In this document: positions 1-64,000 of the stretch, one piece after another
Layout of the letters: each line of letters starts with the position of its first letter
Position numbering within the stretch: the first letter of the stretch is position 1
Assembly (NCBI GenBank): GCA_016188785.1
Contig: JACPHD010000020.1
Span: forward strand, 3,306 to 67,305
Origin: Parcubacteria group bacterium
Lineage (GTDB): Bacteria; Patescibacteriota; Patescibacteriia; Patescibacteriales; GWC2-42-12
Reading direction: 5' to 3'
DNA length: 64,000 bases
Position numbers and translations under genes: made by a program
The notes under the pieces: generated by a model
What the model was told of the DNA's origin: nothing
Databases searched by the model: none
Seen by the model: the letters and a program-made list of their open reading frames with translations, nothing else

Positions 1-7
1 TTCGTCT

Positions 8-2893
8 ATGGAGGAGATCGGCAAACAGGCCGAGCAGATGAAGCAAGAGGCTGAACAGGCAATGAGGGAAGCAAAAGAAACTGGTGCTGATGAGATTACC
101 GAGGAGCAATTGCAAAAGCTGAAAGAGCAACTTGAACAATTGGAAGAGGTTGCCAAGCAAATTGCCGAGAGCGGCGCGTTGGAAAAAGAGCTCGCAAAAC
201 CGGAAGAGGAGCCGATGACTTACAATATCAAGGAATACGGCATTAACGAAGCCGAGCTCACTTCCGAGCAATTGGAGAATCTGCAGAAAACCAGGGTCTT
301 TGCACAAAATACTTCAAAAGTGTATCGCACGGCGATGCATCTTTTGATGATCGGCTACCAGCAAAAAAATCCTAAGTTTACGGACAAGATGATGCAGAAA
401 ATGATAGAGCGCAGTTATGATCTTCCTGATTTTTCTTTATATGGATCACGAGCGGCAGATGAATTCTTGTCAAAACAACAAGAACTAGGCATAGACGGTT
501 TTAGCGACAATTTTTTAGTGAATTTCCAACTGCCCCGACCTCTCGCAAAATTTTGGTACAAGGGCGGCAATGGGAGCAAGTCCGTACCGGTAAAAGAGGG
601 CGAGATCGAATGGGGGCATTTTTATAGAATGTGCATGCCCGTAATTTATAACGGAGTTGATCGGGCGCAGATGTCCGGTCTTTATCTGAATCGTTTGAAT
701 CAGTTCGGTCAGCATGATCCCAAAAAGTATTATTATCTTTGGGAGACCATAGACCTGGCGCAGGAAAAACAAAAACAGGAAAATGAAGCTCTTAAGGAAA
801 TGCAGGAACAGCTGAAAGAGATGAAAGAAAAATTGGATGAGATGAACGAACAATCCGGGAAGTCCGATGAAAAAGATGACCAAGCCGGACAAAGCGGAGA
901 AAAAAGCGAAAGCTCTAAACAAAAATCCAACGAGCAGAAACAATCCGTCCAGGAAAAGCAATCATCCGAACAAGGCGAGAATAAACCGTCGGCGCAAGAA
1001 CTTAAAAAGCAAATCGATGAATTGAAAAAGCAGGTTGACCAAATGATCAAAGACGCAGAAGAGCGGGGCGACCAAGCCGCGGCAGATGAGCTGAAAGAGA
1101 TGAAAGAACAGCTCGAACAAATGTCAAAAAAACTTGAAAAGGATGAACAGGGGGAAAAGGGCGAATCCGGCGAGCAGGGAGAGGGTCAAGAATCTGAAGG
1201 GCAAGAGGGTGAATCCGGTGAAAGTGAGGGTCAAGGCGAATCATCTCAAGGAAAAGGATCTGGCCAATCTGGCTCCGGGCAAGGACAAGGTCAGGGTGAA
1301 GGTGCAGGAGAAGGCGGTCAGGGTGGATCACAAGGCGGCCAGCCGGGTAAAGGTATGGGGCAAGGCGGTGGTCAACCTCAACCGGGCGGTCAAAAAGGAA
1401 TGGGTCAGGGGCCCGGCCAACCGGGAGGAGCAGAAGGGTCTGGTGAAATGGGTGGCGGCATGACTTCCCCGGGAGAGATGAAAGAATTGATGGATCAGAT
1501 GCAAGAGATGCTTAATCAGGCCAAAGAGCAAGGTGGTGTTCCCGGAGGTCAAGAAGCCATACAACAAATGCTTGACGAGCTTGCTTCGATGCAAGAAAGT
1601 TTGCAATCAGGAGCAAGTCCTCAAGAGTTAGCCAAGCAGATGTCGGAAGCTATGCAGAAAATGTCCGAAATGATGGGCGGCGAGGAAGGAGGCGAACCGG
1701 GACAGGATGGCCAAGAACAAGGGCAACAGAGTGAATCCGGTGGAGCATCAGGCCAAGAATCTTCTGGCGAAGGGTCTGAACAATCTGAAGGCGAATCCGG
1801 AGAGCAATCACATGACCAATTCCAAAAGGGCGGGAAAACGCATGAAGGAGCTGTTGAGGGAATGTTTAGTAAACCCAATGAAGAGTTATTAAAGCAACTT
1901 CGACAAGCTGAGGAAATGGTCGGCAGTAAATTTACCACTCAAGATGAAAGTGGCAATCTTGTGGCGAGAGATATGAGTCAGTCAATGGGTGAAAGTTTAA
2001 AAGCTGAAACCTCTCAACTTTCTCAAGCTCATGTGCGACAGATGGAAACGTTGGAAGAGCTCAAAAGACAACAGCAGTCAAAAATGGAAGCCATGTATCG
2101 GGAAATGTCGGGGCTTGATGGTGAAACTCTTCGCGTTTATGTGGATTATATGGAATCGTTGAAAAATTTTCGTGGAGAATTTAAAGAATTTTTAATAAAA
2201 AAGTTAAAATTAGATAAAAAATATTTAGAAGAGCGTAATAAAACAAGAGGAAGTCGTATGCAGAGAGATTTCCAGCGAAAAATAGTTGGTAAAAATCGTG
2301 ACGGTAAGCTAATAATACTTCCTACAATCATGAAAAGAAAAAGACCTCCAAGTCATCCAAATATTTGTTTTTCTGTAATAATTGATAATTCCGGTTCATG
2401 CTCTGGAGAAATAATTGAACAAGAAAAAAGAGTAGCGGTAAATTTGATTGAACTGGCAGATGAGCTTGATATAAATTTGGAAATAGTAACCTTCGGCGGT
2501 CCTGATCAATTTACATTTCTTAAGACATTCGAACAGAATATCGCCGGCGATGACTTGCAAAAAGTGGTATTGCTCAACGCAGATCAGGGAACGCCCGATG
2601 TTGTGACTCTTGATGCCGCCTGCACAAGTATGGAAAAATTCACTGATAAGTTTAGACGATCATACAATTTTGTGTATTTTATGACCGACGGACAATCCGG
2701 CTCAGGCTCAATTCAAGAAGTCATTAAAAAACACAAAAAGGATATGGTGATCACCGGTATCGGGATGGCTGGGGCGGCGCAAAACATAGCTCAGACATGG
2801 GGCAGAAATGCGGTCGAAGTGCCCGAAGTAAAAAAATTATCCGATGCTTTTATTAGAAAAGTTGAGGATCAGATAGATCAAACATTCGATTAA
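8..2893 (+). CDS. von Willebrand factor A (vWA/MIDAS) domain protein with a long acidic/Gly-Gln-rich low-complexity linker; possibly 5'-partial
   Basis: 961-aa ORF with no in-frame stop up to the window edge. C-terminal VIIDNSGSCSG matches the DxSxS MIDAS motif, and FMTDGQSGSG lies in a vWA-like fold pattern. Residues ~250-620 are E/K/Q/G/S low complexity. Confidence 0.7.
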   Translation: MEEIGKQAEQMKQEAEQAMREAKETGADEITEEQLQKLKEQLEQLEEVAKQIAESGALEKELAKPEEEPMTYNIKEYGINEAELTSEQLENLQKTRVFAQNTSKVYRTAMHLLMIGYQQKNPKFTDKMMQKMIERSYDLPDFSLYGSRAADEFLSKQQELGIDGFSDNFLVNFQLPRPLAKFWYKGGNGSKSVPVKEGEIEWGHFYRMCMPVIYNGVDRAQMSGLYLNRLNQFGQHDPKKYYYLWETIDLAQEKQKQENEALKEMQEQLKEMKEKLDEMNEQSGKSDEKDDQAGQSGEKSESSKQKSNEQKQSVQEKQSSEQGENKPSAQELKKQIDELKKQVDQMIKDAEERGDQAAADELKEMKEQLEQMSKKLEKDEQGEKGESGEQGEGQESEGQEGESGESEGQGESSQGKGSGQSGSGQGQGQGEGAGEGGQGGSQGGQPGKGMGQGGGQPQPGGQKGMGQGPGQPGGAEGSGEMGGGMTSPGEMKELMDQMQEMLNQAKEQGGVPGGQEAIQQMLDELASMQESLQSGASPQELAKQMSEAMQKMSEMMGGEEGGEPGQDGQEQGQQSESGGASGQESSGEGSEQSEGESGEQSHDQFQKGGKTHEGAVEGMFSKPNEELLKQLRQAEEMVGSKFTTQDESGNLVARDMSQSMGESLKAETSQLSQAHVRQMETLEELKRQQQSKMEAMYREMSGLDGETLRVYVDYMESLKNFRGEFKEFLIKKLKLDKKYLEERNKTRGSRMQRDFQRKIVGKNRDGKLIILPTIMKRKRPPSHPNICFSVIIDNSGSCSGEIIEQEKRVAVNLIELADELDINLEIVTFGGPDQFTFLKTFEQNIAGDDLQKVVLLNADQGTPDVVTLDAACTSMEKFTDKFRRSYNFVYFMTDGQSGSGSIQEVIKKHKKDMVITGIGMAGAAQNIAQTWGRNAVEVPEVKKLSDAFIRKVEDQIDQTFD

Positions 2894-2937
2894 TTTAAAA
2901 ACTATGCCTGAAAAAAATTGCAAAATAAAATTACCTA

Positions 2938-3534
2938 ATGTCAGCCGCTAATTTTTCCATAATTTTACCCTGGGTTTTAGTTCATGGCTATTTAATGATT
3001 TTTGTCGCCATTATAATTGGCGGTCCGATTTTTATTTCGGCCGCGGCCTTTGCCGCGGCCTTGGGTTATTTTAATGTTTATTTTATTTTCAGCTTGGCCT
3101 TTTTCGGTGAAATCACGGTTGATATTACGCTTTATTTAATCGGCTATAGCGGTCGCGCGGGCCTGGTAAAAAAATTCGGCCATTATTTCGGTTTAACTGC
3201 CGCCAGAATTTTAAGCTTGGAGAAACTTTTATCCCGGCATGTCTGGAAAGCGCTGTTTATAATTAAATATTCGCCGATTATACCGGTACCAGGTTTTATT
3301 ATCGCCGGCGCGGCCAGGCTTGAATTTAAGAAATTTTTTTATATTTTATTCATTTTAAGTCTGCCTAAGGCGGTTTTTTTTACTATGATAGGCTATTGGT
3401 TCGGCCGGGCTTATGAAACGTTCGCCGGTTATTTTTATTATGGCCAATATTTGATTGTCGTAGTAATAATTTTATTTATAGCCGCGCATTATTTATTTAG
3501 CCACTTTTCTAAGAAAATATCCGAAAAAAAATAA
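2938..3534 (+). CDS. DedA/VTT-family integral membrane protein
   Basis: 198 aa and multi-TM. The GEITVDITLYLIGY...KYSPIIPVPG pattern is typical of the DedA (SNARE-associated) family. Confidence 0.65.
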   Translation: MSAANFSIILPWVLVHGYLMIFVAIIIGGPIFISAAAFAAALGYFNVYFIFSLAFFGEITVDITLYLIGYSGRAGLVKKFGHYFGLTAARILSLEKLLSRHVWKALFIIKYSPIIPVPGFIIAGAARLEFKKFFYILFILSLPKAVFFTMIGYWFGRAYETFAGYFYYGQYLIVVVIILFIAAHYLFSHFSKKISEKK

Positions 3535-3541
3535 AATTAAT

Positions 3542-4729
3542 ATGAAGATCGCTATTTTTTCCGATAATTTTTACCCGGAGTTAAGCGGCATTTCTGATTC
3601 AATAATTTTGCTGGCTCGCGAGCTGGCCAAATTAAATCATGAAATAAATTTTTACGCGCCTAAATATAGCGCCAAGAATTATCAGGTCTTGAATTTAGCC
3701 GATCAAGAATTGGACCTTGGAGAAAATATTAAAATTAAACGGCTATTTTCTCTGCCAGCGTCGTTTATTAGTGATTATTCCAGGATAGTTATTCCCGTGC
3801 CGTGGCGCCGGCTGTTTAAAAATTTTAAGCCAGATATTATTCATACTCAGCTTTTTTTCGGCGCTGGGCTAAAAGCGCTGGCCGCGGCAAGATTAAATAA
3901 ATTTCCGCTGGTCGGCACTAATCATACGGCTATTTCAGAATTTATAAAACTCGCGCCGCTTAAGCTTAATTTTTTAAAAAATTTCAGTTTGAATTACGCG
4001 GTTTGGTATTATAACCGCTGTAATTTCGTAACCGCGCCGTCGCAATCAGTCTTTAAAGAAATGTTAGCTTACGGTTTTAATAAACCGCATCAAGTTATTT
4101 CCAATCCGCTTGATCTTAATACCTTTCGTCCGTCAGACCATAAATCAGAGTATAAGAAAAAATTTAATTTGTCCGATAAGGTCGTCGTCTATGCCGGCCG
4201 CTTATCTTTGGAAAAAAATATTGACGCGCTGATTAAAGCCGCGGCTTTAACTAAAAAAAGAATCAGTAATATTAATTTAGCTATCGCCGGATCAGGCCAG
4301 TTTGAAAATGAGCTTAAGCGACTAGTCAAAGAATTAGGTATAGAAAATGAAGTTAAGTTTTTTGGCAGATTAAGTAAAGACGATTTGGCAAAATTATATC
4401 AAGCCGCGGAAATTTTTTCTATCGCTTCCACCTCGGAAACCCAGAGTTTGACTTTAATGCAGGCCATGGCTTGCGGCCTGCCGGCCGTAGCGGTTGACTC
4501 GCGGGCTTTACCGGAATATGTTAATGGGCAAAACGGTTTTATAGTAAAAGCCGGCGATGAAAACGTTCTGGCGGAAAAATTTATTTTTCTTTTAGCCAAT
4601 AGTAAACTGCGCCAAGAATTAGGTCGCGGCGCGGCTGCTTCTGTCCAGCAATTTTCCGCTGAAAATATCGCCAAACAGTGGGAAAAGCTGTATGGCAGGG
4701 TAATAGAGGATTATAAAAATAAGGCTTGA
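3542..4729 (+). CDS. glycosyltransferase family 4 (GT-B, GT4)
   Basis: 395 aa. N-terminal MKIAIFSDNFYPELSGI and C-terminal AGRLSLEKN...STSETQSLTLMQAMACGLPAVA (E-x7-E region) are typical of GT4. Confidence 0.85.
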   Translation: MKIAIFSDNFYPELSGISDSIILLARELAKLNHEINFYAPKYSAKNYQVLNLADQELDLGENIKIKRLFSLPASFISDYSRIVIPVPWRRLFKNFKPDIIHTQLFFGAGLKALAAARLNKFPLVGTNHTAISEFIKLAPLKLNFLKNFSLNYAVWYYNRCNFVTAPSQSVFKEMLAYGFNKPHQVISNPLDLNTFRPSDHKSEYKKKFNLSDKVVVYAGRLSLEKNIDALIKAAALTKKRISNINLAIAGSGQFENELKRLVKELGIENEVKFFGRLSKDDLAKLYQAAEIFSIASTSETQSLTLMQAMACGLPAVAVDSRALPEYVNGQNGFIVKAGDENVLAEKFIFLLANSKLRQELGRGAAASVQQFSAENIAKQWEKLYGRVIEDYKNKA

Positions 4730-4753
4730 AAATTATTTAATTTATAGTATAAT
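4726..4753 (+). promoter_or_regulatory. sigma70-like promoter candidate (TTGAAA-16 nt-TATAAT)
   Basis: TTGAAA at 4726-4731, a 16-nt spacer, and TATAAT at 4748-4753. It lies directly upstream of the 4767-4921 palindromic motif and the GT2 gene. Confidence 0.4.
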
Positions 4754-4786
4754 ATATAGAGCTGAACTCATTTAGGGTTTTATCCT

Positions 4787-4888
4787 GTAAGCCGCAGAAA
4801 ATACTTATTTTCTCACTGCGGAACCCCCCGCACTAAATGCGGAGTCAAACAGTCATCGTTTCAAAAATAAGCATTTTCTGCGGCTTAC
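4787..4888. ncRNA. 102-nt conserved-core/covarying-stem motif, copy A (candidate structured RNA or structured DNA site)
   Basis: A 23-bp outer stem (4787-4809 / 4866-4888, one A-C mismatch) encloses the core ATTTTCTCACTGCGGAAC...hairpin...TCAAACAGTCATCGTTTCAAAA. A second copy at 60050-60151 has the same core but a completely different, still complementary stem. An extra outer pairing joins 4767-4781 with 4907-4921. Confidence 0.45.
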
Positions 4889-4946
4889 TTTAGACGAAAA
4901 ATAGAGAAAACTCTAAATAAGTTAATTAAATAAAATTCTTATTCTT

Positions 4947-5717
4947 ATGAAGTTAAGCGTAGTTGTTCCGGCTCATAACGAAGAGGCGCTGATTGGCGGC
5001 TGTTTAAATTCAATTTTAGCGGAAATGAACGGCCAAAATTATGACCTGGAAATTATAGCGGTTAATAATGCTTCAACCGATAAAACTAAAGAAATTATCA
5101 CTTCCTTCCCCCAAGTCAAATTAGTTAATGAACCTAATAAGGGTTTGGTAAAAGCGCGCCGCGCCGGTTTTTTAGCGTCAACGGGCGAACTGGTGGCTAA
5201 TATTGACGCGGACACCAGAATGATTCCAGGCTGGCTGGATAAAGTGTTTGAAGAATTTTCTAAAAATAAAAAACTGGCGGCTTTAAGCGGACCGTTTATT
5301 TATTATGATTTATCAAAGAATGCCAGGCTGGCCGTACGTACATTTTATTACGCCGGTTTTTTTATTTATCTTGTTAACCGCTACATCCTGGGCGTTGGTT
5401 CAATGCTTCAGGGCGGTAATTTTGTGGTTAAACGTTCGGCCATAGAAGCCATCGGCGGCTTTAATTCTAACTTTGACTTTTGGGGCGAAGATACTGATTT
5501 GGCGCGCCGGCTAGTTAAAGTCGGCGGCGTGAAATTTACTTTTGACCTGCCGATTTACGCTTCAGGCCGAAGACTGGAGCGCGAGGGCCTGGCTAAAACC
5601 GGCTGGACTTATATGCTTAATTATTTTTCCACGATTTTTTTTAAAAAACCCTATGACACGGTCAAAAAAGATTTTAAAAATAAATACGCGAAAACTTTGG
5701 CGAGAATTAAAGAGTAA
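4947..5717 (+). CDS. glycosyltransferase family 2
   Basis: 256 aa. LSVVVPAHNEE...AVNNASTDKT...DADT is the classic GT2 (GT-A, DxD) N-terminal signature. Confidence 0.85.
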   Translation: MKLSVVVPAHNEEALIGGCLNSILAEMNGQNYDLEIIAVNNASTDKTKEIITSFPQVKLVNEPNKGLVKARRAGFLASTGELVANIDADTRMIPGWLDKVFEEFSKNKKLAALSGPFIYYDLSKNARLAVRTFYYAGFFIYLVNRYILGVGSMLQGGNFVVKRSAIEAIGGFNSNFDFWGEDTDLARRLVKVGGVKFTFDLPIYASGRRLEREGLAKTGWTYMLNYFSTIFFKKPYDTVKKDFKNKYAKTLARIKE

Positions 5718-5727
5718 ATAATTATTT

Positions 5728-5903
5728 GTCATTGCGAGGACCTTAATTTTAAATTGTCATTGCGGGCTCCCGCCCGCCTCGCAAGCGAAGCGTTGCGGGC
5801 GCGGTGACCCGCAATCCAGGACGATGGGAATATTGACCAACATGGTTTTTCTGGATTCCTGCTTTCGCAGGAATGACGAAAGTAATTTACTCTTCGCAAT
5901 GAC
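5728..5903. repeat. cluster of GTCATTGCG/GGAATGAC TIR-type palindromic repeats with a nested GC-rich CGCAAGC palindrome
   Basis: GTCATTGCGAG (5728), GTCATTGCGGG...CCCGCCCGCCTCGCAAGCGAAGCGTTGCGGGC...CCCGCAATCCAGG, CTGGATTCCTGCTTTCGCAGGAATGAC, and CTTCGCAATGAC (ends 5903). The same words recur at 12 or more other loci. Confidence 0.85.
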
Positions 5904-5915
5904 AAGATTGAAAAT

Positions 5916-6932
5916 ATGAAAATATTAGTCACCGGCGGCGCCGGGTTTATTGGCTCTAACTTTATACGTTATTGGCTAAAAAAATATCCAGCTGACAGCC
6001 TAGTCAATCTGGACGCTTTAACCTACGCCGGCAATTTAGAAAATTTGTCGGATATTGAAAATAATAAAAATTACAAATTTATTAAAGGCAGTATTTGTGA
6101 TGATAATTTAGCCTACGATTTGGTTCAAGACTTGGATTTAATAGTAAATTTCGCGGCCGAGTCGCACGTTGACCGCTCAATTATGGACTGCCGCGATTTT
6201 ATCACAACCAATGTTGAGGGTACGCGAACTTTATTGGAGGCGGCTAAATCCGCCAGCCGGCGGAACGGCAAAATAAGATTTCATCATATTTCCACGGACG
6301 AAGTTTTCGGTTCGCTCGGCCCGAGCGATAAGCCGTTTAATGAAACTACTCCTTATGATCCAAGAAGCCCTTATAGCGCTTCTAAAGCCGCCGCCGATCA
6401 TCTGGTACGAGCCTATTGGCACACGTATGAGCTGCCTATTACCATTTCCAATTGTTCCAACAATTACGGCCCTTATCAATTTCCGGAAAAAATTATTCCA
6501 TTATTCATTACTAATCTCTTGGCCAATAAAAAAATCCCGGTCTACGGCCAGGGAAAAAATATACGCGATTGGATTTATGTTGATGATCATAACGCCGGCG
6601 TTGACGCTATTATTAAAAGAGGCAGACTCGGGCAGTCCTATTGTTTGGGCGGAAACAGCGAGCTGACTAATTTTAAGCTTACCAAAAAGATATTAAGTTT
6701 TATGGGCAAGGGCGAGGATATGATTGAATATGTAACGGACCGGCCGGGGCATGACCTGCGCTACGGCCTGGATTTTACCAAAGCTAAAAATGAACTGGGC
6801 TGGCGGCCGGCCGTGAACTTTAACGACGGCTTAAAGAAAACCATCGCTTGGTATAAAAATAATCAGGCTTGGTGGCAAAATATTAAAAGCGGGGAGTATT
6901 TAGAATATTATAAAAAGCAGTATGGCCAATAA
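5916..6932 (+). CDS. rfbB: dTDP-glucose 4,6-dehydratase
   Basis: 338 aa. MKILVTGGAGFIGSNF Rossmann motif, the YSASKAA catalytic motif, and DRPGHDLRY near the C-terminus. Confidence 0.95.
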   Translation: MKILVTGGAGFIGSNFIRYWLKKYPADSLVNLDALTYAGNLENLSDIENNKNYKFIKGSICDDNLAYDLVQDLDLIVNFAAESHVDRSIMDCRDFITTNVEGTRTLLEAAKSASRRNGKIRFHHISTDEVFGSLGPSDKPFNETTPYDPRSPYSASKAAADHLVRAYWHTYELPITISNCSNNYGPYQFPEKIIPLFITNLLANKKIPVYGQGKNIRDWIYVDDHNAGVDAIIKRGRLGQSYCLGGNSELTNFKLTKKILSFMGKGEDMIEYVTDRPGHDLRYGLDFTKAKNELGWRPAVNFNDGLKKTIAWYKNNQAWWQNIKSGEYLEYYKKQYGQ

Positions 6933-7785
6933 GAAAATTTTAATTTTAGGCGCTAAAGGAAATTTAGGTCGTCAGTTGCAAAAAGTTTTCGCGGCTGAAG
7001 ATGTTATGGCTTGGGATCGGGGAGAGATTGATATTACGGACCGGGAATTGATCTTAAAAAAAATTGCTGATTTAAAGCCGGAGCTGGTGATCAATGCCGC
7101 GGCTTATAACGCGGTTGATAAGTGCGAGGCTAGCGACGAGGAATATGAGCTGGCGAAAAAAATCAATATTGACGGACCTAAATTTTTAGCCGAAGCTTGC
7201 CTGCGGATTGGCGCGATTTTAGTCCATTATTCCACGGATTATGTTTTTGACGGCGTCCGCCGGAGCGGCTATATTGAGAACGACGAGCCAAAACCAATTA
7301 ACCGTTACGGCAAAACTAAATTCCACGGCGAAAAAAGGATTCTGGAATTAAGCGGCGCCGGGCTTAAGTGGTATTTAATCAGGACTTCAAAATTATTCGG
7401 GCCTAAAGGAGAAAGCCTGATGGCTAAACCGAGTTTCTTTGACATCATGCTGGAGAAAGCACGGATTAAGCCGAGTTTAGAGGCGGTTGACGATGAATTA
7501 AGCTGTTTTACTTATACGGTTGATCTGGCCGCGGCCACTAAAAAATTGGTTGACAACGGCGGCGGCTACGGCATCTATCATCTAGTAAATAGCGGCGCTG
7601 GCACTTGGTATGAAGCGGCCTTGGAATTATTTAAACTGGTTGGAATTAAGATTGAAGTGAAACCGGTAAGCAGTGAAAAGTTAGCTCGTCCGGCCAAAAG
7701 GCCGAAGTATTCAGTACTATTAAATACTAAACTGCCGTTGCTCCGGGATTATCGGCGGGCCTTGAGGGAATATTTGGGGAAATGA
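6922..7785 (+). CDS. rfbD: dTDP-4-dehydrorhamnose reductase
   Basis: 287 aa. ILILGAKGNLG, INAAAYNAVDKCE, STDYVFDG and YGKTK motifs. Overlaps the rfbB stop codon. Confidence 0.9.
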   Translation: MANKKILILGAKGNLGRQLQKVFAAEDVMAWDRGEIDITDRELILKKIADLKPELVINAAAYNAVDKCEASDEEYELAKKINIDGPKFLAEACLRIGAILVHYSTDYVFDGVRRSGYIENDEPKPINRYGKTKFHGEKRILELSGAGLKWYLIRTSKLFGPKGESLMAKPSFFDIMLEKARIKPSLEAVDDELSCFTYTVDLAAATKKLVDNGGGYGIYHLVNSGAGTWYEAALELFKLVGIKIEVKPVSSEKLARPAKRPKYSVLLNTKLPLLRDYRRALREYLGK

Positions 7786-7848
7786 ATAACGAATTATGAA
7801 TAATGAATAATGGGAAAATACAAAACCATAATTCATAATTCATAATTT
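7786..7848. repeat. AT-rich heptamer-tiled palindrome (GAATTAT/ATGAATA words) immediately after the rfbD stop
   Basis: CGAATTATGAATAATGAATAATGG ... CCATAATTCATAATTCATAATTT form imperfect inverted arms. Confidence 0.7.
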
Positions 7849-7854
7849 ATACGT

Positions 7855-8649
7855 ATGCGCGGAATAATTTTAGCCGGCGGAACGGCCACTCGCTTGTTTC
7901 CGCTTACGGCCACCACCTCAAAACAGCTTTTGCCGATTTATGACCGGCAGATGATTTTTTATCCGTTAAATGTTTTAGTAAAGGCCGGTATAAAAGATAT
8001 TTTGATTATTATCGCGCCGGAGCACTCCGGTCATTTTTTGAACTTGCTCGGGTCAATTTTTGATAAAAATGACATTCGTCTGGAATTTAAGGTGCAAAAA
8101 ATTCCGCGCGGTCTGGCCGACGCTTTTTTAATCGGCGAAAATTTTATTGATGGGGATAATGTTACTATGATTTTGGGCGATAATATTTTTGAAGATGATT
8201 TCTCCGAGGCGATAAAAAATTTTAAAAGTGGCGGCCAAGTTTTTGCGGTAAAAGTGCCTGATCCGGAACGTTCCGGCGTGGTGCAGTTTGATGATAAAAT
8301 GAAAGCGGTTAAAATCGTGGAAAAACCGAAAGAATGGCTTAGCGATTACATTATTCCCGGTTTATATATCTACGACAGCCGGGTGGTTGATGTAGCCAGA
8401 CAAGTTAAACCTAGCGCCCGAGGCGAGATTGAAATTACTGATTTGCATAATTGGTATTTAGAGAGGGGAGAGTTGACGGTTGGCTTAATAAAAGGCAAAT
8501 GGCTGGACGCCGGTACTTTTGACTCTCTACTTGAAGCCGGCCAGTACGTCAAGGAAAAGAAATTATACGAAAAATTTGACCCAATAATCAACCAGGCGAT
8601 TTTAGAATTTAATCAGGAGCTAAAAAATTTGGCTAAGAAAAAATTGTAA
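7855..8649 (+). CDS. rfbA: glucose-1-phosphate thymidylyltransferase (short form)
   Basis: 264 aa. MRGIILAGGTATRLFPLTATTSKQLLPIYDRQMIFYPL is the canonical nucleotidyltransferase N-terminus. Confidence 0.9.
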   Translation: MRGIILAGGTATRLFPLTATTSKQLLPIYDRQMIFYPLNVLVKAGIKDILIIIAPEHSGHFLNLLGSIFDKNDIRLEFKVQKIPRGLADAFLIGENFIDGDNVTMILGDNIFEDDFSEAIKNFKSGGQVFAVKVPDPERSGVVQFDDKMKAVKIVEKPKEWLSDYIIPGLYIYDSRVVDVARQVKPSARGEIEITDLHNWYLERGELTVGLIKGKWLDAGTFDSLLEAGQYVKEKKLYEKFDPIINQAILEFNQELKNLAKKKL

Positions 8650-8657
8650 ATTGAACT

Positions 8658-9623
8658 ATGGCCGAAAAATATAAAATTTATATCGGTTTTATAACTTACG
8701 GCGATTTAACGGCAAAATATTTGCCGTATTTTTTACCCAGCCTGAAACAGCAAAGTTTTAAAGATTTTAAGATTTTAGTCATTGATAATAGCGAGGTTGA
8801 GAATAATAATAATGCCAGCTATATAAAAAATAATTTTTCGGAAATTGATTTAACCTGGGCCGGCGATAATTTAGGCTTTGCCAAGGCTTTTAATATTATG
8901 ATCAGGCGGGCGATTCGCCAGGGCGCTGAATATTTTTTAGCGCTTAATCCGGATATGATTTTAGAGCCGGACGTAGTGGTTAAACTGGTAAATGAATTGG
9001 ACAACAACCAGGCGCTGGGATCGGCAACGGCCAAAATATTAAAGTGGAATTTTGCCGATCAGAAAAAAACTAATATTATAGATAGTTGTGGAATTAAATT
9101 ATTGCCAGGCTTAAGGTTCGTTGATTGCGGCCAGGGAGAGAAAGATGAAGCAGATTGCAATGATGAAATAATCGGTCCTTCCGGCGCTTGCGCGATTTAT
9201 CGCTTAAGCGCTTTGGAAAAAATTAAGCGCGTCGGGCAATATTTTGACGAACTGATGTTTATGTATAAAGAGGATTGTGATTTGGCTTACCGGCTTTATT
9301 TGGCCGGTTTTAAGTCAAACTGCGTTGTTAGCGCCGTGGTTTATCATGACCGCTCCAGCGCCGGCCGGGGCGAAAATAATTTGGCCGTGGCCTTAAACCG
9401 CAAGCATAAAAGCCGGCGGGTCAAGCAGTTGTCATTTTTAAACCAGCAGATTATTTTTATAAAATACTGGCGCTTGCAAAATTGGCGTGAAAAAATAAAT
9501 ATAATTTGGTTTGAAATTAAAATGCTGGTTTTCGCTTTATTTTTTGAACCGTATTTATTTAAAGAGTTAATAAATTTAAGTAAAATCAGCCATAAAATAA
9601 TAAGATACAAAAATGGGAATTAA
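8658..9623 (+). CDS. glycosyltransferase family 2 (rhamnosyltransferase-like)
   Basis: 321 aa. ILVIDNSE...GDNLGFAKAFN...LNPDM pattern of GT2. Confidence 0.8.
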   Translation: MAEKYKIYIGFITYGDLTAKYLPYFLPSLKQQSFKDFKILVIDNSEVENNNNASYIKNNFSEIDLTWAGDNLGFAKAFNIMIRRAIRQGAEYFLALNPDMILEPDVVVKLVNELDNNQALGSATAKILKWNFADQKKTNIIDSCGIKLLPGLRFVDCGQGEKDEADCNDEIIGPSGACAIYRLSALEKIKRVGQYFDELMFMYKEDCDLAYRLYLAGFKSNCVVSAVVYHDRSSAGRGENNLAVALNRKHKSRRVKQLSFLNQQIIFIKYWRLQNWREKINIIWFEIKMLVFALFFEPYLFKELINLSKISHKIIRYKNGN

Positions 9624-10125
9624 ATTAAATTTAGGTTGCGGCAATAAAAAGATCCCCGGCTTTATCGGGGTTGACCGAGTTAAAACAGCGGCCGCAGACT
9701 TAATTCATGATTTGAATATCAGGCCTTACCCGTTTGCCGATAATAGCGTTGATGAAATTATCGCCGATAATGTTCTAGAGCACTTAAATGACATAGTTGC
9801 GGTTATGGCCGAGTGGCATCGGATTTGCCGTCCGGGCGCCATCATTAAAATAAGCTTGCCATATTATAAATCAAGCGGCGCTTTTAGCGACCCGACGCAT
9901 CAGCATTTTTTTACGGAAAACAGCTTTCAGTATTTCAGTCCGGAGCATGAATATCATTTTTATGCCCAGACCAAGTTTAAAACTTTGAAAATTAAATTAT
10001 TAGCCAAAGATTTTAATGATTTTCGCCATAAATTAAGAAACCTTTTGCCGTTTAAGAAATTTTTTAATTTTTGGCTATTTAATATTTACGACGAAATTTA
10101 TTTTGAACTGGCCTGCGTAAAATAA
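9613..10125 (+). CDS. class I SAM-dependent methyltransferase (type 11-like)
   Basis: 170 aa. LNLGCG motif I and ADNVLEHL motif. Confidence 0.7.
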   Translation: MGIKLNLGCGNKKIPGFIGVDRVKTAAADLIHDLNIRPYPFADNSVDEIIADNVLEHLNDIVAVMAEWHRICRPGAIIKISLPYYKSSGAFSDPTHQHFFTENSFQYFSPEHEYHFYAQTKFKTLKIKLLAKDFNDFRHKLRNLLPFKKFFNFWLFNIYDEIYFELACVK

Positions 10126-10126
10126 T

Positions 10127-10975
10127 ATGGATTTATCAATCATCATCGTTTCCTGGAACGTTAAAGAAAAGCTGAAAGATAATTTAAGAGCGCTCTATGA
10201 AAGCCAAAACGTTGACTTTGAAATTTTTGTGGTGGACAATAATTCAAGCGACCAGACCGTGGCAATGGTAAAAAATGATTATCCAAAAGTGAAACTAATC
10301 GCTAATTCGGAAAATTTAGGTTTTGCTAAAGCTAATAACCAAGCGATTAAACTGGCCGCCGGCCGCTACATTCTTCTTTTAAATCCGGATATGCGCGTGT
10401 TTGACGATACTTTATCAAGAGTAGTTTCCTGGTCTGATAAGCATGAACGCGCCTGGGTGATCGGCTGCCGCTTAATAGATGAAAGCGCCAGAATCGTTAA
10501 GCAGGTGCGCTGTTTTCCCGGGCTGGCGGATCAACTAGCCATTATTTTAAAAGTTCCTCATATTTTCCCGGCCGTTTTAAATAAATACTTAATGAACGAT
10601 TTTGACTATTCTAAATCAGCTTCGGTTGATTCTATCAGGGGCGGCTTTTTTATGATTAGGCGGGAGGCGATTGCCAAAATCGGCTGGCTGGATGAAAGAT
10701 ATTTTTTATGGTTTGAGGAAGTTGATTATTGCCGGCGGGTTAAAGAGGCCGGCGGCGAAATTTGGTACGTGCCTGGCGCCGAATGCATTGATTTAATCGG
10801 GCAGAGTTTTAAGCAGGTTAATTTAGCCGTCAAGCAAAGATATTTCCGCGATTCCATGCTAAAATATTTTAAAAAGTGGCAGCCGGGTTGGCAGTACTGG
10901 CTTTTACGTTTAGCCTGGCCGCTGGGCTTAATGATTGTCCGGCTATGGAGCAGGTTAAGGGCTATTTTAAAATAG
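10127..10975 (+). CDS. glycosyltransferase family 2
   Basis: 282 aa. LSIIIVSWN...VVDNNSSDQT...NLGFAKANN...LLNPDM. Confidence 0.85.
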   Translation: MDLSIIIVSWNVKEKLKDNLRALYESQNVDFEIFVVDNNSSDQTVAMVKNDYPKVKLIANSENLGFAKANNQAIKLAAGRYILLLNPDMRVFDDTLSRVVSWSDKHERAWVIGCRLIDESARIVKQVRCFPGLADQLAIILKVPHIFPAVLNKYLMNDFDYSKSASVDSIRGGFFMIRREAIAKIGWLDERYFLWFEEVDYCRRVKEAGGEIWYVPGAECIDLIGQSFKQVNLAVKQRYFRDSMLKYFKKWQPGWQYWLLRLAWPLGLMIVRLWSRLRAILK

Positions 10976-11051
10976 TCTTAAAAGAATTATTCGTTTTTAT
11001 ATCTCAAAAAAAATAAATTCAAAGCGGCCAATGTAAGGTCAGGATGTTAAT

Positions 11052-12488
11052 ATGGATTTTAAAAAAATAAAAAAAATATATTTAATCGGCGTTAAAGGCG
11101 TGGGCATGACCATGCTGGGGCAATATCTGGCCGCCCAAGGCGCGCAGGTAAGCGGTTCGGATGGGCCGGAAAAATACATGACTGACGCGGCGCTGAAAAA
11201 TTCCGGCATAAAAATTATTGAGCATTTTAATGCGGCTAATATACCTAAGGACGTTGATTTAGTTATTTATTCAACCGCTTATAATGCCGAAACTAACGTT
11301 GAAGTGGCCGTGGCTTTGTCTGGAAAAATAAAAACGCTTACTTACGCCCAGGCTCTGGGCGAAGTGTTTAACCAGAAATACGGTCTGGCCGTGGTTGGTT
11401 CGCATGGCAAAACCACGACCACGGCCTGGTTAGGCTATGTTATGAAAATGGCCGAGCTTGAACCCAGTGTTATGGTAGGCGCCTCTGTACCGCAATTTAA
11501 CGGCTGCGCTTTAACGGGTGAGTCTGATTATTTATTGATTGAAGCGGATGAATATCAAAACAAACTTAAATATTACGAGCCCAAAGCCGTAATTTTAACT
11601 AATATTGATTATGATCATCCTGATTTTTTTTCCACCGCGGAAGATTATAAAAATGTTTTTCTAGAATTTATAAAAAAAATTCCGGTTAAAGGATTTTTAG
11701 TCGCGAATTTTGACGATCCGCTAATTAGAAAAATCGCCAGAGTGAATTGCCGCGGCCAAGTTATAACTTATGCTCTTAACGAAGCGGCCGATTATGTGGC
11801 TTATGATATTAAAAGCGACGGGCAGAGGCAGTATTTTAAAGTAAAATTAGGGGCAGGAGATGAAGATAATCCCCCCTACCCCCCTTTATCAAGGGGGGAT
11901 GAGCTGGGTGATTTTTCTATTCGGCTCTGTGGTCGGCATAATATTTATAATGCTTTGGCCGTGATTGCCGCTAGCGTTGAGCTGGGCATTGAGCTTTTTA
12001 AAATCAGAAAATATTTAGAAGAATTTTCCGGCGCGGCCAGAAGAATGCAGGTTTTAGGCGAATTCAAGGGCGCGCTGGTAATTGACGATTATGCCCATCA
12101 CCCCACAGAAATAAAAGCTACTCTGGAAGCGCTGCGACAGAAATATGGCGGCCGGAAATTAGTCGTGGCTTTTCATCCGCATACTTTCAGCCGCACTAAA
12201 GCTTTGTTTAATAATTTTGCCCAAAGTTTCAGCCAGGCCGATGAACTGATTATTATTGACATTTACGGTTCGGCGCGAGAAAAACAAGGCGGGGTGAGTA
12301 GTTTGGAATTGACGAGAGAAATAAGAATCAGGAATCAGGAATCAGGAATCAGGCAAACTGTGGATCATATTCCAACGCTGGCTGAATGTGAAGAATATTT
12401 ACGGCGAAAAGCCAAGAGAGATGATATTATTGTGTTAATGGGCGCCGGGGATATATTTAGGGTAGGAAATAATTTATTGAGCAAATAA
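11052..12488 (+). CDS. murC: UDP-N-acetylmuramate--L-alanine ligase, carrying two in-frame repeat insertions
   Basis: 478 aa. GVKGVGMTMLG, GSHGKTTTT P-loop, DYDHPD, GRHNIYNALA and DDYAHHPTEI motifs. Insertions at 11871-11899 and 12326-12353. Confidence 0.9.
   Translation: MDFKKIKKIYLIGVKGVGMTMLGQYLAAQGAQVSGSDGPEKYMTDAALKNSGIKIIEHFNAANIPKDVDLVIYSTAYNAETNVEVAVALSGKIKTLTYAQALGEVFNQKYGLAVVGSHGKTTTTAWLGYVMKMAELEPSVMVGASVPQFNGCALTGESDYLLIEADEYQNKLKYYEPKAVILTNIDYDHPDFFSTAEDYKNVFLEFIKKIPVKGFLVANFDDPLIRKIARVNCRGQVITYALNEAADYVAYDIKSDGQRQYFKVKLGAGDEDNPPYPPLSRGDELGDFSIRLCGRHNIYNALAVIAASVELGIELFKIRKYLEEFSGAARRMQVLGEFKGALVIDDYAHHPTEIKATLEALRQKYGGRKLVVAFHPHTFSRTKALFNNFAQSFSQADELIIIDIYGSAREKQGGVSSLELTREIRIRNQESGIRQTVDHIPTLAECEEYLRRKAKRDDIIVLMGAGDIFRVGNNLLSK
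11871..11899. repeat. C/G-run hairpin element (CCCCCCTACCCCCCTTTATCAAGGGGGG) in-frame inside murC
   Basis: Read directly. It translates as PPYPPLSRG within an otherwise MurC-like region. Confidence 0.7.
12326..12353. repeat. tandem heptamer AATCAGG x4 inside murC
   Basis: Four perfect AATCAGG copies, translated as RIRNQESGIR. Confidence 0.9.
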
Positions 12489-12493
12489 ATAGT

Positions 12494-12592
12494 TCTAATA
12501 ATACGAATTACGAATTTGTTACGAATTTACAAATACTGTCATAAATGTTTTGTTTAATTTCGTAAATTCGTAAAGGATTTGTAATTCGTATA
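12494..12592. repeat. AT-rich heptamer-tiled palindrome (ACGAATT/TTCGTAA words) after murC
   Basis: ATACGAATTACGAATTTGTTACGAATTTACAAAT ... ATTTCGTAAATTCGTAAAGGATTTGTAATTCGTAT form inverted arms. Confidence 0.75.
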
Positions 12593-12595
12593 TTT

Positions 12596-14386
12596 ATGAA
12601 AGAAAAATTAAACTTAAAATTAGATAAAAGGCCGGTTAAGATGCGGCAATTTTGGCGAAGATTGTGGCGGCTGATCGCGCCAACTCATAAGCAAATTATT
12701 TATTTGTTTATTTTAATCGCGGCTTATGAAATTTTTAAATTTGTCGGGCCGTATTTGCTTAAAAAAATTATTGATTTGATCACTGATTTTAAGCCCGAGC
12801 ATATAAAGAATATATTATTTTTTATATTTTTAATTTTAATTTTTGATTTAGTAGTGGCTATAATTGATTATTTCGCGGATAAAGAAAGTTTTAAGATATT
12901 AGCTGAAGTGGAAAGATACTTATCGGTTAACGCTCAGGAAAAAATGGTCAGGCTGGGCCTGGCTTATCATGAAAGAGAAAATACCGGCAATAAAATATTT
13001 AAAATCAGGCGCGGCATTGATAAAATAATTGAACTGTTGATGAATTCATTTTTTGAAGTCGGTCCGACCGTAATTCAGGTTATCCTTACCGCCATCATCA
13101 TGTTTTTTGTGGACTGGCGTTTTGGCTTGATTTTTTCTTTATTCGCGCCGCTGTTCGCCTGGCTGACCGCCAAACTGAATTTAGAAATTAGCCCTTTGCG
13201 CAAATTCCGGCATGACAGGTATGAAGAAGCGGCCGGTAAAATGGCCCAGACTATTATCAATATCAATACGGTAAAATCGTTCGTCCATGAAGAGCGGGAA
13301 ATAAAAGAATACGGCGCCATCGAGCAGAAAACTAAGCGAGTGGCTTTGTTTGAACATTTTAAAATGCTGAAATTTAATTTTTCCCGGATTATGGTAATAA
13401 CTTTAGGCCGGATTTCAATTATACTGTTCGGCGTTTATTTGGCCTGGCAGGGCAGTATCACTGTCGGCAGTCTGGTTTTTATTATTACCATTTCGGAAAA
13501 AGCTTTAATTTCTTTGTTTAGAATTTCCCGGCTGTATGACCGGATTATGGATTCAAGCGAAGCTATTGATCTGCTGTATAAATTAAATCGCGAAGCGCCG
13601 GACATAGTTAATCCCGAACAGGGCCTTAAAGTTAAAGGGCTTAAAGGCGCGGTTGAATTTAAGCAAGTTGATTTTATCTATCGCCATAGCAAAGTAAAAG
13701 CGCTTGACCGGGTAAGTTTTAAGATCAATGCCGGCGGTTTTACGGCTTTGGTCGGTCCGTCGGGCGGCGGCAAGACCACGGTGGCGCGCCTGATTTACCG
13801 CCACTACGATCCGGCTTCGGGCGCGGTCCTGCTTGATGGCAAAAATTTAACCGAATATGATTTGTACGGCTTTAGAAAATTCATGGCTATTGTGCCGCAA
13901 GAGGTGGAAATTTTTGATTCCAGCGCTAAAGACAATATCGCTTACGCCAGGCCGGATGCGAGTTTTAGGGAAATTACCGCCGCGGCTAAAATCGCCAATG
14001 CCGCGGAATTCATTGAAAAATTAGCTCAAGGCTATAATACTTTAGTGGGCGAGCGGGGCATAAAACTTTCCGGCGGACAAAGACAGCGCCTCGGCATCGC
14101 CCGGGCCGTACTGGCTAATCCGAAAATTTTAATTTTTGATGAAGCCACCTCTAATCTGGACTCTTACAGCGAGAAATTAATTCAAGAAGCTTTAAGTAAA
14201 ATCAGCCGCGGCCGAACGGTTATCGTGATCGCCCATCGGTTGAGTACAATTCAGCAAGCCGATAAAATAATCGTTTTGGAAAACGGCCAGGTGGCGGAGC
14301 AAGGCAGCCATCATGAACTTGCTAAAATAAACGGCGGTTTATATAAAAAATTGTTAAATCTCCAGCGATTGGGGGATATCAAGTAG
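12596..14386 (+). CDS. ABC transporter, fused permease/ATP-binding protein (MsbA-like exporter)
   Basis: 596 aa. Six-TM N-terminal domain, Walker A GPSGGGKTT, LSGGQRQR signature, and Walker B ILIFDEATS. Confidence 0.9.
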   Translation: MKEKLNLKLDKRPVKMRQFWRRLWRLIAPTHKQIIYLFILIAAYEIFKFVGPYLLKKIIDLITDFKPEHIKNILFFIFLILIFDLVVAIIDYFADKESFKILAEVERYLSVNAQEKMVRLGLAYHERENTGNKIFKIRRGIDKIIELLMNSFFEVGPTVIQVILTAIIMFFVDWRFGLIFSLFAPLFAWLTAKLNLEISPLRKFRHDRYEEAAGKMAQTIININTVKSFVHEEREIKEYGAIEQKTKRVALFEHFKMLKFNFSRIMVITLGRISIILFGVYLAWQGSITVGSLVFIITISEKALISLFRISRLYDRIMDSSEAIDLLYKLNREAPDIVNPEQGLKVKGLKGAVEFKQVDFIYRHSKVKALDRVSFKINAGGFTALVGPSGGGKTTVARLIYRHYDPASGAVLLDGKNLTEYDLYGFRKFMAIVPQEVEIFDSSAKDNIAYARPDASFREITAAAKIANAAEFIEKLAQGYNTLVGERGIKLSGGQRQRLGIARAVLANPKILIFDEATSNLDSYSEKLIQEALSKISRGRTVIVIAHRLSTIQQADKIIVLENGQVAEQGSHHELAKINGGLYKKLLNLQRLGDIK

Positions 14387-14923
14387 ATGATAGTAAAAAT
14401 AATCACTAATATTATATTGATAATCGTTTTGGCCGTGGTGCAGATTTCCTTAATTAGCGCCTTACCCGGCCTAGCCGGCAATTTGAATTTAGTTTTAGTG
14501 GCGCTAATTTTTATTTTAGGTTTTTCCAGTCTTGATTTCGCGGCCTGGTGGACGATTGGCCTTGGTTTTTTATTGGAAATTTTTTCTTTTTTGCCTTTTG
14601 GCGCTTATCTTATTAGCTTAAGCCTTACGCTTATGATCGCTAATTTTTTACTGAATTATTTTTTTACCAATCGTTCGCTTTATTCATTTTTAGCCCTTAC
14701 CGGTTTAGCCACGGTTATTTATGAATTAATAATTAATTTTTTTGTTTTAATTTTTATGGAGATAAATTTACCGGCGGCGCTAACGGCCGGTAATTTTTGG
14801 TTTTCCAAATTAGAGCAAATCGGCTTGAATCTTTTACTGGCTGTTATTATCTATTATATAATTCATTTTTTAGGCAGAAATTTAAGGCCGGTATTTTTAT
14901 TTCACGGGGTAAAAAAATATTAA
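14387..14923 (+). CDS. polytopic membrane protein, possibly MreD-like
   Basis: 178 aa and highly hydrophobic. It lies directly upstream of PBP2 and is translationally coupled to it. The assignment rests on position only. Confidence 0.35.
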   Translation: MIVKIITNIILIIVLAVVQISLISALPGLAGNLNLVLVALIFILGFSSLDFAAWWTIGLGFLLEIFSFLPFGAYLISLSLTLMIANFLLNYFFTNRSLYSFLALTGLATVIYELIINFFVLIFMEINLPAALTAGNFWFSKLEQIGLNLLLAVIIYYIIHFLGRNLRPVFLFHGVKKY

Positions 14924-14924
14924 C

Positions 14925-16874
14925 ATGGTTTTTTCATTTAGAAAACAATTTAAAAGAAGCCAGCCTTTTACCATCAGACAAGGCGAGATTAAGTTTGGCA
15001 AGTTGAACCGTGGCGCGGCCGCCGATTGGCTGGAAGAGACCGTTGGCACTAAAGAAACTATTGGCAGAAATTTTGACATAAATAAAATTTTTAAAATAAA
15101 TTTAGTCTGGCTTTTTTTTATGCTGATTATTGTCGGCCGCGCCGCCTGGCTGCAGTTAGCCAAAGGAGATTATTACCATGAATTAGCCGAAGGCAACCGC
15201 ATCAGAGTTGAAAGGCTGGAAAGCCGGCGGGGGATAATTTATGATCGCGCGCTTAGGCCCTTAGTCAGAAATTCGGCTAATTTTTTATTATATCTGGTGC
15301 CGGCCGATTTGCCGAAAGATAGTTTGGCGCGCCAGGTCATTATTAAAAAGCTTAGTGAAAATTTAGGCAATTTAGAGCTTGAGGACATGGTAAGTTCGCT
15401 GTCCAAAGTTAAGCCTGGTTCGCTGGAATCATATCAGCCGCTGTTTATCGCCGATAATATTGAATATGATAAGGCCCTAAAGCTTTATTTAGCCTCGGCT
15501 AACCTGCCCGGCGTGGTTATAACCAATAAAACCAGGCGGGAATATAATTTATTCAGCTTGTCTTTATCGCATATCCTGGGTTATACGGGAAAAATTAATG
15601 ATAAAGAATTGGCTAAATTCGGTTTAGACTATCTGCCGATTGATTATATCGGCAAAAGCGGTTTGGAAAATTTTTGGGAAAACGAAATGAAGGGCGCTAA
15701 TGGCCAGAAACAAATTGAAGTTGACGCTTTAGGCAAAGAAAAAAAGATTATTAACCAAGAAGCCGGCCAGGACGGGCATAATTTAGTTTTATCAATTGAC
15801 ATTGATTTACAGAAAAAATTGGAGCGGTCGGTCATAGCCGTTTTAGAGAAAATTCATCTTAATAAAGCTTGCGCCATCGCCTTGGATCCAAATAACGGCG
15901 AAATTTTAGCCATGATCAGCTTGCCTTCATACAATAATAATGATTTTGCCCGCGGTTTAACGGCCGCAGAGTATCAGAATATCGCCAATCATCCTGACCA
16001 CCCTTTATTCAACCGCTGTATTTCCGGCGAATACCCGTCAGGTTCAACTATCAAGCCTGTCATCGCGGCCGCGGCGCTTGAGGAAAAGGTCATTAACGAG
16101 ACTACCAGTTTTTTAAGCGCCGGAGGCATAAGAATCGGCCAGTGGTTTTTTCCGGACTGGAAAGCCGGCGGGCATGGTGCGACTAATGTCAGGCGGGCCT
16201 TAGCCGAGTCAGTTAATACTTTTTTTTATTATATCGGCGGCGGTTATCAGGATTTTCAAGGACTAGGACTGGAACGGATGGTACGATATGAAAAATTATT
16301 CGGCTTGGCCGCTCAAGCCGGCATTGATCTGCCGAGCGAAGCCGGCGGGTTTTTACCGACCGCGGAATGGAAGCAAAAAACTAAAGGCGAGCCCTGGTAT
16401 ATCGGCGATACTTATCATTTAGCCATTGGCCAGGGTGATACTTTAGTTACACCTTTACAGATTGCCGACTATACGGCGATTTTTGCTAATCACGGCTCTT
16501 TATACCGGCCGCATTTAATCAGGCAGATTTTAAACAGCCGCGATGAGTTAATCGGTCAGGTTGATAACCGGCCGGTCAAAGTTAATATTATCAGTTCTAA
16601 AAATATAGAGATTGTCCGGCAGGGCATGAGGCAGGCGGTGACGGCCGGCAGCGCGCGCAGTCTGCAGTCAGTGCCGGTCCCAGTAGCCGGCAAAACCGGC
16701 ACGGCGCAATGGTCAGCCAATAAGCCGACTCATGCCTGGTTCACCGGTTTCGCGCCTTACGATAAGCCGCAAATCGTGATCACGATTTTAATTGAGTCCG
16801 GCGGCGAAGGCTCGTCTACGGCCGTACCAATCGCCAATGAAGTTTTGAGCTGGTGGTTTAGTCAGAAGAGATAG
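14925..16874 (+). CDS. mrdA: penicillin-binding protein 2 (class B transpeptidase)
   Basis: 649 aa. N-terminal TM, then the SGSTIKP (SxxK), SVN-like and KTGTA motifs. Confidence 0.9.
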   Translation: MVFSFRKQFKRSQPFTIRQGEIKFGKLNRGAAADWLEETVGTKETIGRNFDINKIFKINLVWLFFMLIIVGRAAWLQLAKGDYYHELAEGNRIRVERLESRRGIIYDRALRPLVRNSANFLLYLVPADLPKDSLARQVIIKKLSENLGNLELEDMVSSLSKVKPGSLESYQPLFIADNIEYDKALKLYLASANLPGVVITNKTRREYNLFSLSLSHILGYTGKINDKELAKFGLDYLPIDYIGKSGLENFWENEMKGANGQKQIEVDALGKEKKIINQEAGQDGHNLVLSIDIDLQKKLERSVIAVLEKIHLNKACAIALDPNNGEILAMISLPSYNNNDFARGLTAAEYQNIANHPDHPLFNRCISGEYPSGSTIKPVIAAAALEEKVINETTSFLSAGGIRIGQWFFPDWKAGGHGATNVRRALAESVNTFFYYIGGGYQDFQGLGLERMVRYEKLFGLAAQAGIDLPSEAGGFLPTAEWKQKTKGEPWYIGDTYHLAIGQGDTLVTPLQIADYTAIFANHGSLYRPHLIRQILNSRDELIGQVDNRPVKVNIISSKNIEIVRQGMRQAVTAGSARSLQSVPVPVAGKTGTAQWSANKPTHAWFTGFAPYDKPQIVITILIESGGEGSSTAVPIANEVLSWWFSQKR

Positions 16875-16887
16875 GTATATACAGATA

Positions 16888-16929
16888 CAGACCCGCGTGG
16901 TCTGCAAGCCTGCAGACCCCGCGGGTCTG
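16888..16929. terminator. GC-rich nested palindrome after mrdA (possible terminator/structured element)
   Basis: CAGACCCGCG-T-GGTCTGCA-AGCC-TGCAGACC-C-CGCGGGTCTG. No clean U-tract follows on the plus strand. Confidence 0.4.
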
Positions 16930-16937
16930 GTAAAAAA

Positions 16938-16964
16938 TTAGCACTCTTGACAAGAGAGTGCTAA
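16938..16964. promoter_or_regulatory. CIRCE operator (HrcA binding site)
   Basis: TTAGCACTC-N9-GAGTGCTAA is a perfect match to the CIRCE consensus. Confidence 0.95.
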
Positions 16965-16976
16965 TTGCTGTAAAAT
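16947..16976 (+). promoter_or_regulatory. sigma70-like promoter overlapping CIRCE (TTGACA-18 nt-TAAAAT)
   Basis: TTGACA at 16947-16952 lies in the CIRCE spacer. TAAAAT is at 16971-16976. Confidence 0.6.
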
Positions 16977-16989
16977 GGTTTTATATGGA

Positions 16990-17050
16990 CCCCGTTAGAT
17001 AAAATATAAGTTTAACGGCGGTCATAAATATATGAAGATATCTAACGGGG
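16990..17050. repeat. CCCCGTTAGA...TCTAACGGGG hairpin element, copy 1 (overlaps the hrcA start)
   Basis: Arms CCCCGTTAGAT / ATCTAACGGGG with a 39-nt interior. The annotated hrcA ATG (17032) lies inside it. Confidence 0.8.
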
Positions 17051-17745
17051 TGGATAAACGCAAGGAATTGATACTGAAAACCATTATTAAAGAGCATATT
17101 AAAACCGCTTTGCCGGTCGGCTCAGAAGGCTTAGTTGATAAGTATAATTTAGACATTTCTTCGGCCACGGTCAGAAACGAAATGGCCGAACTGGAACAAT
17201 CCGGCTATATTGCCCAGCCGCACACTTCAGCCGGCCGCATACCTACGGAAAAGGCTTATAATTTCTACTTAGAAAATTTAAGCGAAAAAAATTTAAGCCA
17301 GGCCGAGGTTAAGCAGTTTGAGAAGTTATTGGCTAAAAAAAATGAAATCAGTTTTAAGCAGGCGGCTAAAGATATGGCGAAAATTTCTGACAACGCGGTT
17401 TTTTGGGCCTTTCATAAGCATAATCTTTATTACACCGGCATTTCTAATCTCCTGCATCAGCCGGAGTTTTCCCAAACCGGTTTGATCTATGATATTTCCG
17501 AAGTGATTGACCGGGTTGATGAAATTATCGGGCAGATTTTTAATGATTTGAAGTTCGGGCCGCAAATTATGCTGGGTTCAAAAAATCCGTTTAGCCCGCA
17601 TTGCGGCGCGGTTTTAGCCAAGTATCGGCTTAATGATAATATCGGCTTAGTCGGCATTTTAGGCCCGGTCAGGATGAATTATGAAAAAAATTTGGCCTTG
17701 ATAAAATTTATAAATAATATATTAATGGACCCCGTTAGAAGTTAA
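17032..17745 (+). CDS. hrcA: heat-inducible transcription repressor HrcA (short form)
   Basis: 237 aa. N-terminal wHTH with PVGSEGL...SSATVRNEMAELEQSGYIAQPHTSAGRIPTEKAY. A CIRCE operator lies upstream. Both termini overlap repeat elements. Confidence 0.85.
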   Translation: MKISNGVDKRKELILKTIIKEHIKTALPVGSEGLVDKYNLDISSATVRNEMAELEQSGYIAQPHTSAGRIPTEKAYNFYLENLSEKNLSQAEVKQFEKLLAKKNEISFKQAAKDMAKISDNAVFWAFHKHNLYYTGISNLLHQPEFSQTGLIYDISEVIDRVDEIIGQIFNDLKFGPQIMLGSKNPFSPHCGAVLAKYRLNDNIGLVGILGPVRMNYEKNLALIKFINNILMDPVRS

Positions 17746-17808
17746 GATTTTAACGAGTAATACGATAAGTATTTTAATTATAAACTTGCCTGCTGACTTC
17801 TAACGGGG
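17730..17808. repeat. CCCCGTTAGA...TCTAACGGGG hairpin element, copy 2 (overlaps the hrcA stop)
   Basis: Arms CCCCGTTAGAAG / CTTCTAACGGGG. The preceding ATGGACCCCGTTAGA is identical to the sequence at 16985-16999. Confidence 0.8.
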
Positions 17809-17823
17809 CGGGAAAATAATATT

Positions 17824-18762
17824 ATGACGGAAGAAAAAGAGATTAATAATTTTGGTTGTAAGTACGCTATTAGCGGCGCCAGCGCGTTTATTTTTAATGA
17901 GCAAGGCAAATTATTTTTAACCAGATCGCCGAAATGGAATAATTTATGGGTGGTCCATGGCGGCAAAGTTGAATTTGGCGAGAGTTTAGAGGAGGCTTTA
18001 AAAAGGGAAATTAAAGAAGAAACCAATTTATCTATAAGAGATATCAGATATTTTATAACAGTAGAATTAAATAGAACCGAAGCGAGGCCTGATCTGCATA
18101 TGGTGGTGAATGAATATATCGCGCTAACCAGCGATAGCGAGGTAAAATTAAATAATGAACATAGCGAATTTGATTGGCGTACGCCTGAAGACTGGCTTAA
18201 AGAAAAAGATTTATATCCTAATGTCAGAGAGGCAATTGAATATTATTTAAATGAATTTTTACCTAAACAAGACTGTGAAAATTTATATAAGCGCGCTTTA
18301 GCCGATTATCAAAATTTATTAAAACAAACGGCTAAAGAAAAAATGCAATTCGCGGCTTACGCCAATGAGCAGATGTTAAGAGAAATTTTGCCGGTGTATG
18401 ATCATTTAAAATTAGCCATGGAGCATCATACCGCGTCCGCAACGCCTTGCCACGCCTGCCTTGCAAGCAAGGCATTGCGGGCAGGCTTGCGAGACGGGCG
18501 GGACGGCGAGTCAGCCGACGACTGGCTTAAAGGCGTAGAGTATGTGGTTAAGCAATTTAAAGATGTTTTGGAAAAAAGCGGCATTGAAGAGATAAAAATT
18601 GAAGATAAAAAATTTGACCATAATTTAATGGAGGCGTTAAATAGCGAAGAAACCGATGACCAAAATCTTGACGGCCAAGTGGCCAGACAGATTAAAGCCG
18701 GCTATAAGCTGAACGGGAAAATTATTGAGCCGGTTAAGGTGGTGGTATATAAGTTGAAATAA
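17824..18762 (+). CDS. grpE: NUDIX hydrolase domain fused to nucleotide exchange factor GrpE
   Basis: 312-aa continuous ORF. The N-terminal half carries a NUDIX box, GGKVEFGESLEEALKREIKEETNL. The C-terminal half is GrpE-like (LREILPVYDHLKLA...GYKLNGKIIEPVKVVV). A GC-rich palindrome is inserted in-frame at ~18431-18510. Confidence 0.8.
   Translation: MTEEKEINNFGCKYAISGASAFIFNEQGKLFLTRSPKWNNLWVVHGGKVEFGESLEEALKREIKEETNLSIRDIRYFITVELNRTEARPDLHMVVNEYIALTSDSEVKLNNEHSEFDWRTPEDWLKEKDLYPNVREAIEYYLNEFLPKQDCENLYKRALADYQNLLKQTAKEKMQFAAYANEQMLREILPVYDHLKLAMEHHTASATPCHACLASKALRAGLRDGRDGESADDWLKGVEYVVKQFKDVLEKSGIEEIKIEDKKFDHNLMEALNSEETDDQNLDGQVARQIKAGYKLNGKIIEPVKVVVYKLK
18431..18510. repeat. GC-rich palindromic element in-frame inside grpE
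   Basis: CCGCGTCCGCAACGCCTTGCCACGCCTGCCTTGCAAGCAAGGCATTGCGGGCAGGCTTGCGAGACGGGCGGGACGGCG. GC content is far above that of the flanking gene. It is related to the CGCAAGC/GCTTGCG family. Confidence 0.7.
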
Positions 18763-18876
18763 TTTTCAATTTTCAATGATCAATTTTCAATGAATGACCA
18801 ATTATCAAATTTTCAATTGAAAATTATAATATTGGAAATTGTTTGAAAATTGGAAATTGATAATTGAAAATTGAAC
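18763..18876. repeat. AT-rich heptamer-tiled palindrome (TTTTCAA/TTGAAAA words) after grpE
   Basis: Symmetric about TTTTCAATTGAAAA. The same TTTTCAA tiling occurs in-frame inside miaB. Confidence 0.8.
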
Positions 18877-18952
18877 AAAGATTAAATAATAATTAAATTT
18901 ATTTCCGCGGTTAATTCTGGCAAACGGAATTAACGCGGTGGAGGAAAAAAAT

Positions 18953-19381
18953 ATGCCCATCATAAAATGGACGCCATTCCTTGAACCGTTTGAGGAGATG
19001 GATAAAATGTTTGAAAGTTTAATGCCGACGCGCGGCGACTATACCGGCTATATGCCGGCCGTGGATGTTTATCAGGACAAAGATAAAGTTTATGTGGAAA
19101 CGCAATTGGCCGGCATTGATCCGGATAAAGTTGACATTTCCATTGAAAATGATGTTTTAACCATTAAAGGCGAAAGCGAAAAGAAAAGCGAAGTGGAAGA
19201 TAAAAATTATTACCGCAAGGAAATCAGGCGCGGCAGTTTTTTCAGGAGCGTGCCTTTGCCGGCGCATGTTTTAGGGGGAGAGGCTAGCGCCGAAGCGGTT
19301 AACGGCATTTTAAAAATTACCGCGCCCAAAGCGCCCGAAGCCAAGCCTAAGACGATTAAAATTAAGACAAATAGGAAGTAG
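18953..19381 (+). CDS. Hsp20/alpha-crystallin small heat-shock protein
   Basis: 142 aa counted from the ATG at 18953, which is preceded by GGAGG. The alpha-crystallin domain reads PAVDVYQDKDKVYVETQLAGIDPDKVDISIENDVLTIKGE...RSVPLP. Confidence 0.9.
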   Translation: MPIIKWTPFLEPFEEMDKMFESLMPTRGDYTGYMPAVDVYQDKDKVYVETQLAGIDPDKVDISIENDVLTIKGESEKKSEVEDKNYYRKEIRRGSFFRSVPLPAHVLGGEASAEAVNGILKITAPKAPEAKPKTIKIKTNRK

Positions 19382-19406
19382 AAGTTAGAAGTAATAAAAT
19401 TCATCT

Positions 19407-19690
19407 GTCATTGCGAGGAGCCCGCATCTGCGGGAGATGAAGCAATATTTTTATTTGTCATTCCGGCCTCCGAGCCGGAATCCAGGATTCAGTGGCACAG
19501 ACATCTTATTTTATTATAACCTTAGCAAACCGAACTGCCTACGGACTTATCATGGATTCCCGCTTTCGCGGGAATGACAAAAAGAAAGTAGTCGCTCGCC
19601 ATGACAATTACCTTTTGTCATTCCCGAAGCCGCAGGCTGTCGGGAATCCATGGGTGGGCGGTAGGGATGTTTTTATTGCGAGGACGCGAG
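19407..19690. repeat. cluster of GTCATTGCG/GTCATTCC...GGAATGAC TIR-type repeats
   Basis: Contains GTCATTGCGAGGAGCCCGCATCTGCGGGA. It also holds a full unit, GTCATTCCGGCCTCCGAGCCGGAATCCAGG...ACCGAACTGCCTACGG...GGATTCCCGCTTTCGCGGGAATGAC, followed by GTCATTCCCGAAGCCGCAGGCTGTCGGGAATCCA. Confidence 0.85.
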
Positions 19691-19737
19691 TTAGTTAATA
19701 AGAAAAAAAATACAACATCAAAATAATAATTTATAGT

Positions 19738-20082
19738 ATGAAAAAGTCACTGCAAAGAATTGAAAACTTTTATTTGAGTCAAGGTTGTAAAGGATATGAA
19801 TTACGCAAAGTTTTATTGAAAGATAAAGATTATCAAAAACTTCTTAAAGAAAGAAGACAAAAATTGACTAAAAAAATTTCGTTGACAAAAACAGAAGAAA
19901 AGAAATATGCAATGTCAATAGATAAAGATTACGAGATTTTATTCAAAGTCAAACAGCTTGAAAAATTAAAGCTAAACAAAGAGGAAAAATTTTTGATTAA
20001 ATTTATACGAACCCAACTAGAACATGATTGGAGAAAATGGCTGATAGAACAACTTGACAAAATTTTACTAAAATATCAATAA
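19738..20082 (+). CDS. hypothetical Lys-rich protein (orphan flanked by repeat clusters)
   Basis: 114-aa ORF, AT-rich, with no recognisable motif. It sits between two repeat clusters inside the heat-shock locus. Confidence 0.45.
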   Translation: MKKSLQRIENFYLSQGCKGYELRKVLLKDKDYQKLLKERRQKLTKKISLTKTEEKKYAMSIDKDYEILFKVKQLEKLKLNKEEKFLIKFIRTQLEHDWRKWLIEQLDKILLKYQ

Positions 20083-20090
20083 CTTAACTT

Positions 20091-20290
20091 GTCATTGCGG
20101 CGCGCTTAAGCCTGGATTACCCCCGCAGATGCGGGGCGGGAATGACAGAAAAAAAGACCGGAATAACAAAGAAAAAATAATTAACAAATAATAATTAATT
20201 CGTTTTTGTGAAAAGTTGTGGTGATAAAGCAAGCTCTAAATAAATATTATGTTTGTGAGATTGCTTCGTCGCTTCGCTCCTCGCAATGAC
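20091..20290. repeat. cluster of GTCATTGCG/GGAATGAC and GAGATTGCTTCG...CTCGCAATGAC repeats
   Basis: GTCATTGCGGCGCG...CCCCCGCAGATGCGGGGCGGGAATGAC (20091-20146) and GTGAGATTGCTTCGTCGCTTCGCTCCTCGCAATGAC (20255-20290). Confidence 0.85.
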
Positions 20291-20301
20291 AAAGAATAAA
20301 T

Positions 20302-22230
20302 ATGTCAAAAATTTTAGGAATTGATTTGGGAACGACTAATTCGGCTATGGCGATTATTGAAGGCGGCCAGCCGAAAATTTTAGAAAACGCCGAAGGCAAT
20401 CGGACCACGCCTTCCATCGTGGCGATTTCTAAAAATGGCGAACGATTAGTCGGCTTAACCGCCAAAAGGCAAGCCGTGACTAATCCGGAAAATACGGTCT
20501 ACGCGGTTAAGCGCTTAATCGGCCGCAGTTTTGAATCTGATGAAGTCCAGCGCGATATTAAAATTTCGCCTTATAAAATAGTTAAGGCTAACGGCGGCGT
20601 GAAAATAAAAATGTCGGACAAAGAATACACGCCGCAGGAAGTTTCGGCCATGATTTTAGCTAAATTAAAAGCCGACGCCGAAGCTAAATTAGGCGAGAAA
20701 ATTACCGAAGCCATTATCACCGTGCCGGCTTATTTTGACGATTCGCAAAGACAGGCGACTAAAGACGCCGGACGCATCGCCGGGCTTGACGTTAAACGGA
20801 TTATTAACGAACCCACGGCCGCGGCTTTAGCTTATGGCTTTGAAAAAAAGAAAGGCGAGCAGATTGCGGTCTATGATTTAGGCGGCGGCACTTTTGATAT
20901 TTCCATCTTAGACGTAAGCGCCGATACGGTTGAAGTTAAGTCCACTAACGGCGATACTCATTTAGGCGGCGAAGATTTTGACCAGAGAATTATAAACTGG
21001 ATAATCGGCGAGTTTAAAAAAGACCAGGGCCTGGATTTATCTAAAGACACGCTGTCTTTGCAAAGAATAAAAGAAGCCGCGGAAAAAGCCAAAATTGAAT
21101 TGTCAACCACTATGGAAACGGAAATTAACCAGCCGTTTATAACCACTGACGCTAACGGGCCGAAGCATTTAGTCATGAAAATATCGCGGGCCAAACTTGA
21201 GGAATTAGTCGGGGATTTAGTGGAGAAAACCATCGCGCCCTGCCAGTCGGCTTTAAAAGATGCCGGTTTTACGGTTAACGATATTCAGGAAGTAATTTTA
21301 GTCGGCGGCATGACCCGTATGCCCTTAGTACAGAAAAAAGTTAAAGAGTTTTTTAATAAAGAGCCGAATTTATCAGTTAATCCGGATGAAGTTGTGGCCG
21401 TGGGCGCGGCCGTGCAGGCCGGAGTCTTAGCTGGCGACGTTAAAGATGTTTTACTTTTAGACGTTACGCCCTTAACTTTAGGCATTGAAACTTTAGGCGG
21501 CGTGGCTACGCCCTTGATTGATCGCAATACTACTATACCAACCTCAAAATCGCAAACCTTTTCCACGGCGGCCGATGGCCAGACTAGCGTGGAAATTCAT
21601 GTCTTGCAAGGCGAGCGCCCGATGGCGGCTGACAATAAAACTCTGGGCCGGTTTATTTTAGACGGCATTCCCTCGGCGCCGCGCGGCGTGCCGCAGGTTG
21701 AAGTAAGTTTTGACATAGATGCTAACGGCATTCTTAATGTTAAGGCTAAAGATAAAGCTACTAGTAAAGAGCAAAAAATTACCATTACCGCTTCTTCCGG
21801 TCTGTCTAAAGAAGAAGTGGAAAAAATGAAAAAAGAAGCCGAACTGCACGCCGAGGAAGACAAGAAAAAAAGAGAGCAGGTAGAAATAAAGAATCAGGCC
21901 GAAGCGGTTATTTTTCAGACGGAAAAATTAATTAAAGACGCGGGCGATAAAATAAAACCAGAAGATATAAAAGAACTGCAGGATAAAATTGAAGATTTAA
22001 AAAAAGTTAAAGATAGCGATCAGGCTGATGATATAAAAAAGAAATTAGAAGAATTAAATATGGCGGCGCAAAAAATCGGCGCGGCCATGTATCAGGCCGC
22101 CTCCGCTGACGCTTCGGCGAGCCAAGCAGGACAGACTGGTTCGACTGACGGTGGAGCGCAACCTGGTGATGGTAAAAGCGATGATAAAGACAAAGGTCCG
22201 ATTGAAGGGGAATTTACGGAAAAAAAGTAG
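20302..22230 (+). CDS. dnaK: molecular chaperone DnaK (Hsp70)
   Basis: 642 aa. [17 protein letters not shown] and [11 protein letters not shown] signatures. Confidence 0.98.
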
Positions 22231-22263
22231 ATTCAATTTACAATTACAAATTAACAATTACGA

Positions 22264-22626
22264 ATGAAAGATAATATAATAAAGACAAAAAGCTATAATT
22301 TTGCCATAAGAATTGTTAATTTATATAAATATTTGACTGTAAATAAAAGAGAATATATATTATCAAAACAAATTTTAAGAAGCGGTACTTCAATCGGCGC
22401 TAATGTGGAAGAGGCGATAGGCGGACAATCAGAAAAAGATTTTGTTTCAAAATTATCAATGGCGTATAAAGAAGCTAGGGAAACCAGATATTGGATAAAT
22501 CTATTAGTTGATACTTATATTTTAGAAAAAAATTTGTCTCTTTCTCTTTTAAATGATTGTGAAGAAATATGCAAAATAATTGGCAGAATACAAAAAACTA
22601 CTAAAGATAAAATTCGTAATTCGTAA
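22264..22626 (+). CDS. four-helix-bundle protein (23S rRNA intervening-sequence protein / Avd-like family)
   Basis: 120 aa. SKQILRSGTSIGANVEEA...DFVSKLSMAYKEARETRYWINLL is the family signature. The gene is flanked by inverted heptamer-tiled repeats at 22231-22263 and 22610-22652. Confidence 0.9.
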   Translation: MKDNIIKTKSYNFAIRIVNLYKYLTVNKREYILSKQILRSGTSIGANVEEAIGGQSEKDFVSKLSMAYKEARETRYWINLLVDTYILEKNLSLSLLNDCEEICKIIGRIQKTTKDKIRNS

Positions 22627-22652
22627 TTCGTAATTGATAATTGTTAATTGAC

Positions 22653-23759
22653 ATGTCTAAAGACTATTACAATATACTCGGCGTGGACAAGAACGCTTCA
22701 CCGGACGAAATTAAAAAAGCTTTTCGTAAGCTGGCGCATGAGCATCATCCGGATAAAAAGAGCGGCGATGAAGCTAAATTCAAGGAGCTTAATCAAGCTT
22801 ATCAGATTTTAAGCGATCCTAAAAAACGAGCCCAATACGATCAATTCGGCTCGGATTTCGGAGAAGCTCGAGCCGGTGGTGGCCAGGGTTTTTCCGGTTT
22901 TAGTGATTTTACCGGCGGGTTTAACATCAATATGGATGATCTGGGCGATATTTTCGGCGGGCTGGGCGATGTCTTTAATTTTTCCGGTCAGGGCGGTTCT
23001 CGCGGCCGGCGGTCCAGGCGCGGCAATGATATTCAGGCGCTTTTGGCCATTGATTTTAATGAAGCGGTTTTTGGCGCGGAAAAGGAAATCAGTTTAAAAA
23101 AAACCGTGAAATGCTCCAGGTGCCAGGGCGAAGGGCGAGAACCGGGCACAGAGGTTATTACTTGTAAAACCTGCGGCGGCCAAGGGCGCGTCACTAGAGT
23201 TCAGCGGACAATTTTAGGCAATATGCAAGTGCAAATGACCTGCGAGGCTTGCCATGGCGAGGGTAAAATATTTAAAGAAAAATGTTCAGCTTGCCGCGGC
23301 GCCGGCTTGGCCCAGCAAATCGTTAATTTAAAAATTAAAATTCCGGCCGGCATTGATAATAATGAAACCATAAGATTATCCGGCCAGGGCGAAGCCGCGC
23401 CCAAAGGCGCTTCGGCCGGCGATCTGTATTTAAAAATAAGAGTTAATGCTGACCGCCGTTTTGAGCGCGACGGCGTTAATATAAAATCTTGGGCGGAAAT
23501 CAGCTTTTCCCAGGCCGCTTTAGGCGATAAAATTGAAGTAGTGACGGTTGACGGGCCGGTTGATTTAAAAATTCCCGAAGGCACGCAGTCGGGCAAAATT
23601 TTTATTTTGCGCGGCAAGGGCGTGCCTTATTTAAACGGCCGCGGCGCTTTCGGCAGGACTCAAGCTAAGCGCGGCGATCATTTGGTTGAGGTGATTGTTA
23701 AAACGCCGGCCGGATTGTCAAAGAAGCAGAAAGAATTATTGAAAGAGTCTGGCCTATGA
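22653..23759 (+). CDS. dnaJ: molecular chaperone DnaJ
   Basis: Start moved to the ATG at 22653 (MSKDYYNILGV). J-domain HPD motif, a G/F region, and four CxxCxGxG zinc-finger repeats. Confidence 0.95.
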   Translation: MSKDYYNILGVDKNASPDEIKKAFRKLAHEHHPDKKSGDEAKFKELNQAYQILSDPKKRAQYDQFGSDFGEARAGGGQGFSGFSDFTGGFNINMDDLGDIFGGLGDVFNFSGQGGSRGRRSRRGNDIQALLAIDFNEAVFGAEKEISLKKTVKCSRCQGEGREPGTEVITCKTCGGQGRVTRVQRTILGNMQVQMTCEACHGEGKIFKEKCSACRGAGLAQQIVNLKIKIPAGIDNNETIRLSGQGEAAPKGASAGDLYLKIRVNADRRFERDGVNIKSWAEISFSQAALGDKIEVVTVDGPVDLKIPEGTQSGKIFILRGKGVPYLNGRGAFGRTQAKRGDHLVEVIVKTPAGLSKKQKELLKESGL

Positions 23760-25195
23760 AAACTTACCATATAATCACCATCGGCTGCCAGATGAATAAG
23801 TCTGACAGCGAAAGACTGGCCGGCCGGCTGGAACAAAATGGCTATAAAAAGACTGATAATAAGTATCAAGCCGATTTAATTGTGGTTAATACTTGCGGCG
23901 TGCGCCAATCGGCCGAGGATAGAATTTACGGTTTGATTCCCGGGATTAAAAAAGCCAATCAAAAAGCCAAGATAGTTTTAACCGGCTGTCTGGCGGCTAG
24001 GCAAGATGTAAAAAATAGATTGAAAGATTATGTTGATGAGTGGCTGCCAATCAGTGAAATTTTCAATTTTCAATTTTCAATTTTCAAACAAACTCTAATT
24101 TTCAATTTTCAAGCAAATGCGAAATGCAAAAACGACTATTTAAAAATCATTCCTAAATACGAATCTGAATTTTCCGCTTTTGTGCCCATCGGCAATGGTT
24201 GTAATAATTTTTGTTCCTATTGCGTCGTGCCCTACGCGCGCGGCCGGGAAGTTTATCGGCCGGTTGAAGATATATTGGCTGAAGTAAAAGAGCTGGTTAA
24301 AAAAAATTATAAAGAAATTATTTTGATCGCGCAAAATGTCAATTCATATAAATCCCAAATTCCAAATCCCAATAACCAAACAAATTCCAAATCCCAAATT
24401 AAAAATTCAAAAAATAAAATAATAGATTTTTCAGACTTGCTTAAGATGGTCAACGGCATTCAGGGTGATTTTTGGCTTAGGTTTATGACTAGCCATCCTA
24501 AAGATATGTCGGATAAGTTGATTGAAACTATGGTTGACTGCGAAAAAGTCTGCCATCAGGTTCATTTGCCGGCGCAGGCCGGCGATGATGAGGTGCTTGC
24601 TAGCATGAATAGAAAGTATAAAATAGCCGATTATGTTGAATTGGTTGGGAAGATAAGAAGTATTTTAAATGACCAAATCCCAATAACCAATAACCAAACA
24701 AATTCTAAATTCCAAGTCCCAAATTCCAAACAAAGTTTGTGGAAACAACCAGTTTCAATTACTACTGATCTTATAGTCGGCTTTCCGACTGAAACTAAAA
24801 GGCGGTTTGCTAATACAGCCAAACTGATGCGGCAAATAAAATTTGATATGGCTTATATCGCTAAATACAGCGCGCGGCCGGAAACCGCGGCCGCGAAAAT
24901 GCAAGATAATGTGTCTACGGTTGAAAAGAAAAGGCGCGAGCAAATCTTAATGAAAATTTTAAGAAAAACAGCGCTGGAAAATAATAAAAAATATCTGGGC
25001 AAAATTATGAAGGTGCTGGTGGAAGGGGAAAGTAAAAGCGAAGAGTGGGCAGGGCGGACGGCAACCAATAAAAATGTCAAATTTCCATCCGCCAGCTGGC
25101 GGACAAATGACAAAAATAATTTAATAGGGAAGTTTGTAAATGTTAAAATTATTAAGGCGCAAGATTTTGGCCTGGCCGGGGAGTTAATCAGTTAA
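23756..25195 (+). CDS. miaB: tRNA-i6A37 methylthiotransferase MiaB with three in-frame AT-rich repeat insertions
   Basis: 479 aa. TIGCQMNKSDSE N-terminus, radical SAM motif CNNFCSYCVVPYARG, and a TRAM-like C-terminus. Insertions at 24058-24113, 24350-24420 and 24672-24732. Confidence 0.9.
   Translation: MKTYHIITIGCQMNKSDSERLAGRLEQNGYKKTDNKYQADLIVVNTCGVRQSAEDRIYGLIPGIKKANQKAKIVLTGCLAARQDVKNRLKDYVDEWLPISEIFNFQFSIFKQTLIFNFQANAKCKNDYLKIIPKYESEFSAFVPIGNGCNNFCSYCVVPYARGREVYRPVEDILAEVKELVKKNYKEIILIAQNVNSYKSQIPNPNNQTNSKSQIKNSKNKIIDFSDLLKMVNGIQGDFWLRFMTSHPKDMSDKLIETMVDCEKVCHQVHLPAQAGDDEVLASMNRKYKIADYVELVGKIRSILNDQIPITNNQTNSKFQVPNSKQSLWKQPVSITTDLIVGFPTETKRRFANTAKLMRQIKFDMAYIAKYSARPETAAAKMQDNVSTVEKKRREQILMKILRKTALENNKKYLGKIMKVLVEGESKSEEWAGRTATNKNVKFPSASWRTNDKNNLIGKFVNVKIIKAQDFGLAGELIS
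24058..24113. repeat. heptamer tiling ATTTTCA x4+ inside miaB
   Basis: AAATTTTCAATTTTCAATTTTCAATTTTCAAAC...AATTTTCAATTTTCAAGC, translated as EIFNFQFSIFKQTLIFNFQ. Confidence 0.85.
24350..24420. repeat. AT-rich CCAAAT/AACCAAA tiling inside miaB
   Basis: AAATCCCAAATTCCAAATCCCAATAACCAAACAAATTCCAAATCCCAAATTAAAAATTC. The same word set occurs in the intergenic elements at 35472-35644 and 42859-42985. Confidence 0.8.
24672..24732. repeat. AT-rich CCAAAT/AACCAAA tiling inside miaB (second copy)
   Basis: CCAAATCCCAATAACCAATAACCAAACAAATTCTAAATTCCAAGTCCCAAATTCCAAAC. Confidence 0.8.
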
Positions 25196-25201
25196 TAATT
25201 T

Positions 25202-26176
25202 ATGCAGAATAATAAAAAAATTATTGTGATACTTGGTCCGACGGCCAGCGGCAAAACTAAGTTGGCGGTTGACTTAGCCCTGAAATTTAATGGCGAGATT
25301 GTAAGCGCCGATTCCAGGCAGGTATATAAGGGGATGGATGTTGGCACCGGTAAAGACCTTAAAGACTATCGTCTTAAATTTCCAATTTCCAATTTCCAAT
25401 TTCCAATTAAATTCAAAATTCAAAATTCAAAATTTATTGAAATTCCTTATCACTTAATTGATGTAGTAAATCCAAAGACGCAATTTGACTTAGCCAAGTA
25501 TCAGAAAATGGCTTTTTCGGCCATTGACGATATTTTAAAACGCGGTAAATTGCCAATTTTAGCCGGCGGTTCAGGGCTTTATTTACAAGCTGTGGTAGAT
25601 AATTATAAATTGTCTGATATAAAAAGTGATTTAATTTTAAGAAAAAAACTAGAGAAGTATAATGCTCAAGAATTGTTTGAAAAATTAGAAAAGCTGGCGC
25701 CGAAGCTGGCGGCTAAACTTAATCAAAGCGATAAAAATAATAAGCGCCGGCTAGTCAGATATTTAGAAATTTTAGCGCAAGACAAAAATTTTAAAAGCCG
25801 TCGCGGTCAAAGAAAATATCAGGCCTTGCTGGTCGGCCTTAAATTCGGCAAAGATATTTTAAAGCAGAGAATTTTTAAAAGATTATTAGCAAGAGTTAAA
25901 GAGCAAAATATGCTCGGCGAAGTGGAAAATTTGCGTAACCAGGGCTTAAGCTGGAAAAGGCTGGAAGATTTCGGTCTGGAATATAAATTTATTGCCTGGT
26001 ATTTGCGGGGCAAATTGCCATACGACCAGATGATAGAAAAATTAAACGCGGCTATTTATCAGTTTGCTAAACGTCAGCTTGCCTGGTTTAAGCGCTGGGA
26101 AAAGCAGGGCGCGAACATAAATTGGCTGAAAGACAGTAAAAAAATTGAAAAGTTGGTTAGAGAATTTTTAAAATAA
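25202..26176 (+). CDS. miaA: tRNA dimethylallyltransferase MiaA with an in-frame repeat insertion
   Basis: 324 aa. GPTASGKT P-loop, SADSRQVYKGMDVGTGK, and HHLID-like YHLIDV. Heptamer insertion at 25376-25436. Confidence 0.9.
   Translation: MQNNKKIIVILGPTASGKTKLAVDLALKFNGEIVSADSRQVYKGMDVGTGKDLKDYRLKFPISNFQFPIKFKIQNSKFIEIPYHLIDVVNPKTQFDLAKYQKMAFSAIDDILKRGKLPILAGGSGLYLQAVVDNYKLSDIKSDLILRKKLEKYNAQELFEKLEKLAPKLAAKLNQSDKNNKRRLVRYLEILAQDKNFKSRRGQRKYQALLVGLKFGKDILKQRIFKRLLARVKEQNMLGEVENLRNQGLSWKRLEDFGLEYKFIAWYLRGKLPYDQMIEKLNAAIYQFAKRQLAWFKRWEKQGANINWLKDSKKIEKLVREFLK
25376..25436. repeat. heptamer tiling AATTTCC x3-4 then AAATTCA x3 inside miaA
   Basis: Read directly. It translates as LKFPISNFQFPIKFKIQNSKF. 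Confidence 0.85.
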
Positions 26177-26181
26177 AAAGT

Positions 26182-26203
26182 GGGGTTGCGTGAAAGCAAC
26201 CCC
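26182..26203. terminator. bidirectional stem-loop terminator between convergent genes
   Basis: GGGGTTGC-GTGAAA-GCAACCCC, with a T-run on the minus-strand side and TTTTT 10 nt downstream on the plus strand. Confidence 0.6.
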
Positions 26204-26230
26204 GGTGATTGGTTTTTGCGCCGCCTTTAT

Positions 26231-26605
26231 TTAGGCGGTAGTTTGTATTGGCTGATCCAGCGCGTTTTTTCTTATGCTAGTTTTAATCATCGCTATGATA
26301 TTAGCGATTTCCTCGGACTTTAAATTACGGTCGCATATCTTCCCCCTGATCTTGGGGAAGTATATTGCTATGACGCACTGGTTTTCTACTACGCATTTGA
26401 TATGAATTATAGCTCTAAGCCAAAGAGGCAGGTCGCATTTACATAAGCGGTCATCATAGCCGTAGGCAACCATAATCGGACATGGTAATTTTTCAATCTG
26501 CCGAAATTTAGCAGCCTCCGGACAATCTTTTTCCTCTTCTTCTCCCTTCTCCCGGCAAAATGCTCCGCCAAGGTGACAGATATTTTCATAAAAAGAGCAG
26601 CGCAT
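26231..26605 (-). CDS. hypothetical Cys-rich protein
   Basis: 124 aa with 10 Cys residues. A strong SD (AAGGAGG) lies 7 nt upstream of the ATG. No family was recognised. Confidence 0.6.
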   Translation of the reverse strand: MRCSFYENICHLGGAFCREKGEEEEKDCPEAAKFRQIEKLPCPIMVAYGYDDRLCKCDLPLWLRAIIHIKCVVENQCVIAIYFPKIRGKICDRNLKSEEIANIIAMIKTSIRKNALDQPIQTTA

Positions 26606-26699
26606 GATTATTTCCTCCTTTTCTTTTAAAGATCGTTGTCTTTTGTTCCGCCTAATGCCATATTCGGCGGCAATTCCTAAAATTACTCCCTAAAAAATT

Positions 26700-26724
26700 C
26701 CCCCCACCAAAATTTGGTGGGGGG
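26700..26724. terminator. intrinsic terminator for the minus-strand gene 26741-27136
   Basis: CCCCCCACC-AAAATTT-GGTGGGGGG, flanked by T/A runs on both strands. Confidence 0.7.
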
Positions 26725-26740
26725 AATTTTTAAATGATTT

Positions 26741-27136
26741 TTAATTTAAATCAGGCCTTTTAGTTTTCTCCATCAGTTCTTTCATAATTTCTTCAACGAT
26801 TATCTCGCGCCGATCGTTTTCTTCATGTTCGGCATTCCAAATTAATTTTTCTTTGATTCGCGCGGACTCTGCCGGATCATTTTTTAAGCCGTCAAACAAC
26901 CGATCAGCTTGTTCGGCGGTTAAATTGCCGCGCCTCGCTTCAAGCTGGAGCTGAGCACGGATCAATTTTAAAGTGTTCTCCAGCAAGGTTTTGCCTTTAT
27001 GTTTTTCGGCTTGCTCTAATAAAGCCGCTTCTTCGGGGTTGTTGACTTTCAAATTTATTCTTTGAGACTCTGGTGTGAGTTTTTTTGAAAATTTTTCGTT
27101 AATTTCCTCTGACGATTTATATATTTCTACGCCCAT
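26741..27136 (-). CDS. hypothetical protein (helical, charged)
   Basis: 131-aa ORF followed by a terminator. No motif was recognised. Confidence 0.5.
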   Translation of the reverse strand: MGVEIYKSSEEINEKFSKKLTPESQRINLKVNNPEEAALLEQAEKHKGKTLLENTLKLIRAQLQLEARRGNLTAEQADRLFDGLKNDPAESARIKEKLIWNAEHEENDRREIIVEEIMKELMEKTKRPDLN

Positions 27137-27187
27137 AATTTATGATTAAATATTTATAATAAAATTATATCATGGTTATTTTTTTTG

Positions 27188-28696
27188 TCAATTTTTTAAG
27201 GTATTTTTTAATATTTCCAGCAATAATTTTGGATTAGCTTTGCCTTTGGTGGCTGACATAATTTGCCCGACCAGGAACTGCAAAACATTGGCTTTGCCGG
27301 CTTTATACTCGTCAACTTGTTTTTGGTTTTTAAATACGACTTCAGCGATAATTTTTTCTAAAGCCGCCCGGTCATCAAGCTGTTCCAGTCCTAAATCAGC
27401 CATGATAGCGGTCGGATCGCCGCCTTGCTTAAACATTTTTTCCAAAATAGTCTGGGCGGCCGAGGAGTTTATTTTTTCCTGGTAAATCAGGCAGATAAGT
27501 TCGGCAAAATTTTCCGGAGTTATTTTTAGCTCGGCAATATTAAGTCCGTTGATTTTCAGATGCTTAAATAATTCATTGATTAGCCAATTAGCCGTGGCTT
27601 TGGCTAATTTGTGTTTTTGCCTTTGCCAGTCGTCGCCGGTTGCTTCAATCCAGGCGCGCAATTCGGAAATTACTTTTTCCGTGTAATCGGCCAAAGCCTT
27701 ATCGTCGGTTAAAATTTCCGCTTCCGCAGCGCTAAACAAATATTCGTCTTTAAAGCGCTTGATTTTTTGCGCCGGCAATTCGGCCAGCTGGCATTTTATT
27801 TCATCCAGCCAAGTTTGAGTAATTTTAAGCGGCGGAATATCCGGCTCGGGAAAATAGCGGTAATCAGCCGAGGTTTCTTTTATTCTCTGGCTAAAAGTTA
27901 GGCCTTGGTCATTATTCCAGCCGCGTGTTTCCTGTATCAGCTTCTCGCCTAGAGCTAAAGCCTTAAGCTGGCGCTTAATTTCATAGTCAACGGCTTTTTC
28001 CATATATCTAAAAGAATTAATGTTTTTTAATTCCACTTTAGGGTTTAGTTTGTAATCTCCTAAAGGTAAAATCTGGCCGTTGGCATATTGCCATCTGCCT
28101 GGCTCCTGCAGGCTGATATTGGCTTCGCAGCGCATTTCGCCTTTTTCCATGTCCGCGTTGGAAATATCTAAAAATCTTAAAATCTGCTGGTAGTTTTGAG
28201 CGAATTTTTTGGCCGTAGCCGCGTCCTTAATCACCGGCTCGGTTACCAGTTCAATCAGTGGCGTGCCGGCGCGGTTATAATCAACCAAAGAATATTTTTT
28301 TCCGGCCGGATGAATTAACTTGCCCGTGTCTTCTTCTAAATGGATTCTGGTGATTAAAACCGGCTTATCGTCAATTTCCAAAAAACCGTCATAAGCGATG
28401 GGCAAGTCATATTGGGATATCTGATAGCCTTTGGGCAGGTCAGGATAAAAATAATTTTTTCTATCAAACTTGGACAGTTCGTTAATTTTGCAATTTAAAG
28501 CCAGGCCGATTAAAATCGTCCATTCTATGGCTTGCTTATTAGGCAAGGGCAGGGTGCCGGGGTGCGCCAGACAGATCGGACAGACCATAGTATTCGGCTC
28601 TTTACCCTGCGCGTCGTTATTACAGCGGCAGAACATTTTTGATTTGGTTTTCAGTTCGGCATGGATTTCCAGGCCGATGATTGTGTCGTAATTCAT
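27188..28696 (-). CDS. gatB: Asp-tRNA(Asn)/Glu-tRNA(Gln) amidotransferase subunit B
   Basis: 502 aa. GLEIHAEL, NRAGTPLIELVTEP and a C-terminal GatB/YqeY domain. Confidence 0.95.
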   Translation of the reverse strand: MNYDTIIGLEIHAELKTKSKMFCRCNNDAQGKEPNTMVCPICLAHPGTLPLPNKQAIEWTILIGLALNCKINELSKFDRKNYFYPDLPKGYQISQYDLPIAYDGFLEIDDKPVLITRIHLEEDTGKLIHPAGKKYSLVDYNRAGTPLIELVTEPVIKDAATAKKFAQNYQQILRFLDISNADMEKGEMRCEANISLQEPGRWQYANGQILPLGDYKLNPKVELKNINSFRYMEKAVDYEIKRQLKALALGEKLIQETRGWNNDQGLTFSQRIKETSADYRYFPEPDIPPLKITQTWLDEIKCQLAELPAQKIKRFKDEYLFSAAEAEILTDDKALADYTEKVISELRAWIEATGDDWQRQKHKLAKATANWLINELFKHLKINGLNIAELKITPENFAELICLIYQEKINSSAAQTILEKMFKQGGDPTAIMADLGLEQLDDRAALEKIIAEVVFKNQKQVDEYKAGKANVLQFLVGQIMSATKGKANPKLLLEILKNTLKN

Positions 28697-28709
28697 AATT
28701 GTTGTCCGG

Positions 28710-29393
28710 TTAAAGTTTTAGCAGTTTATTTATTTCCCTCCAGACTAAATCGCCAATCTGCTCGCGGCTTAAGATTTTTCCGTTTTTAGCGCCTTCAATT
28801 AAGACCGTGTCAGGAAAATTTTTAGCGATTTCTAGATAAGTTTGTTCGGCTTTTTTAAGATGCTCTAAGCTATTGTGATGAATGTCGTTAGTTTTTCCGC
28901 GCCAATCTATTTTTTTTCTTTGCTCGGCTAAAGTTTGGGAAATTTTCGCGCCTAGATGCAGAATAATATTTAAGTCAGGCCTGGGGATGTTAAAAATTTC
29001 ATATTCTAAATGATAGAGCCAGGCAAAAAATTTTTTTCGTTCCAGCGGGTCGTTGATTTTTCCGCCTTGATGGCCCAGATTAGCCGTAACGTAACGGTTA
29101 GAAATAACTATTTTGCCTTGCGAGAGCCAGTTTTTTATTTTAAAACTGGCGTCATAGCGGTCGGCCGCGTAAAAAATTGAAGCCCGATACGGTCCGACTT
29201 GTTCGGGCGAGCCATATTTGCCTTCTAAATAATTTTCCACCAGTCCGGCCGATTTAGTATTGTATTGGGGAAAGTCGGCTAACTCCACGGCCAGACCGGC
29301 TTGTTTTAGTCTTTGAGCTAAAATTTCCGTTTGTGTGGCCTTGCCCGAGCCGTCAACGCCGTCAATCACGATTAGTTTTCCTGGATGATTCAT
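28710..29393 (-). CDS. tmk: thymidylate kinase
   Basis: 227 aa. IVIDGVDGSGKATQ P-loop and a DRY motif (AADRYD). Confidence 0.9.
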   Translation of the reverse strand: MNHPGKLIVIDGVDGSGKATQTEILAQRLKQAGLAVELADFPQYNTKSAGLVENYLEGKYGSPEQVGPYRASIFYAADRYDASFKIKNWLSQGKIVISNRYVTANLGHQGGKINDPLERKKFFAWLYHLEYEIFNIPRPDLNIILHLGAKISQTLAEQRKKIDWRGKTNDIHHNSLEHLKKAEQTYLEIAKNFPDTVLIEGAKNGKILSREQIGDLVWREINKLLKL

Positions 29394-29932
29394 AATATTT
29401 GGTCAATCTGCTTATGTAAATTAGCCAAATCGCCCTGGTTAATAATAGTGAAATTAGCCATAGCAATCGGACCGCCCTGGTGTAAGTTTTCAATTTGCGC
29501 GTAATCGCGGCTTATCGCTTGCCTGGAAGTAAGCGGCCGGTAATTTCTGCTCTCCAGCCTTTGATATCTTGCTCGCGGCGAAGCGTAAACGGCAATGGTA
29601 AAAAGATTATTTTTAAATTTATTTTTTAAGTATTTATATTCATCCCAGCCGTAAAGACTTTCCAAAAGTATTATTTTTTTATTTTTTAATTTATTAATTT
29701 TTTTATAAACCTGCCTGGCATAATAATCCAGGCCGTATTTTTTTCTGATTGCCTCTCTAACCAACCTTTCATTTTTTTCGTTAATCGGCAGTTTTCTTTT
29801 TTTTATTTCGTCAAACGTAACCTCGCCGAAATAAACTTTTGGCCAGTTGAATTTTTTTATTAAATATTCTATAACCTCGGTTTTACCCGAGCCGGGCAAA
29901 CCCAGAATAGCGATAATTTTTTTATTTTTCAT
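29390..29932 (-). CDS. P-loop nucleotide/nucleoside-monophosphate kinase-like protein
   Basis: 180 aa. ILGLPGSGKTE Walker A. It is embedded in the dNTP-metabolism cluster. Substrate is not assignable from the sequence. Confidence 0.55.
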   Translation of the reverse strand: MKNKKIIAILGLPGSGKTEVIEYLIKKFNWPKVYFGEVTFDEIKKRKLPINEKNERLVREAIRKKYGLDYYARQVYKKINKLKNKKIILLESLYGWDEYKYLKNKFKNNLFTIAVYASPRARYQRLESRNYRPLTSRQAISRDYAQIENLHQGGPIAMANFTIINQGDLANLHKQIDQIL

Positions 29933-30428
29933 GTTTTTCTTTTAAAGCCTGCTCAATTATTTTTAGGCTGTTTTTATTGCCCAGGGAATTATAAAATTTT
30001 ATTTTGCCAAGCTTTTTTATATCAATCCATTCAGCCAGATCCGCGTATTTTCTTTCATATCCGTCAAGATTGGCTTTTGATAGTTCACCGCTGATTTTTT
30101 TAACTAAAAAATAAAACAACTGGCAGTTCCAGCATTTTTTTCTGAAGATTGCGTTAAAAAAAGAGCTGCCCACATAAATAATTTTTACTGACTTAACCTT
30201 AAAGCCGGTTTCTTCCCAAAATTCTCTTTTTAAAGTTTGTTCAATAGTTTCATGAAGTTCGGCGCCGCCGCCGGGAAAATCATAGCCGTCCCATTGTTTT
30301 GACAGCAAGACTTTATTTTTTTCTATTAAAATACCGTAAATTGACGGGCGGAAAGTTAATTTATTAGCTTCTACTTTATACAGCTTGCCGTCTCTATCAT
30401 GGCAAACAACGGTTTTATTTATAGCCAT
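29922..30428 (-). CDS. NUDIX hydrolase
   Basis: 168 aa. NUDIX box GGGAELHETIEQTLKREFWEETG. Confidence 0.8.
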   Translation of the reverse strand: MAINKTVVCHDRDGKLYKVEANKLTFRPSIYGILIEKNKVLLSKQWDGYDFPGGGAELHETIEQTLKREFWEETGFKVKSVKIIYVGSSFFNAIFRKKCWNCQLFYFLVKKISGELSKANLDGYERKYADLAEWIDIKKLGKIKFYNSLGNKNSLKIIEQALKEKHEK

Positions 30429-30430
30429 AT

Positions 30431-30910
30431 TTATTTAGTTAATTCTACAAAACTATATTTATAGCCGCTGGATTCTTTGGCTTCGGCTTTTATAATATTC
30501 TTAAACTCCGCGTATTCAGGAAAAAAAGTATCAGCCTGCGCCGGCTCATCATCAACAATGGTTAAATATAATTTATCAGCCAAAGGCAAAGCTTGCGCGT
30601 AAATTTGTCCGCCGCCGATAAAAAAAATCTCGCCTTTATTTTGCGCTTTAGCTAACTCAATTGCTCGTTCTAATGAATGCGCGATCAAGCAATTTTCAGC
30701 TTTAAAATTATTATTTTTAGTTAAAATTATATTTACCCGATTGGGCAGGGGACGGCTGTTCATAGAGCGAAAAGTATTCTCGCCCATGATAACCGTATGT
30801 CCGCTAGTGATAGCCTGAAAATGTTTCATGTCTTCCGGAATATCATAAAGCAGTTTATTATTAAAACCGATAGCGCGGTTTTTGGCGATAATGGCAATCA
30901 GGGAAATCAT
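30431..30910 (-). CDS. folA: dihydrofolate reductase
   Basis: 159 aa. ISLIAIIAKNRAIG...LPNRVNIILT...FFIGGGQIYAQAL. Confidence 0.9.
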   Translation of the reverse strand: MISLIAIIAKNRAIGFNNKLLYDIPEDMKHFQAITSGHTVIMGENTFRSMNSRPLPNRVNIILTKNNNFKAENCLIAHSLERAIELAKAQNKGEIFFIGGGQIYAQALPLADKLYLTIVDDEPAQADTFFPEYAEFKNIIKAEAKESSGYKYSFVELTK

Positions 30911-30915
30911 AGTTA

Positions 30916-31914
30916 TTAATTTTTCTTATACAGTTTATCTTTTACAAAATTTTTCCAATTATCAGTTGTTAAGCCGCCGGTTGGTGTCAATTCGGCTTTA
31001 ATCGGCGGGTGCGGGTCGTAATTTTCTAATTTAACATGTTCCGGCCTAAAATCATCAATTTCTTTGACGCTTTCATCAAGGACGACGCGGGGAAACTGTT
31101 TCGGCTTCCTGGTTAATTGCTCTTTCACCTGCTCAATATGATTGGAATATATATGAGCGTCGCCGAAAGTATGGATGAATTCGCCCGCCCTGTTGCCCGT
31201 AACTTTGGCCAGTATTATGGCCAAGAGAGCGTAGCTGGCGATATTAAACGGCACGCCTAAAAACATGTCAGCCGTCCTTTGGTATAAATGTAAAGACAAT
31301 TTGCCATTTTTGACATTGCATTGATACATATTATGGCAGATAGGAAAACGAGAGGCTTCTTCAGGCTTAGCCATTTGATATAAATATTCAGGATTCCAGG
31401 AATTTACTAAGGTGTTATGAGCGTCAGGGTCTTTTTTTAATTCGTTAACCAGCCACCCTACTTGATCAATACCGCGGCCGTCTTTAGCCGGCCAGCGCCG
31501 CCACATCTGGCCATAAATATGTTTTAGCTCGCCGTATTTTTTTGCATAATCATCGTCCCCGGCGATTTTTTTTATGAACTCTTCTTGCGTCAATTCCGGC
31601 TCCAAGCCTTTTTCCATCAGCTCGCGGTAGATTTTATAAGGATAATCGTCCCAGATATGAACGTTATTATCCACTAAAAATTTTATATTGGATTGGCCGG
31701 ATAAAAACCAATATAATTCATATAGCACGCCTTTCCAATAAATCTTTTTGGTGGTTAACAGGGGAAAGTCCTGATTCAGATCAAAGCGGATTTGCCGGCC
31801 GAAGACGCTATAAGTAATGGCGCCGGTTCCCATATCTTCCTGTTTAACGCCATTATCTAAAATGTCCTGAAGCAAATTTAAATATTGATATTCGGGGTGA
31901 GTTTGGTTTGGCAT
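30916..31914 (-). CDS. thyA: thymidylate synthase ThyA (long form)
   Basis: 332 aa. YQYLNLLQDIL, and FPICHNMYQCNV containing the catalytic Cys. The DAHIY motif is also present. Confidence 0.95.
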   Translation of the reverse strand: MPNQTHPEYQYLNLLQDILDNGVKQEDMGTGAITYSVFGRQIRFDLNQDFPLLTTKKIYWKGVLYELYWFLSGQSNIKFLVDNNVHIWDDYPYKIYRELMEKGLEPELTQEEFIKKIAGDDDYAKKYGELKHIYGQMWRRWPAKDGRGIDQVGWLVNELKKDPDAHNTLVNSWNPEYLYQMAKPEEASRFPICHNMYQCNVKNGKLSLHLYQRTADMFLGVPFNIASYALLAIILAKVTGNRAGEFIHTFGDAHIYSNHIEQVKEQLTRKPKQFPRVVLDESVKEIDDFRPEHVKLENYDPHPPIKAELTPTGGLTTDNWKNFVKDKLYKKN

Positions 31915-32001
31915 ATTGATTATTTGTGATTTATATGATTATATAAAATTGGCACTTTGTAAAACTAGGTCTGACAAAAAATTAATTTAAGGAGGTAGAT
32001 C

Positions 32002-32424
32002 GTGGAGAGAACTTTGGCATTGATCAAACCACATGTATTTTATCTGGATCCTAGTAACACACTTAATGCTATGGCTGACATCATCGGCCGGTATCTTAGC
32101 ACCGGATTGATGTTGGAATCTATTAAAACGTTAACTTTTACGTCCGAGACGGCCGCCGAATTTTATCGCGAGCATTTAAAAGAACGGTTTTTCCCGGAGT
32201 TGGCTGAAGAAATGACGTTCGACCAATGTGTAGCCATGATTTTCGTGGGTGAAAACGCGGTACAAAAAGTCAGAGAGATCAACGGGGTTACCAATCCGGC
32301 CGAAGCTTTACCAGGCACCTTGCGTCATAAATATGGCATTAAAAAGAAGGGACCGAGAAATGCGGTACATGGGTCTGATTCACTAGAAAGCGCTGAGAGG
32401 GAAATCAAAGTGATTTTCAGTTAA
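32002..32424 (+). CDS. ndk: nucleoside diphosphate kinase
   Basis: 140 aa with a GTG start preceded by AAGGAGG. ERTLALIKP, the GVTNPAEALPGTLR region and NAVHGSDS (catalytic His) are present. Confidence 0.85.
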   Translation: MERTLALIKPHVFYLDPSNTLNAMADIIGRYLSTGLMLESIKTLTFTSETAAEFYREHLKERFFPELAEEMTFDQCVAMIFVGENAVQKVREINGVTNPAEALPGTLRHKYGIKKKGPRNAVHGSDSLESAEREIKVIFS

Positions 32425-32469
32425 GACTTAAAGGAACGAAGAGGATGTCAATTCGGCATCCTCATTTTT

Positions 32470-33054
32470 TTATTTATTTTTTTTCCAGCGAGCTAAATAT
32501 TTTTCTGTTTTAGCTAATAGCTGTTTAAGTATTTTTTTACCTGACTTTGTTTTATAATATTTCATCCGTTTTTTAAAAGTGGTGGATAAAAATAATTCAG
32601 TATTTTTTTTGTCATAGCTTGGCTTACAATTATACCAGTCAATTTGCGCCAAGCCATCAGCTTCAAAAACTAATTGCCGGTCAGGTTCTATTATTTTTGA
32701 ATGTTTATCATGATTTTTTACTAAATAGGCGACGCGGCTTATTTCTGCTGACTTAAAATAATTTAATGTTGGCAAAAATTTTTTTATATTTTCCGCGCTA
32801 CGTTTGGAATGGTCGGGCTTGGCCGCCATAACCTGCTTATGGTTATAACCCAAGGGCAGTTTTTCATAACCAGTATCATGAAAATAAATCGCCGGAATTA
32901 AGATTTTTTCATCCCCGCCTTCTAATTTTATTAGTTTTTTTAGCCATTTTACCGCGCATAAAGTATGGCGCTTGTCCCAGTTAGCGCGGCCGGATTTTAA
33001 TAATTTTAAGGCTTGCTGCTTAATTTTGGCTTCAATTTTTTTGTCTAATTTCAT
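32470..33054 (-). CDS. HD-domain phosphohydrolase
   Basis: 194 aa. H...HD motif (IYFHDTGY) with a downstream D. Confidence 0.65.
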   Translation of the reverse strand: MKLDKKIEAKIKQQALKLLKSGRANWDKRHTLCAVKWLKKLIKLEGGDEKILIPAIYFHDTGYEKLPLGYNHKQVMAAKPDHSKRSAENIKKFLPTLNYFKSAEISRVAYLVKNHDKHSKIIEPDRQLVFEADGLAQIDWYNCKPSYDKKNTELFLSTTFKKRMKYYKTKSGKKILKQLLAKTEKYLARWKKNK

Positions 33055-33599
33055 ATCTGCGTTTCCTTACCCTCGGTGCCGACCCGGCCGCCCTGCCATT
33101 GGCCGCGGTAATGATTGCCTTGGCCTAAGACTTCATGAAAAGCAATATGCGCGATGCGCGCGCTGAAAGAAATTTTAATCTGGCTCTTGCCTAAATTAGA
33201 GATGCCGAAAGTAAGCTCGCCCGAGTAGCCGGGCTGGACAAGGCCATTAAACATGCCTAAACCGGAACGGAACATGGTGGTGCGGGGAAAAATTAGGCCG
33301 GACAAATTAGCCGGCAAATTAACTTTTTCCATGGTTTTAATTAAATAATATTTGCCTGGTTCAAAAATAAAAAAGTTCTTCTCTTCAGGTTTTTCCGGTT
33401 CATGCATAGCTAATAGTTTTATTTTTGGCGTGTATCTTTCTTCAACGCCTAAAAAACCGTCGCCGGTTAATTCATAAATTTCGCCTAAGCGCAAATCAAA
33501 ACCCGCGCCTTCGGGATTATTCATCTCCCGCTCGCACAAGTTTTCCACTAAATTTATTTCCTTAACTAATTCGTGAAGTTTTTTTATGCCGAGAATCAT
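33051..33599 (-). CDS. dcd: dCTP deaminase/dUTPase-superfamily protein
   Basis: 182 aa. GAGFDLRLG and VQPGYSGELTFGISN motifs of the Dcd/Dut fold. Confidence 0.75.
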   Translation of the reverse strand: MILGIKKLHELVKEINLVENLCEREMNNPEGAGFDLRLGEIYELTGDGFLGVEERYTPKIKLLAMHEPEKPEEKNFFIFEPGKYYLIKTMEKVNLPANLSGLIFPRTTMFRSGLGMFNGLVQPGYSGELTFGISNLGKSQIKISFSARIAHIAFHEVLGQGNHYRGQWQGGRVGTEGKETQI

Positions 33600-33607
33600 A
33601 ATTGTTA

Positions 33608-34120
33608 TTAGACGTTAATATGAAATCTGCCTACGTATTTTCTTACTTTAATGCCTCGTCTTTCGGCCAAGTCCCAGGCTTCGCGCTCTTCTTCAAATCT
33701 TTCGCCGCCGGTTTGGATGCGGCGGTAAATATCATTATAAACGATTTCTTTGATGCCGGCGTTATTGAGCGCTTTCAGGCAGTCGTAGCAGGGAAAAAAA
33801 GTGGCATAGAGCGTAGCGCCGTTCAGCCGCCGCGTATCCTGGGAATTTATCACGCCGTTTATTTCCGCGTGCACGCCGCGGCAACGTTCAAGTTTTTTAG
33901 TAAGCGGATTGCCGTCAACTTTGGCGCAACCGGCTTCCAGGCAGTGATAATCGCCCTCGGACGGGCCGTTATAACCTAAAGAAATGATTCTTTTTCGGTC
34001 ATCAACAAAAACCGCGCCGACCGTATGATAGCGGCAGGCGGTTCTCTCTGATACCAGCAAAGCTAAATTCATAAAAGTTTCGTCCCAGCTTAAACGGCTG
34101 AAATGTTTAACTTCGGCCAT
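33608..34120 (-). CDS. comEB: dCMP deaminase (ComEB family)
   Basis: 170 aa. Zinc motifs HAEINGV and PCYDCLK. Confidence 0.9.
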   Translation of the reverse strand: MAEVKHFSRLSWDETFMNLALLVSERTACRYHTVGAVFVDDRKRIISLGYNGPSEGDYHCLEAGCAKVDGNPLTKKLERCRGVHAEINGVINSQDTRRLNGATLYATFFPCYDCLKALNNAGIKEIVYNDIYRRIQTGGERFEEEREAWDLAERRGIKVRKYVGRFHINV

Positions 34121-34225
34121 AAATTTTGAAATTAAAAAGTTATTTTATTTTAGCAAATAGATAAAATAATGGCATAATTTAAGATTAGCAAAAGATGATG
34201 AAAAAGGCAACCAGTAATAAAAACA

Positions 34226-34257
34226 GGGCGCAACGGATATAATTTCGCGTTGCGCCC
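34226..34257. terminator. bidirectional stem-loop terminator
   Basis: GGGCGCAACG-12 nt-CGTTGCGCCC, followed by TTTT on the plus strand and TGTTTTT on the minus strand. Confidence 0.6.
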
Positions 34258-34275
34258 TTTTGCGGGGTGTCTCTA

Positions 34276-34464
34276 CTAGCCTGTTCTCAGGCTTTGCTCC
34301 AAGTGAGCGCTCTGCCAAGCGTTTTTCAGAACTTCTTGAGCCCTTCTTAAGGCCTTGCTCTCATTGTTTTCCAGAATACCTTGCTCTTTTACGATTTTTC
34401 TCAGCCAGGCATTTTTTCTTTCCTCCAGTTCAGAAATCTGCTCTACGAGATTTTTTTCTGCCAT
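34276..34464 (-). CDS. small hypothetical protein (62 aa)
   Basis: This is the internal ATG of the 134-aa ORF in the track. It is preceded by AAGGAGAG at proper spacing, and a terminator lies downstream. The protein is predicted to be helical. Confidence 0.45.
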   Translation of the reverse strand: MAEKNLVEQISELEERKNAWLRKIVKEQGILENNESKALRRAQEVLKNAWQSAHLEQSLRTG

Positions 34465-34628
34465 TTTTTTTCTCTCCTTTTTAAGAAATGGCGGTGTGTT
34501 TTGCTGGCAGATAAACTGCCACTTAAAAGAACCAATCCCCGCGGAATTGCGAGGATGATGATTTTGATCTTGGTTAGACAAAATATCAAAATCATAATTC
34601 TCGCAATTAATTCTTAAAAACAAAAAAA

Positions 34629-34653
34629 CCTTCGCTACTGGCGAAGGTTTTTT
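34629..34653. terminator. intrinsic terminator downstream of rplA (minus strand)
   Basis: CCTTCGC-TACTG-GCGAAGG, with T-runs on both strands. Confidence 0.7.
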
Positions 34654-34788
34654 GTCTAAGAGTTCTTTGCTTAAACACAAACAAGCCTTCGCCGGAAAAG
34701 GTTCATCATCATGGCCATCATAATTTGCGCTTGTTTATAATTTTTCATAACTAATTGCATTGTAGCATAGAGCTAAAAGTTGTCAAGG

Positions 34789-35451
34789 CTATAAAGCTAG
34801 TTTTAGACCCGGGCCCATAGTTGAACTAATATAAGCTTTTTTCAGGTAAACACCTTTGGCAGTCGCCGGCTTGGCTTTTTTTACGGCTTCTAAAAGCGCT
34901 TCAAAATTTTCAATTAATTTTTCCGCGGTAAAGGAAACTTTGCCGATAGCCACGTGCAGATTGCCGGTGTCGTCGTTTTTCAGGCTGACCTTGCCTTTTT
35001 TAAGTTCAGCCACGGCTTTAGCCGGGTCGGTGGTAACGGTTTCATTCTTAGGAGAGGGCATCAGGCCGCGCGTGCCTAAAATTTTAGCGATAGCGGCTAA
35101 ATTTTTCATCAGGGCCGGTTCGGCCACGGCTACCTGGAAATCGGTTTTTTCGGTTTTTTTTATTTCATTGATTAAATCTTCGCCGCCAACATAATCCGCG
35201 CCGACTTGGCGGACTTCGGCTTCTTTAGCCGGAGTGACAAAAGCCGCCACCTTAACGGTTTTACCAGTGCCATGAGGCAAAGACACGGCTAACCTTACCT
35301 GCTGTTCGCCTTTTTTAGTATCAATGCCTAACTTGAAATGGATTTCTACTGAAGCGTCAAATTTTGTTCGCGACAATTTTTTAGCCAAGTCAACGGCTTC
35401 CGCGATCGGATAAGCCTTTGACTTGTCAAAATCAACTGTTTCTTTTTTCAT
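34789..35451 (-). CDS. rplA: 50S ribosomal protein L1
   Basis: 220 aa. FDASVEIHFKLGID...LPHGTGK. Confidence 0.95.
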   Translation of the reverse strand: MKKETVDFDKSKAYPIAEAVDLAKKLSRTKFDASVEIHFKLGIDTKKGEQQVRLAVSLPHGTGKTVKVAAFVTPAKEAEVRQVGADYVGGEDLINEIKKTEKTDFQVAVAEPALMKNLAAIAKILGTRGLMPSPKNETVTTDPAKAVAELKKGKVSLKNDDTGNLHVAIGKVSFTAEKLIENFEALLEAVKKAKPATAKGVYLKKAYISSTMGPGLKLAL

Positions 35452-35471
35452 AATTTATTCAATATTTATTC

Positions 35472-35644
35472 AATGTAAAGTTAAAATTACAAATAACAAA
35501 TTCCAAACAATATCTAAATTCAAATTTACTAATATCTAGAATTATATTGTTAGTATTTATAATTTAGAATTTGTTTGTGATTTGGCGTTTGGTTATTGGA
35601 ATTTTTAATGATATTTTTATTTTTAACTGTAATTTTACATTTTG
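35472..35644. repeat. long AT-rich tiled palindrome between rplK and rplA
   Basis: AATGTAAAGTTAAAATTACAAATAACAAATTCCAAACAATATCTAAATTC pairs with ...TTAACTGTAATTTTACATTTT. The 50-nt word TTACAAATAACAAATTYCAAACAATMTCTAAATTC recurs at 42917 and, inverted, at 37201. Confidence 0.8.
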
Positions 35645-35672
35645 TCAGCCAACTGGCGGATTTAATTTTCAA

Positions 35673-36095
35673 CTATTTTATCTCCACGCCCATCTGTCTG
35701 GCCGTGCCGGCGATAATTTTCATGGCCGCCTCAATGTTATTGGCGTTTAGGTCTGGCATTTTTATTTCCGCTATTTCTTTAAGTTGGGACTTAGTAATTG
35801 AACCGACTTTCTCGGTTAGGGGCTTGCCTGAACCTTTGGGGATTTTCGCGAATTTTTTGATTAGTTCCGCAGCCGGCGGAGTTTTCAGAATAAAAGTATA
35901 AGTTCTGTCTTCAAAAACAGTAATTTCCACCGGCGTGATGTCGCCCATTTTATCTTTGGTTTTTTCATTAAAAGCCTGACAGAATTGGGCGATATTTAAG
36001 CCATGCTGACCTAAGGCCGGACCGACCGGCGGCGCCGGATTGGCCTGGCCGGCCGGAATTTGCAATTTAATTTTAGTTAATATTTTTTTTGTCAT
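35673..36095 (-). CDS. rplK: 50S ribosomal protein L11
   Basis: 140 aa. [23 protein letters not shown]. Confidence 0.97.
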
Positions 36096-36128
36096 ACTAA
36101 TTAGGTTAGTTGTTTTATAATCTTTTTA

Positions 36129-36216
36129 CCCCACAAATCTACGAATTGGCTACAAATATTACAAATAATAAGAAGCCTCTATTTGTAGATTTGTAGTTGA
36201 TTTGTAGATTTGTGGG
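36129..36216. repeat. AT-rich tiled palindrome (ATTTGTAG words) between nusG and rplK
   Basis: CCCCACAAATCTACGAATTGGCTACAAAT ... ATTTGTAGATTTGTAGTTGATTTGTAGATTTGTGGG. Confidence 0.75.
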
Positions 36217-36217
36217 A

Positions 36218-36763
36218 TTATATTTTTTTAATCTGCAAAAAATCCAGTTCTACCGGTGTTTCCCGGCCGAACATGGCTACCGCGACCTTGATTTTACCCT
36301 TAGCTTCGTCAATGTCGGCCACCTTGCCTTCTAAATTTTTAAACGGCCCGTCAGTGATGCGCACCGGCGAGTTAACCGAAACATCAATTTTAAATTTAGG
36401 CTCTTCCACGCCCATCCGTTTTTGCAAATCTTTTATTTCGGCCTCAGAGATGGGCGTCGGGATGGTGCCGGTGCCGATAAAGCCGGTTACGTTCGGCGTA
36501 TTTCTAACCACGTACCAGGAATCGTCGTTAACGATCATTTCCACTAAAACATAGCCGGGAAAAATTTTTTCTTCAACGATTTTTCGTTTGCCGTTTTTAA
36601 TTTTAATTTTCTTTTCCGTGGGAATTAAAATATTATAAATTTTATTTTCCATGTCCATGGATTCAATTCTTTGCTTTAAATTTTGCGAGACGTTTTCTTC
36701 GTAGCCGGAATAAGTATGCAAAACGTACCAGCGCCGGCCTTGATTTAATGTTTGTTTAGCCAT
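36218..36763 (-). CDS. nusG: transcription termination/antitermination factor NusG
   Basis: 181 aa. WYVLHTYSGYE NGN domain and a KOW motif (VRITDGPFKNLEGKV). Confidence 0.95.
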   Translation of the reverse strand: MAKQTLNQGRRWYVLHTYSGYEENVSQNLKQRIESMDMENKIYNILIPTEKKIKIKNGKRKIVEEKIFPGYVLVEMIVNDDSWYVVRNTPNVTGFIGTGTIPTPISEAEIKDLQKRMGVEEPKFKIDVSVNSPVRITDGPFKNLEGKVADIDEAKGKIKVAVAMFGRETPVELDFLQIKKI

Positions 36764-36769
36764 ATGTGT

Positions 36770-36958
36770 TTACTTGTTTATAATTAAATACTCTAGGCCT
36801 TTGGTAAAAACCAGATCTAAAACTCCCAAAAATAAAGCCATGCCCAAGCTAATAAAGATTACCAGTAAAGTGTAATTATAGGTTTCTTTTTTAGTCGGCC
36901 AAGCGACTTTTTTCGTTTCTTCAATCGCGGCCTTTAGATAATTGATTATTTTATCCAT
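36770..36958 (-). CDS. secE: preprotein translocase subunit SecE
   Basis: 62 aa with a single C-terminal TM, KVAWPTKKET motif, and a position upstream of nusG. Confidence 0.85.
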   Translation of the reverse strand: MDKIINYLKAAIEETKKVAWPTKKETYNYTLLVIFISLGMALFLGVLDLVFTKGLEYLIINK

Positions 36959-37084
36959 ATCGTTCTATTAAAAAACAGCCCTGGCGGGCGGCATTTATTT
37001 ATGTTTATATATTACCTAATTGCTTAAAGGCTGTCAAGGGCTTGGTGAAATTAAGGGGAATGTGGTATAATATAAATATAAAAT

Positions 37085-37335
37085 TTCTAATTTTTTTAAT
37101 TGACCTAATTAAATCCCAATGTCTAATAAAATTCCAAATCACAAACGCCAAATCACAAACAAATTCAAAATAACAAAGCCTAAACGATATATTTATTTTA
37201 GATATTGGTAAATTAGAATTTTGATATTGTTTGTCATTTGTTATTTGTAATTTTAGAAATTTGCTTGGTCATTGGTCATTTAGATTTATGATTTAACTTA
37301 GAAATTAGGTAATTAGATATTTTAGAGATTAATTT
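37085..37335. repeat. AT-rich tiled repeat region (CAAATCACAAAC, TTACAAATAACAAAT-family words)
   Basis: Contains an inverted copy of the 35487/42917 word (GATATTGGTAAATTAGAATTTTGATATTGTTTGTCATTTGTTATTTGTAA) and tandem TCATTGG/AAATCAC words. Confidence 0.7.
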
Positions 37336-37338
37336 TTT

Positions 37339-37704
37339 ATGTTCTCAAATAGTTTCATTTTTTACAGCCTGCAAATTTTTATTGAACTAATTGGCGATGT
37401 TTTATATTTCCCCGTCTGGTGGTATTCGCGCGGGCTGTTAAATTTAATTATTGGCCTTAAAAATTTTTTGCTTGATAAGGAAAAAGCTTTGGCGCTGTTG
37501 GTCTGGATAAAAAATATTTTTAAGCCCATGTACGCCCAATATGATTGGCAGGGGATGTTAATCAGTTTTTTTATGCGGCTGGCGCAGATTATTTTCAGAG
37601 GCCTGATTATGCTGTTCTGGCTGGCTTTTTCTTTGGCCGTGATAATCGGCTGGATTTTGCTTCCGCTACTGGCGGTTTATGAAATAATTTTGCAATTAAT
37701 TTAG
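37339..37704 (+). CDS. hypothetical membrane protein
   Basis: 121 aa with 3 predicted TM segments. No motif was recognised. Confidence 0.5.
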   Translation: MFSNSFIFYSLQIFIELIGDVLYFPVWWYSRGLLNLIIGLKNFLLDKEKALALLVWIKNIFKPMYAQYDWQGMLISFFMRLAQIIFRGLIMLFWLAFSLAVIIGWILLPLLAVYEIILQLI

Positions 37705-37708
37705 TTGT

Positions 37709-37841
37709 GTCATTGCGAGCGACCGGAGGGAGAGAAGCAATCTCACGAATTAGGAGTTTAAACTAAAGTGGAAAATTTTATAGCAATTCGTCGTACGTGA
37801 GATTGCTTCGTCCCCCGCAGATGCGGGGTCCTCGCAATGAC
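37709..37841. mobile_element. MITE-like element with ~35-nt TIRs (GTCATTGCGAG..GAAGCAATCTCAC / GTGAGATTGCTTC..CTCGCAATGAC)
   Basis: 133 nt. The TIRs carry nested hairpins (CCCCGCAGATGCGGGG). The interior GGAGTTTAAACTAAAGTGGAAAATTTTATAGCAA is the reverse complement of the interior of the 41381-41505 copy. Confidence 0.75.
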
Positions 37842-37853
37842 ATACAATAAATA

Positions 37854-40610
37854 ATGCCCGAAGAAGCTAAGCCAAAAGACAAAACGCAATTTATAACTTG
37901 CCCGACTTGCGGCGGCGCCGGTAAAGCCGGCCCTGGTTCAGCTTGCAAAAATTGTTCAGGCGCGGGCGTGATCGCTTTTTTAGACGGGCGGTTTTTTTAT
38001 TGGAATTTGCCTTTAACCGTTCCGGCCATAAAGTTAAGGCATTTAAAAAAAGGTTTAAATTTAATTTTAAATTTATCCGCCTATATTATGGGGCTGATCG
38101 GACTAATGGCTCTGACTTATTGGGTTTGGGCGGCCGGCGAGAAGACGGAGACTTTAGCGGCCTTTTCTTTTTGGCGCGTAAAAAGTCCGTTGATTTTAAC
38201 TTTTTGGTTAAGCGCTTTGTCCGATATGTTCGTCGTCTATCGCTTAAGCCGGGAAGAAGCGGCTAAGCAGAAAATCATCAAACTTAAATATCAGGAAACG
38301 GCCGAATCTAATTTTCCTGACAATTGGTCTGAATTTAACAAAGTAAAAAGCAAATATAAAATCGAAGTTTCGGGCGGCTTCAGCCCGGCCGCGCTTAAGG
38401 CGGTTGAACAAGCTTTTAATTTAGCCGATCGCGCCAGGCAGGGCCGGGTCAGGCCGGTTCATTTGTTTTTCAGTTTATTTAAGTACCCGGCGGTAGCGGC
38501 GGTTTTTTCCCGCCTGAATATTGATTCGACCAAACTAATCGCTAAATTAAAAAATCAATTATTGGCCATAGGGGCCGGGACCGAGTCGACCGAAATATCC
38601 GCGGAAATTAAAGAAATTTTTCTGGCGGCCTATATCAGCGCCTTAAATTACGGGCAAAAAAAAGTTGAGCCGGTTAATTTTATTTTGCCGATTTTAGCCA
38701 GGGATAAAAATTTAAGTGAACTGCTTTACGATTTGGAAATTGACCATGATAAGATAAATAACGTTATCCAATGGTTTTTAATAAATGAGCGTTTGCTTGA
38801 TAATTACCGCCGCTACCGCCAGGCGGCCCGTTTTAAGCCAGGCCAAGCCATGGATCGCGCCTATACGGCCGTGGCCACGCCAATCTTAAATCATTTTTCT
38901 TATGATTTGACCTTGGCCGCTAAATGGGGCCGGCTGGAATTATCCGTGGGCCGGGAAGATGAAATCAAAGCCGTTTTTCAGGCGCTGGAAAGCGGTAAAA
39001 GCGGAGCGCTTCTTGCCGGGCCGCCGGGCGTGGGTAAAAATATGGTTATCTGGCAAATCGCGCGAGACATGGTAGAAGAAGATGTGCCAAAAATGCTAAC
39101 CGATAAACGACTTTTAGAATTAGACATAACGCGCCTTTTAAGCGGGGCTTCGGCGGCCGAGGCCGAACAAAGGCTTTTGGTTATAATTGATGAAGTGGTC
39201 CGCGCCGGCAATATTATTTTATATATTAACAATCTGGAAAATTTAACCGGCATTACGGCTGGCAACGAAGCCAGTCTGGAGCTGTCGGAAGTTTTAGCCA
39301 GCGCCCTGGGACGGCATAATCTTATTTGTTTAGCCAGCGTCAGCCAGGATAATTATGCCAAATATATTGAAAATAAGCCTTTGGGTAATATTATGGCTAA
39401 AGTGGAAGTTAGCGAGCCGGATAATAATTTAGCCATTCAAATGCTGGAAAGTAAAATCGGTTTTTATGAAGCCAAATTTAAAGTTTATTTTACTTACGAT
39501 AGTTTAGCTAAGGCCGTGGAATTATCGGCTAAATATATTTATGATAAATACCTGCCGGCCAAAGCGGTTGATATTTTAGAAGCGATCGCGGTTAAAGTTT
39601 CTCAAGATAAAGGACTAAATAGTTTAGTCGGCGTTGAGGACGTGGCGGCCATCGTCAGTCAAAAGACAAAAATTCCTTTGACCAAGATTACTCAGACCGA
39701 AAGCGAAGTTTTACTTAATTTAGAGGAAAAAATGCATAGCCGCATGATTGGCCAGGCCGAAGCCGTAACCATGGTGGCGGCCAGTTTAAGGCGGGCCCGG
39801 ACCGAACTTAGGGAAACTAACAGGCCGATCGCCAGTTTTTTATTTTTAGGTCCGACCGGCGTGGGTAAAACCGAATTGGCTAAAACCGTGGCTGAAGTTT
39901 ATTTCGGCAACGAGGATTATATGACGCGCTTGGACATGAGCGAATACCAGCGGCAGGAGTCGTTGGAAAAAATGATCGGTTCGCCGGACGACGTTTCCGG
40001 TTATTTAACCGAGGCCGTGCGTCAGGCGCCGTTTTCTTTAATTCTCTTGGACGAACTGGAAAAAGCGCATCCGGACATCTTAAATTTATTTTTGCAGGTT
40101 ATGGATGATGGCCGTTTGACCGACGGGCAGGGGCGGACGATCAATTTTACTAATTGCATTATTATCGCGACTTCCAATATCGGCGCGGTTTATATTCAGG
40201 AGCAAATTAAAGCCGGCGCCGCGATTGAACAAATTAAGCAATCGCTAATTAACGACCAGCTAAATAAATATTTAAGGCCGGAGCTGATAAATCGTTTTGA
40301 CGGCGTGGTGGTGTTTAAGCCTTTGGCTATGGAGGAAGTGGAAAAAATTACCGAGTTGATGTTAAATAAAGTTCGACGGCTGTTAGAAGCTAAAGGCATT
40401 GGCTTAAAATACGGCCAGCTGGCGGTTAAAAAAATAGCTGAACTGGGTTTTGATCCGAAATTCGGCGCGCGGCCTTTGCGCCGTTTAATCCAGGAAAAAA
40501 TTGAAAACCAAATCGCGGACAAGGTTTTGGCCGGCGAGCTTAAAAGGCGGGATACGGTCGTGATTGACGGCCAGGCGCTCGTGAGCGTGGAAAAGGGCAG
40601 AAAGCTCTAG
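37854..40610 (+). CDS. membrane-anchored Clp/Hsp100-family AAA+ ATPase with an N-terminal double CxxCxGxG zinc ribbon and a degenerate first AAA module
   Basis: 918 aa. CPTCGGAG and CKNCSGAG, two TM segments, and two Clp_N-like repeats. D1 has Walker A GPPGVGKN and Walker B position ILYINNLE (no D/E). D2 is intact, with GPTGVGKTELAK and LILLDELEKAH. Confidence 0.8.
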   Translation: MPEEAKPKDKTQFITCPTCGGAGKAGPGSACKNCSGAGVIAFLDGRFFYWNLPLTVPAIKLRHLKKGLNLILNLSAYIMGLIGLMALTYWVWAAGEKTETLAAFSFWRVKSPLILTFWLSALSDMFVVYRLSREEAAKQKIIKLKYQETAESNFPDNWSEFNKVKSKYKIEVSGGFSPAALKAVEQAFNLADRARQGRVRPVHLFFSLFKYPAVAAVFSRLNIDSTKLIAKLKNQLLAIGAGTESTEISAEIKEIFLAAYISALNYGQKKVEPVNFILPILARDKNLSELLYDLEIDHDKINNVIQWFLINERLLDNYRRYRQAARFKPGQAMDRAYTAVATPILNHFSYDLTLAAKWGRLELSVGREDEIKAVFQALESGKSGALLAGPPGVGKNMVIWQIARDMVEEDVPKMLTDKRLLELDITRLLSGASAAEAEQRLLVIIDEVVRAGNIILYINNLENLTGITAGNEASLELSEVLASALGRHNLICLASVSQDNYAKYIENKPLGNIMAKVEVSEPDNNLAIQMLESKIGFYEAKFKVYFTYDSLAKAVELSAKYIYDKYLPAKAVDILEAIAVKVSQDKGLNSLVGVEDVAAIVSQKTKIPLTKITQTESEVLLNLEEKMHSRMIGQAEAVTMVAASLRRARTELRETNRPIASFLFLGPTGVGKTELAKTVAEVYFGNEDYMTRLDMSEYQRQESLEKMIGSPDDVSGYLTEAVRQAPFSLILLDELEKAHPDILNLFLQVMDDGRLTDGQGRTINFTNCIIIATSNIGAVYIQEQIKAGAAIEQIKQSLINDQLNKYLRPELINRFDGVVVFKPLAMEEVEKITELMLNKVRRLLEAKGIGLKYGQLAVKKIAELGFDPKFGARPLRRLIQEKIENQIADKVLAGELKRRDTVVIDGQALVSVEKGRKL

Positions 40611-40647
40611 AAAATTACGAATTAGAAATTACGAATTACGAATTTTT
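40611..40647. repeat. heptamer tiling (ATTACGA/ATTAGAA) after the clp gene
   Basis: AAAATTACGAATTAGAAATTACGAATTACGAATTTTT. Confidence 0.75.
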
Positions 40648-40650
40648 CTT

Positions 40651-40849
40651 GTCATTCCCGCGCAGGCGGGAATCCAGGAGGGAGTGGTAGGAAGATTATT
40701 ATATATATGAAGATGGCCAGTATATAGAAATTGAACGCTATATAATATAAGATAATCCGGCTTGGCGTGATTTGTTTGTTAATATGCTATAAATAACAGT
40801 TGTACGTTTAATCCCTGGATTCCCGATAGCCTGCGGCTTCGGGAATGAC
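40651..40849. mobile_element. MITE-like element with hairpin-containing TIRs (GTCATTCCCGCGCAGGCGGGAATCCAGG / CCTGGATTCCCG..CGGGAATGAC)
   Basis: 199 nt. The left and right ends are reverse complements, and each end folds on itself. The interior is AT-rich and non-coding. Confidence 0.75.
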
Positions 40850-40940
40850 AAATAAATGACAAATAAGAGAAAAGGACGGCCTCATATAAATTTTAGAGGA
40901 GAAAATTTATATAAAGTCGTCCTTGGTTAAAGACTTGGGC

Positions 40941-41210
40941 TTAGTAAAAGGTTACTGAATTCAACCCTTCTATGCGGAGAAAAACATTTACCTCGCTGGA
41001 GTCAATGTACGGCATATTTTGTCCTATTTTTTTATAACATTTTACTTCTTTTACCGTTATTCCCATATTCCCCAGCCACTCGCGGGCAATGGTCTCAAAT
41101 TGATCTTTCATGGGCCAATGTTTTCGTTTAAGACCCAAAAAGGCAACAACCGACTGACCAGGAGAAAAGATCATCGGCTCCGACGGGTTAGACAAAAGAT
41201 AATTTTCCAT
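40941..41210 (-). CDS. hypothetical protein (orphan flanked by MITE-like elements)
   Basis: 89 aa. A strong SD (AAGGGGAG) lies upstream of the ATG. No motif was recognised. Confidence 0.5.
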   Translation of the reverse strand: MENYLLSNPSEPMIFSPGQSVVAFLGLKRKHWPMKDQFETIAREWLGNMGITVKEVKCYKKIGQNMPYIDSSEVNVFLRIEGLNSVTFY

Positions 41211-41380
41211 TTTTTCTCCCCTTAGATGAGCGATTTTGAAAAAGTTAATTGCCCATGTTCACCTTAATTTCACCTCCTTATTTTGTTTATTTTTAGGGAT
41301 TTAGTTTATCCATAAAGTTTGTTATAACCTAATTTTTTTAAAAAAGCAAGTTTAAATTGTGGATAAGTTTATACTAAGAT

Positions 41381-41505
41381 GTCATTGCGAGCGACCGGAG
41401 GGAGCGAAGCAATCCCACTAACAAAGAGTTGCAATAAAACTTTCCACTTTACTTTAAACTTCTTGTCCGTGAGATTGCTTCGTCGCTATCGCTCCTCGAA
41501 ATAAC
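41381..41505. mobile_element. MITE-like element of the GTCATTGCGAG family (right TIR degenerate)
   Basis: GTCATTGCGAGCGACCGGAGGGAGCGAAGCAATCCCAC ... GTGAGATTGCTTCGTCGCTATCGCTCCTCGAAATAAC. The interior matches the 37709 copy in inverted orientation. Confidence 0.7.
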
Positions 41506-41516
41506 AAAAAAATAAT

Positions 41517-42545
41517 ATGTCATTTTATTTTCAAATTTTTATAATTACTCTTCTCTTGTCGGCCGGATTGACTTGGCTGGTAATTAAGCTGGCCGTGAAA
41601 CTGAAAATTACGGATAAACCTGACCGAGACAGAAAAATTCACGCGCGGGAAACGCCGCTACTCGGTGGTTTAGCCGTGTTTTTAGCTTTTTTTATTGTTT
41701 TATATTTTACGCGAGGCGCTCTTTTGTCCGGCAATTTAGAGCCGCGGCATTGGCTGGGATTTTTTGTGGGCGCCGGTTTTTTAATGTTCGGCGGCTGGTT
41801 AGATGATAAATACAGTTTAAAACCAATCCAACAAATTATCTGGCCGGCGCTGGCGGTTGCCAGCATTATCGCCGGCGGCGTGCAAATTGAGAAAATCACC
41901 AATCCGTTCGGCGGCTATATTTATTTAGGCGCGGTTTCGGCCGGGCTGATCGCGGTCTGGCTTTTTGGTATGATGTACGCCACCAAACTCTTGGACGGTC
42001 TGGATGGTTTGGTTTCCGGCCTGACGGCTATCGGCGCTATAATAATTTTTTTATTTACCCAGACGGCGAAATATTATCAGCCGGATATCGGCTTGGCCGC
42101 TTTAATTTTAGCCGCCGCTTGTTCAGGCTTTTTAATTTTTAACTGGCAGCCGGCAAAAATATTTTTAGGCGAAGGCGGCTCGCTTTTTTTAGGCTACGCC
42201 CTGGGCGTGCTTTCAATCATCTCCGGCGGCAAAATCGCCATGGCTTTATTAGTTATGGGCTTGCCGGTTTTGGACCTGGCCTGGACTATCGTCAGGCGAA
42301 TCATGGCCGGAAAAAATCCTTTTAAATTCGCGGATAGAAAACATCTGCATTTTCGCCTGTTAAATCTTGGTTTAACCGTTAGAAAATCAGTTTTATTTTT
42401 TTACGCCATTTCTCTAATTTTTGGCTTAGCCGCCTTATTTTTACAAAGTAAAGGCAAGGCCTTGGCCTTAGCCGCTTTGGGCTTAATTATGATAGTGATA
42501 ATATTGTTATTTTATTATCTTGACAGAAAGAATAAAATGATTTAA
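41517..42545 (+). CDS. MraY/WecA-family polyprenyl-phosphate N-acetylhexosamine-1-phosphate transferase
   Basis: 342 aa with ~10 TM segments. DDKYSL, KLLDGLDGL and NWQPAKIFLGEGGSLFLGY motifs. Confidence 0.85.
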   Translation: MSFYFQIFIITLLLSAGLTWLVIKLAVKLKITDKPDRDRKIHARETPLLGGLAVFLAFFIVLYFTRGALLSGNLEPRHWLGFFVGAGFLMFGGWLDDKYSLKPIQQIIWPALAVASIIAGGVQIEKITNPFGGYIYLGAVSAGLIAVWLFGMMYATKLLDGLDGLVSGLTAIGAIIIFLFTQTAKYYQPDIGLAALILAAACSGFLIFNWQPAKIFLGEGGSLFLGYALGVLSIISGGKIAMALLVMGLPVLDLAWTIVRRIMAGKNPFKFADRKHLHFRLLNLGLTVRKSVLFFYAISLIFGLAALFLQSKGKALALAALGLIMIVIILLFYYLDRKNKMI

Positions 42546-42555
42546 GATAATTTTT

Positions 42556-42858
42556 ATGATAGCAGTGATTAAAACCGGTGGCAAGCAATACAAAGTCGCG
42601 GTCGGGCAAAATTTAAAGATTGAAAAAATTGACGCCCAAGTCGGCGCGGTTTTAAAGTTTCCAACTTTGCTTACGGCCGAAGCGGAAGAGGTTAATTTAG
42701 GCAAGCCTTATTTAGGCGAGATAGTTGAGGGCCGGGTTTTAGAGCAAGGCAAGGGCAAAAAAATCAGCGTGGTAAAGTTTAAAAATAAAACCAGGTATAA
42801 AAGAAATGTCGGCCATCGGCAGCCGTTCACGAAAGTAGAAATAACTAAGATTGTATAA
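42556..42858 (+). CDS. rplU: 50S ribosomal protein L21
   Basis: 100 aa. IAVIKTGGKQYKV...FKNKTRYKRNVGHRQPFTKVEI. Confidence 0.95.
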   Translation: MIAVIKTGGKQYKVAVGQNLKIEKIDAQVGAVLKFPTLLTAEAEEVNLGKPYLGEIVEGRVLEQGKGKKISVVKFKNKTRYKRNVGHRQPFTKVEITKIV

Positions 42859-42985
42859 AATTAGAAATTTAAAATGTAAATATCAAAATGAAAAATGACA
42901 AGGCAAAATTTAAAATTACAAATAACAAATTTCAAACAATCTCTAAATTCTAATTTGCTAATTTCCAAAAAAACTTAATTTTTTA
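42859..42985. repeat. AT-rich tiled repeat between rplU and recR
   Basis: Contains TTACAAATAACAAATTTCAAACAATCTCTAAATTCTAATTTGCTAATTTC, which is near-identical to 35487-35536. Confidence 0.8.
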
Positions 42986-43597
42986 GTATTTGTTATTTAG
43001 AATTTGTTTGTTCCTATACTTTAGCGCGTTAGTCAGGGTAATTTCGTCCGCGTATTCTAAATCCGCGCCCATGGGCAGGCCCTTAGCTAAGCGGGTGATT
43101 TTTATTTTATGTGATTTTAATAATTTAGTCAGATACATAGAAGTAGTTTCGCCTTCAAGATCAGGATTAAAAGCCAAAATAACTTCTTTGGCGCTAGTTT
43201 GTTTTAAATGGTTTAATAGGGCCTTAAGATTTAACTGCTCCGGTTTTATGCCTTCAATCATATTTATGACTCCGCCTAAAATATGATAGACGCCGTTATA
43301 TTGCTTAGTAGCTTCAATGGCTAACATATCCCGCGTGTCCGCGATTAGGCAGATGATAGACTGATTTCTTTTCGCGTCAGAGCAGATTGGGCAAGGGTTA
43401 GATTCGGCTATGGCTAAACAGGTTTCGCAAACTGTGGTTTTTTCTTTAACTTCGGCCAGAGCTTGAGCGAATTGCTGCAGCCATTCAGCGTGCTGGCTTA
43501 ATAAATAAAAAACATAGCGCTCGGCCGTTTTAGGGCCGACGGTCGGCAGCTTGGAAAAATAATTTATTAGATTTTGGATAGAAGTGGGATAACGCAT
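42983..43597 (-). CDS. recR: recombination protein RecR
   Basis: 204 aa. LPTVGPKTAERY HhH motif, a C4 zinc finger (CETC...CPIC), and a Toprim domain. Confidence 0.95.
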   Translation of the reverse strand: MRYPTSIQNLINYFSKLPTVGPKTAERYVFYLLSQHAEWLQQFAQALAEVKEKTTVCETCLAIAESNPCPICSDAKRNQSIICLIADTRDMLAIEATKQYNGVYHILGGVINMIEGIKPEQLNLKALLNHLKQTSAKEVILAFNPDLEGETTSMYLTKLLKSHKIKITRLAKGLPMGADLEYADEITLTNALKYRNKQILNNKY

Positions 43598-43800
43598 AAA
43601 AAAATGACAAATGACTAATTTCTAATGACAAATCAATGTCAAAATCCCCGGCCCGCCTCGCGTTAAATATATTACTGATAATTACTCATTAGCATCTACT
43701 GAACAACTTAAATTGATAGACAAGTTAACGGCGAGCGGGGCAGGCCAAATGTCAAAAAATATTTTTAAATTTGTCATTTGTCATTGGAAATTTGTCATTC
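43598..43800. repeat. long composite palindrome between ybaB and recR
   Basis: AAATGACAAATGACTAATTTCTAATGACAAAT...CCCCGGCCCGCCTCGCGTTAA pairs with TTAACGGCGAGCGGGGCAGGCC...ATTTGTCATTTGTCATTGGAAATTTGTCATT. The interior is ~60 nt. Confidence 0.7.
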
Positions 43801-44065
43801 CGCTTAGTCCGCCCATTTCCTGTACCTTTTTAGCCATTAGCTTTTGCGCCCGTTTGATAGTTTCGTTAACGGTCTGGGTTAAAATATTTTCCAGATTGCC
43901 GTTGCGCGTCTCGGCGTTTATGGTCAGCTTGGTAATTTCCAGATTGCCGTTCATGGTTATTTTAACGCCATTTTTTTCATATTCAACCGATTCCAGCGCT
44001 AAAGCGTTTTGCAGAGTTTTGGCTTGATTTCTTAAGTCTTTAAATTGTTTTAATTTGTTAAACAT
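43781..44065 (-). CDS. ybaB: YbaB/EbfC-family nucleoid-associated protein
   Basis: Start trimmed to MFNKLKQFKDLRNQAK (ATG at 44065). The 19 codons upstream of that ATG in the track ORF derive from a repeat element. The gene is 94 aa and lies upstream of recR. Confidence 0.85.
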   Translation of the reverse strand: MFNKLKQFKDLRNQAKTLQNALALESVEYEKNGVKITMNGNLEITKLTINAETRNGNLENILTQTVNETIKRAQKLMAKKVQEMGGLSGMTNFQ

Positions 44066-44075
44066 AATGAGTATT

Positions 44076-44224
44076 GTCATTGCGAGCGACCCCGCATCTG
44101 CGGGGGAGCGAAGCAATCTCACGGATGTCTTGTAAGTATGATGGTGGTAATATTTTAGTGAAAAGTCGTTGTTTGTGAGATTGCTTCGTCGCTTCCGCCT
44201 GCTGGCGGAGCTCCTCGCAATGAC
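44076..44224. mobile_element. MITE-like element of the GTCATTGCGAG family
   Basis: 149 nt. GTCATTGCGAGCGACCCCGCATCTGCGGGGGAGCGAAGCAATCTCAC ... GTGAGATTGCTTCGTCGCTTCCGCCTGCTGGCGGAGCTCCTCGCAATGAC. Confidence 0.8.
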
Positions 44225-44234
44225 AATTAATTTT

Positions 44235-45626
44235 TTAGTATTCTGGCGCTTCCATGCCGGTTTTTTCCATGTTTTTAAAGCTCACCGTATCTTCATCAAA
44301 AAATAAATTAACTTTGCCGGTCGGTCCGTTTCTGTGCTTGGCAATATGCACTTCAGCCAGATGTTTTTCACTTTCCGGCAGTTCATCATAATTATAGCCT
44401 CGATCAGCCGCCTTGCGGTAAATAAACATGACCACGTCCGCGTCCTGCTCAATTGAGCCTGATTCTCTTAAATGGGCCAGCCGGGGTATGGCCGGCCGGG
44501 ACATTTCCGCGGCGCGCGATAATTGAGACAGAGCGAAGACCGGGATATTAAGTTCGCGGGCAATGCCTTTAAGGCCGCGGGTAATTTCGGAAACTTCCTG
44601 CACGCGGTTATCGCCGTATTGGCCCCGGCCTTCCATTAATTGCAAGTAGTCCACGATCAATAAACCCAGGCCTTTTTCAACCTGAAGCCGGCGCGCTTTA
44701 GTCCTTATTTCCATGATATTGGAACTGGCCGAGTCGTCGATATAAATCGGCGCTTCGGATAACCGGCCCATAGCCTCGCCGATGCGCGAGAAATCATTAT
44801 CTTCTTCTCTATCCGATAATTTACCGGTGCGCATGCGCCATAAGCTGACGTTGGCCTGGGCGCAAAGCATGCGGTCAACCAATTGCTCTTTGCTCATTTC
44901 CAAAGAAAATATGCCGATCGGGGTTTTACTGATTAAGCCCGCTTGCCGGGCAACATCCAGAGCTAAAGAAGTTTTACCCACGCTCGGCCTGGCGGCTAAA
45001 ATTATTAAATCTGATTTTTGCAAGCCGGCCAAAAGGTTATCCAAATCAGGAAAACCAGTGGGCAAGCCGCGCAGTTTGCCGCTTTGTTTATGCAATTCGT
45101 CAATGCGATCAAAAGCCTCGGCTAATAAATTATCAATCGGCTGAAAAACATTTTTTAAATATTTTTGCGAAACGCCGAATAATTTTTGTTCGGCTTGGTC
45201 CAGCAGTTTTTCAATTTCTTCATCTTCGCGATAGCCAAGTTCGGTTATTTCGGCCGAAGCTGAAAGCAAGCGCCTTAAAGTGGCTTTGCGCTGGATAATA
45301 TTAGAGTAGTGGACGGCATGGGCCGAAGTCGCCACTGTATTGCCCAATTCCGCTATGTAGGTTCGCCCGCCCACGGCTTCTAATTTATTTTTTTCTTCCA
45401 GTTTTGAAGTTAATGTTAAAATATCAATCGGTTCATGGCGGGCATAAAGCTCCCGCATAACTTCATAGATAAGGCTGTGACTGTCTTTATAAAAATCTGC
45501 CGGCCTTAAAGTGTCGGCGATTTTAAAAATCGCGTCTTTATCTATCATTAAACAGCCTAAAATAGAAGCCTCGGCCTCAAGATTTTGCGGCGGTAATTTT
45601 GTAATGGAATTTTTATTTTCGGCCAT
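44235..45626 (-). CDS. dnaB: replicative DNA helicase DnaB
   Basis: 463 aa. PPQNLEAEASILGC, Walker A ARPSVGKTS and Walker B LLIVDYLQLM. Confidence 0.95.
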   Translation of the reverse strand: MAENKNSITKLPPQNLEAEASILGCLMIDKDAIFKIADTLRPADFYKDSHSLIYEVMRELYARHEPIDILTLTSKLEEKNKLEAVGGRTYIAELGNTVATSAHAVHYSNIIQRKATLRRLLSASAEITELGYREDEEIEKLLDQAEQKLFGVSQKYLKNVFQPIDNLLAEAFDRIDELHKQSGKLRGLPTGFPDLDNLLAGLQKSDLIILAARPSVGKTSLALDVARQAGLISKTPIGIFSLEMSKEQLVDRMLCAQANVSLWRMRTGKLSDREEDNDFSRIGEAMGRLSEAPIYIDDSASSNIMEIRTKARRLQVEKGLGLLIVDYLQLMEGRGQYGDNRVQEVSEITRGLKGIARELNIPVFALSQLSRAAEMSRPAIPRLAHLRESGSIEQDADVVMFIYRKAADRGYNYDELPESEKHLAEVHIAKHRNGPTGKVNLFFDEDTVSFKNMEKTGMEAPEY

Positions 45627-45713
45627 AGTTTCATACTACAATGGCTGGCCGGTTTAAGCAAGAGCGATTTTTCTTGCCATTTCTAATGTTATATGTTATT
45701 TTAATAATGTTAA

Positions 45714-45763
45714 CCCCGTTAAATCCCAATTATTATTGGGGCGTAAAGCATATTTTAACGGGG
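45714..45763. repeat. CCCCGTTAAA...TTTAACGGGG hairpin element, copy 3
   Basis: Arms TTAACCCCGTTAAA / TTTAACGGGGTTAA with a 30-nt interior. Confidence 0.8.
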
Positions 45764-45788
45764 TTAATCAATCGCTAAATGCGGTTTC

Positions 45789-45850
45789 GCGCTGTTACCG
45801 CGCCCGCTAACGCCTAAGCGTAGCGATGGCGGGCGGGGCTCAGTTGGCAG
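45789..45850 (+). pseudogene. tRNA-Lys 5' fragment (22 tRNA nt, 26-nt repeat with the 5' TTTC flank) interrupted by a 40-nt GC-rich palindrome
   Basis: GCGCTGTTA (45789-45797) plus GCTCAGTTGGCAG (45838-45850) equals the first 22 nt of the tRNA at 46106, and the preceding TTTC is also shared. The insert at 45798-45837 is CCGCGCCCGCTAACGCCTAAGCGTAGCGATGGCGGGCGGG. Confidence 0.8.
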
Positions 45851-45859
45851 GCAAAGTAT

Positions 45860-46096
45860 ATGTATTATACTTATGTACTAATCAGTATAAAAGATAAAAA
45901 ATTATATATTGGGTTTACTAATGATTTAAGCAAAAGGTTTCTTGAACATCAGAATGGCCAAGTAAATTCCACAAGAGATAGAAGACCATTAAAATTAGTA
46001 TATTATGAGGCTTGCCATGATAAATATAAAGCCTTAGGCAGGGAAAAATATTTTAAAACAGGTTTTGGCAGAAAGTTTTTAGAAAATAGAATATAA
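45860..46096 (+). CDS. small GIY-YIG nuclease-domain protein
   Basis: 78 aa. YYTYVLIS...KLYIGFTNDLSKRFLEHQNG...RPLKLVYYE is the GIY-YIG (URI) signature. Confidence 0.85.
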   Translation: MYYTYVLISIKDKKLYIGFTNDLSKRFLEHQNGQVNSTRDRRPLKLVYYEACHDKYKALGREKYFKTGFGRKFLENRI

Positions 46097-46105
46097 TATA
46101 ATTTC

Positions 46106-46181
46106 GCGCTGTTAGCTCAGTTGGCAGAGCAGCTCCCTTTTAAGGAGAAGGTCACTGGTTCGAATCCAGTACAGCGCACCA
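46106..46181 (+). tRNA. tRNA-Lys (anticodon UUU), CCA encoded
   Basis: The cloverleaf was read manually. Acceptor GCGCTGT/ACAGCGC, D arm GCTCAGTTGGCAGAGC, anticodon loop CTTTTAA, T arm ACTGGTTCGAATCCAGT, and terminal ACCA. Confidence 0.9.
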
Positions 46182-46182
46182 A

Positions 46183-47340
46183 ATGAAAGATCAGGAATCT
46201 AGAAAAGTTTTAAAGATTTTCGGCTGGGCTTCGTTTTTAAACGATTTTGGCTCGGACATAATTTTTCCTTTGTGGCCGATATTTCTGACTTCAGTGTTAG
46301 GCGCCAATATGGCGGTTTTAGGTTTTATTGACGGCCTGGGTGACGCTATAGTTTCTATAGCTCAAGCTGTTGCCGGCTATCTGGCTGACAAAACCGGCAA
46401 AAGAAAAATTTTTGTCTGGCTGGGCTATGTTTTTGCCGGCCTGGCCCGCCTGGGTTACGCGCTAGCGCCGGCTTGGCAATATCTTATTCCGTTTCGCGTC
46501 TTAGATCGGGCCGGGAAAATGCGCGGCGCGCCCCGGGACGCTATTATCGCGGATATTTCTACCGCTGAAAATCGGGGCCGGAATTTCGGCTATTTAAGAA
46601 TGATGGATAATTTAGGCGCGGTTGGCGGCGTGATTTTTACTATTTTATTTTTTAAGTATTTAGGTTATCGCCATATTTTTCTGTTGGCCGCTCTGCCATC
46701 GTTGGCTGGCGCGCTTCTTGTTTGGCGCTCGATAAATGAGAATTTAGCCGTTGACAAAAAGATTTTTAAAGGCATCAGGTTTAGTGATTTTCACCGTGAT
46801 ATGAAATTATATTTGCTACTTAGCGCGGTTTTCGCCTTAGCTTCTTTTAGCTATTCGTTTTTACTTATTTTTGCCGAGCAAGCCGGCTTCGCGGTTGTTG
46901 TCATACCGGTTTTGTATTTAGCCTATAACATCGTGGCCTCGCTGGTCTCTTTGCCGTTCGGCAAATTAGCCGATAAAATAAATCGCCGAACCGTGCTTCT
47001 CTTATCGTTTTTCTTTTGGCTATTGGTTTGCGCGGTTTTTATTTATTTTCATAATCCGGTAGCTATGGTTATAGCTTTTTTACTATACGGACTGCATTTA
47101 GGCGCGATTGAGCCGGTGCAGAAAGCGCTAGTGTCTGAACTGTCAGTATCTGAATTTAGAGCCAGCACTTTAGGCAGTTTTCAGATGGTGGTAGGATTAG
47201 CGGCCTTGCCCGCTTCTTTAATTGCCGGTCTGCTCTGGGATAAAGTTAATTTAGCCGCGCCCTTTTATTTTTCCGCGGCCTTAACTATAATAGCTATAAT
47301 AATGCTCTTATTCGTTAAAGAAAAAAGAGTTGCTGTTTAA
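46183..47340 (+). CDS. MFS transporter
   Basis: 385 aa with ~12 TM segments and an MFS-like motif, LADKTGKRKI, between TM2 and TM3. Confidence 0.85.
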   Translation: MKDQESRKVLKIFGWASFLNDFGSDIIFPLWPIFLTSVLGANMAVLGFIDGLGDAIVSIAQAVAGYLADKTGKRKIFVWLGYVFAGLARLGYALAPAWQYLIPFRVLDRAGKMRGAPRDAIIADISTAENRGRNFGYLRMMDNLGAVGGVIFTILFFKYLGYRHIFLLAALPSLAGALLVWRSINENLAVDKKIFKGIRFSDFHRDMKLYLLLSAVFALASFSYSFLLIFAEQAGFAVVVIPVLYLAYNIVASLVSLPFGKLADKINRRTVLLLSFFFWLLVCAVFIYFHNPVAMVIAFLLYGLHLGAIEPVQKALVSELSVSEFRASTLGSFQMVVGLAALPASLIAGLLWDKVNLAAPFYFSAALTIIAIIMLLFVKEKRVAV

Positions 47341-47351
47341 GTAGTTTATAA

Positions 47352-47567
47352 GCCACCCTAGCTCAGTTGGTAGAGCAACGGTTTTGCCCGCCCGCCTCGC
47401 AAGCGAAGCGTTGCGGGCAGGCCCGCCCGCCTTGACATGCCGAAGTAGCTCAATGGTAGAGCAACGGTTTTGTAAACCGTAGGTTACCGGTTCAAATCCG
47501 GTCTTCGGCTCAAGGCATGTCGGGCGCGGTAAACCGTAGGTCGTCGGTCCGAATCCGACGGGTGGCT
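47352..47567 (+). tRNA. tRNA-Thr(UGU) outer gene, interrupted in the anticodon loop by a 143-bp insert (halves 47352-47386 and 47530-47567)
   Basis: The joined halves give acceptor GCCACCC/GGGTGGC and D arm GCTCAGTTGGTAGAGC. The anticodon arm is ACGGT-TTTG|TAA-ACCGT. The T arm GTCGG-TCCGAAT-CCGAC has an unusual C at position 55. Confidence 0.7.
47439..47510 (+). tRNA. tRNA-Thr (anticodon UGU), intact, nested inside the outer tRNA-Thr gene
   Basis: Acceptor GCCGAAG/CTTCGGC, D arm GCTCAATGGTAGAGC, anticodon arm ACGGT-TTTGTAA-ACCGT, and T arm ACCGG-TTCAAAT-CCGGT. No CCA is encoded. Confidence 0.9.
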
Positions 47568-47577
47568 CTTTTTTAAT

Positions 47578-48948
47578 ATGATGAAGACTTACAAAATTTA
47601 TACTTTAGGCTGTAAGGTCAATCAATATGATTCAGGCAAGCTGTCCGCCCAGCTTCAGGCAGCCGGATTAGTTATGGCGGGTAAGCAAGCTGATCTGGCC
47701 ATAATCAACAGCTGTGCCGTGACTAAAACCGCCATGATAAAAAGCGGACGGATGATTAGATCTGCTAAAAAGGAAAATCCAGGGGCGAAAATTGCGTTAA
47801 TTGGTTGCTGGGTTAGAGCTTCTGAAACTAAACTTGCGGGGGTAGATTTTGTAATCGGAGGCAAAGAAATTATTAAACAGATAAATAGAATTATGAATTA
47901 TGAATCAGGAATTAGGAATAAAATTCAAAATCCAAATAATAAAAATAATAAAATAATTATAAATAGTGATAAATCTCGTTATTTTATAAAAATTCAGGAT
48001 GGCTGTGAGCAGTTTTGCAGTTATTGCATTATTCCGTACGCCCGTGGCGGACTAAAAAGCCGGGGAGAGGCGGAAGTTATTGGCGAGGTTGAGCAGGCGG
48101 TAAAAGCCGGCTATGGCGAAATTGTTTTGTCCGGTATTCATTTGGGGCTATACGGAAAAGAAAGTCAACTGCTATATTCTGTCATTCCGGCCTCCGAGCC
48201 GCCCCGCAAAATGCGGGGTGGATTGCGGATCACCCGCCCGTACCGAACGGGTACGTTCGGGCGGGAGCCCGCAATGACAAATTATTATAATGGCGCTCGT
48301 GATGAAAACTTGGCCAGCCTTTTAAAAAAATTAGTTAAACTTAAAAATTTAGGCCGGATCAGGTTGAGTTCTATTGAAATTACCGAAGTAAGCGATGAAT
48401 TGATTGAACTAATAAAAAACAGCGGCAAAATCTGCCGCCAGCTGCATCTGCCGCTCCAGTCCGGTTCGGATAAAATTTTAAAACTAATGAACCGGCCTTA
48501 TGATATGAATTATTTTAAAAATAAAATTAAACAAATCAGGCGAGTTCTGCCGGATATGGCTATTACTACCGATGTCATCGTCGGTTTTCCCGGAGAAAGC
48601 GAAAAAGATTTTCGCGCTACGGAAAAATTTATCAGACAAATAAAATTCAGCCGTTTGCATGTTTTTCCCTTTTCCGCTCAGGAAAAAACGTCGGCCGCGA
48701 AAATGTCCGGACAAGTTAAGGAAAAAATAAAAAAGCGCCGCGCTGATTTATTGAGAAAGTTAAATTTGAAGTTGATGGCAGATTATAAAAATAAATTTAA
48801 AGGCCGAGACCTGAAAATCGCGGTCGAGCAGATCAAACAAAATAAAGTTATGGGCAAAACCGAGTATTATTTTGATGTTTCAGCCGATAAGAAAAGTTTG
48901 AAAAATAAAAATATTAGAGTAGGGCAGATTATCAAGATAAAAATTTGA
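47578..48948 (+). CDS. mtaB: MtaB-like radical SAM methylthiotransferase with two in-frame repeat insertions
   Basis: 456 aa. TLGCKVNQYDS N-terminus, radical SAM motif CEQFCSYCIIPYARG, and a TRAM-like C-terminus. Insertions at 47888-47945 and 48181-48279. Confidence 0.85.
   Translation: MMKTYKIYTLGCKVNQYDSGKLSAQLQAAGLVMAGKQADLAIINSCAVTKTAMIKSGRMIRSAKKENPGAKIALIGCWVRASETKLAGVDFVIGGKEIIKQINRIMNYESGIRNKIQNPNNKNNKIIINSDKSRYFIKIQDGCEQFCSYCIIPYARGGLKSRGEAEVIGEVEQAVKAGYGEIVLSGIHLGLYGKESQLLYSVIPASEPPRKMRGGLRITRPYRTGTFGREPAMTNYYNGARDENLASLLKKLVKLKNLGRIRLSSIEITEVSDELIELIKNSGKICRQLHLPLQSGSDKILKLMNRPYDMNYFKNKIKQIRRVLPDMAITTDVIVGFPGESEKDFRATEKFIRQIKFSRLHVFPFSAQEKTSAAKMSGQVKEKIKKRRADLLRKLNLKLMADYKNKFKGRDLKIAVEQIKQNKVMGKTEYYFDVSADKKSLKNKNIRVGQIIKIKI
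47888..47945. repeat. heptamer tiling (GAATTAT, GAATCAG, GAATTAG...) inside mtaB
   Basis: GAATTATGAATTATGAATCAGGAATTAGGAATAAAATTCAAAATCCAAATAAT, translated as IMNYESGIRNKIQNPNN. Confidence 0.8.
48181..48279. mobile_element. GTCATTCC...CGCAATGAC TIR element (99 nt = 33 codons) in-frame inside mtaB
   Basis: GTCATTCCGGCCTCCGAGCC...CCCCGCAAAATGCGGGG...CGGGAGCCCGCAATGACA. The GC-rich block translates as VIPASEPPRKMRGGLRITRPYRTGTFGREPAMT. Confidence 0.8.
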
Positions 48949-48977
48949 CATAAAAAGGCTATTCTTATGAAAAGAAC

Positions 48978-49006
48978 CCCCGCTGCGGCAAAAACAGCGG
49001 GGTTTT
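48978..49006 (+). terminator. intrinsic terminator after mtaB
   Basis: CCCCGCTG-CGGCAAAAA-CAGCGGGG followed by TTTT. Confidence 0.8.
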
Positions 49007-49064
49007 GCTGTTGACAGGAATAAAGTAAAGTGATAAGGTTTGGGATAAAATATTCAAGAAATCT

Positions 49065-49886
49065 ATGGAACTAAAAGAATTTATTTTATTACTGGCTAAA
49101 AATAAAGCAACCATGTTTTTTGTTGTTTTTATTTTCTTAATTTTAGCCTTAATTTTGACTGTCATACAACCTTTTAAATACGGGGCCAACTCGCGGGTTT
49201 TAGTAATTCAGAATTTTAGCAATCCGGATCCGTATCTGGCCGCAAAATCAACCGAATATTTAAGCAATGTTTTAGCTAAGGTAATTTATTCCAATTCATT
49301 TTTTGACAATGTTCTAAGCTCCGGTTATTTTATCAATAAAAATTATTTTGGCCAGACCGTAAAAGGCCAAATGAAAATTTGGCATAAAACCGTTAGCGCT
49401 AAAGCCGTGAACGATTCGGGCATAATTGCTATTAATGTTTATCACAAAGACCGCCCTCAGGCTGAGCTGATCAATCGTGCCGTGATCTACACTTTGCAAG
49501 CCAAGCATGGGCTTTATCATGGTGGCGGAAACAGCGCGGCCATAAAAGTTATTGACCAACCCATCACCAGCAATTATCCGGTTCAGCCGAATTTAATTTT
49601 AAATTTTGGTTTGGCTTTAGCCTTAGGCTTGGTTTTTGCTTTAACTTATATTTATTTATTTCCCGAAGAAAAATATAATATCAAGCTGGCGCCTAAATTC
49701 GCCGCGCGCGTTACCCGGGCCGGCTTATTGGAGAAATCGGCGCTGGCGCCGGCCACGCTCGAGCCGGACTATAAGTTAAGCGAAAATTTTAATAAAATAA
49801 ATGATAATGATTATGATGATCTGGACATTCATGAAGAAATAATTCAGCGCGGCAGTATGAAAAATATATTTGGTAAGCCGTTTTAA
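49065..49886 (+). CDS. Wzz-like polysaccharide chain-length determinant protein
   Basis: 273 aa. It has an N-terminal TM after LKEFILLLAKNK, a periplasmic-type domain, and a second TM (LILNFGLALALGLVFALTYIYLF). Confidence 0.6.
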   Translation: MELKEFILLLAKNKATMFFVVFIFLILALILTVIQPFKYGANSRVLVIQNFSNPDPYLAAKSTEYLSNVLAKVIYSNSFFDNVLSSGYFINKNYFGQTVKGQMKIWHKTVSAKAVNDSGIIAINVYHKDRPQAELINRAVIYTLQAKHGLYHGGGNSAAIKVIDQPITSNYPVQPNLILNFGLALALGLVFALTYIYLFPEEKYNIKLAPKFAARVTRAGLLEKSALAPATLEPDYKLSENFNKINDNDYDDLDIHEEIIQRGSMKNIFGKPF

Positions 49887-49890
49887 TTTT

Positions 49891-49970
49891 CTGGATTTCT
49901 GTCTGCGCAGGAATAATCGTCATTCCTGCGAAAGCAGGAATCCAGAAAGAATTTTTCTGGATTTCATGGG
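49891..49970. repeat. CTGGATTYC/GGAATGAC-family repeat cluster
   Basis: CTGGATTTCTGTCTGCGCAGGAATAATCGTCATTCCTGCGAAAGCAGGAATCCAGAAAG...CTGGATTTCATGG. Confidence 0.8.
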
Positions 49971-50000
49971 TGGCACCTTGACAACGGGCGGATGCCCTGC

Positions 50001-50051
50001 ATACCTCCGAATGGAGGAAATTTGACAATATCCTATACCTCTGAATAGAGG
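50001..50051 (+). promoter_or_regulatory. two tandem small hairpins with a compensatory change, upstream of the LysM gene
   Basis: ATACCTCC-GAAT-GGAGG (50001-50017) and ATACCTCT-GAAT-AGAGG (50035-50051). The stem pair changes from C:G to T:A. The second hairpin abuts the SD. Confidence 0.4.
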
Positions 50052-50068
50052 GGAAAGGAAGGAAGTAG

Positions 50069-50860
50069 ATGAAAAAGTTAGTTAGTGGCTTAACATCATT
50101 GTTCGTTTTTACGCTGGTTTTGGCATCTCTGGCGATTGCCGGGGATAAGGTAGTCTACACAGTTAAAAATGGCGACACGTTGGGTGAGCTGATGTACGTC
50201 TGGCGGGTGCAGGGCGTGGAGATTGAAAAACTTTACGGCTGGAACCCTGGCCTGGGTACGCAAATAAAAGTCGGACAGGAAATTGTTTATTATTTGCCTG
50301 ACCGCCCAGATCAACAAGACGTTAAAAAAATGTCCGAGCAAGAAGTTAAAAAAATCGTCGCGGAAACTATTGCCCGGATTGCAACGGTGAAAGCGGAGCC
50401 TGCCGTGGCCAAAACGTCGGTTTCAACGACCGCCATGATCGTTGGTTTTATTGTAATGGCTTTAATTCTGTCGGCGTTTATTTTGTCGTTAAAACGGCGA
50501 AGGAGGCGAAGTGAAATTTTAATCGCCGAAATGGCCGAAGCGGAAAAGGCCAGGGCCATCGCTGAAGCCGAGGCTAAAGTTAGAGCTGAAACCGCGCTTG
50601 AAATCAAATGGGTTGAGGCTGCTGATATGGGAGAAATAATCTACTTGGTGCGCGTGATAAAAAAGAGCGACGGTAGATGGCATGCGCCATTTACCTTTAG
50701 GGCACATGATGGGGTGAGTTTGCCTCTTTCTAGGGTAGATTTTAACAAGATTACGAAAGAGGTTAGAAAATGCATGAAAAATCCACTTTGCGCTGAGCAA
50801 TTTAAGCGCCTGCTGGACGCTGGTCAAGACGTTCGGCGCAAATGCGCAGATGTCAGTTAG
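50069..50860 (+). CDS. LysM-domain membrane protein (signal/anchor, LysM, TM, charged cytoplasmic domain)
   Basis: 263 aa. LysM YTVKNGDTLGELMYVW...GQEIVYYLP, a TM followed by KRRRRR, and a strong SD (AGGAAGG). Confidence 0.7.
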   Translation: MKKLVSGLTSLFVFTLVLASLAIAGDKVVYTVKNGDTLGELMYVWRVQGVEIEKLYGWNPGLGTQIKVGQEIVYYLPDRPDQQDVKKMSEQEVKKIVAETIARIATVKAEPAVAKTSVSTTAMIVGFIVMALILSAFILSLKRRRRRSEILIAEMAEAEKARAIAEAEAKVRAETALEIKWVEAADMGEIIYLVRVIKKSDGRWHAPFTFRAHDGVSLPLSRVDFNKITKEVRKCMKNPLCAEQFKRLLDAGQDVRRKCADVS

Positions 50861-50931
50861 AGAAAATCAAGGAGGGGTTGGTTTTATAGCCGCCCCTTTT
50901 TTCACATTCAGAAAAAGAAAGGGAGGAAAAG

Positions 50932-51951
50932 ATGAAAAAGAATGCCTGGTTGCTCATAGCTTTGGCTGTGTTGATGGCGGGCTGCGGCCGGCGATATATG
51001 ATGACTCGGCCGGATATGCACTTGGCACCGGCGTTAGAGCAATTGCCGGATAAAATTACGGTGGTCACTTACGTCGTTAATCCGGAGTTGGATTTGGCTG
51101 AAGGCGGGGACGGGCGATTTGCCTGGCCCGCCGTATTATTCTGTGGAGATAAGGCTGATAATGAAACAAAATTGTTAGCCTTAAATCTCGCTAAATTCGG
51201 AGTTGACAAGCAGTTTTTGACTGTCATTCCGAAATCGCTAGCTGAATTAGCCGGTTGCCGTTTAGCTGTGTTTGACCACGGCGGCAAGCGAATATATAAC
51301 CATAAGGGTGAGGTACGTTTTCTGGACAGTATGTTCAGAAAAGTGGACCTAAAAAAATACCCAGATTTTTTGCCGGAACTGGGTCCGGACCCCAGCTTTA
51401 TTAAAGAGCTGGACACTAGTTCAGAAGAGTTTCAGGCCATTGTTAAACTTTACGCGGATTTTCGAATCAGCGAATTGGAAATAGCGCGTAAATATATATA
51501 TATAAAATTCGGTTCAAATTTTACCAGCGAACAGCTGGACCAGCTTGCCAAAGAAGATGCTATTGTCCGCGGCTTTGCTTATTGGCTAGGCCGTGATTGG
51601 AAATTTTTTGTAACGATTCCGTTCGTCGGCTTTGACAGTACGGCCTTAGCCGCGGGCGTGGCCAAAGTTCTTACCTTGCCAAGTATCTGGGGCGACGATC
51701 GGCTTGACCGGCCAGGGTATATGGAACATCGGCTGGACGCCGGTGATGCTGCCAAAATGATTTTGCGCGGGATCAATGAATATGGCAGGCCTACGGCAGC
51801 AACGTTCGTGCAACCGGAAGATATGCCTTTACCGGCAAAAGCCTCAATCAAAGGCACTGCTTGCGCGGCGGAAGAAATTTATACATATAGGGCGTACAAT
51901 AAGTGCGTCCAGGAGTATAATAGTAAAATAGCAACCGAAAATGAAAAATAA
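50932..51951 (+). CDS. lipoprotein, function unknown
   Basis: 339 aa. Lipobox LMAGC after a hydrophobic signal sequence, and a strong SD (GGGAGG). Confidence 0.7.
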   Translation: MKKNAWLLIALAVLMAGCGRRYMMTRPDMHLAPALEQLPDKITVVTYVVNPELDLAEGGDGRFAWPAVLFCGDKADNETKLLALNLAKFGVDKQFLTVIPKSLAELAGCRLAVFDHGGKRIYNHKGEVRFLDSMFRKVDLKKYPDFLPELGPDPSFIKELDTSSEEFQAIVKLYADFRISELEIARKYIYIKFGSNFTSEQLDQLAKEDAIVRGFAYWLGRDWKFFVTIPFVGFDSTALAAGVAKVLTLPSIWGDDRLDRPGYMEHRLDAGDAAKMILRGINEYGRPTAATFVQPEDMPLPAKASIKGTACAAEEIYTYRAYNKCVQEYNSKIATENEK

Positions 51952-52019
51952 AAACATCTGACTTTCAGCTAATTTTTTCCTGAAAAATTTTTCTTAAATT
52001 TTTATTCCAGGAAGCCAGG

Positions 52020-52103
52020 CATCTGCTAGGCTTAAAAAGATTTTCCATCTGGAAAATTCGTTCTTGACTAGTCATCTGGCAAGTTAAGAGCCGCCGTCAT
52101 CTG
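52020..52103. promoter_or_regulatory. array of four CATCTG boxes spaced 25-27 bp apart
   Basis: CATCTG at 52020, 52046, 52073 and 52098, plus one at 51955. Two boxes share GTCATCTG. The array lies upstream of the 52186 gene. Confidence 0.3.
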
Positions 52104-52185
52104 TCGGCGCCAAAGGAATAAGAAGGCAAGGAAAATTTGTAGGGAAGAAAAAAGCGGTTAAGTCTGATTGAAAAGGAGCGGGCAG

Positions 52186-53844
52186 ATGAAGCGTATAATG
52201 CAGATAATGTTTATACTATCTGTGTTAGTGTTAGCCGCGGCATCTGCCAACGCCGCGGTCTACACAGTTAAAAAAGGGGATACTTTGTCCAAAATTGGCC
52301 AGATGTATAGTCTGACTTGGCAAGTGATTGCTAAGGCCAATGCGGATAAAGTAAAAAATCCCGACAAGATTTACGTCGGGCAGAAACTGGCTATTCCAGA
52401 AAGAGGCAAGAAGGCTGTGGCTACGGCCAAACCAAAAGTTTCTGTTATTAAGATAAAGAAACTGGGAGCTCATAAATTTGGTCCCAGGCGTGATCCGGTT
52501 AAGGCGATTAAAAAATTTGAGCTTCCGCAGGAAGTTAAAGATGCTTTAATCGCCGAGCTAAAAGCCGGAAGGTTTTCTTGGGCAACGTTAAAAAAAGGCG
52601 ATCGGCGAGAGCAGATGGCCTTTGGTAATTATAGAATTACTGGCGGCAAAGGGACTGTCCTGGAAATGGATTTTCCCGAAGGCCATAAAGAGGCTGTTCG
52701 CCGGTATTCGGTTGAGCATGAAGGCTGGATTTTCCATCTGGAAATTCCGCTTAAGTGCGACAATCCGACTTGGTGGAAGGAAAAGATACCTACTCCGCCA
52801 CCGCCTGCGCCCAAACCTGAACCAGCGCCAGAAATTGTGCCTGTTCCGCCGCCACCAGAACCGAAAAAGCCGAAACAGAAATTTCTACTGATGCGGATTC
52901 CGCCGCCGGTGCAAATTGTCGCGCCGCCGGCGTTAGAAATATTAGAAGCGCCGCCGGAAAAAGTTTTCGGGCCGGACGTTGATATCTCTGTTGGCTCTTT
53001 TGCCGATTGGCATAAGAGTGGCAACAACCCCAGAGGTATTTGGGGAGTGGGAAATTTTTATTCCCATAACATCAGCGACGGGGACAGGCTTCATTCCTTC
53101 GGGTTCGCGCTTGAGGGAAATTATTGGAATGGCGTAACCGGTGATGAGCCGCATGGCTTTCACTATCTTGGCAATCGTTACGCGATTGGCCCGGCCTACC
53201 GCCTGCTCACGGCTGATATGGAGTTTCAGGTTAGGGCGGGTCTGGGCGAGGTCAATGACTGGGGTCACGTCAAGACTGATCCGGCCGGAGAATTCAAATC
53301 CTCGCAAACCTCAACGATTATGACTGCCTACGCGGGGTTAGAGAAAAAACGGTCGGGTACGCCCTGGCTTAACCGAATTAGGTATTCGGGTCAAACCGAT
53401 ATTGATATTCATCGGTCGGATAAGTCTGATCGGTGGATTGACGGTAAGGGGAAAAGCTGGCCTTTAAACGGCAAGGCTAGCAGTAAAAATATGTATAGTT
53501 TGGGGGTTGATGCTTCTATCTATAAGCTGAATAACATTGTCAGCTTGGCCGGAGGAGCGTCTGCTACCCATTATCAAGAAGGTCAAAAAACCGGACTTCG
53601 CTTAGGTCCGGGATTGGATTTTTACGCCGCTAATATGCCAATCGGCGGCTTAAGATTCAATCTGACACATTGGTCAGATTCGGATCATTCAATCGGCCTT
53701 GGCGGTTTTCTTGATTTAAGTAATCTGATTAAACATTTGTTCCCGAATTTACTGCCAAAGCGAACTTTTGGCGGTGAAGAATGGAAACAGGAAGAAATAG
53801 ATCAGGAAAGCCAGGAAAAAATTATTCAAGATTTATTAAGATGA
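52186..53844 (+). CDS. secreted LysM-domain protein with a Pro-rich linker and a beta-rich C-terminal domain
   Basis: Start set at the ATG at 52186, after AAAGGAG. It has a signal peptide ending ANA-AV, a LysM domain (YTVKKGDTLSKIGQMY...GQKLAIP), the tract PTPPPPAPKPEPAPEIVPVPPPPEPKKPK, and a ~300-aa Gly/aromatic-rich C-terminal region. Confidence 0.7.
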   Translation: MKRIMQIMFILSVLVLAAASANAAVYTVKKGDTLSKIGQMYSLTWQVIAKANADKVKNPDKIYVGQKLAIPERGKKAVATAKPKVSVIKIKKLGAHKFGPRRDPVKAIKKFELPQEVKDALIAELKAGRFSWATLKKGDRREQMAFGNYRITGGKGTVLEMDFPEGHKEAVRRYSVEHEGWIFHLEIPLKCDNPTWWKEKIPTPPPPAPKPEPAPEIVPVPPPPEPKKPKQKFLLMRIPPPVQIVAPPALEILEAPPEKVFGPDVDISVGSFADWHKSGNNPRGIWGVGNFYSHNISDGDRLHSFGFALEGNYWNGVTGDEPHGFHYLGNRYAIGPAYRLLTADMEFQVRAGLGEVNDWGHVKTDPAGEFKSSQTSTIMTAYAGLEKKRSGTPWLNRIRYSGQTDIDIHRSDKSDRWIDGKGKSWPLNGKASSKNMYSLGVDASIYKLNNIVSLAGGASATHYQEGQKTGLRLGPGLDFYAANMPIGGLRFNLTHWSDSDHSIGLGGFLDLSNLIKHLFPNLLPKRTFGGEEWKQEEIDQESQEKIIQDLLR

Positions 53845-53854
53845 AAGGAGGTTA

Positions 53855-53889
53855 AATTAGGAATTAGGAATTAGGAATTAGGAAGTAGG
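53855..53889. repeat. tandem heptamer AATTAGG x4 (+AAGTAGG)
   Basis: Read directly, immediately after the stop codon at 53844. Confidence 0.9.
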
Positions 53890-53929
53890 AATAAATAAAA
53901 ACAAAAAAAATAAATAAGGGAGAAAAGTC

Positions 53930-54568
53930 GTGAAAAAGCTGTTTATGGCGGTTTTGATCGCGCTGGCGGCAATGTTTTGCCAGTCGGCGCAAGCGGCCGA
54001 AGAGTGGGTTCCTAATATGGATGCGCCTGTAGTTGGCGATGTGCCTACTGACGTGACCAATTTGGGCGGTTCGGCCATTGATATCAAGCCGGTTGAAGGG
54101 GGCAATCGGTTTGAGATAACTTTTTATGGCGTTAAAGTGACGCCAAGGGGCGGTCCGGCTCTGTATGATGCTGAGATCGTCCGGATCGCCTCTGGTATTT
54201 TGGACGCGGCCAAAGCGTCCGGCAACAAGAAGGTGGCGAGCGAGTATGTCGCCGATGTGGTACCATCGGCGAATGGGGTTGTGAATTTTACAACCCTCAA
54301 CTATGCCATGGCCACTAGTGTTCCGGTAGTAGAGCACCTCTGGGGCATCGGCAAGACCAAGGGGGATAACCAGGTAAAATACCTGGTTTTGAATCCTGAT
54401 TCGCCCTGGGTCTGTTATGAAACATTGGGCAACGGCAAGCCCAATTTGGAAACTTTGGCCATCGGCATACTGATGTGCCCTGATGGCCAGGCAGTGCCCC
54501 TGAAATCCCTGGGTAAGGGAAAAATAAAACAGGGAAAACATCCAGAGCTGGCCGACGCCTGCAAGTGA
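53930..54568 (+). CDS. secreted protein, function unknown
   Basis: 212 aa with a GTG start after AAGGGAGA and a signal peptide ending AQA-AE. The opposite-strand 263-aa ORF is judged spurious. Confidence 0.65.
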   Translation: MKKLFMAVLIALAAMFCQSAQAAEEWVPNMDAPVVGDVPTDVTNLGGSAIDIKPVEGGNRFEITFYGVKVTPRGGPALYDAEIVRIASGILDAAKASGNKKVASEYVADVVPSANGVVNFTTLNYAMATSVPVVEHLWGIGKTKGDNQVKYLVLNPDSPWVCYETLGNGKPNLETLAIGILMCPDGQAVPLKSLGKGKIKQGKHPELADACK

Positions 54569-54605
54569 TCGCCGGCGTCTGCTGAAAAAGCAAAAAAGAT
54601 CACCC

Positions 54606-55961
54606 CTAACCCCCGGTTTCTCTTGAGAGACCGGGGTCTTTTTTATTCTTAACACTTAAAATCGCGCCTATGAGCGCCCAGAACGACCACTCAAGCGCGG
54701 TATTTCTTAAAATATTATCAGCCGCGCTCATGATATAAAAAGCGATTGACAAGCCGATGGCCGTTAGAATTAAAATTTGAAATCGCGTTCGCCCTGCCAC
54801 TGAATACTTTTTTATTAAACTAATAAACAAACTGATAATCAGCGAAACATAAGCTAATAAGCCGATCAGGCCGTTTTCAATGGCAATTTTTAAATAATCA
54901 TTATGCGGGTCGCTGGAACCGAAGCGCTCTCCCCGTTTTTTTAAAATTAGCTCGTTAGCCACGCCCGCGCCATAACCGAACCAAGGCCGGTCTTTAATAT
55001 ATTCTTTAGCATCGTTCCAAAGATCAAGCCGCCACTGGATGGAACTGCCAGAGCTGCCGGACAGCAAATCGTTAACGCGGTAATTTATGGGTCCGATTAA
55101 AAGATAGGTTAGCGCCATAAAAATTACCGTAGCAATAAGTAAAGCGCGATAACGGAAAACGCCGATAACCGCCATAACAATTAAAAATGACAGCCAGGCG
55201 CCGCGAGTGAAAGTAAGGGCTAAAATAATTATCAGATAACCGGAGAATAGAAAATATAAAATATTGCCTATTTGTTTTTTATGGCCGCTTAAAAACAAAT
55301 ACAGAGATAAAGCCAGGGGTAAAAGCAAATAATAGGCCAATAGATTAGGGTGGGCAAAAGTACCGTAGATTCTATTATAAATGCCTTCAAACGGCACGTT
55401 CAGACCGGTATCGGCAAAAAATTGCCATAAGGCGAAGAGCGACGGAATAACCACAGAAGCGATAATGATTTTAATAAGATTTTTTAAATCTGATTCTGAA
55501 TTTAATAAAAAATAAGCTAGGCAGTAAATCGCCAGGATGCTTAATAAGCGCAAACTTTCAGCCAGGCTTAAATAAGCGTTAAAAGAGTAAAAAATTGAGA
55601 CTAAAACTAGGGCAATAAAAACGAGCCAACTATATTTAAGCGGCAGAGTTTTAATGCCGGAAAAATTTTTTATTATAATAACCGCGGAAAATAAAATAAC
55701 CATGACGGCCAAGAGTGAAGCGAAATTCAGGCTGAAATTTTCCGTTTGAATAACCGGCCGGCCGGTTAAAATATCTAAACAGGGCCGGGCGATTATTAAG
55801 AGAAACAAGCCGAGTTTGGGTTTTATGGCCGCGACCGCGTCAATGCAGAATAAAATAAAAAACAGTATTTTAAAAATAACGTCTAGGCTAATAAATAGAA
55901 AAAAACCCAGCCAAATTAGCCCGGCGAGTAAAAAAATTATTTGAATTTTTTTATTTGACAT
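54606..55961 (-). CDS. O-antigen ligase/polymerase-like (Wzy_C domain) membrane protein
   Basis: 451 aa with ~11 TM segments and a YGTFAHPNLLAYYL motif in a periplasmic loop. Confidence 0.8.
   Translation of the reverse strand: MSNKKIQIIFLLAGLIWLGFFLFISLDVIFKILFFILFCIDAVAAIKPKLGLFLLIIARPCLDILTGRPVIQTENFSLNFASLLAVMVILFSAVIIIKNFSGIKTLPLKYSWLVFIALVLVSIFYSFNAYLSLAESLRLLSILAIYCLAYFLLNSESDLKNLIKIIIASVVIPSLFALWQFFADTGLNVPFEGIYNRIYGTFAHPNLLAYYLLLPLALSLYLFLSGHKKQIGNILYFLFSGYLIIILALTFTRGAWLSFLIVMAVIGVFRYRALLIATVIFMALTYLLIGPINYRVNDLLSGSSGSSIQWRLDLWNDAKEYIKDRPWFGYGAGVANELILKKRGERFGSSDPHNDYLKIAIENGLIGLLAYVSLIISLFISLIKKYSVAGRTRFQILILTAIGLSIAFYIMSAADNILRNTALEWSFWALIGAILSVKNKKDPGLSRETGG
54611..54645 (+). 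terminator. intrinsic terminator after the island genes
   Basis: CCCCGGTTTCTC-TT-GAGAGACCGGGG followed by TCTTTTTT. Confidence 0.75.
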
Positions 55962-55993
55962 TTATTTGTAATTATGTTAATTTTCATTGTTAA

Positions 55994-56174
55994 GTCGAGA
56001 TGATTGCAAAACTATTTCGTAGCGAAATTTAGATATTTTTAGTCAAGACGAGGAAAACAAGCAAAATGATTTGAGCCGTAATAGCATTACGGTGAAAATC
56101 ATTTTGCGCAGTTTGACGAAGTCTTAGCTAAAAATAGCAAATTGCAGTAGAAATAGTTTTGCAACCATCTCGAC
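55994..56174. other. 181-nt multi-bulged long hairpin in a divergent intergenic region
   Basis: Outer 25-bp stem GTCGAGATGATTGCAAAACTATTTC / GAAATAGTTTTGCAACCATCTCGAC (one A-C mismatch). An inner perfect 12-bp stem, GCAAAATGATTT/AAATCATTTTGC, encloses CCGTAAT-AGC-ATTACGG. Confidence 0.6.
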
Positions 56175-56190
56175 ATATTATTATAATCTC

Positions 56191-57144
56191 ATGAAAAAAT
56201 CAAGCTATAAGGATTTAGTCATAGCCATTACTTACCAATGCAATTCTCGTTGCCGGATGTGCAATATTTGGCGTAAAAATGCGGCCGGCGGTTTAAAGGC
56301 CGAGGACTACAATAAAATACCCACTGGTTTATCAAATATCAATATTACCGGCGGCGAGCCGTTTTTGCATCCGGAATTGGTGGAAATAGTTAAAACTGTT
56401 CATAATCGCTGTCCTAAAGCCGCGATAATTATTTCCACTAATGGTTTTGCCACGGAATTGATTATCAAGCAAACAGAAAAAATAAAAAAATTTATTTCCA
56501 ATCTCGGCCTGGCGGTTTCTTTAGATGGCCTTGGTGGCAAGCATGATGAAATTCGCGGCATGGCCGGTGGTTTTGACAAGGTTATGTCAACCATAGCCGG
56601 TTTAAAAAAAATCGGTCTGAAAAATTTGCGGCTGGCCTTCACTTTAGGGGACTATAACATAGCAGAGCTGGCTAAAATTTATAATTTAAGCCGCGAGCTG
56701 GGCCTAGAAATGACCTTAGCCGCGGTTCATTCCGGCGAAAATTATTTTAGCGCCAATAATCGGATTGAAAAAAAACAAGAAATGGCTAAAGCGCTGGATC
56801 TTCTGATTAGGCGCGAGCTTATGAGTTTGTCCATAAAAAGATGGCTACGCGCTTATTTTACTTTTGGCTTAAAAGAATTTATTTTGACCGGACAGAGGAT
56901 TTTACCTGATTATTCCGGCCGATATAATTTATTCGTAGCTCCGGACGGCGACATCTATCCGAGCGACGCAGCAGACAAAAAAATCGGTAATTTGCGCCTC
57001 GGCTTTACTAATTTAAAACCGGTTTCCGCGGCTGAAAATCCAAGCTGGATGATCTGCACAGCCAGAACTGCCATTAGAAAAAATTGGCCGAAATTTATTT
57101 TTTGGCTGGTAAAAGCCCATTATGAAAGTTCTGCAAATAAATAA
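56191..57144 (+). CDS. radical SAM domain protein
   Basis: 317 aa. CNSRCRMC (CxxxCxxC) and a GGEPFL motif. It lies in the glycan locus. Confidence 0.85.
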   Translation: MKKSSYKDLVIAITYQCNSRCRMCNIWRKNAAGGLKAEDYNKIPTGLSNINITGGEPFLHPELVEIVKTVHNRCPKAAIIISTNGFATELIIKQTEKIKKFISNLGLAVSLDGLGGKHDEIRGMAGGFDKVMSTIAGLKKIGLKNLRLAFTLGDYNIAELAKIYNLSRELGLEMTLAAVHSGENYFSANNRIEKKQEMAKALDLLIRRELMSLSIKRWLRAYFTFGLKEFILTGQRILPDYSGRYNLFVAPDGDIYPSDAADKKIGNLRLGFTNLKPVSAAENPSWMICTARTAIRKNWPKFIFWLVKAHYESSANK

Positions 57145-58339
57145 ATTTTATTATCTTAAGGGCGGAAGCGAGCGCCATATTTTCGCCTTGTCAAAATTAT
57201 TGGCAGACAGCGGCCATCAAGTCGTGCAATTTTCCATGGCAGATGATAAAAATTATTATTCAAAATTCAGCCAATATTTTAGCAAACCGGTTAATCTTGA
57301 TAAATTCAGTTTAAAAAATATTTTTAAATTATTTTATAACCGCGAGGCCGCGAAAAAACTGGAAAACCTAATTAGGGCCGAGCGGCCGGATCTGGCTCAT
57401 TTGCATAATATTTCCCACCAATTAAGTTCGTCTGTTATTAAAGTTTTAAAAAAATATAATATTCCCCTAGTGCAAACTTTGCATGATTATAAATTGATTT
57501 GCCCTAATTATAAACTGTTTTCCCATGGTCGAGTCTGCTATAAATGCCGAGGCGGGAAATATTATAATTGTTTTTTAAATAAATGTTTAAAAAATTCATA
57601 TTTAATTAGTTTCTTGGCGATGTTTGAGGCCTATTATTGCCGCTGGCAGAAGGTTTATGAAAAAATAAATTTATTTATCGCTCCCAGCCGCTTTATGAAA
57701 GATATATGCGTTAAATTTGGCGTGCCGGAAAATAAAATCAAGCTGATTTATAATTTTATAAACCCCGAAACTGGCGCGGTCGAAAACCTTGCGGAAAAAA
57801 GTCAGCCGGATTATTTTTTGTATTTCGGCCGCTTGTCCGAGGAAAAGGGGATTCGAGTATTACTGGAAGCCATGAAAAAATTAAACGGCATAAAATTAAA
57901 AATAGCCGGCGCCGGACCTGACTATAAAAAATATCAATCACTGGCGGCTGAATATAAATTGAATGACCGGGTAGAATTCTTAGGGCCTAAATACGGCGAC
58001 GAATTGCGGCGGCTGATTAAGCAGGCTAAAGCCGTAATTATGCCGTCCTTATGGCCGGAGAATCTGCCTTATACCGCCTTAGAGTCCCTGTCTTTAAATA
58101 AAATAGTTATTGCCAGTAATATTGGCGGTTTGCCGGAAATTATTCAAGACGGCTTTAACGGGCTTTTATTTAAGAGCGGCGACAGTCTTGATTTAGCTGG
58201 AAAAATAAGCCTGATTTTAAATGATGAACGGATGGCAAAAAGCATTGAAACTAATGCCAAATCCAGCTTAAACAAATTTAATAGTCAGGAGCATTACCGG
58301 GCGATTAGCCGGGTATATCAAAATTTAGTAAAATTTTAG
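57122..58339 (+). CDS. glycosyltransferase family 4
   Basis: 405 aa. MKVLQINKFYYLKGGSERH, FGRLSEEKG, and an E-x7-E region (PENLPYTALESLSLNKIVIA). Confidence 0.85.
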   Translation: MKVLQINKFYYLKGGSERHIFALSKLLADSGHQVVQFSMADDKNYYSKFSQYFSKPVNLDKFSLKNIFKLFYNREAAKKLENLIRAERPDLAHLHNISHQLSSSVIKVLKKYNIPLVQTLHDYKLICPNYKLFSHGRVCYKCRGGKYYNCFLNKCLKNSYLISFLAMFEAYYCRWQKVYEKINLFIAPSRFMKDICVKFGVPENKIKLIYNFINPETGAVENLAEKSQPDYFLYFGRLSEEKGIRVLLEAMKKLNGIKLKIAGAGPDYKKYQSLAAEYKLNDRVEFLGPKYGDELRRLIKQAKAVIMPSLWPENLPYTALESLSLNKIVIASNIGGLPEIIQDGFNGLLFKSGDSLDLAGKISLILNDERMAKSIETNAKSSLNKFNSQEHYRAISRVYQNLVKF

Positions 58340-58372
58340 CTAATATTAGATAAAATAAAATTAAATCAGCCC

Positions 58373-58401
58373 TTGACTGGCTCTACTTGGTATGATAAAA
58401 T
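58373..58401 (+). promoter_or_regulatory. sigma70-like promoter (TTGACT-17 nt-TAAAAT)
   Basis: TTGACT at 58373-58378 and TAAAAT at 58396-58401, upstream of the 58445 gene. Confidence 0.55.
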
Positions 58402-58444
58402 AGTTTTTCAAGAAATATATCAATATAATTAAGAGAGAAAGTTT

Positions 58445-60013
58445 ATGAAAAAAAAATTATTGTTGGCATCATTTATTATTGTCGCCTTATCCCTGGTTTT
58501 TATTTCCGGCGTTAAAGGTAAAACAAGCTCAGCTAATGGCGACGCGCTTTATTTTAGAGGCAAGGTTTATTTAGTCGCGATTAACTCGGGCGCGGCTGAA
58601 TTATATAAAATTGATAACACTAAAATTACTAAAACCGCCACGATTAACGCGATTGCCGGAGATGCCGGCTGCCAGGATTTTATTGACGCGGTTTTAACCA
58701 TTGATTCTAACGGTTTGTATATTGTTTTAACGGATGGCAAGTATATTTATAAGTATGATGTTAATGACCCTTATAACCCGGTCTTATTTAAAAAATCAAA
58801 TGATAATTCTAATGATAAATATCTAGGCCTGGGTAAAATGTATAACCAAATTTTTTCAGTCTCTAATCATGGCCTAAGGATTTGGAGCGATAATATGGAA
58901 ATATATTATACCGCTAATATAAACAACCCTCTGCCTCATAATATAAAATTCAGCCAGCAAGGCAGTTTTGTTTTTAATATAAATAATGGCAAATTGGAAA
59001 TTTACGACGCTTTTTCGCAAAAACTGCTTTCTGCAATTAACCTAGCAGCCCGAGACAGCCATGAAAGAAATATTTATAATGATCAGACCGACAGTTCTAT
59101 TTATTTAGTTGACGACCGGGCGGTTAAGCAGGTTGATTTTTCAGGCAACATAATCAAGAGCTTTAAGCATACCTCAAGCCAAGGCTATGATATCGCTTAT
59201 GTGCCGGGCGATGATCATTTGTATTTTTCCGACGGCATCGGCATTGTAAAATTAAATAAAAGCGACTTAAAGCCCTTAAGCTGGATTTATACTGAAGAGT
59301 TTAGCGGGCCGAGCGGCCTGGCCGCTGGCTTAAAAGTGGTTAGCGATAATTACGGTGAAAAAATTTTTGTTTTTGACAACTATAATATTATTATTTTAGA
59401 TCAGGCTTATAATAAAATCGGCGCGATCGCCATAGATAATAATAATCAGTTTTGCCTGGCGCGAGAGAGTTTGTCTTTAATTTTAGATAAGCCGGCCGCT
59501 TTAGCCGGCGAGGCAGTGGCTTTAAGCGGCCGCGGTTTCAGCCCGGAGGAAATTTTATCTATTTATCTTTCTGATAAAAAAATTGATTCAACTAAGGCGG
59601 ATAATCGGGGCCGGTTTTTTAAGACTATTACCGTTCCCAGGTTTAATCCGAACATCCTCGAATTCAAGCCGGGCAAGACGGATATTAAAATTTTAGGCGA
59701 AAATTCAGGCCGAACTTACAGCGTGAATTTTCAAATTGAAGGAATGGTTGAAGCGGGTTTCTCGTTGTCGGTTAATAAAAATCGCGCTTTAGCCGGCGAG
59801 GAGGTGGCTTTAAGCGGCCGGGGTTTTAATCCGAACGAGTATGTGATAATTTATGTGGCGGACAAAAAAGTCGCTTTGGCCAGAACCGATGATAACGGTG
59901 GTTTTAGCGCGGTTATCACTATGCCTGAAGTTAAGCCGGGCCGGACCGAGATTAGGGTGTCGGGAGAAAATTTCGGCAGTAAAAATTATAGTATTGATTT
60001 TACCATAGAATAA
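58445..60013 (+). CDS. secreted protein with two C-terminal Ig-like repeats
   Basis: 522 aa with a signal peptide. The C-terminus holds two ~85-aa repeats (ALAGEAVALSGRGFSPEE... and ALAGEEVALSGRGFNPNE...). The N-terminal region is beta-rich. Confidence 0.7.
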   Translation: MKKKLLLASFIIVALSLVFISGVKGKTSSANGDALYFRGKVYLVAINSGAAELYKIDNTKITKTATINAIAGDAGCQDFIDAVLTIDSNGLYIVLTDGKYIYKYDVNDPYNPVLFKKSNDNSNDKYLGLGKMYNQIFSVSNHGLRIWSDNMEIYYTANINNPLPHNIKFSQQGSFVFNINNGKLEIYDAFSQKLLSAINLAARDSHERNIYNDQTDSSIYLVDDRAVKQVDFSGNIIKSFKHTSSQGYDIAYVPGDDHLYFSDGIGIVKLNKSDLKPLSWIYTEEFSGPSGLAAGLKVVSDNYGEKIFVFDNYNIIILDQAYNKIGAIAIDNNNQFCLARESLSLILDKPAALAGEAVALSGRGFSPEEILSIYLSDKKIDSTKADNRGRFFKTITVPRFNPNILEFKPGKTDIKILGENSGRTYSVNFQIEGMVEAGFSLSVNKNRALAGEEVALSGRGFNPNEYVIIYVADKKVALARTDDNGGFSAVITMPEVKPGRTEIRVSGENFGSKNYSIDFTIE

Positions 60014-60049
60014 ACATAGCACTTACGCGCTTAAAAAATATTTGTGAAA

Positions 60050-60151
60050 GCAGTTGGCTGGAATCAGTAATTTTCTCGTTGCGGAACTCGCCCCGCCAAG
60101 GCGGTGCTCAAACAGTCCTCACTTCAAAAATTACTAATTCCAGCCAACTGC
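60050..60151. ncRNA. 102-nt conserved-core/covarying-stem motif, copy B
   Basis: Same length and core as 4787-4888 (ATTTTCTCGTTGCGGAAC...TCAAACAGTCCTCACTTCAAAA). The 23-bp outer stem, GCAGTTGGCTGGAATCAGTAATT/AATTACTAATTCCAGCCAACTGC, is unrelated in sequence. Confidence 0.45.
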
Positions 60152-60177
60152 CAATTAACCATGTAAGTCTATAATAC

Positions 60178-61356
60178 ATGAAAATATATTTTATCGGTCA
60201 AAAAGGCTTGCCGGCTATATATGGCGGAGTAGAAAAGCATGTTGAAGAGTTGTCAACGCGCCTGGTTAAGGCCGGGCATGAAGTTTTCGTCTATACCCGG
60301 CCTAATTATACGGCTAAAAATTTAACAAAGTATCAGGGCGTTAATTTAATCAGCCTGTCGGCTATCGCCACTAAGCATTTAGACGCTATCAGCCATACTT
60401 TCCGCGCCTGCCTGGATTTAAGAAAACGCCAAGTTGATCTTATCCATTTTCATTCTATCGGCCCCTCGTCTTTAATTTGGCTGGTTAAATTATTAAAACC
60501 CGGCGTGCCGGTGGTTTTTACTTTTCATACTAAATGTTATGAGCATAAAAAATGGGGCCGTTTGGCCAGACTGGCGTTAAAAATAGGCGAGCGCATCGCC
60601 TGCCGCCTGGCTGATAAAGTGATTGTAATTTCGCCGTCGCTTTATGAATATGTTTTGGTTAAATATAAGATTGGCGCGGCTTATATCCCTAATGGAGTAA
60701 GCCGGCCTAAAATAGTTAAAGCCGATAAAATAAAAAAATTGGGTTTAAAAAAGGATAATTATATTTTAGCGGTTAGCCGGCTGGTCGGGCATAAAGGCCT
60801 GCAATATTTAATCGCGGCTTATAAAAATTTAAGGACTAACAAGAAGTTAGTCATAGTCGGCGGCGGCGCTTATACTGATAATTATGTTAAAGAATTGACA
60901 GCCGCGGCTCAAGGCAATAAAAATATAATTTTTACCGGCAATCAAACCGGTGCGGAACTGGCTGAATTATTTTCTAACGCTTATGTTTTCGTTCAGCCAT
61001 CCGAGTCAGAAGGGCTGTCCATTTCTTTACTGGAAGCCATGTCTTATAAAAATTGCGTTTTGGTAAGCGATATCAGGGAAAATATTGACGCGGCGGGAAA
61101 TTGCGGCTTTAGTTTTAAAAACAAAAATGTTAAAAGCCTGCAAATGAAATTGTCATATTTGTTGAAACACTCTGTTCTGGTAAAAAAGCAGGGCCGGTTA
61201 GCCGGATTAAGAGTTGGCCAGAATTATAATTGGCCCGGCTTAATTTCCGCTACCATAAAAATTTATCAGCAAACCTTAACCGACGCGAGTCAGCGGCCAC
61301 ATCATTTTTTTAGGTTAAAACTATTAAGAAGAATAGTGGCTATGTTTATGTTGTAA
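60178..61356 (+). CDS. glycosyltransferase family 4
   Basis: 392 aa. GLPAIYGGVEKHVEEL, VSRLVGHKG, and SESEGLSISLLEAMSYKNCVLVSD. Confidence 0.85.
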   Translation: MKIYFIGQKGLPAIYGGVEKHVEELSTRLVKAGHEVFVYTRPNYTAKNLTKYQGVNLISLSAIATKHLDAISHTFRACLDLRKRQVDLIHFHSIGPSSLIWLVKLLKPGVPVVFTFHTKCYEHKKWGRLARLALKIGERIACRLADKVIVISPSLYEYVLVKYKIGAAYIPNGVSRPKIVKADKIKKLGLKKDNYILAVSRLVGHKGLQYLIAAYKNLRTNKKLVIVGGGAYTDNYVKELTAAAQGNKNIIFTGNQTGAELAELFSNAYVFVQPSESEGLSISLLEAMSYKNCVLVSDIRENIDAAGNCGFSFKNKNVKSLQMKLSYLLKHSVLVKKQGRLAGLRVGQNYNWPGLISATIKIYQQTLTDASQRPHHFFRLKLLRRIVAMFML

Positions 61357-61357
61357 G

Positions 61358-61589
61358 TTGAATTTATTATTGTCATTGCGGTAGTTGCCTCCGGATTGTC
61401 ATTGCGGCCTCCGAGCCGCAATCCAGGTTTCAACGCCACGAATATTCTATTTAACAATCAACTCAACCAACCGAACTGCCTACGGGTTTAACCTGCCGCG
61501 CCCGCCATGCGAGCCGCAAGGCGAGGCGGGCGGGGATTCCCCCCGCCCCGCATTTGCGGGGCGGGGCGGGAATGACAAGAAAGAAAAGC
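61358..61589. repeat. 232-bp composite of GTCATTGCGG/GGAATGAC and GC-rich palindromic repeats bounded by a 20-bp direct repeat
   Basis: GGCTATGTTTATGTTGTAAG occurs at 61338-61357 and at 61590-61609. The interior shares GTCATTGCGGCCTCCGAGCCGCAATCCAGG and ACCGAACTGCCTACGG with the unit at 19447-19578. Confidence 0.8.
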
Positions 61590-61691
61590 GGCTATGTTTA
61601 TGTTGTAAGGAGAGGAGGGAATGAACATTGACAATTAAGTAAGTGGTGGCGAAAAAGGGAAAATTAAAAAAACAAGAAGAGGAGAAAGGCA

Positions 61692-63272
61692 ATGAGAAAA
61701 TTGGTAGTTTCTTTGGCCATGGCAATGTTTTTGGCGTTGACGATCATCGGTCAGAGTTGGGCAGGCAAGGCACCTAAACCGCCTAAACCGGTAAAAAACG
61801 ATAGTATTATCAAATCGGTAGTATCAGCCAAAATGCTGCCTGATTTCAGGTGGCATTATGTTTTAAAGCTGAAAAAGTCAGCCAAAAGTAAGAGCCTGCC
61901 TTTTCTGCCCTTCGCTATGGGGGAATTTGATGAATGGCAAGTGCAGGATTTGGACGCGCCCAAGAGCAAGAAGTATTATCTCCTGGAGATCATTACTTTC
62001 AACCGCGAAATCGCATTAACTTATGGCGGCTGGTATGATCAGGCTTTACCACCAGAGAAGTGGAACTGGGCGGCCATCCAGAAATCAAAATTCTATGACA
62101 AAGACAGAAAAGTTTTGGTCATAGGATTTTATAACGGCCAGCTGTACAAAAAAGGCACGGCTCCGTTCGCGCCGGCGCCGGGCAAGTTTGGCGATAACGT
62201 CATCCGCTTTGACATCAGCGGCGACCAGCTGACCGCGTATTTTAATAATAACACGGTGAACGGCTCGGTGGCACATCCGGTCTATATGGCCAATGTGCAA
62301 AAATGGGCGGTCAATCCCCAGCTGATTCAAGATTCGGATGGCTGGGGTAGTACCATATTTCAAGTCCAGTTTCCGCTAACTTTAAAAGTTAATTTTAGCG
62401 GAGACGATGAAAGCGGCAGCTGGGCCGATATATCTTCGTCCAACTATTATTACCGGGACGAGGATGGCAGTCAGTATCTGCAGGCTTGCTTTGATCCAGA
62501 TCAAAGCCGAAAGGTTGCCGCTCTCGCCGACGTGGCTGAAGTGAGCATAACTGCGTGCAAAGTGATACTCAACTTTGAACCGGTTAAGCTACTTTCCAGG
62601 CAGCGGCTTCCAGACTTGCGTTGGCAGTACCAGCTTGGCCTGGATAAATATAGCATTATCGGACCCAGATTGTTGCCTAGCGTCATCACCGACGTGATCA
62701 ATAATTTTGCGGTGACGGCGCTGAAGGACGAAGATGGCGACGGCTTTTATGAAGTCGTCATTGAGACTTTTAACAGGGAAATTAGCCTGAATTATGGCGA
62801 TAACTTGGGCGACCCGGATTTAAGTAAAAGGAGATTTGCCGATGTTAGACATTCGGTTTTCTGGAGCCAGGTCAGCCAGACCTTAATTATTGGTCTGCAT
62901 GAAGGCGCGCTGTTTACCAAAGGCCGAGCGCCTTTCGCGGCTCCGCCCGGAGCTCAAGGAGATGATTTTTTAAGATTCAATTTTGACGGCCACAAACTGG
63001 CCGTCTACTTTAACAATGGTAGGGTCAATGGTTCTGTTGCCAAGCCGTTTAAAATGTGGAATCTTGATCGCTGGGTTCCCGCAAACCAGCTGATTGAAGA
63101 TTCAAATGGCTGGGGCAAAGCCGAAGTTGAAGTTGGCCTGCCTTTAACTCTTGATCTAACCTACGGCGGAGACCAGGCCGGCAACTCCTGGGTTACCGGA
63201 ATGCAAAACAGCATGTTCTTTTTTAAAGATCCGTTAAGCGGAGATGAATTTTTCCGCGTGTGCATTCAATAA
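61692..63272 (+). CDS. secreted protein built from two tandem ~250-aa homologous modules
   Basis: 526 aa with a signal peptide. The modules align: LPDFRWHY/LPDLRWQY, ITFNREIALTYGG/ETFNREISLNYGD, YFNNNTVNGSVAHP/YFNNGRVNGSVAKP, and QDSDGWG/EDSNGWG. A strong SD (AGGAGA) precedes the gene. Confidence 0.7.
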   Translation: MRKLVVSLAMAMFLALTIIGQSWAGKAPKPPKPVKNDSIIKSVVSAKMLPDFRWHYVLKLKKSAKSKSLPFLPFAMGEFDEWQVQDLDAPKSKKYYLLEIITFNREIALTYGGWYDQALPPEKWNWAAIQKSKFYDKDRKVLVIGFYNGQLYKKGTAPFAPAPGKFGDNVIRFDISGDQLTAYFNNNTVNGSVAHPVYMANVQKWAVNPQLIQDSDGWGSTIFQVQFPLTLKVNFSGDDESGSWADISSSNYYYRDEDGSQYLQACFDPDQSRKVAALADVAEVSITACKVILNFEPVKLLSRQRLPDLRWQYQLGLDKYSIIGPRLLPSVITDVINNFAVTALKDEDGDGFYEVVIETFNREISLNYGDNLGDPDLSKRRFADVRHSVFWSQVSQTLIIGLHEGALFTKGRAPFAAPPGAQGDDFLRFNFDGHKLAVYFNNGRVNGSVAKPFKMWNLDRWVPANQLIEDSNGWGKAEVEVGLPLTLDLTYGGDQAGNSWVTGMQNSMFFFKDPLSGDEFFRVCIQ

Positions 63273-63291
63273 GGAGCAAGATAAACTTTTA

Positions 63292-63335
63292 CCCCCGCAA
63301 GGTTTTAACAAAAAACCGAGCGGGGGTTTTATTTT
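63292..63335 (+). terminator. intrinsic terminator
   Basis: CCCCCGC-AA-GGTTTT-AAC-AAAAAACC-GA-GCGGGGG followed by TTTTATTTT. Confidence 0.8.
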
Positions 63336-63360
63336 GAATTATATGAGAACTTATAAATTC

Positions 63361-63434
63361 GTCATGCCTGCGAAAGCAGGCATCCAGAAATTACACGAAG
63401 ATTTTTTCTGGATTCCTGCCTGCGCAGGAATGAC
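63361..63434. mobile_element. minimal (74-nt) member of the GTCAT..CCAG / CTGGATTCC..GGAATGAC TIR family
   Basis: GTCATGCCTGCGAAAGCAGGCATCCAG-20 nt-CTGGATTCCTGCCTGCGCAGGAATGAC. Confidence 0.75.
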
Positions 63435-63494
63435 GATACTTGTCGGATAATCTGTTTATTTGTAAATACTTCTTTATTCTGCTAAATTTATTTC

Positions 63495-63950
63495 ATGACA
63501 TTATTTATCAATACAACCTATAATGACCAGGTTCTGATTATGTTAAAACATGGCGATGGTTCAGTCTTGGCCAGTAAAAAATTCAAAGCGCGTTTTCGGC
63601 AGAGTGAAAAGCTTTTGCCGGCCATAGATAAACTGCTTAAAGACAATCAATTAAAATTAAGTGATTTGAGCGGCCTGGAAGTGGAAAACCGCGGCGGTTC
63701 GTTCACCCCGTTAGAAAAACCTTTTCTAACGGGGTTCACAGCTTTGCGTATCGGCGTGGTTACGGCCAACGCCCTGGCCTACGCGCTGGCAATTCCGCTT
63801 ATGGCGGCCGGAAGCAAAAAGTTAAAAATTAAAAGCCAAAAATTTTCCGTAGTTGAGCCTTTATATGACCGAGAGCCGGAGATAACAGTTAAAAAGATTT
63901 CTATTTCTGTCATTGCGGCCTCCGAGCCGCAATCCAGGAGTAAACCGTAA
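63495..63950 (+). CDS. tsaB: tRNA t6A37 biosynthesis protein TsaB (YeaZ-like), short, with a hairpin insertion in its conserved motif and a repeat-derived C-terminal tail
   Basis: 151 aa. GGSFT[PLEKPFLTGFT]ALRIGVVTANALAYAL compares with the canonical G(P)GSFTGxRIG(x)A motif. The last ~14 residues (VIAASEPQSRSKP) are read from a GTCATTGCGG repeat. Confidence 0.7.
   Translation: MTLFINTTYNDQVLIMLKHGDGSVLASKKFKARFRQSEKLLPAIDKLLKDNQLKLSDLSGLEVENRGGSFTPLEKPFLTGFTALRIGVVTANALAYALAIPLMAAGSKKLKIKSQKFSVVEPLYDREPEITVKKISISVIAASEPQSRSKP
63706..63734. repeat. CCCCGTTAGA...TCTAACGGGG hairpin element, copy 4 (inside tsaB)
   Basis: CCCCGTTAGAAAAACCTTTTCTAACGGGG, flanked by the direct repeat GTTCAC (63701-63706 and 63734-63739). 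Confidence 0.85.
63909..63938. repeat. left-end unit of the GTCATTGCGG...CGCAATCCAGG repeat at the tsaB 3' end
   Basis: GTCATTGCGGCCTCCGAGCCGCAATCCAGG is identical to 61395-61424. Confidence 0.85.
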
Positions 63951-64000
63951 TAATCTAATTTTAATTTCTAATTGTTTTAATATCGCAATTTATTGTTTTT

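Follow-up and report, generated by a model that had tools for sequence, protein, structure and literature searches.

A MITE-like palindromic repeat family of Patescibacteria whose conserved core mostly runs in the direction of the neighboring genes

Two nested palindromes and the family to which they belong

The window, the 64-kb stretch of Parcubacteria DNA analyzed here as a whole, harbors two copies of a palindromic element between genes. Copy A lies between a gene for a GT4 glycosyltransferase (stop codon 4727-4729) and a gene for a GT2 glycosyltransferase (ATG at 4947), and copy B lies between a stop codon at 60011-60013 and a GT4 gene (ATG at 60178). In a preliminary description the copies had been placed at 4787-4888 and 60050-60151, each of 102 nt and with core blocks common to both, all of which holds. 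The blocks (ATTTTCTCNNTGCGGAAC and, at the 3′ side, TCAAACAGTCNTCNNTTCAAAA) occur twice each in the 64-kb window, TCAAACAGTCNTCNNTTCAAAA exactly 2 times versus 0.03 expected by chance, and are part of a near-identical core of about 52 nt. The arms on both sides of the core (4787-4811/4864-4888 and 60050-60074/60127-60151, with 52 nt between them) are 96% complementary within a copy and without sequence similarity between the copies, as described, only that each arm is 25 nt rather than 23 nt long. The single mismatch per copy is indeed A·C on the plus strand, and the reciprocal exchange of AC/GT in copy A (4815-4816 with 4858-4859) for GT/AC in copy B (60078-60079 with 60121-60122) was found as reported. 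Relative to shuffled sequence the folding z-scores are approximately −9 on both strands, and a covariance model finds copies A and B as the only members within the 64-kb window.

Both motifs are exactly 102 nt long but the pairing does not end there. The palindrome of copy A occupies the entire gap between the two glycosyltransferase genes. Copy B is assigned a span of approximately 60017-60172 because the homology among copies in unrelated contexts extends past the 102 nt: over 60009/60018-60168/60192 it is 77-82% identical to elements at many unrelated loci. Between the stop codon upstream and the element there are 3 nt, and between the element and the ATG of the GT4 gene 5 nt. The features are, all on the plus strand:

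4726-4753, plus strand: promoter-like TTGAAA-16-TATAAT, the top match in positions 1-20000 of the window (11 of 12 positions)
4728-4938, plus strand: whole nested palindrome of copy A, with 4728-4742/4924-4938 as outermost inverted repeat
4765-4781, plus strand: 5′ arm of the outer stem P0 of copy A (AACTCATTTAGGGTTTT), from the sequence; kept in other A-type copies
4787-4811, plus strand: 5′ arm of the inner stem P1 of copy A, 25 nt, 96% complementary to 4864-4888
4812-4863, plus strand: asymmetric conserved core of copy A, with P2 (4815-4816/4858-4859) and P3 (GGA/UCC)
4828-4842, plus strand: variable apical hairpin P4 of copy A, inside the core
4864-4888, plus strand: 3′ arm of P1 of copy A, pairing with 4787-4811
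4907-4923, plus strand: 3′ arm of P0 of copy A (AAAACTCTAAATAAGTT), from the sequence and comparison with other A-type copies
60017-60172, plus strand: whole MITE-like element of copy B, from flank alignment with copies elsewhere
60017-60029, plus strand: left terminal inverted repeat of copy B, degenerate (TAGCACTTACGCG; family consensus CAGGACTTACGCG)
60030-60049, plus strand: long asymmetric spacer of copy B (CTTAAAAAATATTTGTGAAA), from flank alignment
60050-60074, plus strand: 5′ arm of P1 of copy B, pairing with 60127-60151
60075-60126, plus strand: conserved core of copy B, with P2 (60078-60079/60121-60122) and the apical hairpin P4 (60090-60107)
60127-60151, plus strand: 3′ arm of P1 of copy B, pairing with 60050-60074
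60160-60172, plus strand: right terminal inverted repeat of copy B, degenerate (CATGTAAGTCTAT; family consensus CGCGTAAGTCCTG)

Each of the 102-nt motifs represents the inner hairpin-and-loop portion of a palindromic repeat, which belongs to a dispersed family of Patescibacteria (CPR). When genomes, one per species, were scanned for the pattern, 20 loci were obtained, 19 of which were from Patescibacteria (Magasanik-, Falkow-, Doudna- and Gracilibacteria, Parcubacteria) or from unclassified MAGs, three of the contigs being labelled Gammaproteobacteria; there were several element copies per MAG. The 20th locus (L006, from Sphingobacterium) was rejected as a chance pattern match that lies inside an ORF and is without arms. 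The same scan of metagenomes, groundwater among their sources, gave at least 120 loci, with many matches at contig ends; the loci of both scans are nearly all from Patescibacteria. Model searches gave 132 matches in 87 distinct sequences; for a later alignment 111 matches were condensed to 94 distinct rows. Grouped with their 160-nt flanks, the copies fall into at least 93 distinct locus groups from Patescibacteria MAGs and groundwater metagenomes. Viral contigs, searched with a phage origin in mind, contained no match.

As DNA, the element forms a nested palindrome, about 155-210 bp long, with units down to 145 bp. Outermost are inverted repeats (P0, terminal or outer); inward of these follow a spacer, which is asymmetric, P1 of about 25 bp and an asymmetric core of about 52-58 nt with a variable apical hairpin. 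Inside P1, the core consensus begins with an A/U run, a pyrimidine loop, the 2-bp P2 and a loop (UGC/UC), which are followed by P3 (GGA-A-CU / AG-UCC), a further loop (C / UCAAAC) and P4, which may be as small as a mini-hairpin of 7 nt or as large as about 230 nt. Apical hairpins differ in length by numbers of nucleotides not divisible by 3, and the element is devoid of a conserved ORF. In the subfamily of copy B the spacers are about 20 nt on one side (CTTAAAAAATATTTnTnAGG) and about 9 nt on the other (CTAATCAAC), and outside of them are the 13-nt terminal inverted repeats CAGGACTTACGCG and CGCGTAAGTCCTG. The P1 arms of copies A and B are unrelated to each other, as had been noted, but they are not arbitrary: the arm of copy B belongs to a widespread arm family beginning with CAGTTGGCT.

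The reciprocal exchange in P2 recurs throughout the family, with GT/AC in 38, GC/GC in 21, AC/GT in 5, CC/GG in 2 and AT/AT and TC/GA in 1 each. In the alignment of 94 sequences, 95.8% of the cells are paired, and double changes are seen in 26 of the 33 pairs. Covariation scores 0.53 there, whereas shuffled versions give 0.13 and slid registers no more than 0.10. The large number of homologues and the abundance of compensatory double changes in the helices indicate that the motif is, as first proposed, a real, conserved and structured element.

Transposition and gene context

The preliminary description had argued that the copies were not transposon ends, which is not supported: in the copy B subfamily there are terminal inverted repeats, target duplications of 7 bp and an orthologous site that is empty in one genome and filled in others. 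The pair CAGGACTTACGCG/CGCGTAAGTCCTG is found 145-169 bp apart at many loci. At 23 distinct loci having both terminal repeats the flanks were searched for duplications, with a shifted search as control. Perfect 7-bp AT-rich direct duplications (for example TAAATTA, TTAATTA, TAAGTTA and TTATTTA) were present at 11 of the 23 loci versus 0 of 23 in the control; the loci lacking a perfect one mostly had duplications of 5-6 bp.

The window is syntenic with several of the contigs fetched, among them one of a Falkowbacteria MAG, at 66-85% nucleotide identity. Synteny with three of these, L039, L127 and L136, identifies the empty site:

8650-8657, plus strand: empty insertion site, an 8-nt intergenic spacer (TTGTAAATTGAACTATG)

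In each of the three contigs the orthologous spacer carries a 155-bp element with TAAATAA on both sides. Differences in presence and absence were seen at three further syntenic sites. The element thus transposes into AT-rich heptamers, often at stop codons, duplicates 7 bp of the target and fills tiny spacers between genes. Small size, terminal inverted repeats, a target duplication of fixed length and presence/absence differences at orthologous sites, which are among the traits by which a MITE is recognized, are all found in this family.

The unit of copy A (4746-4928) recurs with 89-90% identity in at least three other contexts, at genes for an SDR, a methyltransferase-like protein and IleRS; its outer repeats differ from the ends of the copy B subfamily. 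Neither copy in the window shows a clean target duplication; both are therefore probably old insertions. There are also derivatives with internal deletions, among them remnants of 51-73 bp, one of which has its own TTATTTA duplication. At L008 4146-4198 a hairpin without core retains the 5′ edge of the core and is therefore a deletion derivative. Together with the homologous arms in unrelated contexts, this derivative rules out that the core had been inserted into pre-existing palindromes. The halves of the core were also considered as ends of a longer autonomous element, but lone halves were only chance matches or variants with a large P4. In the short loci inspected, neither an autonomous IS nor a transposase gene with matching ends was seen, and no pair of terminal repeats was more than 200 bp apart.

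Since both copies in the window precede genes for glycosyltransferases, a link to glycan synthesis had been suggested. In the gene-context survey the neighbors turned out to be functionally unrelated: GT4, GT2, Wzy, epimerase, ribosomal L33, L18/S5, PolA, RecJ, S1, iPGM, an EPSP-synthase-family enzyme, FemAB, a permease, SOD, a HAD hydrolase, IleRS, SDR and RNase HII. Glycosyltransferase genes are recurrent among them, but are a minority, and the link is coincidental. The median position of the element is 26.5 nt past the stop codon of the upstream gene, and it is flanked 8 times by convergent and once by divergent gene pairs. A location in the 5′ leader is therefore not the rule that it had appeared to be from the two copies.

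The promoter-like TTGAAA-16-TATAAT reported just upstream of copy A is present. Its −10 box is within the repeated unit and its −35 box overlaps the upstream stop codon. In all four copy-A-type contexts a −10 box is 11-12 nt ahead of P0, with a plausible −35 box in three of them, and a promoter-like site in front is restricted to the copy A subfamily. In type-B elements neither promoters nor intrinsic terminators were found above chance. Canonical terminators are not enriched in the window (29 versus 25.7 expected), nor are they enriched after the element. Judged from the −10 box ahead of P0, copy A is probably the 5′-terminal hairpin leader of the GT2 mRNA, whereas the family is not specifically one of 5′ leaders.

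That the element is a riboswitch-like, cis-acting leader RNA regulating glycosyltransferase or glycan-synthesis genes could be advocated on the grounds that the two window copies are upstream of such genes, copy A behind a strong promoter-like site, and that some other copies adjoin GT4, GT2, Wzy or epimerase genes. We consider this reading most improbable in view of neighbors that mostly are unrelated housekeeping genes, of the typical position after a stop codon, with convergent far outnumbering divergent contexts, and of the target duplications and empty sites.

Divergence of the arms and polarity of the core

The covarying stems had been taken as a signature of selection on RNA, which is not borne out by the way in which they vary. 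The pairs of P1 are Watson-Crick in 1625 cases, G·T in 12, A·C in 35 and other mismatches in 28; in P4, 263 pairs are Watson-Crick and one is G·T. In the alignment, G·U accounts for about 1% of the P1 cells (23 cells, versus 85 non-standard cells). Comparison of L044 with L089, which are syntenic, gave 76-82% identity for the flanks but only 68-70% for the arms, which are nevertheless still complementary; two other syntenic pairs behaved similarly. Stems that change at least as fast as the neighboring genes and do so without wobble states fit concerted evolution of DNA inverted repeats better than selection on an RNA stem. The complementarity of the arms thus appears to be kept at the level of DNA.

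A strand puzzle raised in the preliminary description, namely that the A·C mismatches of the plus strand would be G·U pairs on the minus strand, extends to the whole family (35 versus 12). The folds of the minus strand are the more stable ones in 68 of 75 elements, the minimal apical P4 hairpins read GCGAAGC, GCGTAGC or GCGCAGC on this strand (GNA triloops), and the internal loops are purine-rich on it. These cues sit awkwardly with a function of the sense RNA. They possibly reflect a role of the minus strand as single-stranded DNA or antisense RNA, or a repair bias. It is also possible that A·C mismatches are selected because they make the hairpin of the mRNA weaker in the vicinity of the core, given that the mismatches in P1 cluster 7-10 bp from it.

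The core behaves differently from the arms. In syntenic pairs in which the arms drift, it is 95-100% identical. About 25 core positions had been fixed by the search patterns, so its invariance is partly due to ascertainment; conservation nevertheless extends to core positions outside of the patterns and to matches found only with the model. With respect to the asymmetric flanks the core is found in both orientations, form A in 9 cases and form B in 16, and L030 and L034, which are different loci, have the same flanks and arms with the core inverted. Where the genes are in tandem, however, the core runs with them in 45 of 48 cases and against them in 3 (p = 1e-10). Both flank forms are among the co-directional cases (A 5, B 7); thus the orientation of the flanks is neutral and that of the core is not. 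Genes in the window switch strand several times. The core bias of 94% is probably higher than expected from the co-orientation of genes with replication, which makes transcription the more likely reference frame.

The two orientations of the core, with L030 and L034 as the clearest case, could also be explained if the element were a phase-variable inverton, the 25-bp arms being recombination sites between which the core flips and thereby switches neighboring genes. At 25 loci that had been assembled independently 2-4 times, not one (0 of 25) showed both core orientations. The arms differ between copies and therefore provide no common recombinase site, the invertible segment would be only about 52 bp, and no promoter was detectable within the core. 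To such a switch we give hardly any credence. An assembly artefact as cause of the core orientation is unlikely since the orientation was reproducible across the independent assemblies. The core flips are therefore evolutionary events rather than a detectable phase switch or an artefact.

Possible functions of the core and related repeats

We consider it reasonably probable that the family is a MITE-like, non-autonomous element whose core acts in a transcription-polar manner, as what is probably an RNA module of the sense transcript. From the position of the element we infer that it is transcribed in the sense direction. In the proposed mechanism arm-to-arm copying of DNA, mediated by hairpins or template switches, would keep the arms complementary, and the same copying would occasionally flip the core. 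In the sense transcript the core would fold into a structured knob of RNA on top of a long hairpin of the RNase III type, and there a conserved factor (for example RNA polymerase, an RNase or some other protein that binds RNA) could recognize it. Via read-through or ordered processing this recognition would keep insertions into operons non-polar, and copies with an antisense core would be removed by selection. Copy A, behind its promoter, would form the 5′-terminal hairpin mentioned above, and copy B would be intercistronic.

The more specific proposal that the core is an undescribed functional RNA module carried on a transposon hairpin, neutralizing the polarity of insertions by put-like antitermination, directed processing or self-cleavage, is a tentative one. 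If a core RNA indeed made insertions non-polar, this would be a new accommodation between transposon and host in compact genomes and a new class of RNA. It would explain how palindromes of 150-200 bp come to lie in 8-nt spacers of translationally coupled operons in the minimal genomes of CPR bacteria, and why the core is selected to lie along transcription even after a flip relative to the flanks.

Alternatively, the element could be a purely selfish MITE, its core being a mobilization site in DNA or single-stranded DNA (for binding of a transposase or a host factor, or as minus-strand hairpin), with the orientation bias arising only because the minus-sense version is harmful in mRNA or on an exposed non-template strand. 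The minus-strand cues (the 35 to 12 intermediates, the more stable folds and the GNA-triloop mini-hairpins), the almost purely Watson-Crick helices and the deletion derivatives, which are centered on the hairpin, point in this direction. Transposases, however, normally recognize the ends of an element rather than its center; here the core is common to subfamilies with entirely different ends (type A and type B) and is kept nearly identical at syntenic loci despite the drift of the arms. On balance we regard a solely selfish core as rather unlikely.

The anatomy of the core, with about 29 invariant loop nucleotides framed by the variable helices P1, P2 and P4, with invariant internal loops between covarying helices, with a P4 that accepts inserts up to about 230 nt and with a polarity that follows transcription, could also be that of a small ribozyme capable of cleaving itself, or of some other autonomous RNA, catalytic or structured, for which the repeat would be the carrier. 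Rfam 15 was searched at gathering and at permissive thresholds with the window, with copy A and with larger variants. Only tRNAs passed the gathering score, and the sub-threshold matches were spurious, miRNA-like long hairpins; hence a ribozyme, if real, would be of a new class. There was no similarity at E ≤ 10 to the models of the hammerhead, hairpin, twister, pistol, hatchet and HDV ribozymes. Compared by eye, neither the hammerhead (CUGAUGA...GAAA) nor the hairpin ribozyme (a string resembling its substrate, ACAGUCC) fits the topology of helices and loops, and neither gave a cmscan match. Since in addition G·U pairs are almost absent and cells would have to tolerate cleavage within operons, a ribozyme appears improbable.

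Two further classes of hairpin were compared with the element and rejected. In integron attC sites conserved outer R″/R′ boxes (RYYYAAC...GTTRRRY) and a variable center are expected, whereas here the center is conserved and the arms vary. Moreover, the arms have the opposite polarity, with GTTGG on the 5′ side and CCAAC on the 3′ side, and the elements are in contexts of housekeeping operons without cassette arrays or an integrase. Retron msr/msd does not fit in architecture or context, and there is no RT nearby.

Closest in kind are bcr1 and the Correia-type repeats. The bcr1 element of the Bacillus cereus group is a MITE-like mobile repeat of about 155 bp that is transcribed with neighboring genes and whose fold is preserved by compensatory base-pair changes (PMC3184786). 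The Patescibacteria family shares with bcr1 the similar size, the dispersed intergenic copies, the short direct duplications at the ends and a distribution that is not conserved between related strains. It differs in being from another phylum and of unrelated sequence, in having 7-bp AT-rich rather than 5-bp duplications, in its shape, which is a single long palindrome with nested repeats where bcr1 has a cruciform made of two stem-loops, and in its center, which is much better conserved than the arms and is fixed in orientation relative to transcription.

The Correia/NEMIS repeats of Neisseria and palindromic repeats of the ERIC, RUP and YPAL type from enterobacteria and pneumococci are likewise hairpin-forming, intergenic and 100-170 bp long, have terminal inverted repeats and are inserted between or beside genes, with which they are co-transcribed. 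RNA hairpins of Correia elements are substrates of RNase III, and some Correia copies supply promoters. In these repeats the copies within a genome share the terminal repeats and the center is the variable or optional part. Here, unlike in the Correia type, a single genome holds different arms, as copies A and B show, and it is the center that is invariant. The pattern of the family is thus inverted: an invariant, transcription-polar center found across classes of Patescibacteria is combined with arms that drift in concert. This makes the family a natural system in which concerted evolution of inverted repeats at the DNA level can be separated from selection at the RNA level. It is also a caution for RNA discovery, since the palindrome of a transposon can yield the pattern of a conserved loop plus covarying stem.

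With the REP/REPIN sequences, which are mobilized by RAYT (Y1/HUH) transposases and whose hairpins are thought to act as single strands, the family has in common the palindromic structure, the location mostly at 3′ ends of genes and effects of strand and orientation. REPINs are without target duplications and have a conserved GTAG-type motif in the arms, in contrast to the 7-bp duplications and terminal inverted repeats found here, which suggest mobilization by a DDE-type cut-and-paste mechanism. To the cis-acting RNAs of processive antitermination (put of HK022, EAR of Bacillus eps operons) there is a functional analogy only: these are short, structured, strand-specific RNAs that act on the polymerase within an operon, whatever the downstream gene. 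The core has no sequence or Rfam similarity to them, and terminators are not enriched after the element.

As far as the literature searched shows, a MITE-like family of nested palindromes is new for Patescibacteria; searches for MITEs or self-cleaving ribozymes in CPR/Patescibacteria yielded nothing relevant. For annotation and assembly the repeats matter in that entire intergenic spacers consist of them, metagenome assemblies break at them and promoter boxes can, as in copy A, be supplied by them. Small mobile palindromic repeats as such are already known from several bacterial phyla.

Element-free sites and their filled counterparts

Four sites in the window are without the MITE-like element but carry it in syntenic contigs, that is, in relatives with the same gene order, and together with these contigs they provide useful natural empty/filled pairs:

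8650-8657, element-free; filled in L039, L127 and L136
40611 onward, element-free; filled in L062 and L116
54606-54655, element-free; filled in L005
58340-58444, element-free; filled in L055

A separate, unrelated family of palindromic repeats, with the ends GTCATTGCGAG...CTCGCAATGAC, fills six or more spacers between genes in the window, and its end motif matches 28 times versus 11.3 times expected. Copies of this second family are:

5728-5903
19407-19605
20091-20290
37705-37853 (takes in 37709-37841)
41381-41505
44076-44224

The spacer at 37705-37853 harbors the second family in the window, whereas in the relatives L023, L103 and L116 it harbors the MITE-like element. Canonical terminators composed of a hairpin and a T-run were not in excess in window positions 1-20000 (29 versus 25.7 in shuffled sequence); this genome possibly does not depend on intrinsic terminators of the classical kind.

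Variants of the core

In a lineage with a higher GC content, the two halves of the same core enclose large apical domains of approximately 90 to 230 nt, and no Rfam match was found for these variants:

L098 3395-3690, large-apical variant
L098 6205-6375, large-apical variant
L032, L068 and L073, also large-apical variants

Two of three copies have a short or imperfect outer stem, and each of the three lies 0-13 nt 3′ of a stop codon (HAD hydrolase, SOD). A different variant core is present at two further loci:

L110 2188-2291, variant core
L031 2018-2121, variant core

What remains of the core here is TACGGA...CAGTCCTC plus the junctions with their A/U runs and nothing else, an unrelated segment of about 30 nt taking the place of the inner loop and P4 (apical hairpin) region. 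The retained parts may represent the minimal conserved set.

Host range and incomplete copies

Typical copies of the element, which is otherwise restricted to Patescibacteria, are found on three MAG contigs labelled "uncultured Gammaproteobacteria" (L003, L009 and L015), an occurrence that could reflect mis-binning or mislabelling. Around the element on L007 (Gracilibacteria) ORF calling with table 11 breaks down, and this locus was therefore left out of the gene-context scoring. The failure is consistent with the UGA recoding known from the Gracilibacteria lineage.

L008 holds three copies in a stretch of 4 kb: an intact one, a second whose 5′ arm is truncated and a third lacking the core. 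The copy at L008 2347-2447 (also L021) stops 8 nt short of a tRNA gene.

Follow-up and report, generated by a model that had tools for sequence, protein, structure and literature searches.

Heptamer repeat arrays, probably passengers filtered by selection, lie in frame within conserved enzymes of a Parcubacteria genome

Conserved enzymes of a Parcubacteria (Patescibacteria/CPR) MAG carry short blocks of 7-nt repeats within their reading frames, and these blocks are probably heptamer-periodic repeat DNA that was inserted or expanded in permissive loops, is translated as a passenger filtered by selection, and is prone to slippage. The window, by which we mean the whole 64,000-nt stretch of DNA that was analysed, contains the six blocks described in an earlier note (three in miaB and one each in miaA, mtaB and murC), and all of them are AT-rich, tiled with a period of 7, in frame and free of stop codons within intact ORFs. 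Exact runs with a period of 7 numbered 17 in the window versus 0.7 in shuffled sequence, and the other periods scanned gave 0-7 exact runs each. TRF reported ~30 period-7 arrays built from more than 15 distinct units, and in the period-7 scan of the window 8 of 14 arrays lay wholly inside an ORF. All four host genes score above the NCBIfam curated cut-offs, and alignments to orthologues and to the solved structures of MiaB (7mjv) and MiaA (2qgn) confirmed that the blocks are situated between conserved segments. The miaB gene holds four inserts, the last of which is of a different, GC-rich type:

23756-25195, + strand: miaB, tRNA i6A37 methylthiotransferase, 479 aa, intact (TIGR01574, 367.8 bits; cut-off 355.3)
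24058-24121, + strand: miaB site 1, heptamer block found with TRF (pLDDT <50 at residues 112-125); tiled block at 24058-24112
24356-24415, + strand: miaB site 2, heptamer-periodic insert of 60 nt (QIPNPNNQTNSKSQIKNSKN) found with nhmmer; tiled block at 24350-24424
24674-24751, + strand: miaB site 3, heptamer-periodic insert of 78 nt (QIPITNNQTNSKFQVPNSKQSLWKQP); tiled block at 24672-24732
25089-25102, + strand: miaB site 4, 14-nt GC palindrome CCGCCAGCTGGCGG in a TRAM-domain loop, net +12 nt

The MiaB protein is 100% identical to a Parcubacteria MAG protein, and its protein cluster has one member. Site 1 lies in the linker from the N-terminal domain to the radical-SAM domain; it is made up of (AATTTTC)4.3, ACAAACTCT and (AATTTTC)2.3 and encodes the peptide EIFNFQFSIFKQTLIFNFQANA. 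Site 2 is located 3' of the NVNSYKS strand and shares with site 3 a common core of ~36 nt (CCAATAACCAAACAAATTCYAAAT), while the 14-mer of site 4 is also nested in the site 2 insert of the relative L086. By codon alignment with the empty allele of L087, the four inserts add 39, 60, 78 and 12 nt; the 39 nt are likewise absent from L081 and the 78 nt from L085 and L086. The earlier note had proposed a check of insert lengths modulo 3, and the 39, 60 and 78 nt of the heptamer-type inserts are divisible by 3 but by neither 7 nor 21. The 'empty' alleles of site 1 retain two heptamers (GAAATTACGAATTTTCAAAC), and site 2 is filled at the same place and to the same length in L081, L083 and L085 and with 39 nt in L082. 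Compared with 7mjv, site 2 adds 13 aa and site 3 ~26 aa. The AlphaFold (AF2) model of MiaB has a mean pLDDT of 82.6 and a TM-score of 0.77-0.83 against the MiaB-RNA complexes (0.77/0.82 for 7mjy/7mjv), and its pLDDT falls below 50 only at residues 112-125, 214-216, 310-324 (site 3) and 448-452 (site 4). These four segments coincide exactly with the insert sites. MiaB retains its core fold and its catalytic cysteines, with C47, C78, C149, C153 and C156 (the radical-SAM CxxxCxxC motif and the N-terminal cluster) invariant in alignment A1.

Two further tRNA-modification genes carry blocks of the same kind:

25202-26176, + strand: miaA, tRNA dimethylallyltransferase, 324 aa, intact (TIGR00174, 186.2 bits; cut-off 148.65)
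25370-25438, + strand: miaA heptamer block found with TRF, (AATTTCC)4.6 plus (AAATTCA)3.7, peptide RLKFPISNFQFPIKFKIQNSKFI; tiled block at 25377-25434
47578-48948, + strand: mtaB, tRNA ms2t6A37 methylthiotransferase, 456 aa, intact (TIGR01579, 376.3 bits; cut-off 357.05)
47885-47975, + strand: mtaB heptamer block found with TRF, in the linker between the N-domain and the radical-SAM domain, peptide RIMNYESGIRNKIQNPNNKNNKIIINS; tiled block at 47888-47975
48180-48279, + strand: nested GC-rich element of MITE-like type, in frame in mtaB (TGTCATTCCGG...CCCGCAATGACA, inner hairpins), following GIHLGLYGK

The two arrays of the miaA block form an inverted pair (28 nt, 79% complementary) and add ~21 aa relative to 2qgn; no inverted repeats were found in the heptamer blocks of miaB sites 1-3 or mtaB. 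In relatives, the miaA site is empty (L081 and L083) or holds (AAATCCC)+(AAATTCA) (L086), (AAGTCGA)4.5 (L085) or a GC-rich element (L084), and MiaA has a single hot spot with four different contents across lineages. The mtaB heptamer block occupies the position paralogous to miaB site 1, where mtaB orthologues have peptides of the FQFSIF, YELRITNK or FQIPISNK type or much shorter linkers. The GC-rich element of mtaB occupies the position paralogous to miaB site 2, and this position is empty in P0122, P0127, P0135, P0140 and P0141.

Five of the six blocks are lineage-specific insertions, located at a small set of permissive sites that are used repeatedly and that close relatives have empty; this agrees with the proposal of insertion into loops or linkers. 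The sixth block, in murC, does not fit that proposal:

11052-12488, + strand: murC, UDP-N-acetylmuramate--L-alanine ligase, 478 aa, intact (TIGR01082, 451 bits; cut-off 335.1)
11871-11898, + strand: murC in-frame GC hairpin (CCCCCCTACCCCCCTTTATCAAGGGGGG), in a segment 13 aa longer than in 6cau
12325-12353, + strand: murC perfect array (GAATCAG)4.1 (TRF, 100% matches), peptide RIRNQESGIRQ

The murC array was rejected as a net insertion because it aligns to the residues IRLRGQVEPIL of the MurC structure 6cau, in a segment only 4 aa longer. In MiaB, MiaA and MtaB, the hot spots are reused across the clade, and they also take GC-rich palindromic micro-elements, nested within heptamer arrays; at three to four fixed sites, MiaB orthologues that are 55-74% identical are either empty or filled with an insert of the heptamer or GC type. 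In effect, the inserts mark out naturally where the host enzymes permit insertion, and they would explain part of the length variation of CPR proteins along with low-complexity segments that confuse annotation, orthologue alignment and structure prediction.

What, if anything, do the inserts do for the proteins that carry them? One possibility is that the Lys/Asn/Gln/Phe-rich loops are selected as functional modules, for example to add contacts with tRNA or to bind partners in CPR cells, which would be in line with the reuse of the same sites over wide divergence, the Lys-rich nature of many inserts (e.g., KFKIQNSK) and the binding of tRNA by the host enzymes. We regard such a role as very improbable. 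Among alleles that are 97-99% identical, some have and others lack a 13-aa site 2 insert, or a GC palindrome of 21 nt within an (AATTACG)n array, and the presence of MiaB inserts varies even among the three closest relatives (73-74% identity). The repeats are perfect at the level of DNA whereas the peptides differ, which means that conservation applies to the 7-nt period rather than to the residues. Moreover, the same sites take unrelated inserts (GC elements and tRNA-like sequences), model confidence in the inserts is low, and unrelated proteins share the same array peptide, with membrane proteins and a signal peptide among the examples.

Heptamer-periodic elements also occur between the genes of the window:

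18763-18877, no strand assigned: intergenic inverted pair of AATTTTC / TTGAAAA heptamers, 54-nt arms, 78% complementary
35484-35605, no strand assigned: intergenic inverted pair with heptamer-periodic arms, the left arm with the 27-mer AAATTACAAATAACAAATTCCAAACAA
37127-37255, no strand assigned: intergenic inverted pair of the same family as the 35484 element, 51-nt arms, 73% complementary
42911-42973, + strand: intergenic single arm of the same family as the 35484 element, with the 27-mer at one mismatch

The coding inserts appear, from shared sequence, to belong to the same heptamer-periodic family as these elements, with a profile link that is weak for most blocks. An nhmmer profile matched 10 sites in the window as well as orthologous inserts, but with a profile built from intergenic copies only, miaB site 3 (13.7 bits, E=0.003) was the sole block clearly above noise, and site 2 (9.4 bits) and miaA (8.2 bits) scored close to the best of 20 shuffles (8.6 bits). 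The description of the coding blocks as indistinguishable from the intergenic elements was therefore too strong by profile scores, and the family link stands through an exact match: the 27-mer at 35484-35510, which consists of four different heptamers and has a chance expectation of 0 in the window, is identical to sequence in the miaB site 2 insert of L088/L089, another species. Copies of the 27-mer with 1-2 mismatches are found at 42913 and 37227, miaB sites 2 and 3 have a core in common with the intergenic copies, and the 18763 element has the same unit as miaB site 1. The repeats thus form a dispersed multi-copy family, as do elements of the RPE/MITE type.

An alternative is that the arrays have a purely local origin, in which a chance 7-nt seed was expanded in place by slipped-strand events and the likeness to intergenic elements reflects composition-driven convergence. 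Such an origin would account for the unrelated units at the MiaA site in different lineages (AATTTCC, AAATCCC and AAGTCGA), the two heptamers left in empty alleles of miaB site 1, the murC array that replaces residues and adds none, and the single-unit indels that were seen, and a heptamer bias of polymerase slippage has been proposed (PMC4692102). It does not readily account for a 27-mer of four heptamers that is identical in intergenic DNA here and in a miaB insert of another species, the ~36-nt core common to miaB sites 2 and 3, the recurrence of composite two-array architectures, or the (AATTTTC) arrays that have identical ends and lengths sharply peaked at 30-32 nt in more than 20 unrelated genes. 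We consider a purely local origin unlikely, while granting it some weight.

Outside contingency genes, one would not expect coding DNA to contain tandem repeats with a unit length indivisible by 3, and here they are tolerated in core enzymes. In a metagenome sample of 83 (AATTTTC)n arrays, 26 were in frame within long ORFs none was convincingly frame-breaking and none was antisense within a gene, a ratio that bears out the suggestion of the earlier note that retention of the frame reflects selection. Metagenome proteins contain ~4.3 units of the (AATTTTC) array, with a length peak at 30-32 nt, and identical ends and the peptide [K]FSIFNFQFS recur in more than 20 unrelated protein families; all 20 of the 20 hosts checked belong to real Pfam families. 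Units were stop-free on the sense strand in 15 of 17 exact coding arrays (antisense, 5 of 17), and intergenic units were stop-free in 41% of cases (42% expected). From these frame and stop statistics, the inserts are predicted to be translated as low-complexity surface loops. The wider sample did not uphold a specific association with enzymes that modify A37, as in-frame arrays were also present in TsaD, ValRS, ArgRS, PheT, PurL (a Bacteroidota-like protein with an 18-aa net insertion), FolD and MurB, with further examples in MurG, KsgA, PilD, CobS and glycosyltransferases. The host list covers enzymes of tRNA modification, aminoacyl-tRNA synthetases, Mur enzymes, PurL and FolD, from CPR bacteria as well as from at least one Bacteroidota-like genome. 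One (AATTTTC)5 array, together with a GC hairpin, was seen in a 23S rRNA gene (L114), and the window contains an interrupted tRNA-like gene.

CPR rRNA genes carry insertions, and these, like the array in the 23S rRNA gene and the interrupted tRNA-like gene, could be taken as signs that the segments are cut out, prior to translation or afterwards, in the manner of introns or inteins, or that the affected genes are pseudogenes or assembly artefacts. We find this scarcely credible. Removal would leave frame, stop codons and orientation unconstrained, and all three constraints were observed; neither hairpin- nor splice-like structure was found in the blocks, and those of miaB and mtaB lack inverted repeats. 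Similar inserts at the same sites were recovered in independent assemblies from NCBI, JGI, ENA and Logan, and the genes retain catalytic motifs and have scores above the equivalog cut-offs.

In natural populations the arrays continue to gain or lose whole repeat units, and a frameshift can result. L090 and L091 differ over 3.4 kb by a single 7-nt unit (AAATTGG, 4 versus 5 units) and are otherwise identical, and the same holds for L088 and L089 over 5.2 kb with a single 32-nt repeat unit; in both pairs miaB is split. These changes were observed in genomes of relatives rather than in the window's own population. The earlier note had stated that its reading would fall if the host genes proved to be pseudogenes, with frameshifts in other population variants. 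This is borne out in part in relatives, where two near-identical variants have repeat-unit deletions that split miaB, but most alleles are intact, and the pseudogene interpretation was rejected. Repeat-linked split alleles amounted to only 2 in the ten MiaB clusters examined, and no in-frame variants of +/-3 units were found within these clusters. Arrays are also homogenised, as indicated by perfect arrays of different units at the orthologous miaA site (AATTTCC here, AAATCCC in L086). The origin and spread of the heptamers can be approached through genomes that are otherwise identical and differ in having filled, empty or frameshifted alleles.

A precedent for slippage within a gene is neuO of E. 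coli K1, in which an (AAGACTC)n array of 3-53 units in the coding sequence is phase-variable, full translation requires a copy number divisible by 3, and 65.6% of genomes are OFF (PMC13001214). As in neuO, the arrays described here are intra-ORF, have a unit that is not divisible by 3 and are read in all three frames to give a 7-residue peptide repeat, and slippage by one unit shifts the frame such that the full-length protein is made in one register only. Might the arrays of miaB, miaA and mtaB, then, be slippage switches that confer phase-variable A37 hypermodification (ms2i6A, ms2t6A) on CPR bacteria? We give this a slim chance, because miaB-splitting deletions occur in otherwise identical genomes and the arrays of the window are concentrated in A37 enzymes. 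If it is true, a clonal population would contain heritable, reversible subpopulations that differ in decoding fidelity, and contingency would act on the translation apparatus instead of on surface structures. The stronger claim, that the arrays are kept as adaptive contingency loci because slippage toggles the three genes and hence A37 hypermodification and decoding, has a slimmer chance still. In its favor are perfect arrays of a unit not divisible by 3 in coding sequence, natural frameshifted alleles one unit apart, and the A37-modifying role of 3 of the 4 heptamer-bearing genes in the window (nominal hypergeometric P ~5e-4, post hoc). Identical arrays, however, occur in the essential ValRS, ArgRS, PheT, MurB, MurC and FolD, where an OFF state would be lethal, and hot spots accept non-repetitive GC elements equally well. 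Neither the high frequency of OFF alleles nor the several in-frame length classes of neuO were seen: the metagenome sample gave a ratio of in-frame to broken arrays of 26:0, the arrays have no more than 4-5 units, almost every allele keeps the frame, and the hosts are housekeeping and often essential genes at many loci per genome.

Under the reading that we prefer, of translated passengers, small discrete elements of ~27-32 nt would be copied to new places, after which polymerase slippage in 7-nt steps would expand, contract and homogenise the arrays, and purifying selection would keep those copies that are a multiple of 3 nt, in a stop-free orientation and in tolerant loops. Bacteria have an excess of heptameric SSRs, which has been attributed, as a proposal, to polymerase slippage (PMC4692102). 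We infer the copying step only from sequences shared at non-homologous places, as neither mobility machinery nor terminal inverted repeats nor target-site duplications could be linked to the heptamer blocks, and filled and empty alleles showed no consistent flanking duplication. The inserts themselves most likely have no required function. Non-essential tRNA-modification genes would tolerate inserts and the occasional frameshift allele, which may be why such genes look enriched in the window.

Cyanobacteria reportedly have STRR heptanucleotide repeats with nested 'small dispersed repeats', and intergenic heptamer direct repeats (TAACTGA) with a proposed regulatory role are said to occur in Beggiatoaceae. 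The likeness to STRRs extends to head-to-tail 7-nt units, with many different ones per genome, frequent intergenic inverted pairs, whole-unit changes in length between close relatives, and GC-rich palindromes of 14-30 nt nested in arrays. STRRs and the heptameric SSRs known in Xanthomonas and Nostoc (PMC4692102) are described as intergenic, whereas many of the present arrays are intra-ORF, AT-rich, predicted to be translated in conserved enzymes and filtered for absence of stops, and the hosts are Patescibacteria (with one locus on a Bacteroidota-like contig) in place of cyanobacteria or Xanthomonas. Heptamer repeats and nested micro-palindromes, hitherto unexplained in cyanobacteria, are thereby linked to a second, very distant lineage. 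The Beggiatoaceae repeat is likewise a 7-nt direct repeat abundant across the genome of an uncultured lineage, but it has a single unit and is intergenic and untranslated. Rickettsia palindromic elements (RPEs) are a small dispersed family found in frame in unrelated housekeeping genes, where the host protein can accommodate them in its fold and function (PMC10969869), and in-frame MITEs are similar; the heptamer blocks resemble both in their dispersal among such genes and in keeping the frame and the host fold. RPEs are ~100-150 bp, palindromic and encode a conserved peptide, while the heptamer blocks are 30-80 nt of variable 7-nt units, mostly lack an inverted partner in genes, show no terminal inverted repeat or palindrome with target-site duplication, change by unit slippage and belong to a different phylum.

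The GC-rich elements of mtaB, tsaB, grpE and murC are nearer to RPEs and MITEs in behavior than the heptamer blocks are. Two of them lie outside the genes listed so far:

63702-63738, + strand: 29-nt palindrome CCCCGTTAGAAAAACCTTTTCTAACGGGG in tsaB (63495-63950; Pfam PF00814), flanked by direct TTCA
18436-18507, + strand: GC-rich palindromic insert of 72 nt (SATPCHACLASKALRAGLRDGRDG), in frame in the NUDIX-GrpE gene

All four A37-related genes of the window (miaA, miaB, mtaB and tsaB) bear repeat insertions, as had been noted, but that of tsaB is a GC-type palindrome, in frame within the GGSF..TALRIG segment, and not a heptamer block. In a syntenic survey of 14 gene families, heptamer-type indels were confined to MiaA and MiaB, a local bias that simple tolerance may not fully explain, and GC-type inserts were spread more widely. 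The insert in the NUDIX-GrpE gene is missing from the L082 and L087 orthologues and indicates that GC-type elements strike other genes too.

The six AT-rich blocks that an earlier note had placed in miaB, miaA, mtaB and murC are indeed tiled with 7-nt units, and all six are embedded free of stop codons within uninterrupted ORFs:

miaB, 24058-24112: (AATTTTC)4.3, a 9-nt spacer and (AATTTTC)2.3
miaB, 24350-24424: imperfect array of AAATYCC / CCAATAA type units
miaB, 24672-24732: imperfect array of AAATYCC / CCAATAA type units
miaA, 25377-25434: perfect (AATTTCC)4.6, then perfect (AAATTCA)3.7
mtaB, 47888-47975: heptamer-tiled block
murC, 12325-12353: (GAATCAG)4.1

The window holds 17 exact period-7 runs compared with 0.7 in shuffled sequence, and each of the other periods from 4 to 12 accounts for 0 to 7 exact runs. 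The host genes score above the NCBIfam curated cut-offs as MiaB, MiaA, MtaB and MurC, and the MiaB and MtaB of the window are 100% identical to proteins from a 'Parcubacteria group bacterium' MAG. Peptides coded across insert junctions, for example EIFNFQFSIFK, SQIPNPNNQTNSK and FPISNFQFPIK, are presumably translated, judging from the reading frames.

Alignment of 40 MiaB orthologues (55-74% identical) revealed variable content at three to four fixed positions:

site 1: after WLPIxEIxNF, in the linker that joins the N-terminal domain to the radical-SAM domain
site 2: after the NVNSYKS strand
site 3: after the KIRxxLN helix
site 4: in a loop of the TRAM domain

The sites are empty, filled with peptides of the FQFSIFNQF/KFQIxNSK/QIPNP type, or filled with Gly/Ala/Arg/Pro-rich peptides, and the three closest relatives of the window MiaB (73-74% identity) are unlike it at every insert site. 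Patterns from the MiaB alignment proved too generic in a genome-contig search, which gave two Patescibacteria loci among the matches listed, and so DNA of seven syntenic loci was retrieved through exact-protein look-ups for a codon alignment with the window. Relative to L087, a locus whose 416-aa MiaB is 71% identical to that of the window and is empty at these sites, the window miaB carries net inserts of +39, +60, +78 and +12 nt. The first three are all multiples of 3; insert lengths in multiples of 7 or 21 nt are ruled out by the same values. MiaA has a single hot spot, after GTGKDLxEY, that is empty in two syntenic loci (L081 and L083) and holds (AATTTCC)+(AAATTCA) in the window, (AAATCCC)+(AAATTCA) in L086, (AAGTCGA)4.5 in L085 and a GC-rich element in L084. 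The variable sites of MtaB (32 orthologues) are at positions paralogous to MiaB sites 1 and 2. An AlphaFold model of the window MiaB (mean pLDDT 82.6) has the MiaB-RNA complexes 7mjy and 7mjv as structural matches, with TM-scores of 0.77 when normalised to the query and 0.82-0.83 when normalised to the target, and the only segments with pLDDT below 50 are the four insert sites (residues 112-125, 214-216, 310-324 and 448-452). The suggestion that the blocks are insertions into loops is thus borne out by filled and empty orthologous sites for miaB, miaA and mtaB. It fails for murC, where the array aligns to existing residues in MurC 6cau and adds almost no length. The inserts are in frame, at permissive loops and lineage-specific.

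How closely the coding blocks resemble the intergenic tiled elements depends on the comparison. In the intergenic elements of the window, heptamer-periodic arms (22-54 nt, 73-91% complementary) are arranged as inverted pairs; the blocks in miaB and mtaB are single arms, and the miaA block retains two arms with 79% complementarity. MiaB sites 2 and 3 align without gaps to three intergenic copies around a core of the form ..CAAAT..AACAAAYTCYAAAT.., and a profile of these five copies also detects the orthologous inserts in L081-L086. An nhmmer profile built from intergenic copies only, which is the fairer test with the weaker outcome, scored miaB site 3 at 13.7 bits (E=0.003), miaB site 2 at 9.4 bits and miaA at 8.2 bits, and the best of 20 shuffles at 8.6 bits. 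Calling the two classes indistinguishable therefore overstates the case for most coding blocks, for which profile support is weak, but an exact shared string remains. The intergenic 27-mer AAATTACAAATAACAAATTCCAAACAA at 35484-35510, which recurs at 42913 and 37227 with 1-2 mismatches (none are expected by chance), has exactly the sequence of the miaB site 2 insert in L088 and L089, two loci from another Patescibacteria species. This direct identity is the strongest link between coding and intergenic copies. Since the 27-mer strings together four different heptamers, which is beyond single-unit slippage, it argues for the copying of a discrete small element. The coding blocks are akin to the intergenic family. 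Terminal inverted repeats and target-site duplications were looked for around the heptamer blocks and none were found. The 27-mer was absent from the viral contigs searched, and (AATTTTC)4 was present in 11 viral contigs.

Frameshifts in population variants, which the earlier note had set against its own reading, do occur in relatives, as split miaB genes are present within clusters of 90% identity. L090 and L091, a pair of loci from Candidatus Falkowbacteria, match base for base across 3.4 kb apart from one AAATTGG unit in the site 1 array (5 to 4), the loss of which leaves miaB as ORFs of 142 and 362 aa. The only difference between L088 and L089 over 5.2 kb is that one copy of a tandem 32-nt element at site 2, the element containing the 27-mer, has been lost, and here the products are ORFs of 223 and 218 aa. 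A third split miaB gene is broken away from any repeat, and a separate cluster of 97-99% identical MiaB proteins is polymorphic for a 13-aa insert at site 2. The arrays are thus unstable unit by unit, and perfect arrays of different units at orthologous sites imply that homogenisation continues. One possibility is that this instability serves adaptive phase variation, the reading-frame logic being that of neuO, the classical heptanucleotide switch within an ORF. This is unlikely, since essential genes carry the same arrays and OFF alleles are scarce here, whereas neuO is OFF in 65.6% of genomes (PMC13001214); the population signature of contingency loci is not matched by these arrays.

Selective removal of disruptive copies is indicated by a metagenome scan for (AATTTTC)4, which covered this one unit and returned at least 120 stretches; 83 arrays were analysed. 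Among the matches listed, 26 of the 83 lie in frame and in sense orientation inside long ORFs and another falls in a lipoprotein signal peptide; none is convincingly gene-breaking and none is antisense within a gene. If frame were irrelevant, two thirds would be expected out of frame. Two candidate frameshifts were discarded on inspection: locus L111 consists of two adjacent genes, with the array in the lipoprotein signal peptide, and L114 looks by eye like a 23S rRNA gene. In L114, positions 666-760 hold an (AATTTTC)5 array and, after it, a GC hairpin (GCGTTTCGCTCCGCGAAACGC); the adjoining 23S rRNA-like sequence (..CCCTAAGTTACGGGGTCAATTTGCCG..) makes this an apparent case of repeat insertion into an rRNA gene. 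An array of three or more heptamers is read in all three frames, and its unit must therefore contain no stop codon in any register; 15 of 17 exact coding arrays have such units in the sense direction, and 5 of 17 do in antisense. Intergenic units in the window are stop-free in 41% of cases compared with the 42% expected for AT-rich heptamers. The idea that insert length is under selection therefore stands, with orientation and unit sequence constrained as well. Filtering for frame, stops and orientation is strong.

The proposed association with tRNA-A37 modification is less specific than it seems in the window. Repeat inserts are present in miaA, miaB, mtaB and tsaB, which are all the A37 genes of the window because a Pfam scan of its ORFs found no others, and A37 enzymes account for three of the four heptamer-bearing genes. 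An unbiased comparison of 14 syntenic gene families found heptamer-type indels only in MiaB and MiaA and GC-type indels also in GrpE-NUDIX and GatB; DnaK, the penicillin-binding protein, HrcA, L1 and L11 had neither in this comparison. In metagenomes, the same arrays are in many unrelated hosts, which speaks against a specific tie. All 20 host proteins tested belong to real families, and 12 arrays lie within a single domain envelope. Hosts include TsaD, ValRS, ArgRS (twice), PheT, PurL, FolD, MurG, a Mur ligase, MurB, KsgA, prepilin peptidase (twice), CobS, O-antigen-ligase-like proteins and several glycosyltransferases. The PurL array lies on a Bacteroidota-like contig and falls within a net insertion of 18 aa when compared with a homologue of 67% identity. 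That (AATTTTC)4 arrays in metagenomes are mainly in miaB was also considered and ruled out: among the matches listed, one locus has miaB nearby, with the array just past the stop codon. That heptamer arrays cluster in miaA, miaB and mtaB in this genome is best explained by tolerant linkers together with dispensability. These three enzymes are dispensable in most bacteria, which would explain why miaB frameshift alleles are observable at all.

We infer a combination of element copying, slippage and selective removal. Small heptamer-periodic elements, putatively mobile, would be copied to new sites; slippage with a 7-nt step would expand, contract and homogenise the arrays; and selection would purge all but stop-free copies of 3n length in tolerant loops. 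The known systems closest in behaviour are Rickettsia palindromic elements (RPEs), cyanobacterial STRR heptamers and neuO. Cyanobacterial STRR heptamers carry nested small dispersed repeats, and the blocks described here differ from them in being, by all appearances, translated. Work related to STRR heptamers ascribed bacterial heptamer over-representation to the polymerase footprint (PMC4692102). RPEs are selfish DNA inserted in frame in housekeeping genes (PMC10969869), but the structural definition of MITEs or RPEs fails for the in-gene blocks because these have neither inverted termini nor target duplication. Full-text literature searches turned up no account of heptamer repeats, or of repeats inserted in frame, in Parcubacteria/Patescibacteria, and nothing relevant on the block peptide and DNA strings.

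A separate class of GC-rich palindromic inserts also lies in frame:

mtaB, 48180-48279: nested GC-rich MITE-like element of ~100 nt
murC, 11871-11898: C/G hairpin
miaB, 25089-25102: 14-nt palindrome CCGCCAGCTGGCGG
NUDIX-GrpE gene, 18436-18507: 72-nt GC-rich insert
tsaB, within the GGSF..TALRIG segment: 29-nt palindrome, TTCA-flanked

The mtaB element was flagged by a map of repeated 10-mers, a map too noisy in AT-rich DNA for listing inserts. The heptamer insert of L086 miaB holds the nested CCGCCAGCTGGCGG 14-mer and a second palindrome that is also in L086 gatB, and a 21-nt GC palindrome within an (AATTACG)n array distinguishes MtaB alleles of 98-99% identity. GC micro-palindromes thus nest within arrays. 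Inserts of another kind, tRNA-like and of ~80 aa, occur at both MiaB site 1 and site 3 in one species cluster. These in-frame inserts, in MiaB proteins of other Patescibacteria (P0100, P0263-P0274, P0043), share the motif ..VEVGGIEPPE..VTPTS..LYH, and the resemblance of this motif to translated tRNA-like (T-arm) sequence suggests a tRNA-derived repeat element. Nested GC-rich palindromic MITE-like families (TGTCATTGCGAGG..CCTCGCAATGACA, GTCATTCCCGC..GCGGGAATGAC and CTGGATTCC..) populate many intergenic spacers:

5718-5915, 19382-19737, 20083-20301, 37705-37853, 40640-40870,
41390-41510, 44160-44234, 49887-49990, 61357-61590, 63360-63450

The in-frame inserts of mtaB and the tsaB C-terminus derive from these families. 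A third small palindromic repeat family, with arms ACCCCGTTAGA / TCTAACGGGGT, is at both ends of the hrcA ORF (17032-17745; arms at ~16989-17051 and ~17729-17823) and within tsaB (63705-63735).

At 47341-47577, a tRNA-like sequence (5' GCCACCCTAGCTCAGTTGGTAGAGCAACGGTTTTG, 3' ..GTAAACCGTAGGTCGTCGGTCCGAATCCGACGGGTGGCTC) is interrupted by GC-rich palindromes and a complete tRNA-Thr(TGT) (47439-47511), the only tRNA that ARAGORN called in this interval; the interval resembles a tRNA gene divided by an insertion that carries another tRNA. Upstream of tRNA-Lys(TTT) (46106-46181) are a duplicated 5' tRNA fragment (TTTCGCGCTGTTA..) and a short ORF at ~45860-46090 assigned by eye as GIY-YIG-like (YTYILISIKDKKLYIGFTNDLSKRFLEHQNG), which suggests a homing-endonuclease-type insertion beside or in a tRNA gene at 45790-46182. 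Two MiaB homologues, P0080 (542 aa) and P0104 (759 aa), have added IPPT/IPT (MiaA) Pfam domains and are apparent MiaA-MiaB fusions or read-throughs of adjacent genes. The 961-aa ORF at 8-2893 had no Pfam match, and its region is atypical for the window (GC 0.48, GC skew 0.23, AT skew 0.33 over 1-2000). Thymidylate synthase (30916-31914) has 332 aa, of which residues 10-309 match a Pfam profile of 266 positions, and the 918-aa ClpB-like protein (37854-40610) has weak matches only across the first AAA region; additional in-frame inserts may be present in both. The dnaK-dnaJ spacer (22264-22626) is a variable insertion slot in a conserved chaperone operon, holding a different small gene in the window (a 120-aa ORF), in L082 (an ORF of 125 aa on the opposite strand) and in L087 (a gene resembling DUF559/MTES_1575 endonucleases).

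Follow-up and report, generated by a model that had tools for sequence, protein, structure and literature searches.

The NTS hairpins of Neisseria, the wider class of Ssn-related motifs (SRM) and the GIY-YIG ssDNA nuclease SsnA have been described by Chenal et al. (Nat Commun 2025; PMC11893778). Ssn, as studied for Neisseria and Wolbachia, is a single-domain GIY-YIG protein of ~94 aa, which binds the hairpin only as ssDNA and cuts it a few bases upstream; cleavage by SsnA depends on the three upstream bases, and binding depends on the C that follows the palindrome (PMC11893778). In Neisseria, Ssn has been shown to bind, to cut and to limit transformation; movement of DNA has never been demonstrated, and the modulation of natural transformation is the only demonstrated role of NTS/SsnA (PMC11893778). 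Rickettsia is among the SRM-rich genera (PMC11893778).

The dRS3 repeats of Neisseria, as inverted hairpins of the ATTCCC-N8-GGGAAT type, bound short variable blocks (Neisseria intergenic mosaic elements, NIMEs), which form mosaic, nested clusters between genes. The REP/BIME-RAYT and IS200/IS605 'peel and paste' systems have a ssDNA hairpin as substrate and make no target duplication, and in REP/BIME-RAYT, copies without a gene are numerous beside a small enzyme gene that lies between hairpins of its own. To our knowledge, Ssn has no described strand-transfer activity. The Rickettsia palindromic elements (RPE) are repeats that are tolerated in frame in the coding genes of a reduced, host-dependent bacterium; they are 100-150 bp long, and we know of no enzyme assigned to them. 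The mobile GC clusters of yeast mitochondria are short GC-rich palindromes of an AT-rich genome, which are inserted in genes as well as in one another.

The repeat units of the window

The window, which is the whole stretch of 64 kb of Parcubacteria DNA analysed here, contains ~30 oriented units spread over 12-14 loci, as found by a curated reading. The counts are far above chance: GTCATTGCGAG with at most one mismatch has 12 matches vs 0.56 expected, a number that is reached in none of 100 shuffles, and GTCATTCC has 13 matches vs 0.88 expected. This bears out the abundant hairpin family with TIR-like inverted pairs proposed by a sequence-only reading of the window, and each of the loci listed by that reading carries the described units at the coordinates given. 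Type A units have the form GTCATTCCYGC-loop-GCRGGAATCCAG, type A' units the form GTCATTGCGGC-CTCCGA-GCCGCAATCCAGG and type B units the form GTCATTGCGAG(S)GA-loop-G(M)CGAAGCAATCTCAC. The commonest arrangement is the inverted pair, with a spacing of 6-133 nt between the partners; units are also found solo and in direct arrays. The loci are as follows (z, fold z-score).

5728-5903: nested locus, in which two truncated type B heads, 5728 (+) and 5903 (-), surround an A'/A pair, 5756-5821 (+, GC palindrome in the loop) and 5849-5877 (-)
19407-19605: nested locus, with a B unit at 19407-19446 (+) and a B head at 19605 (-) around an A'/A pair, 19457-19487 (+) and 19550-19578 (-); the interior is 77% identical to the 61398-61495 interior
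19617-19690, + strand: solo type A unit (19617-19653) accompanied by a fragment of a B head; orphan ORF 19738-20082 lies downstream
20091-20146: minimal inverted pair of an A' head at 20091 (+) and an A unit at 20146 (-), with a nested CCCCGCAGATGCGGGG hairpin
20234-20290, - strand: solo canonical type B unit GTCATTGCGAGGAGCGAAGCGACGAAGCAATCTCAC, adjoined by an interior remnant
37709-37841: the originally flagged type B SRM composite, with left unit 37709-37746 (+), a 54-nt interior and right unit 37801-37841 (-), which holds a nested CCCCGCAGATGCGGGG hairpin; z = -9.0 for the whole element as ssDNA
40651-40849: type A composite with units 40651-40679 (+), a single mismatch away from the NTS 28-mer of Neisseria, and 40813-40849 (-) around a 133-nt interior
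41381-41505: type B composite, degenerate at its right end, which shares its interior, inverted, with 37709-37841
44076-44224: type B composite in the ybaB-dnaB spacer, with nested GC hairpins in both units; z = -7.1
48181-48278: pair of two A' units, whose loop holds GC palindrome 48231-48267, in frame in the radical-SAM methylthiotransferase gene 47578-48948
49886-49970: degenerate reverse unit 49886-49916, then type A unit 49918-49947 (+)
61372-61576: composite of A' head 61372 (+), A' unit 61398 (+), interior and A unit 61576 (-), holding GC palindromes 61496-61535 and 61539-61568 and flanked by a 20-nt direct repeat at 61338 and 61590
63361-63434: short type A pair, with a compensated stem change (ATGCC…GGCAT) in the left unit; z = -7.8
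63909-63939, + strand: solo A' unit, which provides the C-terminal codons and the stop of a TsaB-like ORF

As had been noticed earlier, 37709-37841 and 41381-41505 have a common interior in opposite orientation, with 82% complementarity over 82 nt. The nesting is also real: truncated B heads (5728/5903 and 19407/19605) enclose A-type pairs, and GC hairpins lie in the loops of units. Orphan ORF 19738-20082 and ORF 40941-41210 are bracketed by units; the former has homologues in DPANN archaea, and these homologues have no flanking units.

It had been proposed that each end is itself a hairpin. This is correct for type A, with a DNA fold z = -3.2, and does not hold for the bare type B unit, for which z = -0.3 and +1.5 (nearest-neighbour energies) are not significant; type B retains a compensated 5-bp stem and a GCGAAGC-type centre. 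The stem variants of the window are always paired (ATTCC/GGAAT, ATTGC/GCAAT, ATGCC/GGCAT), as are those of other genomes (ATTCT/AGAAT, ATCCT/AGGAT). This covariation is descriptive and carries no test, because the units of the catalogue were chosen for perfect stems and counting them would be circular.

It is extremely improbable that the units are REP/BIME palindromes moved by a RAYT (Y1, IS200/IS605-like) or elements acting at the RNA level, such as terminators. Hairpin repeats in mosaic clusters and a similar ssDNA logic are shared with REP/BIME, as are a small enzyme gene set between hairpins, numerous copies that lack it and the want of a target duplication, but there is no GTAG-type head, and the gene found between these units in other genomes encodes a GIY-YIG protein and not a HUH/Y1 enzyme. 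The Pfam search of ~55 ORFs of the window finds no Y1 transposase and confirms that no transposase, recombinase or RAYT-like gene is present, as had been read from the sequence. Concerning the RNA level, Rfam at gathering thresholds matches nothing but two tRNAs and gives no RNA family for the units. The terminator reading is rejected, as none of 37 terminator-like sites between 36 and 51 kb coincides with a unit, and the units have no T tracts.

The units are Ssn-related motifs

Judged by their sequences, the GTCATT…AATC units are SRM, being the same kind of oriented ssDNA hairpin as the Neisseria NTS/dRS3. All curated A, A' and B units retain the GTC, an ATT…AAT stem and then the C, and this GTC and C are the positions critical for cleavage and binding by SsnA (PMC11893778). 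Type A is near-identical to the NTS sequence CGTCATTCCCGCGMAVGCGGGAATCYRG, and five units of the window differ from the Neisseria NTS 28-mer by no more than two mismatches. The published SRM pattern, HGTCWYN(0-2)YYVSBRHN(0-5)WNVSBRGN(0-2)RNCYNB, has 3 strict matches in the window vs 0.05 expected, two of which are true units, out of ~30; types A' (ATTGC stem) and B, and the units with long or nested loops, fall outside this pattern. Since the strict pattern catches only two of the ~30 units, anchored hairpin scans have been used. The sequence-only reading had missed that the family is the published SRM (NTS), partnered by a single-domain GIY-YIG ssDNA nuclease (PMC11893778). A literature search on the type B sequences and on follow-up work on Ssn gives nothing beyond that paper.

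As in the NTS/SsnA system (PMC11893778), the units are oriented hairpins with a 5' GTC and a 3' C, are present in many copies and flank genes, and a unit-ssn-unit layout is found in related genomes. The differences are that the host belongs to the CPR/Patescibacteria (the text of PMC11893778 is without Patescibacteria, candidate phyla, CPR or Parcubacteria), that the window has mostly inverted pairs, some of them in frame in genes, and no ssn gene, that the loops of the units hold a nested second palindrome family, and that A' and B lie outside the published pattern. The architecture of short variable blocks bounded by inverted hairpins, in mosaic, nested clusters between genes, is also that of the NIMEs; unlike the NIMEs, the elements of the window come from another phylum, have unrelated interiors and include ATTGC/GCAAT stems and the GA-rich type B. 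The likeness to the RPE, by features alone, concerns 48181 in the radical-SAM gene and the palindromes in the GrpE and TsaB-like ORFs.

Ssn-like genes between the same units in other genomes

In five CPR contexts (L031, L117, L119, L122 and L132), a Ssn-like gene of 93-97 aa lies directly between units of the same types as in the window, such that unit→ssn←unit cassettes are formed. The same flanking is seen in Azospirillum and Planktothrix, and the Ssn-like gene of Sinorhizobium has a related CTCAT-headed hairpin at both sides. In all eight independent contexts, this GIY-YIG gene is the sole gene between such ends. The reference SRM-flanked Ssn-like genes came from a plasmid search with a 78-aa GIY-YIG protein of the window (discussed below), in which no close relatives of that protein are found. 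The Ssn-like proteins have the C-terminal sequence EKxIKGWxRxKKxxLIxxxNPxFxDL and a Tyr/Tyr/Glu spacing of 11/47, matching the published Y6/Y17/E64. The family is common in Patescibacteria, Ssn cassettes are located within the glyQ|glyS and atpA|atpG operons, and GTCATTGCGAGG pairs resembling those of the window are also present in L119. The inverted pairs of the window look like the ORF-less form of this cassette. No Ssn-like gene is found in the window by a six-frame profile search, for which the sole match is the 78-aa GIY-YIG protein, or in the 5.8 kb further to the left.

The interior of 40651-40849 reads EDYYIYEDGQYIEIERYII*DNPAWRDLFVNML* (40691-40792, frame +2; asterisks are stops). It has NPAWRDL followed by a stop at the expected position and in the expected orientation (p = 2.4e-4, shuffles), and 16 nt that match the beginning of an ssn gene at 94%. 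Against the Ssn profile it scores 2.5 bits, which is equalled by 31 of 300 shuffles and is not significant. This interior may be the relic of a deleted ssn gene; the resemblance is taken as only suggestive, because the motif-level test alone is significant and the profile score is not.

The cassettes also bear on the possibility, which is very unlikely, that the pairs are classical MITEs, i.e. deletion derivatives of an IS, recognised through their TGTCATT… TIRs by a DDE transposase encoded elsewhere. Terminal inverted repeats, variable interiors and a high copy number would be as expected for MITEs, but the 'TIR' is a unit with an orientation, found solo and in direct arrays as well, the eight independent contexts enclose only the 93-97 aa GIY-YIG gene, and the window is without a transposase. 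Furthermore, at 12 of 13 loci the flanks show no direct repeat beyond chance expectation, the exception being 61372-61576; the cut-and-paste MITE model is unsupported because there is no consistent target-site duplication.

Turnover between related species

The elements come and go among related species, as seen in comparisons at 72-84% protein identity, which are comparisons between species. The flagged composite 37709-37841 is missing at the orthologous spacers of L003, L004 and L005, and 44076-44224 is missing in L003, L004 and L010, where the orthologous spacer is 20-24 nt long; over these four relatives, the orthologous element-free spacers measure 2-24 nt. The radical-SAM gene has an insert of ~47 aa in the window (48181-48278) and, at the same site in L003, a different insert of ~40 aa made up of type B units; L004 has none. 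Presence/absence differences and target-site duplications had been named earlier as checks on mobility: the former are observed between species at two spacers, and the latter are not found in a consistent form. Neither 48181-48278 nor the palindrome 18431-18506 is intergenic, both being in frame inside genes.

A reading that we consider rather unlikely is that the units are Ssn targets kept by the host for a cellular role, with copies arising by recombination and gene conversion and not by transposition. This role could be, as in Neisseria, the trimming of incoming ssDNA, by which recombination around certain genes would be tuned. It would agree with the sole demonstrated function of NTS/SsnA, which is the modulation of transformation, with the bracketing of ORF 19738-20082 and ORF 40941-41210 by units and with the lack of a consistent target-site duplication. 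It is opposed by the high presence/absence variation between related species, in which positions are not conserved, by the in-frame insertions in essential-type genes and by the unit-ssn-unit cassettes inside conserved operons, which all appear selfish. A host role and a mobile element are compatible and not mutually exclusive.

The GC palindromes and the 78-aa GIY-YIG gene

The GC palindromes of the window, of the form CCCGCCCGCC…GGCGGGCGGG, had been regarded as related to the units. They are instead a separate family, tied to a small GIY-YIG gene and located as follows.

45860-46096, + strand: 78-aa single-domain GIY-YIG nuclease gene (PF01541, E = 4e-16, Pfam)
45785-45851, + strand: duplicated leader and tRNA-Lys positions -3 to 22, split by the 41-nt GC palindrome 45798-45838; the real tRNA-Lys is at 46106-46181
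47352-47568, + strand: resident tRNA-Thr split in the anticodon loop by GC palindrome 47387-47421 and palindrome arms, which enclose a second, intact tRNA-Thr (47439-47511)
5769-5803: GC palindrome inserted at the CTCC|GA loop position of A' unit 5756
18431-18506: nested GC palindromes, in frame and translated, inside the NUDIX-GrpE ORF 17824-18762

The gene 45860-46096 was overlooked by the sequence-only reading. Its protein has the catalytic Tyr, Tyr and Glu and the single domain of <150 aa, as in Ssn family cd10448, and belongs to a CPR-wide clade in which Y5, Y16 and E62 are invariant. When aligned with the Ssn-like proteins (hhalign probability 98.6%, E = 5.5e-16), 65 columns, being the catalytic core, are matched; the alignment with the SRM-flanked proteins covers residues 2-66 only, and the C-terminal tails differ. 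Within 200 nt of the GIY-YIG ORF, the arms of the GC palindromes show a 36-fold enrichment, and the gene is also linked to the 5′ ends of tRNA genes. The tRNA-Thr gene is uninterrupted in L003 and L004, and empty A' loops (CTCCGA) are present at 19457, 61398 and 63909. In the literature searched, there is no published description of this pairing of a 78-aa GIY-YIG protein with GC palindromes and tRNA 5′ ends. The nested GC palindromes, and only these, resemble the GC clusters of yeast mitochondria; unlike those, they are linked with the 5' halves of tRNA genes and with a GIY-YIG ORF that can be enclosed by the two arms.

It is highly improbable that this 78-aa protein acts on the GTCATT units. 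It is encoded by the only nuclease-type selfish gene of the window and its catalytic core is homologous to that of the Ssn-like proteins, but its C-terminal tail is unlike theirs, the flanks of its own gene hold GC palindromes, and the relative L004 has the gene and no unit in 17 kb. As a partner of the GTCATT units it is rejected and largely refuted, since none of 80 loci of its clade (508 kb) has an adjacent GTCATT unit; these loci hold ~3 genuine units, i.e. 0.12 per 10 kb vs 2.5 per 10 kb in the window. The product of 45860-46096 is of a different subfamily; its candidate partners are the GC palindromes and not the GTCATT units. The palindromes are considered to be a second system and not variants of the first, because the GIY-YIG gene is tied to them and not to the GTCATT units.

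Proposed mechanism and significance

The probable explanation is that the units are SRM, that the gene-less pairs are spread in trans by a Ssn-like enzyme and that the GC palindromes are a sister system. The full CPR element would be the unit→ssn←unit cassette, and its gene-less form in the window would be two inverted units around a short interior, together with solo and nested copies. We infer that these pairs spread, now or in the past, by means of a Ssn-like enzyme encoded outside the 64 kb: the folded hairpins may be nicked in ssDNA at replication or DNA uptake, and copying or recombination would follow, without DDE-type cut-and-paste. The GC palindromes and the 78-aa GIY-YIG protein of 45860-46096 would be the sister system, which enters the loops of existing DNA hairpins. 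The identity of the family, the association of its unit types with Ssn-like genes in other genomes, the presence/absence between species and the nesting are established by the present analysis, and binding and cleavage by Ssn are known from PMC11893778; mobilisation in trans, and its route, are what we infer.

It is also possible, if somewhat doubtful, that small single-domain GIY-YIG nucleases move a class of ssDNA hairpin elements that has so far gone unrecognised, with two sister clades, each of which would have an arm-ORF-arm cassette form and a miniature form without the ORF. The Ssn-like proteins (93-97 aa) would pair with GTCATT…AATC hairpins and the CPR-wide 78-aa clade with CCCGCCCGCC…GGCGGGCGGG palindromes. 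The latter family would insert site-specifically into the loops of existing DNA hairpins (the observed targets are the tRNA D-arm, the anticodon arm and the CTCC|GA loop position of the first family), may duplicate the 5' part of a tRNA gene and, in the window, would bring a replacement tRNA-Thr into the tRNA-Thr gene that it disrupts.

Ssn and NTS were first described in 2025, and their status as mobile elements was left open. The window and its relatives are a natural test set for this, with in-frame insertions, full cassettes in conserved operons and, between sister species, differences in the gene-less pairs. The hairpins account for much of the 'orphan peptide' content and the assembly-breaking repeat content of CPR genomes. 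Site-specific ssDNA nucleases are seen as useful tools by the authors of the Ssn study (PMC11893778), and the system of the 78-aa clade, the GC palindromes and tRNA may add new ones.

Hairpin units and their match to a published motif

The hairpin family described in the sequence-only reading is real, and its sequences and coordinates are borne out, all being found where they had been placed. Matches to GTCATTGCGAG with at most one mismatch number 12 in the window (0.56 expected), and GTCATTCC is matched 13 times (0.88 expected). When each head is read together with its downstream sequence, approximately 30 oriented units are obtained at 12-14 loci, and these are of three types.

Types of hairpin unit in the window
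Type A unit: GTCATTCCYGC-loop-GCRGGAATCCAG
Type A' unit: GTCATTGCGGC-CTCCGA-GCCGCAATCCAGG
Type B unit: GTCATTGCGAG(S)GA-loop-G(M)CGAAGCAATCTCAC

Most units are arranged as inverted pairs, with interiors of 6-133 nt, and solo units are located at 19617, 20290, and 63909. The nesting seen earlier is confirmed, as some pairs are enclosed by truncated type B heads (5728/5903 and 19407/19605), and so is the interior common to the elements at 37709 and 41381, in opposite orientation. Whole pairs fold as ssDNA much more stably than shuffles, with z = -7 to -9. That each end is itself a hairpin holds for type A units (z = -3.2); for bare type B units, nearest-neighbour energies give no significant fold. 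The centre of type B is GCGAAGC or a GCGNAGC variant; a GCGAAGC-type centre forms an unusually stable DNA mini-hairpin, which lies outside what nearest-neighbour energy tables model.

A full-text literature search by sequence identified a single relevant paper (Chenal et al. 2025, PMC11893778), in which the Neisseria form of the motif (NTS) is CGTCATTCCCGCGMAVGCGGGAATCYRG, the dRS3 repeat included, and a broader Ssn-related motif (SRM) is also defined. SsnA is a single-domain GIY-YIG protein of 94 aa that binds the motif when folded, as ssDNA only, and cleaves a few bases upstream; cutting depends most on the three bases 5' of the palindrome and binding most on the C 3' of the palindrome, and the motif is typically found on both sides of ssn genes (PMC11893778). 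Five window units have at most two mismatches to the NTS 28-mer, one unit differing at 1 base, and the strict SRM pattern is matched three times in the window versus 0.05 expected. Types A' and B are outside this strict pattern, and both keep the functionally critical GTC and C. Every stem change has its counterpart on the opposite side (ATTCC/GGAAT, ATTGC/GCAAT, and one ATGCC/GGCAT), a covariation that is descriptive and not a test, because the unit catalogue required pairing. Assignment of the family to the SRM class is the best-supported reading.

Ssn-like partner genes in other genomes

In annotated records, the Ssn-like gene is flanked by CGTCATCCCCGCGAAGGCGGGGATCCAGG pairs in Azospirillum, by GTCATTCTGAGTGAAACGAAGAATCTC units in Planktothrix, and by a CTCAT-headed variant in Sinorhizobium; these reference proteins have 94-97 aa and the C-terminus EKxIKxWxRxxKxxLIxxxNPxWxDL. 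In this family Tyr, Tyr, and Glu are spaced by 11 and 47 residues, just as the published catalytic residues Y6, Y17, and E64 are. The family is common in Patescibacteria, and in five independent CPR contexts (contigs L031, L117, L119, L122, and L132) the arrangement is unit(+)…ssn…unit(-), with GTCATYCTGAGCGNAGCGAAGRATCT units as boundaries. The latter are the type B units of the window, with the stem pair CT/AG replacing GC/GC; GTCATTGCGAGG pairs are also present in L119. Two cassettes are inside conserved operons.

Unit-ssn-unit cassettes inside operons
L122 4955-5335: cassette with glyQ and glyS on either side
L132 4860-5320: cassette with atpA and atpG on either side

NYN, NUDIX, and PDDEXK inserts are also present in the ATP synthase operon of L132.

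No Ssn-like gene is found in the window by a six-frame profile search, nor in a further 5.8 kb on the left. It is possible, judging from its sequence, that the interior of the element at 40651-40849 is a deletion relic of an ssn gene. One frame reads EDYYIY…YIEIERYII*DNPAWRDLFVNML*; Ssn-like proteins have a similar KNYYIYI at the N-terminus and LIxxxNPxWxDL-stop at the C-terminus, and the pieces are correctly ordered and oriented with respect to the units on either side. A 16-nt stretch of this interior is also a 94% match to the beginning of the L117 gene, and such a C-terminal motif is produced by 2.4e-4 of shuffles; the Ssn profile score of the interior is not significant (31/300 shuffles).

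The best-supported explanation is that this SRM-class family would have the unit-ssn-unit cassette as its full form, and that the gene-less pairs of the window would rely, now or in the past, on an Ssn-like enzyme whose gene is elsewhere.

Turnover between related species

The gene order of the 27-51 kb region is kept in five related species, and a comparison of presence and absence between related genomes, as the sequence-only reading had proposed, shows that elements vary. Where the window has a 149-nt spacer holding the 133-nt element at 37709, the spacers of L003, L004, and L005 (contigs of relatives) measure 21, 21, and 2 nt and lack the element. L003, L004, and L010 likewise lack the 149-nt element at 44076, their spacers there being 20-24 nt. 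The block 40611-41516 corresponds to spacers of 13-193 nt in L008, L010, L011, and L012, as seen from match gaps. Element 48181 is an in-frame insert of ~47 aa in a radical-SAM methylthiotransferase gene; at this site L003 has a different insert of ~40 aa, made of type B units, and L004 has no insert. Unit density among the relatives is 0 in 17 kb (L004) and 3 in 13 kb (L005).

In L008 (9380-10000), the spacer of element 37709 has an ORF resembling, by eye, a GxxExxY/PD-(D/E)XK protein, bounded by AT-rich inverted repeats, and in L006 (9880-10000) it holds an inverted repeat of the ACGAATTACGAAT type. The site is a hotspot for small elements of different kinds.

The proposed check for target-site duplications gives one long flanking repeat among 13 loci: a 20-nt direct repeat, GGCTATGTTTATGTTGTAAG, at 61338-61357 and 61590-61609, 13-14 nt from the ends of element 61372-61576, and this repeat is the end of a glycosyltransferase gene. 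The insertion chemistry is therefore unlike that of a DDE transposase, and the classical MITE reading fails for lack of a consistent target-site duplication. Pfam scans of ~55 window ORFs, which show housekeeping and cell-envelope genes, agree with the earlier report of no transposase, finding no transposase, recombinase, or Y1 enzyme; the REP/RAYT reading fails for lack of a Y1 transposase in the window, and the terminator reading for lack of overlap with terminator-like sites in 36-51 kb. By its conserved genes and the nearest relatives of these, the window belongs to the CPR/Patescibacteria, near Candidatus Falkowbacteria.

Chenal et al. suggested, as a hypothesis only, that Ssn and its motif are a mobile element (PMC11893778). 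A non-exclusive alternative to the cassette explanation is that the units may be retained, as in Neisseria, as Ssn target sites that influence how imported DNA recombines.

A second GIY-YIG clade and its GC palindromes

The window does encode a GIY-YIG protein of another clade.

45860-46096 (+): ORF of a 78-aa GIY-YIG protein

Its clade is CPR-wide (65-88% identity, many candidate phyla, C-terminus REKYFKTGFGRRFLKNRI), and its catalytic core and the Ssn-like one are homologous (hhalign probability 98.6%, 65 columns), with unlike tails. It is rejected as the partner of the main family, because the 80 metagenome loci encoding this clade (508 kb) have almost no GTCATT units, and none adjacent. 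The gene is instead flanked by GC palindromes (CCCGCCCGCC…GGCGGGCGGG). Within 200 nt of the ORF, their arm cores have a density of 3.88 per kb, versus 0.107 per kb elsewhere.

Layouts of the 78-aa GIY-YIG gene
Layout 1: two palindrome arms with the ORF between
Layout 2: intact palindrome in a duplicated 5' tRNA gene piece, then the ORF, then the complete tRNA
Layout 2, tRNA-Lys form (window 45785-46181; L004 13960-14330): 78-aa gene just upstream of tRNA-Lys
Layout 3, more distant members: other short inverted arms as bounds, CCCTGTTAAATA… or CCCCGTTAGAGA…

A same-strand tRNA gene starts within 250 nt downstream in 36 of the 80 loci (12 amino-acid types). In approximately 20 loci, the window, and L004, the duplicated tRNA piece forms two collinear blocks around the palindrome and is broken somewhere between tRNA positions 6 and 21; in the window, the 78-aa gene is preceded by a duplicated leader and tRNA positions -3..22, with a 41-nt GC palindrome splitting the copy. 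The gene is missing from L003 and L010. The layout of GIY-YIG gene and split tRNA piece recurs before 12 tRNA kinds in other CPR contigs (loci L032-L100).

GC palindromes are also present in two A' units, at the same loop position (between CTCC and GA), which is empty in three other A' units. In the resident tRNA-Thr (47352-47568), the anticodon loop holds an insertion of 143 nt, comprising one GC palindrome and palindrome arms around a second, intact tRNA-Thr(TGT) at 47439-47511; the gene is uninterrupted in L003 and L004. This insertion carries its own replacement tRNA. Nested GC palindromes at 18431-18506 are translated in frame, within the GrpE portion of an ORF that fuses NUDIX and GrpE (17824-18762). 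No description of this clade and palindrome system was found in the literature searched.

Other repeats and genes

A third palindrome type, CCCCGTTAGA…TCTAACGGGG, is present at 63706-63734 and 45714-45763; the 63706 copy, with a GTTCAC direct repeat, adds 11 in-frame codons within the GSFTGLRIG motif of a TsaB-like ORF, and GIY-YIG ORFs in the loci L080, L087, and L104-L110 are delimited by arms of this kind. AT-rich inverted repeats of low complexity (AATTACGAAT…, AATTTTCAATTTTC…) make up more intergenic families.

AT-rich inverted repeats in the window
12496-12596
18761-18875
22609-22651
24058-24732
35477-35622
37111-37267
40611-40646
42899-43011

The MiaB ORF (23756-25195) contains three copies, and others flank a 23S-rRNA-intervening-sequence protein gene (22264-22626; PF05635), whose neighbours are putative dnaK and dnaJ, judged by position and size. 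An orphan 114-aa ORF (19738-20082) has SRM units on both sides; its homologues in DPANN archaea (Woesearchaeota, Nanoarchaeia, Aenigmarchaeota, Diapherotrites; 60-85% identity) have no flanking SRM units, and the sequence relationship suggests a recent inter-domain transfer.

Because its kind was described in 2025, the main family is not categorically new; it is a new variant of that kind, with a new host range. Three features are new. One is the existence of types A' and B, and another is the way gene-less copies are paired and nested in a CPR genome, some of them inserted in frame within genes. The third is the pairing of a second GIY-YIG clade with GC palindromes, targeting hairpin loops and tRNA genes.
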